A stretch of 64,000 nucleotides of DNA. It comes from Antedon mediterranea (taxonomy: Eukaryota > Animalia > Echinodermata). The stretch covers positions 14,906,371 to 14,970,370 of the forward strand of contig NC_092678.1 in the NCBI RefSeq assembly GCF_964355755.1. Reading direction: 5' to 3'. The translations under genes were made by a program, and so were the position numbers. Under the pieces are notes generated by a model. It was given only the letters and a program-made list of their open reading frames with translations, searched no databases and was not told the DNA's origin. Below, piece by piece: positions 1 to 64,000 of this stretch (within the stretch, counting starts at the first letter, position 1; every line of letters begins with the position of its first letter).

Positions 1-39
1 GTCGTTTTGGGATCTTTTGAATGTTAGCCCTACTATTTA

Positions 40-1621
40 GGGTGTGTAGAAAGCGACGACCTCGAATTGGACGACCCCAACGACCCGGGCGACCTCGAAT
101 TGAACGACCTCGAATTGAACGACCCATAACACGAAACCGACGACCCCTATAGCCTAGCCTAGCCTAGGCCTAAGTGTGGTATAACATCCCAAAGCCGAAC
201 ATAGCCAAAGATCTTTAAACTATACCTTATTATATAATACTCGCAAGCAAGCAATTGATTGAAAAAATACAGAAATATCGCCATTTGATACTGATTGTGT
301 CGACACGAACAAACGAAAGATATGGAACGCCAAGAGTGCATCATTAAAACTGCATTCGACATATTAAAAATAAATTAAAAAGAAATAAATATTATACAAT
401 ACATGGTTAAACCATGGACGTATAATTACATCTCGTCTTCTTATAACAAACACTATAGGCCTACCAAGCAGCGTAACATGGTTGGTTTTAAACAGAAAAG
501 GAAAGTAGTCATATTTAATAATTTAATTGTTTTTAATCTTTCAAGGTAAAAATGCAGTGCACTCCATAATATTTTTCTCGCGTGTATGCCTACCACGTAA
601 AATCACGTTGTCTCTCAGGACTAATAGAGTATTGATATTCTTCGAATGAGGTTAAATAATTATTAATTTTTATTTACTATCTTTTAATATCATATTTTAT
701 TGAATTTTACAATGTTAATACACAAAATATTTTACTAACAAACGGTGATTTTATGCAATTATTTTACTTCAACTGCCGCCTGAGGGGGCAACATGTTTAC
801 GTCATTTTTGGCTAAAAACGATCATTTTCGGTCATGTTTTAGGCCTTATATTTTGGAATCTACAAGTCAGATATTCATAATTATTTCTCTTTAATTATAA
901 TATTTAATAATATATACTAAAAACCGTGATATATAAACTTTGGAATATACATCGTTATATCTAATAATTAATATAAATAGAACTTCTATTAAACAGAAAC
1001 GAGCACCGGCGAAAGTAAGCATTTGGCGTTTCATAGAAAATAACGTTTTTCTGGCGGCGCCTCAACTTGTCGGCGGCTCAACTTGGCCTAATCCTGCATG
1101 GGGAGGGCCATAAGAAAGCTTTACATTTCACACATGCATTGTATACGGTCAAAACATGGAGGTATAACAATATTTTTATACCTCCATGGTCAAACCATGG
1201 AGCTGGTCAAACCATGGAGTACCTCCATGGTCAAACCTTACCTGCCGCTGAAAAAGGGGCCTGGTTTGCCATGTTTATGATATTTCGTGTGCTAATCGAG
1301 TCGAATGCAGTTTTAATCATGCACTCTTGCCGTTCCATATATGTTCGTTTGTTCGTGTCGACACATTCAGTATCAAATGGCAATATTTCTGTATTTTTTC
1401 AATCAATTGCTTGCTTGCGAGTATTATATAAGGTATGGTTTAAAGATCTTTGGTTATGTTCGGCTTCGGGATGTTATACCATACTTAGGCCTAGGCTAGG
1501 CTAGGCTATTATAGGGGTCGTCGGTTTCGTGTTATGGGTCGTCCAATTCTAGGTCGTCCAATTCGAGGTCGCCCGGGTCGTTGGGGTCGTCCAATTCGAG
1601 GTCGTCGCTTTCTACACACCC
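40..1621. mobile_element. Non-autonomous MULE/foldback-like DNA transposon
   Basis: About 320-bp terminal inverted repeats (gggtgtgtagaaagcgacgacctcgaattgg... / ...gtcgtcgctttctacacaccc). 10-bp direct repeat ctactattta at 30-39 and 1622-1631. No transposase ORF. Confidence 0.85.
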
Positions 1622-1868
1622 CTACTATTTATTGTTTATTTATTATTACAGATTATATATGCCTACCATAATTCATTGCAGAGTTATTTATTTCGTCATG
1701 AGTATTTAATTCATTTTAGCAGGGTTATTTACATTGTGATAAGACTCTATAAAATTTGTAGCCGGGATCTATTTGTTACAATTATTACCTTAATTTTACT
1801 ACATTGTACCCTGCTTGACAATTACGGGCCATCATATTGATGAAGTATATGACAACATTTTCTTATAG

Positions 1869-1994
1869 ATTTAAATGAATGCTCTTCTGACCAATGTTCA
1901 ACAAATGGGGTGTGTTATAATCCAATTTCTACCCACTCATGTGAATGTGACACTGGATTCATACGTGAAGTTGGTAGAGGTAGAGGTTGTACTG
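1869..1994 (+). CDS. aGPCR exon: calcium-binding EGF domain
   Basis: tag|AT...ACTG|gtaagt, phase 1-1, translates to DLNECSSDQCSTNGVCYNPISTHSCECDTGFIREVGRGRGCT (six Cys, DxNEC motif). Confidence 0.85.
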
Positions 1995-4900
1995 GTAAGT
2001 GTTTTAAAGGAATACTGAATTAGTTAATTTTCGACATACTATGTATTAATTATATATCAAAGAGTTAAATAAAGTCATAAACAATATTAATATATTTACA
2101 CATTCTGAATTATAAGCCAATTAATGTTGTCGCCAATGGAGTTCCGTCATTTTAAAATATTACCCAGAAGCCGCGGGAGCTGGAGGGGCGGAAGTATCTT
2201 CATCCGGGAATGTTTAAATGTGTTTCGTATGCGTTTAGCTGTAATATCGAAAACAACAACGATTTGTTTATCCTAATTAAATTGATTTTTTCGAGTAGTA
2301 TAGTCTTTCTCTATTTCATTTGTGTTTGTAATTATCTTGGAAGTTATTGGTGATTTATCAAAACCAAAAAAATAGTACAAAATGGTGTTTTGTATGGCGT
2401 TTGGATGCAGCAATGCATTGGATAAGAAAGGCAGGAAATCCAAAGGAATACGCAATGTTAGATTTGCTAAAGAAATGGGTTGCAGCCATGAAGTTGAAAA
2501 ACCGCACATTAATATTTATTCCAGAGTATGTAGTGACCATTTTGAAAAAGAAATGTTTGAGGATGACTCCGTAAAAGTCAGTATTGTTGGTGCGAAGTCT
2601 AGGCCTACCAGGCGGTTGAAGCCAAATGTAGTACCTAAACAGTTTGTTTTCAATAAAGCGGTTAGCCAAGCAAGCCAACAAAGACAGGAACGACATAAAC
2701 TACTGACACAAAAGCGATGGCCCAAGACCAAAAACAAGTTACGTAACATACCAAATTCTGCTTTTTAATGTTCGGCCACACATTGAGTGAGGGGCTCCTA
2801 GGCTAGATAGACTAGGATAGTAGAGGCTAGGCCTAGTTAGTAATACTAATAGTAGGCTACTAGGCATACTACTACTCTAGCTAGTAGGCCAAGGAAAGTA
2901 GGTTACCGAGGTGAACGGCCAAACACAACAAGACTAGGCTTAGGCAAAAAAGTGTAGGCCTACACAGTTATCTCAATTTAAATTTGTTATATAAATCTTT
3001 ACTTTATTTATATAGCCTAGTACTTATTTTATTTTTAAGACCATTACCTTGGAGAACTTAGTGGAAAGTGAGAATGCAGAATTAATTAGTGGATCTACAG
3101 TTGACACAGCATTTGATGAGCAGATGGAAATTCCTGTTGAGGTGTGCAACTGTAGACATGGAACTAAAATCAGCAAATCAACACAGGTTTGTGGTACTTA
3201 AATTAAACAATCTTTTTTCTATATCTTTATTGGCCTAATGTGATAACAGTTTGTGGAAACTCTAGTTGAACTAGTTATGCCAACCCCTTCTTTTACCGTA
3301 GACGGACACTCTGGCAGACCAACTGAAAATCCAGCATGACCATTCATATGCGAAAATAATAAGGACGGACACCACAAAATCTAAGACTACAACCTCCAAA
3401 TGCAAATTAGTGCCAACCAAGAAGTCAGCAAGTTCACCAAAGAAACAACCTAGTGTTGAAAAGGAGCCAGAATTGTAATATTCAGATGTAGACCATTCTG
3501 ACAGTGACACAGGTAATGTTATTATGCTTTTGATCTTGATCACAGTAAAGACAAGCTGGAATAGATGGACTTTTGTTTTGTCTTGATTTTAAAGCCCCAT
3601 TCCCTACGTTTTTTAGATCTAATTTAAGATCACAAACTATATTTAATGTAAAAATAATACTATATGGTCCTATTGCGATAACTTTTTTCGTCTTTAAACG
3701 GTTAAAAATGTGAAAAATAAGTCGATTCTAATAATTATAGCGGCCCGCTATAAATCCCAAAATGCATTGCGCGCGGATTGATATATTTGTTTTTCACCTG
3801 TAATTCGCCCACTTTTCGATCCATCGTGAGGCCAAAACAAATGGAAGACCCCTAAATTTTCAGCGAAAATACCGGGTTTTCCCAAATTTGTATCAACGGA
3901 GTCTGGCAAAAATAGAAAGACAATTAATGCAGCAACTATACAACGTCAGGCTAGGTATATAGCTCGCGTACGATGTTCGTACGTTACCGATGTTTACCAG
4001 CTAGGCCTACAAAACTAAGCCTAGCTAGGCTAGGCCTAAGACCGTCCACGAGAGGTCGATCGCCGCGAGCTACTTAGGTAGTGCATTGTTTCTCACTTTT
4101 TATCATAATTTACCATAAAACGTACATTTAAGACAAGGAATGACATGGTTTAATGTTTTTAAAGTGATATATATGTATTATTTTCCAAAAAACGTCCAAA
4201 ATTGCAGGGAAGGGGTCTTTAAGCGTTAATTCTTGGAATAGACGATTTTCTTTTTTCTTGTATCGGAAAACTTTTACACAATACTTCTTTTTCAATACAG
4301 TAATTAGTTTTTACAATTTTTACGTACAGATTGTGAACCTACAGTTGACAGTGAGTATGAGCCATCAAGTAGTTCAGATGAGTCAGGTTCATCAAAAGAA
4401 GATGACCATACATCCAGTAATAACAATGATGCTGTATTCTTGGTCTACCAGTCATCAATGGACAAACTTTTTGAAACATGCAGCATTTGTGGCAGCATTC
4501 TAGAAGTAACTAAATTTTTCAGAGGAACTATGGTTGTGTACGAGTGGATATGCCACAACAATCATCGCGGTAGATGGGAATCCCAGCCAGTGATTAGATA
4601 TATGCCCCAGGGAAACCTTGATCTTGCTGGGGGTATACTTTTTACTGGGGGAACATACACACAAGTGATATTGCCAAGACGATGAAACTAAAATTTTTTT
4701 CAGTGGTCATATCTCTTCCCTGCTATGGATGAATTATATAAGGAGATTCACCTCATGTGGATTGATGCCTTTCGTTATCAGCATGTTTTTGTAGGAGGCG
4801 ATAGCAGGAGCGATACCCCAGGCCACAATGCAAAATATTTAACATATTCGTTTATGGAAGAGCACAGTGAATTGATTTTACATCATATTTTAACTTCAAA

Positions 4901-7900
4901 ATTGTATATACTTTTTCAACTACAACTTTTTAAGCACTTTATACTTTTTATCATATTTTAACTTCCAAATTGTATCTACTTTTTAAATTTAAGTTTTTGT
5001 GCAATAATATGTGTATTCTATTTTTTTAATTGCTTGTTTATATACTATATATCTGTGCCAATCATTTGGAAATTACTCCATGTATGGTTATATTCAACAG
5101 TTGTAATTAAACCTAAAACTTTCATTAGGAATCGGTTCTTTCAGTTCGTGAACTCTAATATCACTACGGGCGACAAGTGCTGTTTTTAGAACTTATCATC
5201 TGTATCATTTCTTGGTTTTCCTTTTCTTCTTGGCTCTAGTTGATAAGGTACTAGACCGTATTCCATTATTTTTTTGCTGATGATGTTTTATAAACTGACG
5301 ATAAGAACGAGAATTTCACACTGTGTTCCCAGCATGGAGGAGCCGGAAGCGAAATGAGCCCCTTCAGTGACGTCACAGCCTTGTTTTCGATGACAAGATG
5401 TCTGACCATCAAAATTATCAATTCTATACTAAAAACGACTGTTTGACAATCGATTTTATTGAAAATTACGTTATGAATGTTAAAAATTATCGATCAGATC
5501 GTGTTTATTACATTTTATCTACATGTGAATGATGTTTTTAATGCTTAATTCAGCATTCCTTTAAAGAAGCCAAAGTTATAGCGTGTGGCCCTGAGAACGT
5601 TCGACTCAGTTGAAACAAGGCAATCTATCTACCATAATGCTGATATCCAGAGATCAAATGGTTTATATGTGGCTGCGACATGATTAATCCCACGGCCGTT
5701 AACAGACACCGTGCACCGCGGAGAATATGTCATAGTACGGTACTGTTGGTATTTGTCGCAGCCAGCTGTTACGAGTTCCTATCTTGGCAAGTGAACTCAG
5801 TGTGTTCTTGTTAGATTGCCTTGGTTGAACCTGGATTTCCACATTCAATGTTATATTCATACCGTAACATGTTAACCTATTATTAATTATAATTCTGGTA
5901 AAAGGATATTTCTTCGCACTGCTTTAAGATTACAGTGACCGACATGTATTCCTATTAAAGTATCAATTAATTGAATTACCAAATACTTGTTGAAATAAAA
6001 GAATACAAATGTATACGAATAAGTTTATTCATCAATATCAATTTATTTTTACTATTTCAAGTTCATAAAAATAAATAAAAAATGCTGGTATTGATGACCA
6101 TAAGAGCAAAACTCGTTTGCTGGTCAAATTAAATAATTAGTGAACATTTTTTTTAAATAAAACTAGAATTTAATTCGTCACTTTGACGAATTACAGGTGA
6201 TCATTTTTATCATTTTACCGAAATTAATTTTTTTTAACATGCACGTACGTTAACATACGATCGGAAAATGTTGATGTATGACATCCTATTATACGCTTAT
6301 AGTGCTCAGTTGTGCCATATACAATATGTACAGTATATACTGTATATCTATATACAGTGTAGCATAGGTGAAATTACGGGACACACATCATGTTCTAATT
6401 TTTTGGTATGATGGAATTATCAAGATAAAGTTGAAATTGACAATTTCGAAAGATAATGAATCGAGCAAATAAATATAAGAATTGGAAAAGAATTTGGCAC
6501 GTAGAAGCGCAATGCGTGCTCTTTGAAATGTGTATAACTTTGACTAAAGAATTTTAAAAACTACTTTTTAACTTCAACATAATTATGATAACATCACAAC
6601 ATCCGATAGGTTTATTTTTTATATGAATTAATAACTACATTTCATCAGCTTTCATAATAAGTTATATTCTTCAAGATCACTTTTAATTCTTAAGAGCTGT
6701 AAGATAGTTAAATATACAGCGAAGGTGACATTACACGACCTACGTTATCCAGGTTTTTACGTATGATGACGTAATTAAAATGAAAATAGTAGCAACTCAT
6801 GAAAAAGTCAATTACTTGAGCAAGCACATACTACAATTTTAGCGAAGAGCAAGCTTGCATAACTCTGTTGAATATGATAACCTATACAAAAAAGGAAAAA
6901 CAAATCCTAATTTTTAAATTCAAGTGGCCATTTGATGACCTCACGTCATTTTGTACGCCAAATTTGTACATACATTCATATCTACAACTCGATGATTACC
7001 ACAATTAGTTTTGGGGGTCACCGAGCATTTTGAAGAATTATTTTTATTTTAAAAAACCTTATTTTTCACCAATTTTAGCACTTTTGTGCAATTAATGTGC
7101 GCATTTTAAGTCGGAACGGACTCAAATGTAGTGAATGTACTAAGGATGGTGAGTAGAATGCGATTTGTTAAAAAAAATCGTATTCTTGACACAAAAATCT
7201 GTACAGAAATAAATAAATAATATTGATTTCATACAGTAACAATAGGTGATCCTTTTATTCTAAAGGATCACCTAATTATCTCAAAAAGTTGAATGGCAAT
7301 GATCACAAGAATTCACAATGTCTTTCAAATACTTTAACTTACAGTAGTCCTAAAAGCTTTTCAGCGTGATCACTCATCCATGACGTCATTTATACGCCAT
7401 TTTGTGAAATCACATTATCAATCATAGCCTATCTCCATAATTCATTATCACATATTAATGAAATTCACTACACGTAAACTTCAGATCAAGGGTAAAAATA
7501 TTAGCAAATAAAAACGTAGGCTCATGCGCGTGAAATTGCGCGTTAAAAATTTAAAAAGCTCAAAATTACGTTTTGATCAATTTAGAGCACGAATTAAGCC
7601 ATTTGCGTGTTTTAAAACATTACTGCGCAAAAACACGTTTTCGGTACGTAGAAAGTGTAAAAAATACCATTTTTTTTGTACAAATTGCATTTTATTAATC
7701 TTCATTGGTACATTTACCAAATTTGAGTCCATTTCGACTTAAAATAGTGCTGTACGAGCACGTAAAAAATGACAAAATGCGCACAATAATTGTACAAAAG
7801 TGCTAAAAATGGTAAAAAATAGGGCATTTTTAAAATGAATATAACTCTTCAGAATGGAAGGTAACCCCCATTTTTTTTAACTTATTATGGAAGCCAATGA

Positions 7901-10900
7901 GTTTTAGATATAAATGTATATACACATTAGACGTGCAAAATGGTATGACGTCTTAATTTGGCCAAATGAAAATAGGGTTTTTTCCTTTTTTGTCCACCAT
8001 AGGCCTAATCAACAGAACGCAACTCGCTTGCGCTTATCTGTGATCGATTTTCTTTTAATTTGTAATATATTCTACCTCAACCAATTATGTTGCCAATATT
8101 TTCATTTGGATGACGTCATCACGTCTTAAAATTTAAATAACGGTGGTTACGTAATTTCACCTACAACATATATTTGAATACCTTACAGCTTTTTTCTGAT
8201 TTTTTTAAAGCACACAAATGGCCTAATTCATGCTCTAAATTGATCAAAACGTAATTTTGAGCTTTTTAAATTTTTAACGCGCGATTTCATGACTCTACGT
8301 CCGCATGCGTTTTTATTTGCTAATATTTTTACCCTTGACCTGAAGTTTACGTGTAGTGAATTTCATTAACTAGATGGTACGCTCGCTTCGCTCGCGTACC
8401 ATCTAGGTCGTGCCCACAGATGGTTCTCGAATACATAATAATTTTAGAGTTAAAGAACTGGCGATTTCAAATATACGTACCGCAGGACAATAATACATTT
8501 ATGTACTCAACTAAAATTAGCACCCTGGGAATTACTTCAGAAAGAGAAACTTGTCACAAAATGAGACCAATTGTTTAAGTCAAATTTAAACAAACTTAAT
8601 TTGTGTTTTATATGTAACATTAGGGTTGAGGGATGGGAAAGAGGATGGGTGCAAAGAGGAACAATTTTTAAATATATTCTTTTATCCATTTAATAACCAA
8701 ATATTAATTTTTTTCATGTTTTACAAATAATATACCACTAAACACAGTAAAGCATTGCGATGTAATACTTGTTGAAACTATCACCGTCCTAGTCGATTGA
8801 AAAGTACAGTACATGTAACGACACATCACTACGACGTGTATTTGTTTATATAATGTAAAACAATTTGTGAAAACCACCTCTATTCGGGGCAAATAATAAA
8901 TTCGATTTAATCGTCAATATATTAAATTATCTAACTCAACTAAATTAGTAGGCCTAATGGTTTTCAATTGTTTCTTAGAGCCAATTCATACTTAAAGTTG
9001 GTTCCTACCCTACCCACCAAAGTTGTTGCGTTTAGGGCATGTGATGCACTGTAGGCCTATCCTCTACTGGCTTTACAACGCTACTCATGCCAGTGAGGGA
9101 AGGGTGATGATGTGGGATGTTTAACTGCAATAATAAATATTTGTACATAAATATACGGCGACTGAAAACGCTAGCTCATTATCCCGCTCATTATCCGTTT
9201 AAAAAAAATGTATATCCAACCTCTGCAGCACAGATTGAAAAAAAAAATGGATCGAATTTCTGTTATGAGTATACAGTACTTGACTTTACGACGCCTGAGG
9301 GAATAGAAACTTGTGGAACAGAGATTGGAATGTTCCATTCATCGCAAATCAATACATTTGTAAAAACGTATATCAAATCTATCAAAACAGCATTTTTTAA
9401 AGAAAATCGGCCTGTCTTCAACATTATGATGCTGTACTCGAACTGTTCAACCGGTTTTCAGCTATTAAAAACAATTATCGTAGGAGGAGATAGGAAAATG
9501 CGAAGTGTCCTCGTATTATTGTGTGCGGGTATTTTTCAAATTGGACATCCATTAGACAGTGTATACCACGATCGAAAAACACCCCTATTTGGGGCAAATC
9601 GTTGAACCTAAATTCGTTTTAATCGTCAATAACTAATTATCGAATTCAATTTAATTTGTAAACAGGGTTACATCAGGTGGTTAAAATTAGTACAGAAAGT
9701 ACGAACCAACTTAACATACCATCGAGTAAACATTCTAGAAATAACGCGCGATTTACTGAATTTTGCCCTTACGTAAATTTATAAATAGATATGTGATAAT
9801 GAATTATGGAGATATGATTGATAATGTGATTTAACAAAATGGCGTATAAATGACGTCATGGATGAGTGATTACGTTGAAAAGCTTATTAGGACTAAGTTA
9901 AAGCGTTTGAAAGACATTGTGAAATTTTTGTCATCATTGTCAGTCAACTTTTTGAAATAATTGTTACACAAAAAGTGTACAGAAACAATAATAATAGTAA
10001 AGATTTTATACAATAACAATAGGTGATCATTTTATTCTAATGATCACCTAATAATTACAATAATAAATATTTTGTACAATAACAATAGGTGATCATTTTA
10101 TTCTAAATGATCACCTAATAAAGCTTTTTGTACAATAACAATAGGTGATCATTTTATTCTAAATGATCATCTAATGATGAAATGAGGTGGTCTCTGAAAA
10201 CGAGGAAGGTTTGTATGGAATAGACCCCAGATAACATGAATATTTTAAGAATGATGTAGCTGCTTATTAATAGGCTTGCAGTTTTCACACAGCGTCCGGT
10301 AAATACAACAAAGGTGTACAATGTACTGTAAGATACAATCATGGTGCATCGGCTTTAGATTTTTTAACAATCGGGTTGTAGCATTGATTTTAAACAGAAA
10401 CCCGTACTTTACAATATTTTATAATATACCTGTAATCTTAATCATCTCTCTAGTGTTATTGATTGTTAAATCAACGTTTTGTAATATTTTCTTACAAAAG
10501 GTTGCCCTCATGAAGTTGTTATGGCAAAAGGTGTGAATTACACATTTGAATATGCATCGTTGGGAATGTTGGCACATTCTCTAGAAGTATGTGGTGCAGG
10601 TGACAGTGAGTTCAATTAAAATTATAGATTTAGGCATGTGTGTTTTTCCCCAACAGTTTTAATATTGCGCCTGCAATTAAGTTGAATAATTTAAATGATT
10701 TATAAAAAAACTTCACGTATGTCGGTATAATAATACGGTATTAAACTCATTATCGTACTGTAGTCATTCAAGATTCCGTGTATGTTCATACCAGAGAAGA
10801 GTGAAATGCATAATGCGGATTAACAAAGATTTGATTACCGTATTACTTGGTAGTGTGGAAAGATGAGATTTATTATGTTTATATTTCATATTTTTACCTC

Positions 10901-11834
10901 ATGGAATTATTTGCCCCATTGCATGTAAAAAATAAATATGTATTGTTGTGTTATAAAATAAAATCAATATCAACTATTATTACACGCATTTCCTATTAGG
11001 TCCATTGGCCGAGCGGATGTGTAATCGCAATCTACATGGAGGAGTAGGAATCTGGGAAGCAATTAAAGTGAAATTATGCGATAACTATACCATTGATGAG
11101 TTAGTAGAGGTAGGCTAATAATTAGGTGATTATTTAGAATAAAATGATCACCTATTGTTATTATATGAAAACTTTATTCTTCTTCTTATTCTTATTATTT
11201 ATTTCTCTCTGTACAAGTTTGTGTAACAATTATCTCAAAAAGTTAAATGTCAATGATCACACATTTTTTTCACAAGGTCTTAATAATTTAACTTAATCAT
11301 AATAAGCTTTTCAGTGTGATCACTCAAACGTGACGTCATTAATACGCGATTTTGTGAAATCACACTATCAATCATATCTCCATAACTCTTTATCACATAT
11401 CAATGAAATTCACTATAAGTAAACTTCAAGTCTAGGTAAAAATATTAGCAAATAAAAACTTGCACGTTTCAAGGTCATGTGCGTAAAATCGCGAGTTAAA
11501 AATTTAAAAAGCTCAAAATTAGGTTTTGATCAATTTAGAGCATGAATTAAGCTTTGTCTACACTAACAAACTTTATGTGCCAAAAAAATGTGATGTACCC
11601 ATATATGGACATGTTGATCTTATATCACTACCATTTTAAGCATACCACTACCATATATGGGCACATCAAATTTTTTTGACACATAAAGTTTGATAGTGTA
11701 GACAAGGCTTTAGGCCATTTGTGTTTTTCAAAAAATTACTACGCAAAAATGGGTTTTTGCGCACGCGATTATTAGAAAGCGTAAAAAATAAAATGTGATG
11801 CATAAACCACATTCTATTCACAATCCTTAGTACA

Positions 11835-11866
<32 letters not shown>

Positions 11867-14800
11867 TGAGGGCGTGAAACAACGGTTGGTTTTTAAAATT
11901 TTCTAATACTGCTGCTCTAAAGTCGAAGTTGAAATCTGTGTTGAAACTTGGTTTTTGAAATTGATCATCAGGTAGGCTCCAGTCAGTGTATTGTAACGCT
12001 AAGCCGTTACGTTGGTTCCCCACGAAAAACGATCGTATAGTAGGTTACTCAAATAAATTGAATCGACCATTCTATAATTTCCGTCTACTTTAATATTTGA
12101 CATTAAACTTTTGTTGTAAAGAATCAACTTATCACCGATCGTGAAGATCTCGACCTTAGTTACAAGAAATATCAAAGTTTAATATCTCTGTTAGCTGTTT
12201 TCACAAATTTAAACTGATTTTACTGAGAAGATTGATACGTATTTTTAGCGCCTATTGTCAGATCAAAGGAATCGCCGCCCAGTGCAAGCTATTACGCAAC
12301 ACTGAAAGGACTATCAAGATCTTTTGTTTTCTTTTGTTTTTGTTCTTCACGCTTGATCGACTCTCGGTTTACAATAGCTTTTTGATACGACTAGGCGATG
12401 GCTGATAAGAAACAGAAAAAAAAAAACGAAAAAAAGAAGATATACAAATGCCAAGCTAATACAAATGGTATACATATGGAAAAAGAAATGGAGAGGATCG
12501 ACATATCTGATTTTCCCCCAACACTAACAAAAATGGATTCTAAGCCAAACTCACAAACTGCTTGTTCTCCGCCAACCTTATTGAGAATCTGCGATGAATT
12601 CCCTCCAATAAATGAGCAACATCCTGGAACCTTTGATAAAAGGTTTAACAATATTATTGTCAACTATATGGAAGAAAACTATGAGCCTAAGCTACAAATT
12701 GTAAGAACAGAAAATGAAAATCTCAGAACAGAAAACAAATCACTAAAATCTGAGGTTGAGTCTCTGAAACAAAGGCATCTAAAAATACACTGTCCCAAAA
12801 AAAAAAAAATGATGACATTTCTAAAATTAGAGCTGAGATCGACAAATCTAATGAAAGAATGAAAAAATTGGAGAAGGAAAACAAAAATCTGAAACTTGAC
12901 TTTGAGTCTTGGAGGTTATGGGAAAAACGGACAATGAACAAAGAAGAACAAATAAAGACATTACGTCAACAAGTTACAGAAACGGAGCGTGGCTTATCCA
13001 TAGCTAAAGACGAAATATATGAACTAAAAAGAACGCAAATTGCCATCGACACCTCAGATTTTGAACTACAACGTAGGACGAGAAAACAAATAATGGAAAG
13101 TCACACAAGTTCTACGACAACGCAAACAAGGAAAGTTTCTTCTAACACAAACGATTCTATTACACAAACTGAACAATTGATTGATAATCTGTTTGAGGAG
13201 CTTACCAACAGGCAGCCATCTTCTACTCCTTCAAAACTGACCAAATCAAAATCATCTGCGTCTGCTGCATACCAGGATCAACTAAGCCAATATAGAAACA
13301 AACACAAACAGATACACTCTGATACAGCTTTAGATAAAAAAAATCTTGATTATTGGAGATTCGATGATAAAACAGTTTAAACCAAAACGACTTAGCAGGT
13401 CAACAAATCTGAACGTAATCTGTCAGACAATGAGAGGCGCGAAAATTGATGACATTGCACACAAGGCAGCTGTCAACAGAACATAATATGGATATAATTA
13501 TTCTACACGCGGGAACTAATAACTCCTCAGATGACCCAGCCACTATTGCAGTAAAAATATCATCTCTCGGAGAATCTTTACAACCGAGAAGAGTAACAAT
13601 CTCCTCGATAATTCATCAAAAACATGAATCTCTTACAGAATCTAAGCGTATAAACGATGCCAATGACAAGATACGAGCAGTTGCTAGACAGCGAAATTGG
13701 GGCTTTATTGACAATAGTTGTATCATGTCAAAACACCTGTCTTCGGATGGAACTCACCTAAACCAAATTGGAGTTGGGTCATTTGCCAAAAATGTTATAA
13801 ACCACATCAATGGAAATTCGTGTGACGAATCTTTGTCTGTACCTGTGCCTGACATACACCAGCCACAGTCGTCGATTTTTCATCGTGCGAATATGTATCA
13901 ACGACAAACGGAAGCAAATCGTCCATTGGAGAATCATCAATTTCTACAAAAAAAACCCCACAGAGACCAAATACACCAAGAGTGGAGCCAGTACCTGGAC
14001 ACAGTCCACCGACTGCAAAAGGACACAGCGCCATAAGTACTCATTTTTCTAAATTAAAATTATGTGTACTTAATGCTCGATCCACGCAACGCAAAGCCTC
14101 AAGAAAAAGAGTGGAGCAAGTATCTGGAAATGGTGAGACGAGTACTAAATCCACAGAAAAACATAGGTCTATAGAAAAAGCACATATTAATTTTGGCGTT
14201 CTAAATGCACGTTCACTGCGTAAAAAGTGTGATGAATTTGTGGACTTAGTTGTTAGCTATAATCTAGATGTAGTGGCGGTGTCTGAAACCTGGTTAAGAC
14301 CAGATGATGATCTTGTGATTGGAGATTTAACTCCACTAGGATATCGCTTTGTGCATGTCCCTAGGGTGGACAAAACTGGGGGTGGTGTTGGAATTCTGTC
14401 TAAGTCAAGCTTAGTTGTTAACTTGAAAACGGATGTACATAAATATGCATCATTTGAGGCTATACATATTACGTCTAACTCGAAATCTCTTCGTTTAGTT
14501 AACATATATCGACCACCAACCTTGTCTGTTACAGAGTTCCTAAATGATTTTGAAAAAATTTTGTTTGACTTTATTCTCTTTTCGTCTGAAATTGTTTTCT
14601 GCGGAGACTTTAATATCCATATGGATAATAAAAAAAATGTGGCAGCGGATAGATTTAAAACACTGCTTAGATCGTTTGGTCTCCAGCAGCATATAAATGA
14701 ACCCACACACTGTAGTGGGCACTGCCTCGACCTTATCATCACTAGAGATGATCTACCTCTCTCGGATGTAAAGATACACCCTGGCCTGTCAGATCATTTT

Positions 14801-17800
14801 GCCATATTTTGCAAGTTTGATCTTAAACGGCCCACAACACACAAAACTGTAAGAAAAAGTTGCAACCTAAAACAAATTGATATTGAGAAATTCACAAATG
14901 ACATTAAAGCCTGTGTGTCTAATATAACCGATGTAAGTGTAATTCTTGAAGACAGTGTAGAAAGCTATTCTGATCTCAGAGCTGTACTTGATTTACATGC
15001 GCCAGTTCAGAACAAAACAATTAGGCAACACTTACCTAGATAAATGAAATGTAACGAGTTTAACTGAAGAAGAAAAAGGGATATGTGAAGGTAGTGTCAC
15101 AATAAATGAATGTACCAATGCAATTAAAAAAATGAAATTAAATAAAACTCCCGGATGTGATGGCTTGACCGTTGAGTTTTATTTACATCTCTGGGATGAC
15201 ATTAAACACATTGTTTGTGACGCTCTAAATGCATGTTATTTTAACAATGAAATGAGTTCTACACAGAAACGTGGTATTATAAGCCTATTATACAAAAAAG
15301 GTGATAAAAAATTGCTTGAAAACTGGCGTCCTATCACTTTATTAAATACAGACTACAAAATTTTAACTCATATTCTATGTATGAGACTTCATAAAGTAAT
15401 TGAAAATGTAGTTGACAATGACCAAAAGGGGTACATTAAAGGACGATTCGCTGGAGAAAACGTCCGTCTAATTAATGATATTCTGTATTATACAGCAGAA
15501 GAACAAATCGAAGGAGCTATTCTATCCCTTGATTTTAGAAAAGCATTTGATTCTGTAAATAGAGATTTTATGTTTAAGGTACGTCTAAAAAAATTTAATT
15601 TTGGAGAATCCTTTCTAAAATGGGTAAATACAATTTATAGTAAATCTGAATGTGTTATTGTTAATAATGGTTGGATTTCAGAAAGTTTTGAAATGGAATG
15701 CGGAATAAGACAGGGTTGCCCATTGTCGGCGTTACTCTTTATTTTAGTAGTAGACATTATGGCGTGTAATATAAGAAAAGATAAATGCTATAAAGGAATA
15801 TCTTTACCTAACAATGATAATGGTGAGGAAGTTCGCATTGCGCAGCTGGCAGATGACACTGTACTCTTTGTGGGAAATGAAAAAAAGTATAGAGATTGGT
15901 TTAAACATTGTTAATAAGTTTGGTAAAGTGTCTGGTATGACTTTAAATAAAAAAAAAACCAACGCTATTTGGATTGGCAAAAATGTAAACAAAATTCAAA
16001 AACCATGCAGTCTAAATTGGGTTAATGAACCAATTAAGATTTTGGGTATTTATCTGGGATATAATGAGAACAAATGCAGTGAATTAAATTGGGATAGTAA
16101 GGTGGCAAACTTAGAAATGCTACTCAATAGATGGAAAGGAAGAAACCTAACCTTTTTTGGCAAAGTTACCATTTTAAAAAGTTTAGCTTTGTCTAAACTA
16201 ACATACAATGCATGTATAATTGATGTACCAGATGATGTTATTTTTAAAATAAATAAATTGATATATAACTTTTTATGGAATGGAAAAACAGAAAAAATAA
16301 AAAGAAAAACTTTAATCGGTAAGATGATTAAAGGGGGCATAGGTATGCCTGATTTCGCATTACACATAAACTCTCTGAAAATGATATGGGCAAGAAAATT
16401 ACTGTGTAGAAAACACGTAAGATGGAAAATCTTACCACTATACTATTTTAACAAATTTGGAACCGAACAACTAATTTTAAGTATGTCAAATATCAATTTT
16501 CAAAATAACATGGGCTTAGATAATATACCATCTTTTTATTATAATGTTCTAAAGTGTTGTGTTGAATTTAATAATATGAATAATGAAGGTACAATTAACG
16601 AGTATGAAGAAGTGATAAAGCAAAACTTATGGGGTAATAATGATATTAAATATAGAAACAAACCACTATTCTTTAAGAACTGGATAGATGCAGGTTTTAA
16701 TCAAATTGGAGATATAATTATTTTCAATCGTCTAATGAAACCTATAGAAATAATTAAACAATTACGTATTAAGAAAAACTGGATAGCTGAATTTGTTTCT
16801 CTAACCAGAGCTATTCCAAAAGAGTGGTTAAGTATAATTAAACATAATATGCCAAATATGAACCAATATATGAATGTGAATCTGGAATACAATATCAACA
16901 ATATAATTAAGATGACAACAAAAGATGTTTATTCTAACTTTGTTAATAATGTTTTTATTCCCCCGAAAAGCATACTTAAATGGAATAACATATTTAATGA
17001 AGATATCAAGTGGTGTGATGTCTGGAAAAGAAAAGTGAAAAACGAAAAAATTAAGAAATTTGCCCAATTGAATTACAAATTACTAAATAGAGTTGTACCT
17101 ACAAATCTAAAACTGTATAACTGGAAACTGAAAAATAATAACATATGTAACAATTGTGGAGTCATTGAAGACGAAAAACATATGTTTTATTATTGTAGAC
17201 GTAATCAAATACTATGGGGAAAAATTGACAATATATTTAAAAAGCTAGATAACAGCAGTAGCTCGTTCAAAGAACTCCTGTTAGGAAGTAAATGTCAATT
17301 AAAAAACCAATTGTATTCAATAGCTGTGTACGTCATATACATAATTAAAATTAAAACTGAACTTAAAAAACCTGTATGCCAGAATCCCTGGATTCAGTTT
17401 AAATATATTTTAAAAGATATGAATACACTAGGCATGTTGTAACTTATAAGTGGCATCCATTTTTGTATTTTAAGATGTACAGTTTTTGTATGCATATAAT
17501 CAAACCACTATGTATAAAGGTTAAAAGAGTAAAAATCAGAAAATAACGAAAAAAGTAGAAAACAGAAATTTAATGTATGAAAATGAAATGTGAACGAAAT
17601 TTGTATGAAAGAATGAATAAAGGTGGTGGTTAACCACAAAAGAGAAAAAAAAACAATTAGGCAAAAGGAAGCTAAACCGTGGTATACCGATGAAATTCGA
17701 CCTGAAAGGAAAGTACGTCGTCAACTTGAACGTAAATGGATGAAATCAAAGCTTCCTAAGGATAGACAGGAATACTGTGTTCAAAGATGCGTTGTAAATG

Positions 17801-20800
17801 GACTGATTGAAAAGGCCAAGACGCGGTATTACTCTAGTCTGGTTAGTGACTGCACAGGTGATCAAAAGAAACTTTTCAATATAGTAAATAAACTTTTACA
17901 TCACTCCAAGTCATCGGTCCTTCCTTCGTCTGTCTCCGATGAAGCTCTTGCTGAAAGACTTTCTGTGTTTTTTGTAAATAAAATTAAATCAATTCGTGAT
18001 TCACTAGAAAATGAAAATACTGGCGAAGTTATAACTGCTTCTGATAAATGTAATATATCTTATGGTTTAACTAGGTCTATACGGTTTTCTCAGTTCGAAC
18101 CTGCAAGTGATGAGGAAATTTTAAAAATTGTCAAAAATTCTTCCTCTAAATCGTGTGCACTTGTCCCGGTACAGACTTCACTGATTAAGAAATGTACTTC
18201 TGCATTTATTCCATTAATCACACATATTGTTAATAAGTCTCTTGAAAGTGGTTTTTTTCCCATAGTCTCTAAAAGTCACCCATGTTCGACCCACATTGAA
18301 AAAAACAGGTCTAGATCCCGAGATTCTGAAAAACTACAGACCTATCTCGAATCTTAGTTTTTTAGGAAAAATAATTGAGAAGGTTGTTTCTAAACGGATT
18401 TTGTCGCATGTACAAAAACATGGCCTACTTGATCCGTATCAATCTGCCTACAAAGCGCATCACAGTACTGAAACGGCATTACTTCGTGTAAATAATGACA
18501 TCCTACGTGGGATGGATGATGGAAAGCTAACTGCTCTAGTATTATTAGATTTAAGTGCAGCATTTGATACGGTTGATCATTCTGTGTTGCTAAATAGACT
18601 CAGTACTTATATTGGTATTGAGGAACTGCACTTGATATGTGTCGGTCATATTTGGAAAAACGACCTCAACACGTATGTATTGGTGATGCTATTTCAAAAG
18701 CTTCTTTTCTAAACTTTTCGGTACCACAAGGATCTGTTCTTGGGCCGCAATGGTTTACTATTTATTTACACCCGATACGGGATATCATAAGTAAATATGA
18801 TCTGTGCTATCATGTTTATGCTGATGATACTCAGATTTATATTTCTTTTAAACCTACTATGAAACACAGTGACATTTCTTTGGAATTGCTCCAAAATTGT
18901 ATCTATGAATTGCGTGTCTGGATGAAAAACAACTTTCTTAAATTAAATGATGAAAAAACAGAATTTGTTCTCTTTGGATCAAAACAGCAGTTGGAAAAAC
19001 TGCCACCAAGCTTTATTCACATTGGTGAAACCCAAATTGACCCGGCTAGGCAGGTTAGAAATCTTGGGGTTGAAATGGATGTGGGTATGACTATGATTTC
19101 CCATATCTAAAAAACTATTTCTGCGTCGTCTTTTCACTTGCGAAACATTCGAAGGATTAGCAAGTTTATACATGAGACAGCAGCTAAACAACTTGTTCAT
19201 GCTTTTGTCACTTCACGACTAGATATGGGAAACTCTTTGCTATACGGGCTACCACAAAAACAACTCCACAGGCTCCAACTGATTCAAAATACAGCGGCAC
19301 GAGTTGTTAAAAAATTACCAAGATATGGACACATATCAAATACTTTGGAAATATTGCATTGGCTCCCTGTTAGGTACCGCATTGTTTTTAAAATATTACT
19401 CTTTGTTTTTAAGTCTATAAATGGCTGGCTCCTGAATATATTTCTGACATGCTTAGGCTGTATGTTCCCGGACGTAATCTGCGCTCTAGTGACTCGCTGC
19501 TTCTACATCAGCCTAAGTATCACCACTCATGGGGTGACAGAGCATTCTCCGTTACTGCTCCTCGTCTGTGGAATGCTCTACCGAGCTCTATAAGATTTTG
19601 CAAAACTGCTGATACTTTTAAAAAATTATTAAAAACACATTTATTCATTAAGGCATATGGAAATCATGAGGTTTCTTAAAGTTGTTTAGACTTAGAATTG
19701 TTTTGTATACCTTTTCCTGGCCAGCATTATCTTTGGGGTGCCTCTGTCTTGGTTGTTGTCTCTGAGCACCCGGTCGTCTGTGGCAAGGCAAATGTGTATC
19801 CTGCTCCTTTGTTTGGTCACCTAGGTAGGGGTTCGGGACCGCGACAGAACGACAACGGATGGGGACCCTCAACAGAAATTGCATTTTATTTGTCAGGAAT
19901 GTGTATGATTTATTTCTTTTTTATTTTTAAATGCGCCTTGAGCACTCTGGAGTGGTATGTGCGCTATAAAAATCTTATTATTATTATTATTATTATTACA
20001 TTTACCCATTTTGAGTCCAATCAGACTGAAAATGACGCTATACGAGCATGTTAAAAATGACAAAATGCGTACATTATTTCATAAAAGTTTTGAAAATGGT
20101 AAAAAATAGGCCTTTTTTAAAATGAAAATAACTCTTCAGAATGCAAGATGACCCCAATTTTTTTAACTTATTCGGGAAGCCATTGAGTTGTAGATATGAA
20201 TTCATGTACACATTTTACGTACAAAAAGTTGTGACGTCATCAAATGGCCACTTAAATTTAAAAATTAGGATTTTTTATATTTGTGTATAGTTTATTACAT
20301 TCAACAGAGCGCATCTCGGTTATTTGTGCTCGAATTTTGCATACATTTTAGTATGTACTTGCTTGATTATTTAAATTGTCAGTGTTTTCATTTTGATGAC
20401 GTCATCACGCGTAAAAACTTGAATAACCTAGGTGACCTTAAAGATTATAACTTATTATGAAAACTGATGAAATTTAGATATGAATTCATATAAAAATGAG
20501 GCCTATCGGATGTTGTGACGTTATCATATGGCCAGTTGAAGTTAAAAAGTAGTTTGTAACTTTCTTTAGTTAAAGTTATAAACATTTCAAAGAACGCGCA
20601 TTGCGTTTCTACGTGCCAAATTCTATTCCAATTCTTATATTTATTTGCTCAATTCATTATCTTTCGAAATTGTCATCTTCGCGTTTCTTTTAATAATTCC
20701 ATCATATCAAAAATTTAGAACATGATGTGTGTCCCGTAATTTCACCTATGTTACACTGTATATAGATATACAGTATATACTGTTCATATTGTATATGGCA

Positions 20801-23800
20801 TATAATAGGCACAACTCAGCCCTATAAGCTTATAATAGGATGGCAAACATAAACATTTTCCAATCGTATGTTAACGTACGTGCAGGTTTAAAAAAAAATC
20901 ATTTTAGTAAAATGATAAAAGTGATCACCTATAATTAATCAAAGTGACGAATTAAACTCTAGTTAGTATTGTTTTTGCTTTTGCTGTTGTTGTTAGATGA
21001 TAGTAATTGGCTAATTTTAGTATCAATAAATTCAGATATACCTAGAGGTACATAACATGAACGTATCAGCTTCACATCACAGAGTATGGGAAGTGTCTTA
21101 TCGTAATCATAGTGTTAACATTCAAAACATAGGATTGAATATTTAACAATAACAATAAATAACATATAATAACAATAAATATTTTGAAGTATAAAAAGAT
21201 ACATGTTTACCATAGTTATGTAAGTTACACATTGATATTAACGTAGTTCATTGTTTGAAAGTATTTGTATTAAAGTACTGTTGCTAATAATTAAGACGAT
21301 TTTTTTTTTATTTTATATTGAAGGTAATTGTAACTGAGGAAAACTCTGAAGCAGTTGCTACGCAGCTATCAGTCATTACTGGTGAAGTCAATATTGACAA
21401 TGAAAATAATATTGATGCCATTTCCTCGATTCTAGAAAGGTTAACTAATGTAAGTGCAGGAAATGAAAAAGTAAGCACTAACTGTATTTCCTAAATATGT
21501 ATTGTTCCCCAAAAACATGAAAAATGAAGGCCATTTTACAGTTAATTACCTCCTTACAAAACAAATCAAAGAAAATTGTTTTCACTCATAAAAAGAGAAA
21601 ATAAAAGTTTAAAATTCACCCAACATCTCTTTGACCTCCAGACAATTTGACTCTTTTTGCGTTAAATTACTTTCATGCCAAACAACAAATATTATGTATA
21701 TAACCAGAAAAAAAACCTATATGTAACATAATTTATTTTCCCTTTTTCATCGTTGATTGTTTCAATTCGTCAAATATATTGGAAAATATTAATCTTGTAT
21801 ATCACTTATTTTTCAGGTTACCAACTTAACAGTAAAAGTTGTGAGTAACTTACAAAATTCTGACGATGAACTATTTTCAACAGGCAATCGAAGCATAGGT
21901 GGAACTTCTAGGATCATACTGTCGCTTCAAGCTCAGCTAGCATCACTACCAGACTATAGAGCAGTTGAAAATAATCTAGCTGTGCAGACTAAACAATATC
22001 TTCCTGATGAATTAAACAATGGTATTGGGTATTTTATAAATGTAGCCACCTCTGAAACCGGTTTTCAAGGCGAGAACATTAAACCATTTTACACAGTGGA
22101 TGACGTCATAACTGAGAAGATAGATACATCAATATTTCTGCCTTCTGATATTGTTGAATTAAGTCTGGATCAAAATGACTTAAACAAGACTCAAGTGACC
22201 ATCATTGTATATCGGACATCTAAGTTATTTACGTCTAATTACTTGATGTCCAATAAGAGTAGAGCAATTGGGAGTCGTGTAGTTTCTGCTACTGTTGAAA
22301 AAGTTACAGTTGAGGGTCTGAATGAGCCCATCCAAATAACTTATTCACCGGTTGTGGTAAGTTACCTTTTCAGTCAATCTAAAATTGAAAAGTCTTAAAT
22401 AGGAATGTTTGTACATTATTGTGACCGAAGTATAGTATGTTTGAATTTGTGAGGTGGATAACTGGCCAATCTTGGGTTGAAGTCCTAGAAGCTAAGTCAC
22501 CCCAAGCTAAGGCTGATCTATTTTATCGTACAGTCAATAGCTATTAACTCTCACTTTCCACTTAAAACTTCTAAATGCATACAAACCTTAGATGACCCCA
22601 GAGATTAAGATTTTCATTAAAAAGCGAAAAGTAGCCTTTTGCCAAAACAAAATGTTCCTGTGGCGCTTCCTTAGAAACAAAATATTTTTCTCTATCAAAT
22701 CAGCAAAAAATCTATTACATTATGAGCAATACATTACAATCCCATCCCAACATTTCAGTCCAAAGTGACCACTTTGAAATTTCTAAGGCAATTGCCGCCC
22801 GATTGAACGCCATAAGCTTCCAGCCTACCTTCCAACCCTACATCCCCCCAGATTCAAATGTTCACAACCTTATCCAAAATTAACGCCAGAAAAGCCCCAT
22901 GACCAGATTGACTTCCTGAAAATTGATTAAAGAATTTGCATGCGAATTTACTATCTCTGTTATTAGTATTCTTAATGCATCCTTTGCCAAAGGTTCCATT
23001 CCTCATGTGGAAAGACGCCACTATTACCCCTATATCCCTAAACTTAAATCTGCTATTGTTTTAATTTTCGCCCTATGTCCCTCATGTCGATTCTAGAAAA
23101 AGTCTGTGAGAGGAATTTGTTTGTAAATGTGTCTGTAACGATATCTCCCCCCGAATTGATCATCATCAATTTGGTGGAATTAAGGGATCTTCAACAACTC
23201 ACTGTCTGGTTGAGATGATACTCTTTATAAAGGTTCTGACAAACCAAACACAGTCGGTACGTTAGTAGAGACTGACTTCACCAAGGCTTTTGATTCCGTC
23301 AATCATACGCTTGCAATCCAAAAAGCTTTTTGATCTTGGTGTTCGAAATGAAATACTGCCCTGGTTAGTAGACTTTCTTACCAACAGACGCCAAAGAGTT
23401 CGTTACCATTCCGAACTATCTGAATGGGTAACGCTCTCTTGTGGCGTCCCTCATGGCACTAACCTTGGACAAATTATTTGTAACGTTATAATTAACGATG
23501 CTGACGTATGTGATCTAGACAATTGGGCTAGTCACAACTTCCTCATACTCAATCCATCAAAATGTAAAGCCTTGCTAGTTTGTTTTAAAAAACCACCTCC
23601 CAATCCTCCAAACTTAGTTATAGGTGGTAAAGTGCTGGATTTTGTGCACGAAATAAAAATTATCGGTATCCCTATTCAAGCAAATTTAAGATGGGGATAC
23701 TCTTGTTAGCAATATGATTTCTAATAGTAGCCGTATATTATATTATGCTTAATCGCCTCAAGCGTTTTGGAGTTCCTGCTTGTGATTTGGTGTCCGTTTA

Positions 23801-26800
23801 TGTGGGATACGTTCGTTCTATTGTCGAGTACGCCTCAAATGCATGGCATAGTTGTATTACTATAAAACAGTCTCTCATTATATTGGGACCTAAGTACGAC
23901 ACATAATGTTAACGCCCTTATTGGTACTAATCTTCAGACGCTTGATACGAGAAGAATTTGCACATCGATCAATTACTTCAAAGAGTGGTTTCCTATTAAT
24001 TCTCATTCTCATAGCATGTACATTAGAACATCCAACGAATTTCTCATCCCCCGTGCTTGAACCGAAATATATGACAACAGTGCTATACTCTTTCTTGCCA
24101 AACTCCTTAATCACAAATGATTCGTATCTTATTGGTCGTCATGTGCAATTTCTCCTCGCGTGCTTTTTTTGGTCAATTTTCTATTTTGTATATTTTTTAT
24201 CTCGTCTTGAATGTTGTACCTATATATTTTTATATTTGTAGTCTTTAGATTTTTTGCCCTTTTGATGTGTACATTATCATGTTAATATTGTTTTAATTCA
24301 GCCTTGTGCTACGATTATGATATATTGAATAAATTGAAATTGAAATTGAAAAAAAAATTAAAGAATGGCGATATTATTAAGTGAATGATGATTACGTTTG
24401 AGTTTTGGTGCGTGTGAAAGTATTTCATAACGGCATTGACGGACGATGATTATAAAAACCCAATAAATTAGTCATTTGGATAAAAAATAAGGTAGTTGTT
24501 TTATAAAGCTAATACTGCAGTTTTATTTATGGGATTCCTTATATTGTCTACAATTTTTGCTGTGACATAACGTCAGTAGGTAGGCCTATAGTCTATCTAC
24601 CGAAAATAAGTTTACAGTACTTTTTATTTGTAATTGTATTTAATATATTATAGGAAGGTGTACTTGATAATTATGAATGTGTTTTCTGGGATTTTACATT
24701 ACAAAACGGACATGGTGATTGGTCTAACGAAGGCTGTTACTACAACACAACATCAGACGATCGTATCGTCTGCTTCTGTGACCATTTAACAAACTTTGCA
24801 GTCATAATGGTCAGTACTGCTTTCACATTATGTATTCGTTTACTTTTATTTATTTGGTTTTATGATGTTTTTAAAAAGGCATACCACGTAACAGCGAGGC
24901 TAGTTGAAAAATTATATAACATTGAATCTTCACATAATGATGGTTCATAGTGGTAGTTGCCTGAAATAGTGCCATTCGACCCAAGGTCCTAACTTGCCTT
25001 CGTCCCAACAACTTTTTAGTCGCGTGGAAGCGACTCTATAGTTCACTATGTCGGTCGGTCGGTCTGTCGGTCTGTCGGTCTGTCTGTCGGTCCGTATCAC
25101 TATGCGTTTTATCGCCTTCTGACCTTATCTTGATATCAGTTTAATCTAGCTAAGTCAATTTTTCACAGTATATTCCTTATGGCCAGGAATCGATGTGGTT
25201 ATGTTTTCACGGTGCGCAATAAAAAATTACGCGGTCTACGCACGATTTAACGAAATCACGTTTGTAATCATATCTTCACAACCATGAATCACAATTAAAT
25301 AAAAGCCACAAAGTTACGCGCGCACGCGCATTTAAAATTTTAAAATGCGCAAAATTCATTTTTAATCAACTTTCTACGCGTTTTTTGTCATTTTGAGCAT
25401 GTCAAAAATTCCCATAGGCGCGCAAATTTTTAGGCGCGTGGTGCGCACGTAGCGTTAAATACATACTTTTTCGCGTGATTTATGTTTTTGCAGCCTTTTC
25501 TAATAATTTTACCATCTTTTAAACAATTTCGACTTAAAATTACGTCCGAGCACGTCGAATTGGATAATTTGCGTACGATTTTGATGAAAAAGTTAAAAAA
25601 TTCGTCAAAATTATGCCTTTTTAGTCGCGTGGACGCGACTATAGTTCACTATGTCGGTCGGTCTGTCTGTCGGTCTGTCTGTCTGTCGGTCTGTCTGTTG
25701 GTCCGGTATCATTATGCATTGTAGCACGCGACTTAATGGCTGTTGGCCTTGTTTTTAATGAAGTTCCTAAAATCAGTAAATAAATAGATGAAATAAATAA
25801 GCCCCAAAAAACCAACACTGTACATAATTTCAGCAATCGTTATGTAAATTTGTCTCTGCTATTTGATGGACGTAATGCATTTGTTAACCATAGTATAAAT
25901 AATGTGTTTTTTTTAACAGGATTACTCTGGACAAGCCGGCCAAACCACTACATTCGAGGATGTACTTACATACATTAGCATCATTGGTTGCGTCATATCT
26001 ATCATTTGCTTGGTATTTACGATTGTTACATTTACATATTTCAGGTAAGATTAAACAACAAACTAAATTTACATACATGACACCAGTTAGTATTATGATT
26101 TCATTATTATCTTTTTCACCATTTTCTAATCAAATGTACTCAGAGCCTATACAGTGTCACGATGATGTAATTGTGCATTGTACAGTAGGTAGTCAAACAT
26201 TTTTGTTTGTATTCGCTTCTGCCAATGATTATGAAATCATGTTCCGAATATGAGCACTTTTTCTATAATTTACAGTATGATTTATATATAATTTACACAG
26301 TGCTACGCAACATCATTGATTTACATATACACAATAATATTTAAAAACCGTTGCGAATTAAAGTTGGAATTTATTCTGACTTGTTAAGCCTCCACTGATT
26401 GTGAGGGCGTTTGTTGTATGAGAGAATGTATCTGGTGGGTGAAAATCTGTGATAATACCATACATGGCTCTGTGGTCTAGTGGTATGATACTCGCCCTGT
26501 AAGCAAGAGGTTGCAGGTTCGAATCCAGCCAGAGACATTTTTTCATACAACTAAAAAATACGGAACTTTCGCCAATGAGCTATGCTCGACGCGATTATGA
26601 AATCATGTTCCGAATATGAGCACTTTTTCTATAATTTACAGTATGATTTATATATAATTTACACAGTGCTACGCAACATCATTGATTTACATATACACAA
26701 TAATATTTAAAAACCGTTGCGAATTAAAGTTGGAATTTATTCTGACTTGTTAAGCCTCCACTGATTGTGAGGGCGTTTGTTGTATGAGAGAATGTATCTG

Positions 26801-27377
26801 GTGGGTGAAAATCTGTGATAATACCATACATGGCTCTGTGGTCTAGTGGTATGATACTCGCCCTGTAAGCGAGAGGTTGCAGGTTCGAATCCAGCCAGAG
26901 ACATTTTTTCATACAACTAAAAAATACGGAACTTTCGCCAATGAGCTATGCTCGACGCGATTATGAAATCATGTTCCGAATATGAGCACTTTTTCTATAA
27001 TTTACAGTATGATTTATATATAATTTACACAGTGCTACGCAACATCATTGATTTACATATACACAATAATATTTAAAAACCGTTGCGAATTAAAGTTGGA
27101 ATTTATTCTGACTTGTTAAGCCTCCACTGATTGTGAGGGCGTTTGTTGTATGAGAGAATGTATCTGGTGGGTGAAAATCTGTGATAATACCATACATGGC
27201 TCTGTGGTCTAGTGGTATGATACTCGCCCTGTAAGCGAGAGGTTGCAGGTTCGAATCCAGCCAGAGACATTTTTTCATACAACTAAAAAATACGGAACTT
27301 TCGCCAATGAGCTATGCTCGACGCGATTATGAAATCATGTTCCGAATATGAGCCCTTTATCTATAATTTACAGTATG

Positions 27378-27436
<59 letters not shown>

Positions 27437-29084
27437 ATTAAACACATACTTAAAACTACATTTACAACAACGTGGTTTTAGAATTTTTTTTAAAATTTAT
27501 TTAGAAAATTACTTGGAAAACGTTCCCAACGTATACTGGTCAACCTGTGTTTTTCTCTGCTGCTCCTATACACTACATTTGTGATCGGTATTGGGTTAAC
27601 ATCCTATCCCAATTGCTGCATCGTGGTAGCCATTCTTCTACATTATTTTGTTCTCACTACACTTTTCTGGATGCTTGTTGAAGCCGTGAATATGTATCTG
27701 CAATTCATTTTAGTGTTTTACGGTGGAATACGTTTTTTCGTGTTGAAGTCTGCTTTAGTTAGCTGGGGTAAGTAGATACGTTTTAGCTGCCGTATTATTC
27801 GTATTAAAGCATAGTACCGTGTCAGCGTATGCATCCCCCTAACCCCGTACCGTAGTAATTCCTCTATTGCTTCGCGTCGGACTTTATAGACTCTTCAGTA
27901 AGTTATCCTTCAGTATTTGCCTAAAGATATTATTAACAAAAATGAAAACATAAACAAAAATGTACATCGTAAAATACATCAGGATACATTTAACAGTTTT
28001 GCTTATTTCTTTTTGAACAGTTCTTCCTCTCATACCAGTTACAATAATTGCTGCTGTGAAGTGTGATGAAACATATTCGAATGGCGATTAGTAAGTTTCT
28101 ATTTATTGAGCAATTTCAAAAAGTGCAAAACAACGTTTGAGAGAGGCCAACTGGTAGTCGTTGTAGGCCCATAGACCCTAACCATGAAAGGCTGAGATTT
28201 CTCCTTGCCCTGGCCTTACTATTGTTCATTCAGGAATGTTGTTACTCAATTATTCAGCAATCTGTCCATCCACGATATTGGCTAAATAATTATTAAACTG
28301 TACGATTAAACTAGCCATCTATTCAGTGAAAGATCTAAACTATTTGATTTACAGTACTTATAATTTACACCACATGCTGTTGAATCTGGAATAGCTCCAT
28401 ACTATGTAATACTAATGCAACTTGTATTGCTAATATTGATACTAGTACGGTATTTAAACACATGCATTATTGACTTCTGCAATAAGATAACCAATTATAA
28501 AATAGACTTCACACATTAAGTTATACTTTTACGCTTACATTTTACTAAAACGTTAAAAAGTTTTGCTTAACGTTTATACTTCATGTATACAATCATTAAC
28601 AGACATTTTAACCTTATTTTGCCCACTCAGTTGTTTTATGAAACCTGGAAACCCGCTATACTTCGGTTTGTTACTCATCTCATCTATCGTCCTCTTCATC
28701 AACATGGTCATTTTCGTATTCATCATTCGAGGACTGACTTGCCAACGAACAGTAACGTCGTCAAAACTGAAGGATAAAAACAAAATGAACGAGCTGACTA
28801 CACGCTTATGTCAAGCCATATCGATAATGATGCTGCTTGGCTTAACGTGGATCTTCGGATATTTCTCCATTCATTCTTCTGACGAAATTCGTTTTTCGTT
28901 CCAAATGTTGTTCTGCGTATTCAATTCCCTACAAGGATTTGTTATCTTCGTATTTCTCTGTATTCGTCGTAAGGATGTTCGAGATTCGTGGGCAAGTTGT
29001 TTCCGTTGTCTACGAACCGAAGCCACTGGAAGCAGCACTGTCATGTCAAATCTCCAAAGTAGGATTTCAAATACCAAACTTTGA
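1869..29084 (+). CDS. Adhesion GPCR (ADGRG-like; EGF, HormR-like, GAIN/GPS, 7TM), 3' ten exons; 5' part lies upstream of the window
   Basis: Exons 1869-1994, 10501-10605, 11000-11109, 21324-21470, 21817-22356, 24654-24809, 25920-26044, 27505-27767, 28021-28090, 28631-29084. All have AG/GT boundaries and phases join (2096 nt from a phase-1 start, no internal stop). Motifs: GPS CVFWDF...W...GC...CFCDHLTNFAVIM; family-B TM motifs LLHYFVLTTLFWMLVEAVNMY, LLGLTWIFG, FNSLQGFVIF. Confidence 0.88.
2382..4900 (+). pseudogene. Kolobok THAP-DDE transposase remnants
   Basis: THAP C2CH pattern (CMAFGCSN...RVCSDHF...RLKPNVVP) at 2382-2768. CSICGS...CHNNHRGRWESQP...GNLDLAGGILFTG at 4440-4685. GDSRSDTPGHNAKY (GDGRCDSPGHxAKY-like) at 4725-4900. 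Fragmented. Confidence 0.75.
3593..4218. mobile_element. Non-autonomous TTAA-specific element (Kolobok-type) nested in the Kolobok
   Basis: TTAA at 3589-3592 and 4219-4222. Imperfect TIR agccccattccctac / gcagggaaggggtct. Confidence 0.7.
5120..5266 (-). pseudogene. KolX (P2X7 ballast-like) accessory gene remnant of the Kolobok
   Basis: Minus strand reads MEYGLVPYQLEPRR (PYxFEP-like start) and, in another frame, LKTALVARSDIRVHELKEPIPNE. Convergent to the transposase, as in Kolobok elements. Confidence 0.5.
6162..10175 (-). mobile_element. Rearranged cluster of Helentron-associated (HINE) family A copies
   Basis: 3' end (reverse complement of hairpin aattcgtcaaagtgacgaatt plus ctagt) at 6162-6192. 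5' palindromic subTIR near 7240-7275. A + strand fragment at about 7276-8180. A second minus fragment ends in three tandem 5' ends at about 10010-10175. Homologous to 11121-20963 and 29243-31755. Confidence 0.75.
8370..9789 (-). mobile_element. Non-autonomous Helitron (family B)
   Basis: On the minus strand it starts TCTATTTATAAATTTACGTAAGGGC and ends in a GC-rich hairpin plus CTAG. Inserted between A and T without a TSD. Joining the flanks restores HINE sequence (tttcattaa|tatgtgataatgaattatgg). Confidence 0.88.
10501..10605 (+). CDS. aGPCR exon (HormR-like, part 1)
   Basis: aag|GT...GACA|gtgagt, phase 1-1, CPHEVVMAKGVNYTFEYASLGMLAHSLEVCGAGD. Confidence 0.7.
11000..11109 (+). CDS. aGPCR exon (HormR-like, part 2)
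   Basis: tag|GT...GAG|gtaggc, phase 1-0, PLAERMCNRNLHGGVGIWEAIKVKLCDNYTIDELVE (RxC...GxW...C). Confidence 0.75.
11550..11709. mobile_element. Harbinger/Tourist-like palindromic MITE
   Basis: TIR agctttgtctacact / agtgtagacaaggct. TTA duplicated at 11547-11549 and 11710-11712. The empty site gaattaggcc is present in another HINE copy. Confidence 0.8.
11838..19996 (+). mobile_element. L2-clade LINE (ORF1 coiled-coil plus SGNH esterase; ORF2 APE-RT), degenerate
   Basis: ORF1 pieces at 12398-14036 (IILHAGTNN...DGTHLN esterase). APE at about 14190-15028 (VSETW, GDFNIH, LDLIIT, SDHFAI). RT at 17665-19679 (LLDLSAAFDTVDH, VPQGSVLGP, YADDTQIY). L2-type 3' end gcgccttgag...gcgctataaaaat(att)n. Probable TSD tacattt at 11831-11837 and 19997-20003. 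Confidence 0.88.
15029..17649 (+). mobile_element. 5'-truncated Tx1/L1-clade LINE inserted in the L2 ORF2
   Basis: RT KTPGCDG, NWRPITLLNTDYK, DFRKAFD, GIRQGCPLS, QLADD and a C-terminal CCHC (CNNCGVIEDEKHMFYYC), with one frameshift near 15880. AATAAA and an A-rich tail. 15-bp TSD aaaacaattaggcaa at 15014-15028 and 17650-17664. Confidence 0.92.
21324..21470 (+). CDS. aGPCR exon (GAIN subdomain A helices)
   Basis: aag|GTA...AAA|gtaagc, phase 0-0, VIVTEENSEAVATQLSVITGE...ILERLTNVSAGNEK. Confidence 0.78.
21817..22356 (+). CDS. aGPCR exon (GAIN domain)
   Basis: cag|GTT...GTG|gtaagt, 540 nt open, SIFLP...IIVYRTSKLF...IGSRVVSATV...LNEPIQITY typical of GAIN. Confidence 0.88.
22600..24352 (+). mobile_element. 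Degenerate CR1/L2-group (Daphne/Crack-like) LINE RT fragment
   Basis: Disrupted DFTKAFDSVNH, WLVDFLTNRRQRVR, GVPHGTNLG, LNPSKCK. 3' tail aataaattgaaattgaaattgaa. Start boundary approximate. Confidence 0.75.
24654..24809 (+). CDS. aGPCR exon: GPS autoproteolysis motif and Stachel
   Basis: tag|GAA...ATG|gtcagt, EGVLDNYECVFWDFTLQNGHGDWSNEGCYYNTTSDDRIVCFCDHL|TNFAVIM. Confidence 0.93.
25013..25755 (+). mobile_element. DINE-1-like HINE (family C), with two 5' modules
   Basis: tttttagtcgcgtg subTIR with a nearby cgact inverted copy and a (GTCG/GTCT)n microsatellite, at 25013 and again at about 25618. 3' subTIR cacgcgact, small hairpin and T-run at 25726-25755. Confidence 0.75.
25920..26044 (+). 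CDS. aGPCR exon: TM1
   Basis: cag|GAT...AG|gtaaga, DYSGQ...LTYISIIGCVISIICLVFTIVTFTYFR. Confidence 0.9.
26466..26537 (+). tRNA. tRNA-like gene or pseudogene (tRNA-Pro-like body, TGT at anticodon position), copy 1
   Basis: A box TGGTCTAGTGG, B box GGTTCGAATCC, 72-nt cloverleaf and TTTTTT terminator. G>A change in the anticodon stem relative to the other copies. Confidence 0.5.
26832..26903 (+). tRNA. tRNA-like gene or pseudogene, copy 2
   Basis: GGCTCTG TG GTCT AGTGGTAT GATA CTCGC CCTGTAA GCGAG AGGTT GCAGG TTCGAAT CCAGC CAGAGAC A followed by T6. Confidence 0.55.
27198..27269 (+). tRNA. tRNA-like gene or pseudogene, copy 3
   Basis: Identical to copy 2. Confidence 0.55.
27505..27767 (+). CDS. 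aGPCR exon: TM2-TM4
   Basis: tag|A...TGGG|gtaagt, KLLGKRSQRILVNLCFSLLL...CIVVAILLHYFVLTTLFWMLVEAVNMY...LVSW. Confidence 0.92.
28021..28090 (+). CDS. aGPCR exon: TM4/ECL2
   Basis: cag|TT...TA|gtaagt, LPLIPVTIIAAVKCDETYSNGDY. Confidence 0.88.
28631..29084 (+). CDS. aGPCR exon: TM5-TM7 and C-tail ending in TKL
   Basis: cag|T TGT TTT..., LLGLTWIFG, FCVFNSLQGFVIFVFLCIRRKDVRDSW. Stop TGA at 29082-29084. Confidence 0.92.
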
Positions 29085-29242
29085 AACCACTACATTACGT
29101 ATCTCTTACCACATGCTAATATTCAGATTGCTCTTGAATAGTTGTTGAAATGTATTACATTTACGAGATGTATTATAAAGAAATTATAATCATTTTCTGT
29201 GATAAAAAAACAATATTTAAGTGGAAAAAATACATTATTATA

Positions 29243-31755
29243 ATTAGGTGATCATTTAGAATAAAATGATCACCTATTGTTATTGTATGAAATCTTTATT
29301 TTTCTTTTTATTGTTTCTGTACACTATTTTGTGTAACAATTATCTCAAAAAGTTTAATGTCAATGATTACTAAAATTTCAGAATAATATGTTTCAAATAA
29401 TATAACTTAATCCTAATAAGCTTTCCAGCGTAATCACTCATCCATGACGTCATTTATACGCCATTTTGTTAAATCACATTATCAATCATATCTCCATAAT
29501 TCATCATCACATATTAATGAAATTCACTACACGTAAACTTCAGGTCAAGGGTAAAAATATTAGCAAATAAAAAGTTGCGCGTTTCAAGGTCATGCCCGTG
29601 AAATCGTCCGTTAAAAATTAAAAAAGCTCAAAATTAAGTTTTGATCAATTTAGAGCATGAATTAGGCCATTTGCGTGTTTTAAAAAATTACTGCGCAAAA
29701 ACTCATTTTTGCGGACGCGATTTTTAAAAAGCGTAAAAAATAAAATTTGATGTATACATCACATTCTACTCACAATCCTTATTAGTACATTCTCCGACTT
29801 TGAGTCCATTCCGAGTTAAAATAACGCTATACGAGCACGTTAAAAATGACAAAATGTGCACATTAATTGTACAAAAGTGCTAAAAATGGTAAAAAATAAG
29901 GCCTTTTTAAAATGAATATAACTCTTCAGAATGGCAGGTGACCCCCAATTTGTTTTAACTTATTATGGAAGCCAATAAGTTGTAGATATAAATATATATA
30001 CATATTAGACATACAAAATGGTATGACGTCATCAAATGGCCACATGAAAATTAGTAATTTTTATCTTTTTGTGTGGTTTATCGAATTCAATAGAGCGCAT
30101 CTCCGTTATTTGAGCCCGATTTTCACACAAATTTTAGTATATGCTTGCTCAATTAATTATCTTTCTTATGAGTTGTCAACATTTTTATTTTGATGACGTC
30201 ATCACGCGTAAAAACTTGAATAACCTAGGTGGTGTAATTTCAGCTACACCATACAATTGAATATCTTATAGCTCTTCAGAATTAAAGGTGACCTTGAAGA
30301 TTATAACTTATTATAAAAGCTGGTAAAATGTAGATATGAATTCATATAAAAATTAAGCCTATCGGATGTTGTGATGTTATCATATGGCCAGTTGAAGTTA
30401 AAAAGTAGTTTTTAAATTTCTTTAGTCGAATTTATACAAATTTCAAAGAGCGCGCATTGCGTTTCTACGTGTCAAATTCTCTTCCAAACCTTATATTTAT
30501 TTGCTCAATTCATTATCTTTCGAAATGGTCATCTTCGAGTTTATTTTGATAATTCCATCATACCAAAAATTTAGAACACGATGTGGGTCCCGTATTTTCA
30601 CCTATGCAACACTGTATATAGATATACAGTATATACTCTACATATTGTATGACACATAATAGGTACTCAGCACTATAACGCCCGTATTCTTAAACCGGAC
30701 TTTAGTTGTAGTTCAAAGTTCGACTTGAAAAAGTCGTAGTTTGAGCTATTACTTCAAATTCGATTCAAAAACGAAGTAGTCGAAGTTTGCAGTTCGACTT
30801 AATGAAGTCGAGCTTTTAGTCGAGTTGCACACGTCTGGGTAACAAAGGATAAACATTAGCCAATGACAAGAGAGTATTTGAGGAGCAGACGAAATTTTGC
30901 GCATTGATATCCCTTTCCATTTTCTTACAAAATGTTTACGCATCAGGATTATATACATGAAAAATAATTTTAATCGTTAATTATTAGAACAAGATCAGTA
31001 TTAATTTAACAGTGAAGTACTTTTGATTAACAACAAACAAAATCTTCAAAATATATTTAGGAACCATGGCGGTAGGGAAACTTTCATATTTTCTAGGCCT
31101 CCAACAAAGTATGATCGCGATGAACCACGCACTTCCTAGCGTGACAAGAAAGCGCTAGGCCCCCTAAACATTCCATCGCGTGGTGAATTGCCGCATCTCC
31201 CATTGTCGCTATGGCGTGACGTAGTTCAAGTCGGACTTGCGCGAAGAAAATAATGTAATTTGTATACAGTTGTAAATAAAGATGATTTTCATTATTATAA
31301 CTTATACCAATGTATATTTAATTAAGCTAATATAAATATAGATATTTCATTCTTCAATATCTGGCCAATATAACAACTCAATGACTGTTACGTTTTTTAT
31401 AAACATCTTTTAAAAACCATTTAGTCGACCATTTAACCTGCCCCCTCCAGGACTAAAAAAATCGATCAAAATCCGTCTCGATTTAGTCGAGGTTGGCCTG
31501 ATTTAGTCGGTGATTTAGTTGAAGTTCGGTTTATGAATTAAAATGACGTCATTTTTTTAGTTTTATCTCGAACTACGACTAAAGTCCGGTTTAAGAATAC
31601 GGGCGTTAGTGTATATGCATCATGTTATAGGATGGCGTACGTCAACTTTTTACGATTGTATGTTAACGTACATGCTTGTTTAAAAAATGTTAATTTCATT
31701 AAAATGATAAAAATGATCACCTATAATTCGTCAAAGTGACGAATTAAATTCTAGT
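29243..31755 (+). mobile_element. HINE family A, most complete copy
   Basis: 5' subTIR taggtgatcattt with an adjacent inverted copy aaatgatcaccta. 3' subTIR aaatgatcaccta followed by hairpin aattcgtc-aaagt-gacgaatt and ctagt. This is the DINE-1/Helentron terminal architecture. Confidence 0.85.
30679..31605. mobile_element. MITE (probably Harbinger-type) nested in the HINE
   Basis: TIR cgcccgtattcttaaaccggactttagt / actaaagtccggtttaagaatacgggcg, flanked by TAA and TTA. Absent from the other HINE copies. Confidence 0.8.
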
Positions 31756-31885
31756 TATTATTATTATTATAGGTACAAGTAGGATACCTAAAATTGTGGT
31801 GTTAGATCATTATAATGTAACACGTATAATCTGGAATTTCTAATTTGTATGGAAATAGTTATTATGTATTGTTTATTTGTTACAG

Positions 31886-34800
31886 GTGTAGTTGTGGCAT
31901 CCAGTTCAAATCAAGGTATGTCATATTTATTATGGTTTTGGTTATAGATTAAGTGAATATTAATTAAAAGTTACAACTTTCTTAATTATTCACTGTTGCA
32001 CAGAAAAAGGACATTTTGTATAATAAACAATGTTACAACATTGCGTACAAACAATGGTAATTACAATAATTGTTAAAGTAACATCACACTTTGATCACTT
32101 TTAGGAAATTGTGATGAAAGCGAATGCTCACCACAAAGTCGCCAAAGTCATTCAAGTGAAGGTAAATTACCCGTAGATAAAGATAATAACTCGATAAACT
32201 TTCGTATGCAATTTGAGGTCCAGAGAATTTGACTTCAGAAATTAGTTTAAGATGGTCTAACAATCATTTTTGGCTTGGTTACACATTTTGAAAAAGTGGC
32301 GAAAGGTCAAAAGGTCAGGGTGAAAGGTTATAAGACTAAACACCAATAGGTTCTTAAATCTCGACAACCACTGGTCACAGCGAGATCTCAAATTGATCAG
32401 AAGGTATACATTTATATTCAGTCTAATGGGACATTATAGTAAAAAATGACCGGAAATGCCATTTATGACCTTTGACACACACCCCACGGCATGTATGTAT
32501 CTCCATAACTACTGGTCGTAGACACTTGAATTTGGTCTTAAATTGTACAAAATATACATTTTGTTATTTGTGCACATTCGAAAAATGTTACAAAAGGTCA
32601 AAGGGTCAGCGTCAAGGGTTATATGAACAAACACAAATAGGTACTTGTATCTCGGCAACCATTGGTCACAGCAAGTCAATTTTAGTCTCAAAATGTTTAG
32701 AAGGCATAAATTCATATTCAGTCGAAGGGGAAATTTTAGTCAAAAATTATCAGATATGCCATTTCTGACCTTTGACTCACGTATCAGGGCATTTTCATAT
32801 CTCTGTAAGTACTGGTCGTAGAAACTTAAATTTGGTATCAAATTGTTAGAAATACACATATTTACATTCATTCTAACAGAAAATGTGGTTAAAAGATGAC
32901 CTGAAACACTATTAATTACTAATGTTTCAAACAAAAAACAAAATCTACACAACTTATCCTTAGACAGTAATGTTATGCAATAACTGATGATTTAATGATT
33001 TCATTATAAGAATTAAAACAAATCCTATACAGTTATTGCTGTCCCCGAGGACGATCAAACATTTTGATTTTGCTCAGCAGTTCTTTTTAGAATTCTAGAA
33101 TTACCTTACCATATTTATCCGAATAAACGCCCCAGGCATTCAATGTTCAGATGGGTTTTTAGGGGAGGGGAGGCATCTTTTTTTTGGGGGTTTATGCTTG
33201 TTAAATTGTAGATTATAGTAGTTATTGAAATGTGTTGTGATAAGATTATTGTGTAAATGCATGTGGCGGGGCGTTAATCCAAGGGAGGAGGAGCGTTTAT
33301 TCCACATGATATTCTATTGGGATGAGGAGGGGGTGGCATTTATTTGAGGTAGTCTTTTATTTAAAGCGGGTGTTTATTCCTCTAAATACTCCAATTTTAA
33401 TAATTATATATAATTCGTTTCCCAACTGATAAAAAGGTACTTTACATGATGCGTTTTCCTCTTTATGCTTTTGTAACGAAATATTTCTGTCTTTTAGATT
33501 AATAAAAGTGAAATTGTCATAGATTCCATTAAATGGATCTTCTCCAGGTCCCAGTATAATAATATAAAACAATGCGTATCCGGATATTCACCCCCTGGAC
33601 ATTTACCCCCGGAAAACTACCCGCCGGACAACCACCACCTGAACCACTACCCCCTTAGGACAACTACCCCTTTAGGAAAACTACCCCCGGACAAATACCC
33701 CCGGACAACTACCCTCTTAGGACAACAACCCCCTTAGGACAACTACCCTCGGACAATTACCCCCTAGGAACAATTACCCCCGGAAAATAACCCCCGGATA
33801 ATTACACCCCCCCCCCCCCCGGGTAATTACCCCGCGGACAACTACCTCTGACACAATACTCCCCGTAGGACAACTACTTCCTGGACAATACTCGGAGGGC
33901 AAATAATCTTTTAGGACAACTACCTCCGTAGGACAACTAACCCCTGGACAACTACCCCCCGGAGAATTACCCCCCGGGTAATTACCCCGTAGGACAACTA
34001 CCTCCTGTACCTGGAGTTCTAGGACACCTACCCCCTAGACAGTTACCCCCGGATGTTTACCACCATGACAACTACCCCCTTAGGAGAACTACCCCACGGA
34101 CAACTACCCCCCGGACAACTAATCCCTTAGGACAACTACCCCCTTAGGATAACTACCCCCGGGTAACTACCCCCGGGTAACTACCCCCGGTCAACTACCC
34201 CTGGTCAACTACCCTCCCCCCCCCCCCTCCAATCCAAAAGTAGACAAACATATAAATATATAGGACCGGTTTCTGTAAAAATGAAATCATCTGTTTTTAA
34301 CGGGTGTTTCGAAACTAGAGACCCGAGACCAGAGACCTGACACGAGACCCAATACGAAAAGGGAGACCTATATTTGGTTCTCCCTTTTCGTATATTAGGG
34401 TCTCCCTTTTCGTATAGTGTGGTCTCTCTTTTCGTATAGTGGGGTCTCCCTTTTCTTATAGTGGGTCTCCCTTTTCGTATATATGGGTCTCCCATTTTGT
34501 ATATTTGGGTCTCCCTTTTCGTATATTTGGGTCTCCCTTTTCGTATACTTAGGTCTCCCTTTTTGTATATTAGGGTCTCCCTTTTCGTATAGTGGGGTCT
34601 CCCTTTTCGTACGTGGGTCTCCCTTTTCGTATATTTAGGTCTCCTTTTTCGTATTGGGTCTCGGGTCTCTGGTCTCGAGTCTCTAGTTTCGAAACACCCG
34701 TTTTAACCGATTATTCTGTTTAACATCACGCTAGACCCTAGATGTGCTAGATTTAAAGTACCGTATTTATTGTTTATGTGGTTTTTAGGTGGACATTTAT

Positions 34801-37800
34801 TGGAAGAAAGTTGTTTATTCAATGGGAGGGGGTATAATCTAATGGAAATAGACGCCGATTATTCCATATGATGTTTCATGGTAGTGACATGATCACCGTT
34901 TATTTCAGGGGAATTTATTTAAAGATTGCCGTTTATTCGGTGAGTGAACATTGAGGTCAAATATCCGAAGTGATATTATTCTTCAAGTGTACAAAAATAC
35001 ATATATGACAAATTTGAGACAAAAATTAATTCTTTTAAGACCAGTAGTTATCGAAGCATTGTCCTGACGCAAAAATTATTATTATTATTAGCGAACCCAG
35101 TCTTTACAGTAAATACAGGGAGTACCATATGATACGTTCGACTATCCTATGATCATGTTTGACAATCTTCAGTTTATACCAGGCTATATTTATGTTCAAT
35201 CTTTTACTTTTGTTTACAATAATGAATAGTAATTCGTCAAAGTAACGAATTAAAATATAGTTATTAATTCCTATTATACACTGTTGCAGAGTCAGGATGT
35301 TGAATGGTCTGGGTGGTAGTTGTCCGTCCGGGGGGTAGTTGTTCTAAAAGGATAGTTTTCTGGGTGGTAGTTGTCCAGGGGTTAGTTGTCCTACGGAGGT
35401 AGTTGTACTAACAGATTATTTGCCCTCGGAGTATTGTCCAGGTCCCGTATCCGGATATTCACCCCCTGGACATTTACCCCCCGGAAAACTACCCCCCGGA
35501 CAACCACCACCTGGACCAATACCCAATTGATCTTTATTAATTTGCAGTATAACTTTTATTTTTTAACTACCGAACCTTCACACGCGTGGTCCGATCCGAA
35601 AATAAACAAAAAACTAACATTCGTGGTACATCTAAGGCGGAGTTTTATACCGAAGTTTTTCCATTGTGCTCGCCTATGTCAGAATTAACCATAATTTATA
35701 TATAGATTACAGTTACAAACAGTAAAGGATTTGTTGTAATTCCTATAATAAAACCATTAAAGCATCAGTTATTGCACAACATTAATTACTGTCTTGTAAG
35801 TTGTGTAGAGATACGTTTTTTGTTAAAACATTAGTAATAGTATTTCTGTTCATCTGTTAACCACATTTTTTATTTCTATAAATGTATATTTCGAACAATT
35901 TGATACCAAATTTAAGTTTCTACGACCAGTACTTACAGAGTAATTAAGATGCTCTGATATGTGGGTCAAAGGTCAGAAATGGCATGTCTGATCAATTTTG
36001 ACTAAAATGCCCCATTATACTAAATATAAATGGATGCCTTCTGAACATTTTCATACCAAAATTGACTTGCTGTGACAAGTGGTTGCCGAGATACAAGTAC
36101 CTTTTTTTATTTGTTCATATAATATACCTTTTGTAAAAAATGTCTAAATGTGTAAAATATATTTCCGGTCATTTTTTACTAAAATGTCTTATTAGACTGA
36201 CTATAAATGTATAGCTTCTGATTAATTTGAGACCAAAATGACCTGGTTGTTGAGATTTAAGGACATATTGGTGTTTTGTCTTATAACCTTTCACCTAACC
36301 TTTTGACCTTTCGCCACATTTTCCAAAAATGTTTAACCAAGCCAACAATGATTGTTTAACCCCCCTAAACCAATTTCTGAAGTCAAATTCGCTGTACCTC
36401 AAAGTGCATAAGAAAGTTGATCTAGCTACTAGAGTAATTGGGTATTGTCACGTGTTTAAATATATTTTGTTATTTTGACACAGTCTATTTTAAGTCAATG
36501 CTAACAGAAAAAGTATATAAAGAATCTATAAATATTCAGCTCTCTTTTAAGAAATTCTTCAATAGGCTCATCTTTGATAACCAACAAGTGGTCCTAAATT
36601 ACAAAATTTAAAGACTTTGTTCCTTAGTTAGACAATAGGTACAAAAATAGGCCTAATATTACAGATTTCGCTGATTCTTAAATCATTTTGTTTGATTTTT
36701 ACGGTACACACTCTTGCATCTTAATGTAACACAACGAAAACTATTTTTGTTACAGGTGTTGCGGCATCAAGTTCTAATCTAGGTATGTTAATTTTATTTA
36801 AATTTTCTTCCTTTTAAAATTGAAAAAGTAGTGTCTCTTAATCATTTAAAGACTATTTAAAAACAAATTGACACGGCAAAACCTTAAATATTTTTCAATT
36901 TTTTAATACAAAACAATTATTATTTAACAATTTAAAATTCAATTATAATTTATATCTTTCAATGTTCAATTTCTCCAAACTTTTATATTGTTCTTTTTCC
37001 GTTATATCAGGTAACCACCTAAATTGAAGTTTTGTTTTCTTTTTTCGTGAATATGTTGAGCTTTATTATATTTTTAGGGTGTTTTTATCTGTTGTAGTCA
37101 CAATGTTCTCTATCAAGGTTAAATAAATAAATAACGGTTTAGAGATTATGTGGAATAATTCACTTCCCATAATTGGCATCAAACAGTAAAAGTGTTTGAT
37201 ATTACACAGTATAAACAGTTTACAACATTGTGTGTGAACATGTGCCATTCTTAAATTAATGCATAATATTGAAGAAGATCATATATGTGAATTATTTTAC
37301 ACATATTATATAAGTAGCGTCTCGTTGTGATTATTGTTAGGCAGTATTAAGAAGAACGAACAAGAATGTTCTTTATTGGGTCACCGATATCATCCTAGTA
37401 AAAGACTAGATACAAATCATATACTGCAATGGTTATTGTTAAGCCGATGAACAAGATAAGATGACACAATATGTGTTGATACTGAATACAATGTTACTCT
37501 TAAATTATTATTATATAAAACAACACAAAGATAAAGTCTTGATTATAAAAATAACAAAGTCAGTGAGTATGTTATTACTGTGGTGTATATTCTAATAAGC
37601 TGAAAATAATCGATATCAACTAACAACTCATCTAATCATATGACTCTTGTATAAAAAAACTTTTTTTGAATGTATTTTATTATACAGAATCAGCCGAGAA
37701 GAAATTTCAGACGATGTTGCTACATGTATCTACCTGGTGTGATCAGCATGACCTACTTGATAAGCTGAAGTTGTTGTGCAATGACATGATAACAGATTAC

Positions 37801-38223
37801 AGTGACCTACAGAACGCCGGAAGCACCATGGAATTATTCAATGTATTAAAGCGCTGTGGCCATCTTACAGTCACCAAGTTTAAAGTTCTTATCGACGCAA
37901 TTAATGTCACTGGTTCCAATGGTGTTCTTGAGGTCAACAAACTGCTAAAAGACACGTATGAAGAAGCCGACCACAATGTAAATTCTTTCTCTCCATATCG
38001 ACAAAAGCTGATCAAATTCGGTAAAGCACTTTCTGAAGAAAATATAACAACGCTTACTCACCTTAAAGGTTTTTCAAGGAAACAACGTAAGAACCAGTGG
38101 ACTATAATACTAGATCTCGAACGAAGACGTATCATTACAGAAGAAGGATTGCAATCGTTTATTGATGATTTAAAGGAGAATGGGATGAATGTTGCTGCTG
38201 AAAAGTTAGAAGATCCGATTTAG
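31886..38223 (+). CDS. Micro-exon linker plus terminal tandem death-effector-domain (DED-DED-like) exon; no first exon visible
   Basis: Phase 1-1 micro-exons 31886-31915 (VVVASSSNQ), 32105-32161 (NCDESECSPQSRQSHSSE) and 36756-36782 (VAASSSNL), each with a pyrimidine tract, AG acceptor and GTA donor. Phase-1 terminal exon at 37688-38223. Confidence 0.65.
33575..34230 (+). repeat. GC-rich ggacaactacccc minisatellite-bearing element
   Basis: Dozens of ~15-bp variants of ggacaactacccc. The head cgtatccggatattcaccccctggacatttacccc recurs at 35446, and an inverted partial copy lies at about 35310-35440. Confidence 0.8.
34301..34700. mobile_element. MITE with an internal ~21-bp tandem repeat
   Basis: TIR cgggtgtttcgaaactagagac / gtctctagtttcgaaacacccg, with ttttaa on both flanks. 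Internal repeats of ggtctcccttttcgtata. Confidence 0.85.
37688..38223 (+). CDS. Tandem DED-like exon (caspase-8/cFLIP prodomain-like)
   Basis: cag|AA, open 178 codons. Repeat 1: FQTMLLHVS...LDKLKLLC...MELFNVLKRCGHLT...VLIDAI. Repeat 2: FSPYRQKLIKFGKALSEENITTL...ILDLERRRII...FIDDLKENGM. The YR..L...L and LE....I patterns are DED-like. Stop TAG. Confidence 0.75.
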
Positions 38224-39249
38224 CAAAACAACGGGTATTACTGATGTCAATCTACAATTGAATTATCGGTGGTTAATTAAGATTAGACTCATACTAAAAC
38301 AAATCTGCTGCTTTTTTAAATCATTAAAAGTAGCAGTAAATATTAATTTAAACTTCCTACTGTTTAGTAAAAACATTACAGTGTATATTAATATCTAATT
38401 AGTAATAGTGAAACCCGATGTAGAGAAGTAGTGAACAACCCGCATTCATGGTGCAAATTATTTTTACATCAATGACGTAGATTTAGTATACTCAAATAAA
38501 TTGATAAAATAATACACTACAATGACACAGAAGGATATACATCAAAATAATTAGTATGTATTGTATAACGGACGTTGTACCATTTTCAGATGCATAAGCC
38601 AGTGCTACAGTATCGTATGTTATTTGGGACGGTAAACGAAAACAATGAGACGACAATGTATACAATCGATTAAACTGCGTATGCGTATTAAGCCCAGTGT
38701 ATTATGTTCCTTTTATTATCGGTACTGTATTTCGTAGATTTAACGTTCAAGCAGGCGGAGCTTGCACAGTATATATTATCATTTGTAAAACTTGTCAACA
38801 ATAAGTACGCGGCTAGCATACGTTGTTTTTTGGTTAGTTGTTGTGTAACTGTCCTATTGTATCATTAGTATGTGAATTCAGTTTGATTCGTATAGATTAA
38901 TTTTAAAAATAGTTGTTTTTAGTTTTTCCTTATTACCAAAGACGTATAGCTAACGGAGAATTTAATCAGTCACGCCCGCCAAGCCCGCGGAAAGATCCAT
39001 GAATGATGCTGTTTATAAATTGTTAGTGACTTTTGTTTTATTCGAGTATAGTTTTTTTCCGTTGAGTACTTAATTTACGCAGTATTTTCAGCTTTCAGAT
39101 TGTTTTTAACAAACAAAAAAATGCTTTCTTACCGTTTTCTATTCGAATGAGTTTCTGTTGAGCACAATCTGTTTACAATTTACCGTTCATTTTAGAAAGC
39201 ACTTTCAAAATATTTATGTTCACTTCAATAGTTCCTAATCGAATACGAC

Positions 39250-40795
39250 ACGTCACTATTGATGAAAGTAAAAAGGCCATTTCAATGATGAAAAAAAAAT
39301 AAAACACCAGGATCAGATGGTCTAAGTGTTGAATTTTATGTGTTCTTTTGGAATAATATTAAACATTTAATTTGCGATGCGTTAAATGAAAGTTATAACT
39401 CTCAGGAATTATCCTTTTCGCAAAAACGAGGTGTAACCACCCTTTTGTTCAAGGATGGAGAAAGAGAAAATTTGAATAATTGGCGTCCCATTACCCTCTT
39501 AAACACCGATTACAAAATTCTTGCACATGTATTAAGTAACAGACTTAAAATGGTTATTAAATCAATAGTAAGTTCAGACCAAAAAGGCTATATAAAAAGC
39601 CGTTTCGCTGGTGAAAACATTCGGTTAATAGAAGACCTGCTTTATTATACAGAATGTGTTGATATCGAAGGGGCAATAATTACCTTAGATTTTAAGAAGG
39701 CTTTTGATTCTATTAGAGATTTTATGTTCAATGTTCTAGAAAAGTTTAACTTTGGAATGTTCTTTTGTAACTGGGTAAAAGTATTATATAATAACGTTGA
39801 ATGTGTCACAGTTAACAATGGTTGGGTTTCAAACAATTTTAAAATGGAAAGAGATATTAGACAAGGTTGTCCTCTATCTGTTCTGTTATTCATTTTAGTG
39901 GTTGAAATAATGGCATCTAGAATAAGAAACAAAGATGACTATAAGGGTATTAAACTTCCAACAAATAATGAAAATAACATAGAAGCTAAAATAAGCCAAT
40001 TAGCCGATGATACTGTTTTGTATGTTGGTAATGACAAAAGTATTAAGTCAACAGTCAGTGTAATTGAACTTTTTTTTTGAATTATCTGGAATGACACTAA
40101 ATTTAAAAAAAAAAACAATATTTTTGGATTGGTAAATGGAAGAACAGAATAGATAGGCCTTTAGAATTAAATTTGGTAAAACACCCGATCAAAATGTTAG
40201 GCATATATGTAGGGTATAATACAGGAGAATGTACCAGAAAAAACTGGGATGTTAAAGTAATAGAGCTAGAAAAGACTTTAAAACAACGGAATGCTAGAAA
40301 TCTCTCAATTTTTGGTAGAATAATAATCTTGAAAAGTCTTGCACTATCTAAATTAACATATGCTGCAAATATTACTGATGTTCCAAATATGTATATACAC
40401 AATTTACAAATCTGATATATAATTTTATTTGGAACAATAAAAGGGAAAAGATAAAAAGAAAAACTCTAATTGGTGAAAATGAGATGGGAGGCATTAAAAT
40501 CCCTGATTTTACTCTTCATGTTAAATGCACTCATGTGTGGCTGGTTAAAAAGAATTATGAAGGATGATGGTGCTAAATGGAAAAAATATTCCAATGTATT
40601 ATATTAAAAAAATATGTGATGTTAATGTTTTACTTAATATGTCATGTTATAGCATTATTGATGTTAATTCTTATAAAATTCCACTGTTTTACAAAAATAT
40701 GATAAAAGCCTACATACATTATAACAGAATCTCTAAAAATAACCTGAAACTTATAACGATATAATGAATGAGCAATTGTGGGGAAACCACTATAT
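39250..40795 (+). mobile_element. Degenerate Tx1/L1-clade LINE RT fragment
   Basis: NWRPITLLNTDYK, DFKKAFD, IRQGCPLS, QLADD with several frameshifts. Related to, but diverged from, 15029-17649. Truncated at 40795. Confidence 0.88.
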
Positions 40796-43700
40796 CACTG
40801 TAAATTTTTTTTTTAAAATAAATACATATTACAAACCAAATTTTATTGTTACACGTAATAGATTTGTACTTTTTGTCTGTCTGTTGTATAAAAACTAAAC
40901 GAATTCTAGTTTTCTTTAAATTAATGTATAAATTTAATGAAATGTACTTAAATTTGATTATGAATTGCAAAAAAAATATTATTGATTTAAAAAAAAAAAA
41001 CAACAGTGGCCTGCATCGTCAAAGATCAAAGTCCAGGAGCCTATCCTGGCAAGTCCAGCTCATTTTCCTGTTGATGAACATGCCTGTCAAAATTATAAAA
41101 ATATATTATAAATAAAATTAAATATTAATTATTCCACAACATATATTACAGATCAATCAGGTGATACGACTGTAATGAAATGTTAGCTTCAATTCAAGGT
41201 TAATTATAATTATTTAAACTGTATAATAATATAATCATAAGCGTATTGTTGTCCGAGCAAATCAAAAGTGCTTAATACAATAAAGCACAGGTAACTCACA
41301 CCCAGGTCTTGCAGTGTTGTAACAATAACATGAACAACTTTAGTTGCTTTAAAGCTATATAATACACACAATACTTTTATAGCCAGGGTTATTACACATT
41401 TCTTGGTAGTTATATTAACTGCAAATGATCTACAATTTACAAAGCAATTTAAAAAATATGTATTGTATTTTATAAATATGTACTGTATTTTATCATATCC
41501 TAATATTACTTGTATTGTAGTTTTTAAATTGAAGGGGTGTTATATTTTGACTAAATATATATTACCATTTTACACCCAAAAATAAATGTCCCTCCTTCCC
41601 TTCTGAACATTTCTTTGAATAAATACGGTTTCTATGTATGCAAACACTGATAAATGTACCTTTGCTATTTCTAGGGGTTCTACAAACAATCGATTTTAAT
41701 TAATTAAATGAAAGTGTAAATTACCCAAATTAAGTCATTTTAAATCTCAAAATAAATCATGATTAAATTCAAAATAAATATTTAAACCACCTACTGTTTA
41801 TGTAGTCCATTCCAGGTTACTCATTTTGTTGATTATGTGAGAACCTTAGGATGTATTGAATAATTCTTCTTATTTTTTCTGACTGCTGATTTTGACCATT
41901 TGTCAGGATTCATTAGTATAAAGCATCTGAAAGAACCAAAATAATGTAGTTTATCATAAATTTGATACTGGAAAATAATAAGCAAATTGCCTTTTATTAG
42001 GAAAAACAATTAAAGCATTCTAATATTTATAGTTGTGAACTGTTAAAAAGCTTGCTTTTATAGTCACTTTCAAATGAAAGACACATTATCACCAATTGTT
42101 TTATATATTACATTTTGTCTAACAATAATTAAAAACACTATCGTAGATGTTCAAATTCAAGCCAGTAGCAGCATAAAAGCCAGTGAAACTATACAATAAG
42201 TATGCAAAACATACCTTTGAAAAAAATCCATCGTAGCTGCAACATCAGCATTATACTGGATTCCAAAACAGTAGTATGCAGCGAACAGCATTTCTAATCC
42301 AGACACACACACGTAACAATGTTATTATTTACAACATGGCCATCAACAGCCAGCATCCACCTTGATGTTGTTAAAATTTCCCCTGTAAATTAAGAAAATC
42401 CTAATAATTTTTTACAACATAACAAGCGCACTTTTATTTGATACAAGAAGAAGAAGAAGCCTAAAAAAACAGAACCTTATTCTCAAGATGTTTCAATGCC
42501 AAAATAAACAATTCAAGGACTGGCTTTCTTTCTCCTTTTCATTGAAAGTTTGCAGCACTTTAACATACTCTACTACACTACTGGATGGGCACAGTCTGGA
42601 CTAGTGAATCCTAGCTAGGCTAGTAGGCACTAACCAACCAAGGGCGGGAGGGGTTGGGGGGCGGGTGGCAATTTTTTTTTCGTACATAAGTTGGGGACCC
42701 CCTCATGAAACGTCACAAAATAAACATGAATAATTCATCAGTTAAATTTTCTTGTTCCGTGTGCACCTATGCGTATAGCAACAAGAAGTGATTACACAAG
42801 TGCGGTACTTGTCTAGGCCTATCTCCGCTGTTGTTGCGGCGTGCGATTTCATAGAAGAATAGCGGCGTTTTGTGTGGATTGTCGAAATAATCAGCCTTTG
42901 TTTATGGTGTTTTTAATATAATTTATTACTAAAGAATTACGTGTTAAAATTATAGTTTCTATGAATAATATAGGCCTAATTATTAGTCTCTAAACCCATG
43001 TCTATTCTAGTAGTAGCTGTGTGGGTACGGTGTGTGTGTGTGTGACGTGTGTGTGTTAGGTATGACACAATCCGAGTAATAAGTCAGCAAAATTAAACAT
43101 TAAACATTACACAAAAATACATTTTTTATTCTCGTGGGTCTAATCTTCCCATCTCATGTGTTCATATACGCGCATGTTTAAAGTTCCTTTGAGTTCATGC
43201 ATATTGTTTGATAATAAAATAGCAGAATTAAAAAATACAGTACACAAATTATACACATTCTTTATTCTTGTGGGTCTAAGCTTTCTTTGGGCTATGTCCA
43301 ATGAATTACTACTTAGTTTAATGTCTTGCCTAGCTGTCGATTAGCCTCGACTCGACACATATTGTGTGAAGAATAGTGCGCGAAGGCAATCACGTGAATT
43401 GACCTAGAATCCTAGGCCTACTGTAGAAAGAATCGTATCGCAGTTGTTCGTGTAATCACTTCTTGTTGCTATACGCTTGGGTGCACACGGAACAAAAAAT
43501 TTAACTGATGAATTATTCATGTTTATTTTAGTGACGTTTCATGAGGGGTCCCCAACTTATGTACGAAAAAAAAAATCGCGGGCGGGTGGCCGGTCCCAAT
43601 TGCATTTTTTAAAGTTGTATGTAGACCTATAGGCCTAGCTAGGCCCTATAGTAGTTAATAGGCATATTATTGTTATTTAATAATAACTATAAATAATGAA

Positions 43701-44376
43701 AATTCCTGCTCTAGGCCTACTTGTATACAATTTATGGTGGACTAATATTAATAATATTTAATATAATATAAATAGAAAGTACGTTTTATTTACTTTAATA
43801 TTTATTGAATAATGTTAATTCCTGAAAGTATACGTATTTAACATGGTGGCCTAGGTGTACTACTACTACTACGGCTCCCTTTCACTTTCATCAGACCTAG
43901 CTAGGCCTACTACTAGCCTAGCATTTGTATTTTGTACTGTACGGCTTACCTCCTGACTGCTGAGTCCTGGCCTAGGTTTGTTAGGCAGGCCTGTAATGTA
44001 CAGCAGTAGGCTATGTCAGGCCAGAGTCTGAGATTAAGTCAAGCCTAGCCTGGCTCTCTTTAACAGTGTTAACATAATATACATTTACTACCTAGTATCT
44101 TATCTTTACCTAAAATTAATAAAACAGACCACCTAACATAACTCTTAGTCTTAACTCGATCTTCTCAGTAAAAATTAAAATGGCTGACCCGCGGATAAAT
44201 TTCAAATCTGAACACAGACGACGCATGCTCAGATTAATTTAATTACAGCGCCACCAACGAATTGGTACAAAAATTATTACTTACAGTAAATAGTTGTAAA
44301 AAGGCGGAAATAAACAGTAAACGACTGTAATAAGTAAAAACGGTCAATTGTAAATTTAACAGTTTTTTTTACAGTG
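40796..44376 (-). mobile_element. EnSpm/CACTA-like element remnant
   Basis: Ends cactgtaaa (40796) and tttacagtg (44376). Minus-strand exon remnants WMLAVDGHVV...LFAAYYCFGIQYNADVAATMDFFQR (about 42214-42383) and CFILMNPDKWSKS...HPKVLT (about 41840-41927) resemble accessory proteins of animal EnSpm-like elements. No matching TSD. Confidence 0.55.
42668..43579. mobile_element. Non-autonomous MULE-like element
   Basis: About 130-bp TIRs (gcaatttttttttcgtacataagttggggaccc... / ...gggtccccaacttatgtacgaaaaaaaaaatcgc). 9-bp TSD gggcgggtg at 42659-42667 and 43580-43588. Confidence 0.85.
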
Positions 44377-44844
44377 AAGGTAATGTACTGTATGTTAATT
44401 ATTATTAACATGATGCAACTGCTCTTGGTATAAATAATACATTTTAGCTACTTTCGATTAATTTGATTTAAAAATATTTATTTTTTTTAAATATAACATG
44501 GTTTTTTTTAGGAAAGAAGCAATGCTCTACATGTATATCTAAGTGGTAGATATGTTAAACCTACGTTAGAAATAGTGACTAATCTCATTATGCTTGGTGT
44601 ATCTCCAACATTACAAAATAAGGTAAAGTACATAAGAGTGGGCATATATTCCCGTGATCTAGAATTGTGTAATTATCGGGTGGCACTCAAACACACCTCA
44701 GATCACGAGTGTGGTGTTCATAACTCTATATATCTACATCAGACTGGTTACGACAATCATATACAGTTGGACACCTCTAGCGTTCGTGGTACCGAGATCA
44801 AATCTGTTAATGTGAAACGAAATAATATTATCTGCATCGTTTTC

Positions 44845-45820
44845 ATATTGATATAATTCGGTCTACGTTCACATCATATTCACAGGCAAAACCTTTTATT
44901 TCAATTTCTTTTTGTATTATTTATCACGACCTAACTATACTTAGTTGCTCCAATAACCTGTATGTATAAACTTTTCTGATTATAATTTTTTTTATAGGAC
45001 GGAAACACCCCACTGCATGAGTCATTTGAATGATAGTTGTTTAGCGATTTGTTTCCTCAAATCATTATAATCAAAATTCTAGCAAATTGTCTACGTCACC
45101 CATGTACCATGCATGTACACTATACTAGTACAAAAATGCCTTTCATTAAATGTTACTTTAAACTTAATTGCAAATACAGTTACAAACAAAATCATTTTAT
45201 TAACATTAATTATAAATACTATAACTTTATTGCGTGAATTAGTTACCTTTGAAGAGATGTAATTTATTATTGCCTGAGTTATTACCAGATTTAGGGAACA
45301 GTTATTTTGTATGGAAGGATGGCTGCACTCAATTTTAAGTTTTTCAAACGTATTTACAGATTGTTCACTACGTTTAAATTTAATATAGTAATTAAATAGT
45401 ATATAGTGTAAGGTAAGGACTTATCATATTTTTATTACGTCTTACTAAGGCAAAAAAGGCGTAAAATAAGTTTGGTCACGTGATTGATGTAAATACGTCA
45501 CCCGCGGAGCTACAAATTGGAAGGCCAAGGATGGTCATTCTATATTAAATTTACGGCGAAATTATGTTTATTTATCTGTTTTTTTACCCCATTTCAAAAT
45601 GTAATGTTTTGGTGTGATGTCACTTACAACAATGGCATCAAGATATTCAATAAGGACACGAATGAATTATGACTGGCTGGAAGAACACGCCGCGGAATTG
45701 TCAAACGTTTCTATTCCAGTACGAATACTAGTTTTAATTACAACTATCTCATATTATTGCATCTTCCATAACACTCAATACTAATAGATTCCCATAATAT
45801 TCATGGTATGATATGATATG
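44845..45820 (+). repeat. Segmental duplicate (partner at about 57270-58250) carrying a truncated ankyrin exon
   Basis: Both copies contain ag|gacggaaacacccc..gcatga..gtcatttgaatgatagttgtttagcgatttg and ggaagaacacgccgcggaa..caaacgtttctattccagtacgaatac. Confidence 0.8.
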
Positions 45821-46236
45821 TATGCATAAACTACACGATTATGATTTCTTTTATGATTCTGTTAAATTAAAATATAAGAGACAATTGATATAATTCGGTC
45901 TACTTTCACAAGATATGCACAAGAAAAACGTTTTATTTCAATTTCTTTGTGTGTATTGTTTATCATTATCTAACTATAATTATTTGCTGCAATACACGGT
46001 TTGTATAAACTTCATGATTATAATTTCTTTAAAGGACGGAAACACCCCGCTGCATGAATACCTGCGTTCAAATGAACCTACCTTAGAAGTAGTTAACTAT
46101 CTCACGAAGCAAGGTGCATCCGTAACAGCACTAAATAAGGTAATATAATGGCTACAGATAAATTATATGATTACACCTAAAGTGCGAATGATCTGCGCCG
46201 CAAACGTATCTTATCCATTATATTTTTTTATCATAT

Positions 46237-47445
46237 TGTTACGGGCTCGCTCGTTAGGCTGAAACCAACAATAAGAACATAACAAAACACGTTGTAGTTG
46301 TCGTCCATCTTTATTCATCTCCTCTCTTTTACTCTAGAAAGCTCACTTCCGTGTGACAAACCCATCACACACCCCTACTTAAAGAAAGTTTGATATGATT
46401 AAACTTATAACTGTTTACTATAACATCTTAAATCTTTTCGTACACAGTAGTTATTTTAACAGGTTGTTGATATGAATTTACTTCAACTGCTTCTTTAAAA
46501 TTTCACAAGTTCTAATGACTTTACTTTAAATCCGTGTATGCCATTAATGATCACTCTATCACAACTAACATATTATAATTAACTAAACACTTTAACAATT
46601 AACAAAACTTTTAAAATCATTTCATGCATGTTTTATCTAAACTCTTGACAAAGCGTCATCTACAACATTGTCTTTTCCTCTGATATGATGAATTTCCTGA
46701 TTCATTTCTTGAACTGCTAAACTACATCTCAACAGGCGTTGATTCTTGTCCTTCATTCTTGCCAAGAACGTTAATGGGTTGTGGTCAGTCCAAACTACAA
46801 TTGGAAACGGAGTAGATCCAAGATACACTTCAAAGTGCTTTAACGCTGACATCAAAGCTAATGTCTCCTTCTCAACAGTAGAATAACGTTTCTAATGCTG
46901 GTTGAATTTTCTCGAGTAGAAACACACAGGCTTGTCAACACCATTCTCGTCTGTTTGCGCCAACACAGCACCAGAACAAACATCACTGGCATCGATCATT
47001 AACGAGAACTGTTTATCAAATCGTGGAGCCATCAACACCGTTTCGTTTGATAACATCGCTTTAACTTTAATGAACGCATTATTGCATTCCTCCAACCACA
47101 CAAAACTCGCATTCTTTTTCAGCAGATTCGTTAATGGAGCTACAAGCGTTGAGAAACTTCTGCAAAAACGTCGATAAAACCCAGCCATTCCCAGGAACCG
47201 CATTAACTCCTGCTTACTCTTTGGAACTGGGAAATCACAGACTGCCTTAATCTTAGCACTTAATGGTTTTACTTTTCCGCAACCAACTTTATGACCTCAG
47301 AACACAATTTCTGCACATGAAAACTCGCTTTTCACAAAATTTACTGTCAACTTTGCAGCTGTCAACCTGTCAAACAATGCCTTAATTCTCTGCACATGGA
47401 CATCCCATGTGTCACTATAAACAACCAAATCGTCTATATAAGCTT
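46237..47445 (-). mobile_element. Gmr1-like Gypsy LTR retrotransposon 3' fragment (RT-RNase H, PPT, short 3' LTR)
   Basis: AYIDD, FLGMAGFYRRF, IDASD, VWTDHNPL, DNVVDDALSRV* with no integrase downstream. Purine-rich tract aagtaggggtg precedes an LTR TGT...ACA (46369 to 46237). Flanked by atat. Confidence 0.82.
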
Positions 47446-48985
47446 CACAGCTGTTTCAACTAGTGTTAAGATATCATAAAAAGTCAAGCGCCCTCAGTGT
47501 TAGCAGACGACGCTCCCCCCGAGTCGCGCGGACATATAATTTTTGTTTACAAACCATTATTCCGCAAACGCCAAATTAAATTTCGCTATCGTGAGTTTTT
47601 ATGTAGTAAAAACATTTTATACAAAACTAAACGATTAAAAAAAGTGTATGTTCAATTAAAAAATAAATATTTCTTTACTATAAATTAATAAATAAACGAC
47701 GATATTGTCCATTTTACTGAAATACTCTCCCGCACATAAACCAGGAAGATGAGATAAACTGTGTAATGAAATAGTAAACAATCGTAAGTAGAAAATATCA
47801 TTGTATTCTTTACTTTTTTTTTTGATATAATTCATTTTTTTAGAAAAAGAACGAACTAGAATATATTATAGACTATATTATATAAACAAAATAATACTAG
47901 TTTTGTTAATATAGCCTGGTTCAGTTTTTAGTAAAACTCGCATATTTTGCAACCCTTTTATACATTGTTATTGTTATTGGCGAGAAAACGGTTTGGCGAT
48001 AGGCTTAGAAAGTGCGTTGACGCCCGCGATGACCGTGACAGTAATGTGGGCCTAGAATAAAGTTAGGCCGAAACATAGAAAATTCGTAATAGTTAAACCT
48101 TTAATTACCCTAATCCTAAATGTAAACATTATAACCAAATAATTAATGGCATGTGTTTATAATAATAATTATTGCTTTACTGGTGCATTTTTAGGCTAGC
48201 TGGTGTGACTGAGTGACAGTAACAGCCTAGGCTAGGCCTTAATATTAATACATTTTTACAGCATAATAATGGTTTAATATTTTGGCTATTAGCTCTCTTG
48301 TTTGGATTTGTTTGGACACAAAACTGAAGTACTGTAGATTTAAAAATTGATTTATTTTTAAAGGAAAGTACAGTTGCATCTATTGTTTTTGTAATCAAGA
48401 TGACATCAGAACCAACAATGTTCCTCAAGCCTGTAGATATCTCAAGGCCTACAAGTCTTTTGTAGACCATGGCAGTGAAAAAAAAGAAGCAAAACAATAT
48501 CGCACAGCGTTGTTAGGCCATACCTGATAGACATTGAATTAAACAGGGTAGGTAAATAATCATAACCACCTCTTTAGAAAGTTTAATACACACTCCAAAC
48601 AATGAAATGTGTGTTTGTATTTCATATTAAAGAACAATGTTAGTATAAAATAACTGTCGAAACAACAATTGTTACAGTAATTTATAAATATACCTCTTTT
48701 CTTTATTAAATATTTCCTCAATCATCTATTTTTCCAGGTGTCAATATGTTATAATATTCAACATGCGACAGGATGCTGACATCTTGACTGGTAAATTCAA
48801 ATGTTGTTTCAACTTTACATTGACATTACATAATAACTCAATTGGTCAAGTTGCTCTTTAAATATACATTGTCCCTTTGAGCATAGAATTTCAAAATTGT
48901 TTATCCTATTTTTATGCATAATAAAGCAAACCTTTGGCTGGAACTTATTTTCCTATGAATTATCCATATATTATCATTATATTGA
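47446..48985 (+). mobile_element. Truncated Chapaev-like transposon 5' arm inserted in the Gypsy RT
   Basis: Starts cacagctgtttcaac. Near-identical inverted copy of about 54150-55674. Broken by a LINE fragment near 48985. Confidence 0.8.
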
Positions 48986-49965
48986 CATAGCACGCAGCAG
49001 ACCCCCTATCGCCTTAAACAAATTACCATCATTTCTACATGTACAACAGCCGCCTTGTGTGTCGGAGTGGGAGATGTATCTAGAACTTAAGAAAGTGAAG
49101 GTTGGAAAATCTCCCGGACCCGACAAAATTCCAAATAAAATCTTGAAGGAATTTGCATGTGAGATTAGCCAACCAATAACGCATATTTTCAACACATCCT
49201 TAAGCAAAGGCATTGTCCCCGGCTTGTGGAAGGATGCCGTAGTTGCCCCAATCGCAAAGGAGAAGAACAAAAGTATTGTGAATGTAAATAAATTGCGCCC
49301 CATATCTCTAACTTGCACTCTTGCTAAGATAGCAGAGGGATTCGTATCCCGCTGGTTAATTTCGGACATTCATAAGAATATTGACTAGCGACAATTTGGT
49401 AGCCAAAAAGGTTGCTCTACCAGCTATTATTTAATTGATTTATTAAATGTATTTTTTTCTGGTAGTAATACACCTAAGGCCTTGGGGAGGTTGGTTTTGA
49501 CCGACTTCTCCAAGGCCTTTGACAGTGTGGACCACACTATTGCTGTGAGCAAGCTAGTTAAATTAGGATGTAGACCAGAAATAATACCTTGGATCATAAG
49601 TTTTGTTTCAGAACGTACACAAAAAGTGAGGTATAAACTCTGTCTTGTCTAATAGTGTTCAATTAAACTGTGGTGTTTCCAAATGAACCCGACTAGGACC
49701 CATCATTTTCCTTGCAATAATAAATGATGCACTGTTGAATAGTGATCTAAAAGTATGTAAATACGTTGATGATTTATGTATCGGTGAAGTGGTTAAAAGA
49801 AACAATTCTTCCAATATCCAACAAACAGTTAAGGATTTTTGTATATGGTCAAATGAAAATAAACTCAATCTTAATGTTGATCAATGTAAAATGATGTACT
49901 TTTCGTTTCAAAAAGTACTTCCAGTCATTGATCCCATTGTAATTGACGACCGACAACTAGAATGT
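48985..49965 (+). mobile_element. CR1/L2-group LINE RT fragment
   Basis: KSPGPDKIPNKILKEFA, LRPISLT, DFSKAFDSVDH, KYVDD, with stops. Same group as 22600-24352. Confidence 0.8.
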
Positions 49966-50559
49966 CTTGCTGCTAGTTGTTTTGCAAGCATTGTGTTTGG
50001 CGCATTTGCATATAGGTGATGTTTTGGTTAACTACCTGGTTTTTCTGTCTGCGCGTCAGAAAAGCTTTTGTTGCAAACACAGGAAGACGTGATTTTTGTT
50101 ACCGTGTTGTATATATATATTATTAAGCCGTTGTTGAAGTTACCATTAGAAATGGTTGATTGCTGTACGATCTTTCGTTCTTAGTTAGTAAATACATCAT
50201 TCAAGTTGATTCAGGGTTTTTCCTTTCTTCGTTCTCTTTATTTTCTGAGTGACGTTGAGTTGTACACAATAAATGGTCTGGTAACGGCAATCAACAACTT
50301 GTTGTCTTTCTGTTGGTCTTGATATTGCATTCATTTGAGCCAAGCCTCGCACGCTTGATACCCGGGGAGAAAACTTCCAAATCAATCCGGGCATGGTCTC
50401 ACACGTACCACGACAATATCATATCAGAGGTCAATGTGCTATAGATGGTTTTAATTCTTCCTTTTGTTGACATTTCTTGGTGTGTATCGTGATATTTTTT
50501 CTCTTGCATCTATTATTTTTACATTATTTTCAAACTGTATAGTTACACAATCAAGTTCC

Positions 50560-51080
50560 CTTGCCATTGTTTGCATTTGATTGTTTTCACTGCCATTTGC
50601 CTTTCGTTTAATCCATTTTCACATGCAATTCTTCCAGATCCTGTATGTATATTACAAGCTCTGCATAGACATCGTGTCAAAGGGATTATTTTTTAACACA
50701 ATTTTCAAAAACAGTAAATATAAATATGTATGTTCTGAACATTTTGACACCAATATCAAGGTTCTATGATTTTTAGTTACGTAGATATGAACATTTGTTT
50801 ATGCCATATATGGGTCAAAGGTCACAAAATGGAATTTCCGGTCATGTTTCAACAAAATGTTTAAAAATGGTAAATATAAATATGTATGTTTTGAACATTT
50901 TGACACCAATATCAAGACTCTGTTATTTGCAGTTACGTAGATATATAAACATCATGTCATATATGTCAAAGGTCACAAAATGGAGTTTCCGGTAATGTTT
51001 CAACAAAATGTTCAAAAAGTGTAAATATAAACATATATATTTTGAACAATTTGACACCAAATACAGCTGTCTACTACAAG
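50560..51080 (+). repeat. Degenerate ~170-bp tandem repeat of the aaaggtca family
   Basis: Recurring gtaaatataaa..tgaacattttgacaccaa and caaaggtcacaaaatgga.tttccggt.atgtttcaacaaaatg. Confidence 0.65.
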
Positions 51081-51279
51081 CGGTTACCGATTTTCACAAA
51101 AAAATTGGCGGCAATCTTTTTTAACGTCAAATTTTGAACCTTTGCGGTAGTCCGATTTTGGTAAACTTTTGATATATGTTTTTTGAGACCATTTTTTATT
51201 GTAATTCATCAAAAAACATTGTCTTGCAATATTTTTGGGGTTAGGCCCTATATTTTCATATTTTGACCCGACTATAGAA

Positions 51280-51422
51280 TCGTACCGCACTTGTGTAATC
51301 ACTTCTTGTTGCTATACACTTGGGTGCACACGGAACAAGAAAATTTAACTGATGAATTATTCATGTTTATTTTGTGATGTTTCATAAGGGGTCCCCAACT
51401 TATGTACGAAAAAAAAAATCGC
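51280..51422. mobile_element. Solo TIR of the MULE-like family at 42668-43579
   Basis: gtgtaatcacttcttgttgctatac...gggtccccaacttatgtacgaaaaaaaaaatcgc matches that TIR. Confidence 0.75.
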
Positions 51423-51490
51423 GGCCGGGCTTGAACCGGCAACCTCTTGGTTGCAAGTCCAATGCTCTAACCACTGCGCCACAGTGCTCC
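51423..51490 (-). ncRNA. tRNA-derived sequence (SINE head or tRNA pseudogene)
   Basis: Reverse complement gcactgtggcgcagtggttagagcattggacttgcaaccaagaggttgccggttcaagcccggcc has A and B boxes. The 3' acceptor strand is replaced by the TIR. Confidence 0.55.
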
Positions 51491-51525
51491 ACTAAGTGCT
51501 GCCTTACGTTCGTCTTCATTATTAT

Positions 51526-51836
51526 ACAAATAATGAATGTTTATGAGTGCAATGGTACAAATAATGGCACGAGGTGAATGATGAAAGGTTATATCAACGA
51601 GGCAAAGCCGAGTTGATATAACCTTTCATCATTCACCAAGTGCCATTATTTGTACCATTACACGAATACAAAACATTCATTATTTGTTTTATATAACATC
51701 TAGACGTTTTTTTTTCGTACACAAACATGTTTCAAAAAGTACTATTTAACGATCGTTGAATAGTGCGTACTATTGCACGCCATGTGACCCACATTCGTCC
51801 AATCAAATGACAGGAATTTATATAGGTGTTATATAA
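51526..51836. mobile_element. Long palindrome element, Crypton-like non-autonomous
   Basis: About 160-bp hairpin at 51526-51687 centred on cgaggcaaagccgag, followed by a second inverted pair ttatataac / gttatataa. Confidence 0.55.
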
Positions 51837-51935
51837 TATATAATATTACATCTTCATATCACATAGCATAAGGTAATAGGGATAGAGATAATTTATTGAA
51901 TGAATTATCAATTTAACTATGTTTTATTTGGAATT

Positions 51936-54900
51936 CACAGCTGTTCCAGAAATATGAATAAAGTGCAGCGCCCCCAACGTTTCATAGCGTTTTATGGAGT
52001 AGCGATTCCGAAAACATATTGTATACAAACCACATGAGGAAACCCGGAAGCAATCAAGCATAAAACGACTGTTTTTTAATAGCCAATAAAAACAAATAAA
52101 GACCGCGAAAGTCAGAAAAATAATGAATATTCATTAGAACAACCCAGGATGAAGGTGAAAAACATGTTGTCGTCGTTTTATCACGTGGATTTTAAGAGGT
52201 AATGTAATTGAAAATTGTACACCCAACGCCAGTTTTTTTCTCAAGCGATACATTTAAAAAAGTAGGTAAAAATGTTGTTTTCCATATCAGTTTAAAAATA
52301 ATTTTTTCTGTTGAATTATTTGATTTAGTTGGATACTTTAGTTATCCTTGAATGTTTTAACAAGGATCGTATTCATATTGCCTGGCTGGATTTTTTCCTA
52401 TGCTAGCTTATAATAGGCTATGCCCAGGCTTCCTTGCGTGGTTAAAACCAGCTGTGTAAGACTAATGGCTGTTTATTTTTAACACGTAAACATGTATATT
52501 CGGAGGGCCTGAGTGACAGTTGACCTGTTATAAAGCTGATTAATTACTTGTTCCTGGTCCTAATTAAAAATTAGGCCTAGTCTAGGCCTAAGCTTTTTTA
52601 ATAATCATTCATATTGGGAGAGGAGTACAGAGTAGGCCAGGCTACAGGCCTAGCCTAGCTAGGCCTATATTATATAATAGGCTAGGCTACATCATCAGCA
52701 GGTTAAAGGCTAGCAGCCTACCTAGCATGTCTTAGTCAAAGATCTGTAATATATTAATAGAAAGAAGCTATAGAGTACTGTGACATTAGATATTTAATCA
52801 TAAATGCATATTTCTTTCATATTTGTATTGTATATTTATTATTTTGATATTCAATCACAATCTAAATCAGTGAATAACATCAATTTCAGTTTTCAATAAA
52901 TAATTATTAATATATAAACCAAATTAAAATAAAATAACTGTTTATTTTTAACACGTAAACATGTCTATTCGGGGGCCTGAGTGACAGTTGACCTGTTATA
53001 AAGCTGATTAATTACTTGTTCCTGGTCCTAATTAAAAATTAGGCCTAGCCTAGGCCTAAGCTTTTTTAATAATCATTCATATTGGGAGAGAGGAGTACAG
53101 AGTAGGCCAGGTTACAGGCCTAGCTAGGCCTATACTATATAGACTAGGCTACATCATCAGCAGGTTAAAGACTAGCAGCCTACCTAGCATGTCTTAGTCA
53201 AAGATCTGTAATATATTAATAGAAAGAAGCTATAGAGTACTGTGACATTAGATATTTAATTATAAATGCATATTTCTTTCATATTTGTATTGTATTATAT
53301 ATGCAATCACAATCTAAATCACTAAATAACATCAATTTCCGTTATCAATCAATAATATATATAAACCAAATTAAAATTAAATAGCTTCCAAAAAATTAAA
53401 TTCAATTACAATTCATATACCATTTGTTAAATATTTTCAAAATCATTGTTCTAGCAATAACACAAAAAAATACTACCATTCATACAGTATACTGTACATA
53501 ATAATATGCAATACTGTAACAATTAACTGAGAAATAGCAAACTATTCCTAAACTTTTCTCCACTTAGTTACCGGCCTAGTTACTTCATGCTGGATCTCAG
53601 GTGAAATAAACGTCAGATGTGACTTCATGATTTCCCACAAAACTTTTTCCATGGTACTGCTGTCGAGGAATTTATTTTTTCTAAATACCTCGTCCATTTT
53701 TGTACATAGAGGTCCAGTTTCAAATCTCTTGGTTCATAGTAGTTCGCTATATAAAATATATAAAAGAAATATGGCATTAATTTTTATAGTATTTGCATGT
53801 TTTAGACATAATTTTAAAGGTGTATAATGTAGGACTGACCAAGTCTTTGACCTCTTGTTCTTTTAGATTTATTCTGTGGCCAGTCTCTGCAATCTTACTA
53901 TGCTGTTTTGTCACAAGTGACACTGAGAGTTCATTTCTTAAATGCTCAAGATTCTCTTCTAAAGACTGGATTTTAATCATTGTACTTTGTAGCATGTCAA
54001 TGTGCTGCAGATTCTGATTTTCTCTTTCTGCTAGATGATCACCTGAGATTAAACAATATTGGTCAACCAAATAAATGTAAATCTGCATGAAAAATGAGCA
54101 TCAAAATTATTATATTTTAAAAATGTTAACAACTATTTCTTGTAGCAGATAATGATAATATATGGATAATTCATAGGAAAATAAGTTCCAGCCAAAGGTT
54201 TGCTTTATTATGCATAAAAATAGGATAAACAATTTTGAAATTCTATGCTCAAAGGGACAATGTATATTTAAAGAGCAACTTGACCAATTGAGTTATTATG
54301 TAATGTCAATGTAAAGTTGAAACAACATTTGAATTTACCAGTCAAGATGTCAGCATCCTGTCGCATGTTGAATATTATAACATATTGACACCTGGAAAAA
54401 TAGTTGATTGAGGGAATATTTAATAAAGAAAAGAGGTATACTTATAAATTACTGTAACAATTGTTTTTTTCGAAAGTTATTTTATACTAACATTGTTCTT
54501 TAATAAATAATATGAAGTACAAACACACATTTCATTGTTTGGAGTGTGTATTTACCTACCCTGTTTAATTCAATGTCTACCAGGTATGGTCTAACAACGC
54601 TGTGCGATATTGTTTTGCTTCTTTTTGTTCACTGCCATGGTCTACAAAAGACTTGTAGGCCTTGAGATATCTACAGGCTTGAGGAACATTGTTGGTTCTG
54701 ATGTCATCTTGATTACAAAAACAATAGATGCAACTGTACTTTCCTTTAAAAATAAATCAATTTTTAAATCTACAGTACTTCAGTTTTGTGTCCAAACAAA
54801 TCCAAACAAGAGAGCTAATAGCCAAAATATTAAACCTTTATTATGCTGTAAAAATGTATTAATATTAAGGCCTAGCCTAGGCTGTGACTGTCACTCAGTC

Positions 54901-55674
54901 CCACCAGCTAGCCTAAAAATGCACCAGGAAAGCAATAATTATTATTATAAACACATGCCATTAATTATTTGGTAACAGTTATAATGATTACATTTAAGAT
55001 TAGGGTAATTAAAGGTTTAACTATTACGAATTTTCTATGTTTCGGCCTAGCTTCATTCTAGGCCCACATTACTGTCACGGTCATCGCGGGCGTCAACGCA
55101 CTTTCTAAGCCTATCGCCAAACCGTTTTCTCGCCGATAACAATAACAATGTATAAAAGGGTTGCAAAATATGCGAGTTTTACTAAAAACTGAACCAGGCT
55201 ATATTAACAAAACTAGTATTATTTTGTTTATATAATAATGATGGACTATATTCTAGTTCGTTCTTTTTCTAAAAAAATGAATTATATCCACAAAAAAAAG
55301 TAAAGAATACAATGATATTTTCTACTTACGATTGTTTACTATTTCATTACACAGTTTATCTCAACTTCCTGGTTTATGTGCGGGAGAGTATTTCAGTAAA
55401 ATGGACAATATCGTCGTTTATTTATTAATTTATAGTAAAGAAACAATAAAATATTTATTTTTTAATTGAACATACACTTTTTTTAATCGTTTAGTTTTGT
55501 ATAAAATGTTTTTAATACATAAAAACTCACGATAGCGAAATTTAATTTGGCGTTCGCGAAATAATGGTTTGTAAACAAAAATTATATGTCCGCGCGACTC
55601 AGGGGAGCCTCGTCTGCTAACACTGAGGGCGCTTGACTTTTTCTGATATCTTAACACTAGTTGAAACAGCTGTG
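51936..55674 (-). mobile_element. Chapaev-like DNA transposon, internally deleted
   Basis: TIRs cacagctgttcca / tgaaacagctgtg. 4-bp TSD aatt at 51932-51935 and 55675-55678. Minus-strand transposase remnants: coiled coil at 53777-54045 and GPLCTKMDEVF...RQQYHGKSFVGNH at about 53620-53720. Internal ~468-bp tandem duplication at 52470-53385. Confidence 0.78.
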
Positions 55675-58507
55675 AATTTAGAATGACTGGAAGCAATGTT
55701 CACATTAATCTGTATGTATAAACTACACGATTATGATTTCTTTTGTCAGTAAAATTGCAAAATTAGGGAATCCACAGGCAATTGATATAATTCGGTCTAC
55801 GTTCAGAGCAAAAGCACCAGCAAAACCTTTTATTTTAATTTATTTGTGTATTATTTATCATTGCATAACTAAATTGATTTTCTGCAATAACCTGTATGTA
55901 TAAACTTTATGATTATAATTTCTTGAAAGGACGGAAACACCCCGCTACATGAATACATGCGTTCAAATGAACCTATCTTAGAAGTAGTAGACTATCTCAC
56001 GAAGCAAGGTGCATCCGTAACAGCACTAAATAAGGTAATATATGGCTACAGTTAACTTATATGATTACACCTATAACGTACGTGTGATCTGCAATGCAAC
56101 ATATCATCTTTTCCACTTTAATTTATATCATATTACAATTGATTGAGTTATTTAGAGTTACTTGCTGCAATAATTATTTAGTAGTAATTAAACAAGATCC
56201 TACAGTTCTTGTGAGATTAGTATATTGACTATGTGCTCTGTATAGACATGCCTTCATAAAAAAGCTGAATTTAGAATCTTGACAGAAAGCAATGTTCACG
56301 TTAACCTGTATGCATAAACTACAAGATTATGATTGTTGTTATAATTCTGTAAAATTACAATATAAGAGACAATTGATATAATTCGGTCTACGTTCATAGG
56401 ATATGCACAAGAAAAACCTTTTATTTCATTTTCTTTGTGTATTATTTATTGCTGCAATAATTTGTTAATAGAAATTAAACAAGGTTTTACAGTTATTGTG
56501 AAATTAGTATGTTTAGCAATGAAATTATAAATTTAACTATGTTTTATGTGAACGTGCCATTATAAAATAGTTGAATTTAGAATCATGACTGAAAGCAATG
56601 TTCACATTAACCTGTATGTATAAACATGATTTCTTTTGTCAGTGAAATTGCAAAATAAGGGAATGCACAGATAATATTGATATAATTCGGTCTACGTTCA
56701 CATCATATTCACCAGCAAAACCTTTTATTTCAATTTATTTGTGTATTATTTATCATTACCTAATTATAATTATTTGCTGCAATACACTGTATGTATAACC
56801 TTCGTGATAATAATTTTTTCTCTATAGGACGGAAACACCCCACTACATGAATACATGCGTTCAAATGAACCTAACTTAGAAGTAGTAGACTGTCTCACAA
56901 AGCAAGGTGCATCCGTAACAGCACTAAATAAGGTAATATAGGTCTAGAAATAATTTATATGATTTCTAACTAACTAAAGTACGTATGATCTGCGCCGCAA
57001 ACATATTTTATCCTCTTGATTTCATATCATATTAAAATTGATTGAGTTATTTAGAATTACTTGCTGCAATAATTATTTAGTAGTAATTAAACAAGATCCA
57101 AAAGTTATTGTGAGATTGGTATATTGAGCAATGGCATTATTATTTTTTTGTAAAGATTTATGTGGACATTTGTTCACATTAACCTGTATGTATAAGCCTA
57201 AACTACATGGTTATGATTTCGTTTTTCTTTTCCTTTCATTATCATTTCAAAATATGAGAATGCACAGACAATTGATATAATTCGGTTTACGTTCACAACA
57301 TATGCACCAACAAAACCTTTTATTTCAATTTTTTTGTTTATTATTATCATTACTTAACTATACATATTTGCTGCAATAACCTGTATGTATAAACTCCATG
57401 GTTATAATTTCTTTATAGGACGGAAACACCCCGCTGCATGAATAATTAGTCATTTGAATGATAGTTGTTTAGCGATTTGTTTCTTCAAAAACATATAATC
57501 AAATTGACTACGTCGCCCATGCGCCATGCATGTACACTATACTAGTATGAAAATGACTTTCATTAAATGTTACTTCCAACTTAATTGCAAATACTGTTAA
57601 AAACGAAATCATTTTAAATTATAAATACTTTAACTTTATTGCGTTAATTTTTAACTTTGAAGAGAAGTAGTTTATTATTGCCTGAGTTATTACCATATTT
57701 AGGGCGCAGTTATTTTGTATGGAAGGCTGCACTCTATTTTAAGTTTATCTGGAGATATGTAGCTTTTAAAACGTGTTTACTATGTATTAAATAGTATATA
57801 GTGTATGGTAATGATAGTTAATTATTATCGGGTTTATCACCTCTTTATTACGTTTTACTAAAGCAAGAAAGACGTATCATTATTTTGGTATTGTGAACGA
57901 TATAAACACGTCAGACGCGAAGCTGCAAATTAGAAGGTGGGGAAATGTCCTGTCACTGATCATTCAATATTACTGCGAAATTATGTTTCTTTTTTCTGTT
58001 TTTGACCCCATTTAAACATTTAACTTATTAGTGTGATGTTAATTCAGCAATGTCATCCAAATAATCAATAAGGACACGAATGAATTATGACTGGAAGAAC
58101 ACGCCGCGGAATGTTCAAACGTTTCTATTCCAGTACGAATACTACTTTCAATTACAACTATCGCATATTATTGCATCTTCCATAACACTCAACATCTCCT
58201 TAACACAATACTAATTTTCGAATAGATTCAAATAGTTATGGTATGTTATGATATTTTGTTTGCGTTCAATAATATTTTTATAATACAATGGCTTAGAATG
58301 TTGATAATTTTATCTTATTATAGGAACACCTATAAGTAAATTTACCAAGTCGATGTTTACCACTTCGAGTAAACATTTTGAAAACATTCGAAACACATAT
58401 ATATGTGTCTTAGCTATACTAAAAATAGCTTCCAAGTTGGCTACATATTCGGAATCACCCCGGAATCAGCAACTTTAACAAACTAACACATTTTACACGT
58501 ATGATTA

Positions 58508-61500
58508 TCTATATATAAATTTACGTAAGGGCAAAATTCGGTAAATCGCGCCTTACTTCTATAATTTTTACTCGATGGTATATAAAGTTGGTTCGTACAT
58601 TCGGTACTGATTTTAACCACCTGATGTAACCCTGTTTACTAATTAAATTAAGTTAGATAATAAGTTATTGACGGTTAAAACGAATTTAGGTTCCAAGATT
58701 TGCCCCAAATAGGGGTGTTTTCCGACCGTGGTATACACTGTATAATGGATGTCCATCTTGAAAAATACCCGCCACAAAAATGCGAGGAGGCTTCGCATTT
58801 TCCTATCTCCTCCTACGATAATTGTTTTTAATAGCTGAAAACCGGTTGAACAGCTAGAGTACACCATCATAATGTTGAAGACAGGCCGATTTTCTTTAAA
58901 AAATACTATTTTGATAGATTTAATATACGATTATACAAATCTATTGATTTGCGATGAATGGAACATCCCAATCTCTCAGTCTGCCAGAGCTTGGTTTAAC
59001 ACAAGTACTGTAGGTAAATTTATGAGCCCTTGGTTTAACACATACGGTAGGTAAATATATGGGCCCTTTGAGAATAAACTTGCGAGATTGTGGATAGGCT
59101 CTACTGTTAGATATATAAACACATTATTATATACAAATAAACTTTATACTGACAGTTCTTTCTCAACGTTTGTATCTATATATAAATTTACGTAAGGGCA
59201 AAATTTGGTAAATCGCGCCTTACTTCTAGAATTTTCACTCGATGGTATGTAAAGTTGGTTCGTACTTTCGGTACTGATTTTAACCGCCTGATGTAACCCT
59301 GTTTACTAATTAAATTGAGTTAGATAATTAGTTATTGACGATTAAAACGAATTTAGGTTCAAAGATTTGCCCAAAATAGGGGTGTTTTCCGATCGTGGTA
59401 TACACTGTCTAATGGATGTCCATCTTGAAAAATACCCGCCAAAAAAATGCGAGGAGGCTTCGCATTTTTCTATCTCCTCCTACGATAATTGCTTTTAATA
59501 GCTGAAAACCGGTTGAACAGCTAGAGTACACCATCATAATGTTGAAGACAGGCCGATTTTCTTTAAAAAATACTATTTTGGTAGATTTAATATACGATTA
59601 TACAAATGTATTGATTTGCGATGAATGGAACATCCCAATCTCTCAATCTGCCAGAGTTTGGTTTAACACAAGTACTGTAGGTAAATTTATGAGCCCTTGG
59701 TTTAACACATACGGTAGGTAAATATATGGGCCCTTTGAGAATAAACTTGCAATACTTTGACAATACTGTAAATACCTATTAACTATTTTTCATTTGAATC
59801 GAACATTTCTTACTGTGAATGTTCGTACTGTTAGATGTAATATAAAAATATATACAAATAAACTTTATTACTGAGACTGTGGATAGGCTCTACTGTTAGA
59901 TATAAAAATAAACTTTATACTGACAGTTCCTTCTCAACGTTTGTATTAATTAATAATTACCAAAAATATAAACGTCGTAGTGGTGTATCGTGACATGTAC
60001 TTTAATATTTCAATCGATTATGACAGTGACAGTTTTAACAAAGTATTAAATCGCAAATGTTTTAGGCCTACTGTATTTAGAGGTATATTATTTATAGGCC
60101 TATAAAACATGAACAAAATATTTCGTTACTCAGTGGATAAAGAATATATTTAAAAATTGTTCCTCTTTGTACCTATCCGCTTTCCCATCCCTCAACCCTA
60201 ATGTTACATAGCGAGGAGGCTTCGCATTTTCCTATCTCCTCCTACGATAATTGTTTTTAATAGCTGAAAACCGGTTGAACAGCTAGAGTACACCATCATA
60301 ATGTTGAAGACAGGCCGATTTTCTTTTAAAAATACTATTTTGATAGATTGCTAGAGTACACCATCATAATGTTGAAGACAGGCCGATTTTCTTTAAAAAA
60401 TACTATTTTGATAGATTTAATATACGATTATACAAATGTATTGATTTGCGATGAATGGAACATCCAGTTTGGTTTAACACAAGTACTGTAGGTAAATTTA
60501 TGAGCCCTTGGTTTAACACATACGGTAGGTAAATATATGGGCCCTTTGAGAATAAACTTGCAATAGGTTCGGAAAATGTTAAAAACCAATTTCTATTATT
60601 TGAATCGGTAAACAGTTTCCATTTATTATACATTGATAATGAAACATGAAATATTCCTATTTATGTCCCTCGAGGTTCATTACAATTTATATTTAGTAGT
60701 CCCACGGACTTCATCTTAGCCACTCCCCCGAGTGCTAAGGCCAAATTTATGATACCCTACTTTCTATGTAAGTTTAGTTACAGTTAGTTCTTGACGATAA
60801 TACAACGAATTTAGGTTACACCCTTCGGCCGCGAAAACGTTTCTGTACAAATATGATACCGATTGGCTTTATTTCATTCAACAGCGACCATAATCTCGCC
60901 AATTACAGGATAGATAAACTATTTTATTATTGATGTGCTTATAAATAAAGACTCATGTAAACAGCTTGATTACATCATTTTACAGACAAACGAAACTTTT
61001 TTAAACCAACTGTTTCAATAACTGAGTATAATACTGTATACGTTTTCATAAGTAAGTGCATATACATTTTCGTGTTTTCATTGACGAGATTGTAATAGTA
61101 ACTTCAGTAACTATTACAGTACTTATTTATTATACGACACAAGACAATTGTATCTGACAGGTACGTACATTATTCTAAAAAATAAGTATAGATAGATCCC
61201 TTAGGCGTCATAAATCACAGGCCAACAAATCAGTACTCATGACAGAAATTCGACCCAGTTTGGTTCACACAAATGTTTACAGGAAGTTCAACACCACAAC
61301 CGATGATTTGCCCTAAATATTTAGGTAGACTACAGTTTAATTTTTCACTGAATAGGAGCTTGAATTTCCGATTTCCATTTCGCAGAATGTCTAGGTCTAT
61401 TTATTTAGTTTGGTTCTTATAATATATAAATACAATCAACTTTATTACTGCGGTTCCATCACCACCACCACGTGCCGCCGCCCAATTCCCGTACATACAT

Positions 61501-61721
61501 TTCCATTTCTCCCTAATTTCTTTAATCCACATAAATTAATTGTCCTTTATTGAATCCAGTATTGGTTTTGTTGTCTCTATTTCTGAATACCCCAATTAGG
61601 GGGACACTTCCGTTTTTGTTTAGTGTCCCAAAAAAGTCCCCGTCCGTGGATTCTACTGTATTCGAGAACCATCTGTGAGCACCCCTAGATGGTACGCGAG
61701 CGAAGCGAGCGTGCCATCTAG
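58508..61721 (+). mobile_element. Non-autonomous Helitron (family B) with reiterated 5' modules
   Basis: A|TCTATATATAAATTTACGTAAGGGC at 58508, repeated at about 59176. Further partial repeats at 60210-60560. 3' hairpin ctagatggtacgcgagcgaagcgagcgtgccatCTAG|T. Confidence 0.85.
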
Positions 61722-62054
61722 TGATGAGAAAGTAGGCTTAAATTGTTTAGTACGCGAATGACCTAGATAGTTAATATACTTTTATGTTTATAGGAAGAAA
61801 AAACAGCAGTATCTGTTTTAGAAGAAAATACCCAGATAGCACAAACAGAAAAAATCAAGATTTTAGAGTATTTTGACAGTAAGTTAAACATGTTATATTA
61901 AACTAAATTAAGTTGATTTAACTTTAAAGCGAGAAGTTTCTCTGTGATAGAACATTTGAATTCCGAAAGCAACTGTTATTCATACAGTAAGATTCAAAAA
62001 CCGAAATTATACATGTATGTTATGCGTATTATTATTTTTAATTATAACTGCTAG

Positions 62055-62211
62055 TTCCTCCAGAAATATTTGCCATGGGTAAAGAGGTTATTAAGATATA
62101 TAAAGATGAACTAAAAGATGGTAAAATTGCAGTTGTGAATTCAAGATGTATGTTTCTTGGGATGGAAGGTGCTGGTAAGACAAGCTGCGTAAAGTCCATG
62201 CTTAGAGAGAG
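62055..62211 (+). CDS. ROC GTPase P-loop exon
   Basis: tag|TT...AG|gtaaaa, PPEI...GxxxxGKTS (GMEGAGKTS). Confidence 0.85.
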
Positions 62212-64000
62212 GTAAAAAAAAATAAAATTGATACAAATATGTGTTAACATAAGCTAGTATTTATTAATCAATTATTTCAACGTACATGTATACGTGTATT
62301 ATGTTGACTAATGGTTGCCTCTCTTGAATTTGTAAAATATAAAGCTTTTTAAACTGGATGTAATGGATTAAAAGTATTTAAGGAATTTTGTTCACTTCAA
62401 CATAATAGATTCAACCCCAAAGAACCATCGACAGATGTATAGTTACAGCTACCGTGTTTAAAGCAACTGGAGAGACTAAATGGAAGAAGATTAAAGAGGA
62501 AAACGGTAAAGACAATGTGATTACTCTAAATGTTTGTGTTGTTTCCTTTATCATCATTATTTATATATCTTTAACATTGATCAACTCTTTGTCAGGAATA
62601 GACACCACGTGTTGTGAATGTTTAAAAGACTGACACAACACAGAAATAGGCATACATGTTAACATTATTTGCGTCTTTCTGATAAACTCCAAGCAACATA
62701 TGTGTATACGCTCTTTATTTTTTACTAATTGGTTTATTTGTACTGATTCTGAGATAACAAAGAAAATGCGTGAAAATGCGTTAGCAAAAAAACTTAACAA
62801 CGAGTTAAAACAGGGTATGTACAGCAAAACTAATGGAAACTTTCCATTTATCAATTATTATAAACAAAACTGTAGATACATTGGATTCGATATTATGGAA
62901 TGAAACAATGCCCTAGACGATAGTATAAAAATGGTGAACTTCAAAAGTATTTAGGATCACAGTAAGATTTTAAAAAATCACATGATTAGGCCTAACATCA
63001 TCAAATTTTAAATACAAAAACATGACGTTAAAAAAAATGATAAAAATACAAATGCAAACTACTGAAAATAGTAAAACATCATAGAATAGGATTTTAAAAA
63101 AACTGACATATATATAGTGGGTAAAATAGATTCACACCGATGATGGATAACGCTTCACGAGACATGTATGCAGGTTTACAACCATCCGTAGATATCAGAT
63201 TGAAATCATCTAAAACGAATTATTTTATGTTTATTTTAATAGTTTCAAATTATTGTATCACTATATGATGCACAACATAGTTGACCTTAGTTAGATGAAC
63301 CTAACCTGAACTTTACATATAAACAACTATAAAATACACAACAATATCCAAAGAAAAATATTAGAATTGAATGTCGGTTCTTTTTCTTCGATTTCCCTCT
63401 TGGCGAGTTCATTCGTATGTAAAACAAGTGTTTGCTCAAGAATAGTGTGACTCGAAGACCGCCTCGCGATACCAACAGTTTTTTAGATGATAGTGTGTCA
63501 TTTTGTAACTAACTAAAAACAAAAAAATTTGAGAGATTTGCAATTTCTCTAAAAGACACTGTAGAAAAAACAGTGTAATTTAACTATTTTTATGTGTTCT
63601 GATTTACAATTTATTTAAAAACATAATTTTGAATATGTGATTAAGTATGATTGTTACTATTGTATATGTTTTGACAAATACATTCCTTAAATTATATCAC
63701 ATTTGAAAAAAAAATCGTTACCGTATTAATGATATTGTATCACATATCAAATGAATAGCATAATATGTAGATTTTTGTCTGCATGTATTAATTTTCAATT
63801 AAATTGTTTAGAATGAAAAAAATACACTACGTATTAATTTTACTTAATATATTTTCCGATAGTCTATGCCCAATTTCGTCGCATTACCTTATTTTTACCA
63901 GGCGTTAATCACAAGGATTCATGTGTATTCATCGGCGAAACCTTCTTCATGGATCACTGATCTTAACTAAACAATTAAAACTGCGCAAGTTAAAATCTGC

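What the first reader, a model, noticed from the sequence alone, without database searches (positions are those of the whole stretch)
28631..38223. Candidate adhesion-GPCR / tandem death-effector-domain fusion receptor with a switchable C-tail
Seen in sequence: downstream of the aGPCR are three phase-1 micro-exons (30, 57 and 27 nt) and an intact phase-1 terminal exon with two DED-like repeats. Nothing resembling a first exon lies between the aGPCR stop and 31886; that gap is almost entirely a HINE plus a MITE. The last aGPCR exon has an in-frame phase-1 donor, CAA A|GTAGGA at 29058/29059, and a second one, C|GTAAGG, in helix 8. Splicing from 29058 gives an open frame ...TVMSNLQ-SVVVASSSNQ-GNCDESECSPQSRQSHSSE-GVAASSSNL-ESAEKKF...DED-DED...EDPI*. 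Read-through instead ends in TKL, a class-I PDZ-binding motif common in aGPCRs. Established: GAIN/GPS receptors are autoproteolysed adhesion or mechano-sensors, and tandem DEDs nucleate FADD/caspase-8 filaments. Inference: one locus could make either a PDZ-tailed GPCR or a 7TM death receptor that recruits DED proteins directly. The donor is only moderately strong, and an orphan duplicated 3' gene fragment is a real alternative.
Basis: partly seen in the sequence, partly recalled or inferred. Interest (0 to 1): 0.85.

Follow-up and report, generated by a model that had tools for sequence, protein, structure and literature searches.

The report
Adhesion GPCR beside death-domain gene tail
In a feather star, an adhesion receptor gene lies directly in front of four intact exons predicted to code a double death-effector domain; these are likely the detached tail of an immune-type Roco GTPase gene, although a young receptor–death-domain fusion remains possible and untested.

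Summary
The exons, phases and open joined frame are as described, and a tandem DED fold is supported. The fusion reading is unproven and less likely than a relic.

Against fusion:
- The DED exon's three database relatives, all from Antedon, are a COR-DED protein (90% identical), an Ank-Roc-COR-DED Roco protein and a DED-only model.
- A same-strand Ank-Roc gene begins 6.3 kb downstream.
- 0 of 8 crinoid relatives of the receptor carry a DED, and all read through the proposed donor. The closest (90%) also ends in TKL.
- A diverged copy of micro-exon 1 has other DNA upstream.

For fusion:
- Without two transposons only 280 nt separate the stop from micro-exon 1.
- The donor is plausible (top 3.5% of GT sites).
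- This receptor copy departs from its paralogs 7 nt after the stop, and its nearest AATAAA lies inside the transposon.

No splice junction could be tested. Odds: relic Roco-type tail beside a TKL-ending receptor 0.55; real fusion isoform 0.25.

The parts
10501..28090 (+). Adhesion GPCR, eight upstream coding exons (10501-10599, 11000-11109, 21324-21470, 21817-22356, 24654-24809, 25920-26044, 27505-27767, 28021-28090): GAIN, GPS, TM1-4. The more N-terminal exons were not found in the window.
   Evidence: tblastn with crinoid receptors; the nine exons join open for 653 residues plus stop; Pfam GPS E 3.8e-17 and 7tm_2; no N-terminal exon in 1-21323 at E<0.09
28631..29084 (+). Last 7TM exon (TM5-7, helix 8, C-tail ending TKL, stop)
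   Evidence: 90% identical over its whole length to P0003 = XP_071959919.1, which also ends TKL
29056..29064 (+). Candidate internal phase-1 donor (cut 29058|29059); use not shown
   Evidence: 2.25 bits; top 3.5% of window GT sites; above 5 of 17 reference donors; paralog contigs keep the GT with a weaker exonic side, 0.27 bits
29085..29239 (+). 3' flank of the receptor; paralog contigs run on unlike from 29092; no AATAAA or ATTAAA, only variant hexamers
   Evidence: table 7
29240..31760 (.). High-copy repeat with terminal hairpin and CTAG end (Helitron/HINE-like, label recalled); holds the nearest AATAAA (29260) followed by a T-rich tract
30676..31608 (.). Inverted-repeat element (MITE-like) nested in the larger repeat
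   Evidence: 57-nt arms, 84% complementary
31886..31915 (+). Micro-exon 1, 30 nt, phase 1/1; a diverged form exists elsewhere in the genome with other upstream DNA
   Evidence: table 8, records 16, 24, 32
32105..32161 (+). Micro-exon 2, 57 nt, phase 1/1
   Evidence: donor 5.0 bits, acceptor 2.5 bits
32184..36431 (.). Nested repeats filling the intron between micro-exons 2 and 3 (long inverted arms, GC-rich tandem units)
36756..36782 (+). Micro-exon 3, 27 nt, phase 1/1, local duplicate of micro-exon 1
37688..38223 (+). Terminal exon, predicted tandem death-effector domains; 90%, 62% and 57% identical to the C-termini of Antedon P0001 (COR-DED), P0002 (Ank-Roc-COR-DED) and P0015 (DED only)
44512..62506 (+). 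5' part of an Ank-Roc (Roco-type) gene: ankyrin exons 44512-44622, 46035-46139, 55930-56034, 56828-56932; Roc exons 62055-62211 and about 62409-62506, the second with a frame break; runs beyond the window

Best explanation
An adhesion GPCR gene ending in TKL is followed by three micro-exons and a terminal exon predicted to code two death-effector domains, and these four exons are likely the left-over 3' end of a Roco-type (ankyrin-Roc-COR-linker-tandem DED) gene rather than part of the receptor. Shown: the anatomy; the Roco-type identity of the DED exon's two long relatives; a same-strand Ank-Roc gene 6.3 kb downstream; the conserved read-through tail. Inferred: a receptor cluster and a Roco cluster lie side by side on this chromosome. 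A deletion or duplication junction within about 200 nt of non-repeat DNA, or at the transposon, removed the ankyrin-Roc-COR part of one Roco copy and left its tail behind the receptor. The receptor's main product would be a GAIN/GPS-cleaved 7TM receptor with a TKL end, its transcript probably closed at the AATAAA inside the transposon. Any splice from 29058 into micro-exon 1 would be minor read-through.
For: (1) DED exon, longer proteins: 2 hits of 556 candidates, COR-DED at 90% and Ank-Roc-COR-DED at 62%. Near-length: 1 of 66, DED only. None has 7tm_2. (2) Ankyrin and Roc exons like P0002 (Roc exon 74%) start at 44512 on the same strand, so tail and head stand as in a tandem array; no Roco exon lies upstream of 37688 in the window. 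The downstream gene has a frame break and broken ankyrin copies, as in a birth-and-death family. (3) P0001 and the closest receptor P0003 lie on contigs of the same length, 26,055,566 nt, read as one chromosome. (4) Last 7TM exon: 10 hits of 253 candidates, none with a DED listed; 0 of 8 crinoid receptors scanned have DED at E<=0.05. All 7 aligned continue in frame through the donor position, and P0003 ends TKL. (5) Paralog contigs in three DNA runs of one sample match through the stop to 29091. (6) A contig with a diverged micro-exon 1 (12 differences and 2 gap letters in 31835-32016; AG and GT kept) carries 349-409 nt upstream that are unlike the window next to 31835, and no joint to the receptor exon is among the 15 of 83 joints shown. 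Its depth is about six times that of the window's own contigs in X2 and X3; the tool warns this is not a copy number. (7) Phase-1 GT sites are common after TM7 (8 of 12), and 3 other GT sites of equal or higher score lie inside coding exons of these genes (4 in 2211 nt, the candidate included).
Against: (1) Micro-exons 1-3 do not match the linkers of the three DED relatives (shuffles reaching the score: 443, 1450 and 741 of 2000), so the exact source gene is not identified. (2) The junction would have to fall within about 150 nt after a stop and about 125 nt before an acceptor; without the transposons the donor-to-acceptor distance is 306 nt, like the gene's short introns of 253, 346 and 400 nt. 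(3) The DED exon shows no decay: 4 window-derived against 4 P0001-derived changes, 10 ambiguous; splice sites are strong. (4) The donor is the best GT between TM7 and the transposon, and stronger here than in the paralogs (2.25 against 0.27 bits). (5) P0003 is a poor model (two GPS motifs, TM1-3 missing), so its end is weak evidence on transcripts. (6) The 'longer' searches stop at 2000 residues and say themselves that finding nothing is weak evidence.
Confidence: 0.55

Rival explanations
1. A real, probably young chimeric gene. The receptor copy lost its own 3' end and its transcript can splice from 29058 through the three micro-exons into the DED exon. This would give a GAIN/7TM receptor with a 38-residue serine-rich linker and cytoplasmic tandem DEDs, beside the TKL form. 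Ligand- or force-driven clustering would seed DED filaments with caspase-8/FADD-like partners (inferred from vertebrate DED biology, recalled).
For: Open frame and matching phase. 306-nt spacing without the transposons. No first exon in the non-repeat gap. Paralogs depart from this copy 7 nt after the stop. No canonical poly(A) signal in the non-repeat flank. Donor in the top 3.5% and stronger than in paralogs. Intact DED exon without decay. The linker mismatch to Roco relatives suggests the DED exon moves between genes.
Against: No 7tm_2+DED protein among the 13 hits of three searches. Relatives keep the read-through tail. An AATAAA with a T-rich tract sits 176 nt after the stop. The changes that strengthen the donor lie in a local degenerate repeat, and the same 10 letters occur in the paralogs' 3' flank, so a neutral local conversion could explain them (inference).
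Confidence: 0.25
2. The four exons are expressed but not with the receptor. They splice from an exon upstream of the window (the receptor nested in an intron of a long same-strand Roco gene), or from a transposon-derived start giving a stand-alone tandem-DED protein of the cFLIP-S/vFLIP layout.
For: Intact exons and strong acceptors. A DED-only model exists in Antedon (P0015, 219 aa). All four DED sequences keep a Met near the exon start.
Against: No Roco exon in 1-37687, so the intron would exceed 31 kb and hold a same-strand gene with its own splice sites. No usable first exon in the non-repeat gap. Three micro-exons with lengths divisible by three suit internal coding exons better than a leader.
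Confidence: 0.15
3. The neighbourhood is an assembly mis-join across the high-copy repeat at 29240-31760.
For: The join runs through a very high-copy repeat.
Against: Contigs with no difference bridge the receptor tail into the repeat's start (28949-29266/29267 in X2-X4). The repeat has both its ends in order, like other copies in the window.
Confidence: 0.05

Closest known systems
Antedon mediterranea Roco-type proteins XP_071960745.1 (COR-A + DED, 535 aa) and XP_071964214.1 (Ank-Roc-COR-DED, 1205 aa); DED-only XP_071964237.1
   Same: C-terminal tandem-DED module, 90%, 62% and 57% identical, ending the protein and preceded by a low-complexity linker.
   Different: Here no ankyrin, Roc or COR exon precedes it in the window, and the linker exons have no significant match. 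All three are unnamed database models.
Crinoid 'ADGRG6-like' adhesion GPCRs (XP_071959919.1, XP_071960613.1, XP_071960614.1, XP_071959932.1, XP_071961264.1; Anneissia XP_033125664.1, XP_033109223.1, XP_033125662.1)
   Same: GAIN/GPS + 7tm_2 sequence; the C-tail runs through the proposed donor position.
   Different: None carries a DED (0 of 8). Only the closest ends in TKL.
Roco proteins with death-fold domains (Trichoplax Roco genes with CARD and death domains, PMC4104024; DAPK1, recalled) and clustered, exon-shuffling Roco genes of brown algae (PMC11378527, PMC4104024)
   Same: Roc-COR with repeat N-terminus and death-fold partner; one repeat per exon; clusters with pseudogenes (passages read).
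   Different: The crinoid form uses ankyrin exons and two DEDs. I did not see a tandem-DED Roco in the passages or listings.
Tandem-DED proteins: caspase-8 prodomain, cFLIP, MC159/vFLIP; FADD and PEA-15 DEDs
   Same: Fold of each repeat and two-repeat layout.
   Different: Only 10-22% identity; no PDB sequence match. Binding surfaces were not tested.
GPCRs with built-in C-terminal effector domains (GPCR-PIPK, GPCR-TKL/K, GPCR-TK; PMC12716839) and splice-switched aGPCR tails (latrophilin-3; PMC10830413)
   Same: Precedent for a 7TM fused to a cytoplasmic effector, and for an adhesion GPCR whose splice variants differ in signalling and scaffold binding (passages; abstract and section list).
   Different: Those effectors are kinases, not death folds, and those fusions and splices are documented, while this one is not.

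Membership tests
Adhesion GPCR (class B2) | GAIN domain ending in a GPS motif with the HL|T cleavage site and a TxFAVL-type tethered agonist | tested here: met
   Pfam GPS E 3.8e-17, GAIN weak (E 0.01-0.02); HL|TNFAVIM in the joined frame; consensus TxFAVLM quoted in PMC12716839
Adhesion GPCR (class B2) | 7tm_2 domain in one open frame | tested here: met
   7tm_2 on two exons, E 2.8e-12 and 5.6e-12; nine exons join without a stop
Adhesion GPCR (class B2) | Signal peptide and N-terminal adhesion domains | tested here: inconclusive
   Not found in 1-21323; may lie upstream of the window; relatives have a SUEL lectin
Adhesion GPCR (class B2) | Autoproteolysis and G-protein coupling | not testable with these tools
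   needs experiment
Tandem-DED proteins | Two consecutive death-effector folds | tested here: met
   Repeat 1: FADD DED Z 10.7, rmsd 2.0, 84 aligned. Repeat 2: PEA-15 DED Z 9.3, rmsd 2.3, 76 aligned. Ranks 1-9 are all DED entries. Model pLDDT 63 with a low-confidence linker; Z is within the range the tool calls common for helical folds; Pfam below cut-off.
Tandem-DED proteins | Homotypic DED binding or filament formation | not tested
   no complex job sent
Roco (Roc-COR) gene as owner of the four exons | Roc and COR exons upstream in the same transcript | tested here: not met
   none in 1-37687 at E<=1; sequence upstream of the window not available. The cassette is therefore filed as a Roco-type tail, not as a Roco gene.
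Roco (Roc-COR) gene as owner of the four exons | Terminal exon belongs to the family found on Roco proteins | tested here: met
   90% to COR-DED P0001 and 62% to Ank-Roc-COR-DED P0002
Roco (Roc-COR) gene as owner of the four exons | Linker exons homologous to Roco linkers | tested here: inconclusive
   no significant match; low-complexity, short sequences
aGPCR-DED fusion receptor (proposed) | Open frame from TM7 to the DEDs | tested here: met
aGPCR-DED fusion receptor (proposed) | Transcript joining 29058 to 31886 | not testable with these tools
   the contigs laid cover introns and behave as DNA
aGPCR-DED fusion receptor (proposed) | Same architecture in a paralog or relative | tested here: inconclusive
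   0 of 13 hits and 0 of 8 receptors scanned; word-based searches up to 2000 aa only; the two wide searches gave no answer

The most novel reading that the evidence does not exclude
A rearrangement between an adhesion-GPCR cluster and a Roco immune-gene cluster has created a young chimeric gene in a feather star. One locus makes either a TKL-tailed adhesion receptor or a seven-helix death receptor carrying its own tandem DEDs, the choice set by competition between a transposon-supplied poly(A) site and an internal splice donor.
Probability: 0.2. Interest if true: 0.8.

Novelty: new variant of a known kind. Interest (0 to 1): 0.4.

Why it matters
If the best reading holds, the locus is a rearrangement scar in two fast-evolving gene clusters. 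Its by-product of interest is a crinoid Roco type ending in tandem DEDs, which would link an ankyrin sensor and GTPase directly to the caspase-8 pathway. If the fusion is real, it would be a GPCR wired straight to the extrinsic death machinery and a case of gene birth caught early. I found no such receptor in the listings, and the terms death domain, death effector, FADD and caspase-8 occur 0 times in the held part of a 2026 aGPCR review. One RT-PCR decides it.

Tried and rejected
- RNA evidence: no RNA holder listed. X1, guessed as RNA, also covers an intron (28193-28359) and the repeats, so it was not used as RNA.
- Holes in contig cover are not counted as evidence: the window's own form was not seen at 31904-32061 or in much of 28600-28949, and no paralog contig lies on 29104-29224. 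No record spans the repeat at 29240-31760.
- Copy number and flanks of micro-exon 3 and the DED exon were not measured.
- No whole genome is held.
- The 1.84-billion-protein search and the ESM Atlas gave no answer, so architectures beyond Antedon are unsurveyed.
- Metagenome contigs: 63 pattern matches, none confirmed.
- PDB by sequence: 0 hits for the DED exon. The profile of A2 was swamped by ankyrin repeats.
- Single-sequence fold too poor to use (pLDDT 47).
- The paralogs' 20-letter 3' flank has no match in the window at up to 3 mismatches.
- Helix-8 donor rejected as weak.
- Faster change in this receptor's last exon (8 against 3) is not significant (p 0.23).
- Earlier findings: nothing for this genome or sequence; the eight GPCR-fusion notes concern other domains and were not used.
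- Searches used off-by-one exon ends, corrected.
- The donor matrix rests on 17 sites from the window, including the three micro-exon donors and one uncertain site (10600).

Full report
Source. The best protein matches are from the feather star Antedon mediterranea (90% for both genes) and from Anneissia japonica, so the window is read as Antedon or a close crinoid. No whole genome is held.

Observation. The coordinates are right. The receptor's last exon is 28631-29084. Micro-exons lie at 31886-31915, 32105-32161 and 36756-36782 and the terminal exon at 37688-38223, all phase 1, and the join from 29058 is open. Nine receptor exons from 10501 join into 653 residues with GAIN, GPS and 7tm_2; the N-terminal exons were not found in the window. 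A scan of the 8.6 kb between stop and terminal exon returned only micro-exons 1 and 3 as strong symmetric exons; micro-exon 2 missed the acceptor cut-off. The terminal exon scores with Pfam DED on repeat 1 below the cut-off. A four-sequence model (pLDDT 63) matches DEDs with both repeats (Z 10.7 to FADD, 9.3 to PEA-15), and its best Foldseek rows are caspase-8/cFLIP tandem DEDs, though none reaches E 0.001. The gap after the stop is a high-copy repeat (about 29240-31760) with an inverted-repeat element inside; 280 nt remain without them.

Where the DED exon comes from. Among longer proteins 2 of 556 candidates matched: a COR-DED protein (90%) and an ankyrin-Roc-COR-DED protein (62%). Among proteins of similar length 1 of 66 matched, a DED-only model. 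In the window a Roco-type gene begins at 44512 on the same strand, with 105-nt phase-0 ankyrin exons and Roc exons 74% identical to P0002. It has a frame break in the second Roc exon and two broken ankyrin copies. No Roco exon lies upstream of the DED exon. The layout is therefore receptor, Roco-type tail, Roco head. One gap in this reading: the micro-exon peptide has no significant match to the linkers of the three relatives, so the parent gene is not identified.

How the receptor ends elsewhere. Of 253 candidates 10 matched the last exon, none with a DED listed, and a fresh Pfam scan of 8 crinoid receptors found none. All 7 aligned relatives continue through the donor position, and the closest ends in TKL. 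That model is itself irregular (two GPS motifs, TM1-3 missing), so it is weak evidence on transcripts. DNA contigs of paralogs from one sample match through the stop to 29091 and then run on unlike; they keep the GT but have the same residues there as P0003. That TKL is a class I PDZ-type motif is recalled, not tested.

The donor. With a matrix from 17 window donors it scores 2.25 bits: top 3.5% of GT sites, above 5 of 17 reference donors, and the best between TM7 and the transposon. Three other equal or better GT sites lie within coding exons, and 8 of 12 GT sites after TM7 are phase 1. It is usable, not diagnostic. The paralog form scores 0.27. The four changed letters lie in a local degenerate repeat, so a neutral origin is possible (inference).

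Micro-exon 1 elsewhere. One contig in each of three runs matches 31835-32016 with 12 differences and carries 349-409 nt upstream that are unlike the window next to 31835; no joint to the receptor is among the 15 of 83 joints shown. Its depth is about six times that of the window's own contigs in X2 and X3, taken only as 'several copies'. A longer intron in those copies cannot be excluded.

Mechanism. Two breaks in homology, at 29091 and 31835, bracket about 200 nt of non-repeat DNA plus the transposons. I read them as the scar of a rearrangement that put a Roco-type tail behind a receptor (inferred). The receptor's nearest AATAAA is at 29260, inside the transposon, with a T-rich tract behind it; the non-repeat flank has only variant hexamers. 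Ending there gives the TKL receptor (0.55). The same facts keep the fusion alive: without the transposons the donor and acceptor are 306 nt apart, like the gene's short introns, there is little room for a first exon, and the DED exon shows no decay (4 against 4 derived changes). I give a real fusion isoform 0.25, expression from another upstream exon 0.15 and a mis-join 0.05. No junction could be examined, because the contigs laid behave as DNA.

Literature seen. Search listings only: (0 papers with adhesion GPCR + death effector domain + echinoderm). Passages: PMC4104024 (Trichoplax Roco genes with CARD and death domains; clustered Ectocarpus Roco genes); PMC11378527 (exon shuffling, pseudogenes); PMC12716839 (GPCR-kinase and GPCR-PIPK fusions; 'death' 0 times); PMC2246102 (amphioxus aGPCRs, two with C-terminal domains marked in a figure I could not see; 'death' 0 times); PMC8195603; PMC13197933 (term counts in the first 300,000 of 412,554 characters); PMC6208332 and PMC6321704 (nothing on a fusion). 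Abstract and section list: PMC10830413. No supplements were read; domain tables there could list rare architectures. In these searches I found neither a GPCR-DED fusion nor a tandem-DED Roco described; subscription papers are not covered.

Verdict. Observation confirmed; interpretation partly supported. Most likely an adhesion GPCR beside a detached Roco-type tandem-DED tail, with about a one-in-four chance that the fusion is really spliced. Interest 0.4.

Noticed in passing
window 44512-62506 (+), continuing past 64000: Roco-type gene with one ankyrin repeat per 105-nt phase-0 exon (92-95% identical copies at 46035, 55930, 56828), broken copies near 44998 and 57419, and a frame break near 62437 in the second Roc exon; likely a pseudogene or an assembly error.
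   Followed up: partly
P0002 (XP_071964214.1) and P0001 (XP_071960745.1): Crinoid Roco architecture ankyrin-Roc-COR-repetitive linker-tandem DED, unnamed in the database; P0002's linker is about 13 copies of a 10-12-residue unit.
   Followed up: partly
window 29046-29091: The receptor's C-tail is a degenerate local repeat of about 21 nt; four differences from the paralogs cluster in the 6 nt before the candidate donor.
   Followed up: partly
window 2376-4685 (+): THAP-domain frame (Pfam E 5.5e-7) and a following frame, probably a DNA transposon.
   Followed up: no
window 12395-19593 (+), inside the 10.2-kb receptor intron; 39292-40509: Reverse-transcriptase and endonuclease-like frames of non-LTR retroelements, apparently nested and broken (read by eye).
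   Followed up: no
window 26227-27389: Three near-identical tandem copies of a 366-nt unit (99%), each with a tRNA-like stretch read by eye, in the receptor intron between TM1 and TM2.
   Followed up: no
window 47444-48980 and 54149-55676: 1.5-kb inverted duplicate pair (94%) within the Roco gene's introns; a retroelement polymerase-like fragment at 46892-47296 (-).
   Followed up: no
window 53777-54100 (-): 107-residue coiled-coil-like frame with a weak Pfam match (Card1_endonuc E 7e-4, below cut-off); unexplained.
   Followed up: no
window 32184-36431: Fold-back structure: long inverted arms (80-92%) enclosing GC-rich 14-17-nt and 22-nt tandem repeats, between micro-exons 2 and 3.
   Followed up: no
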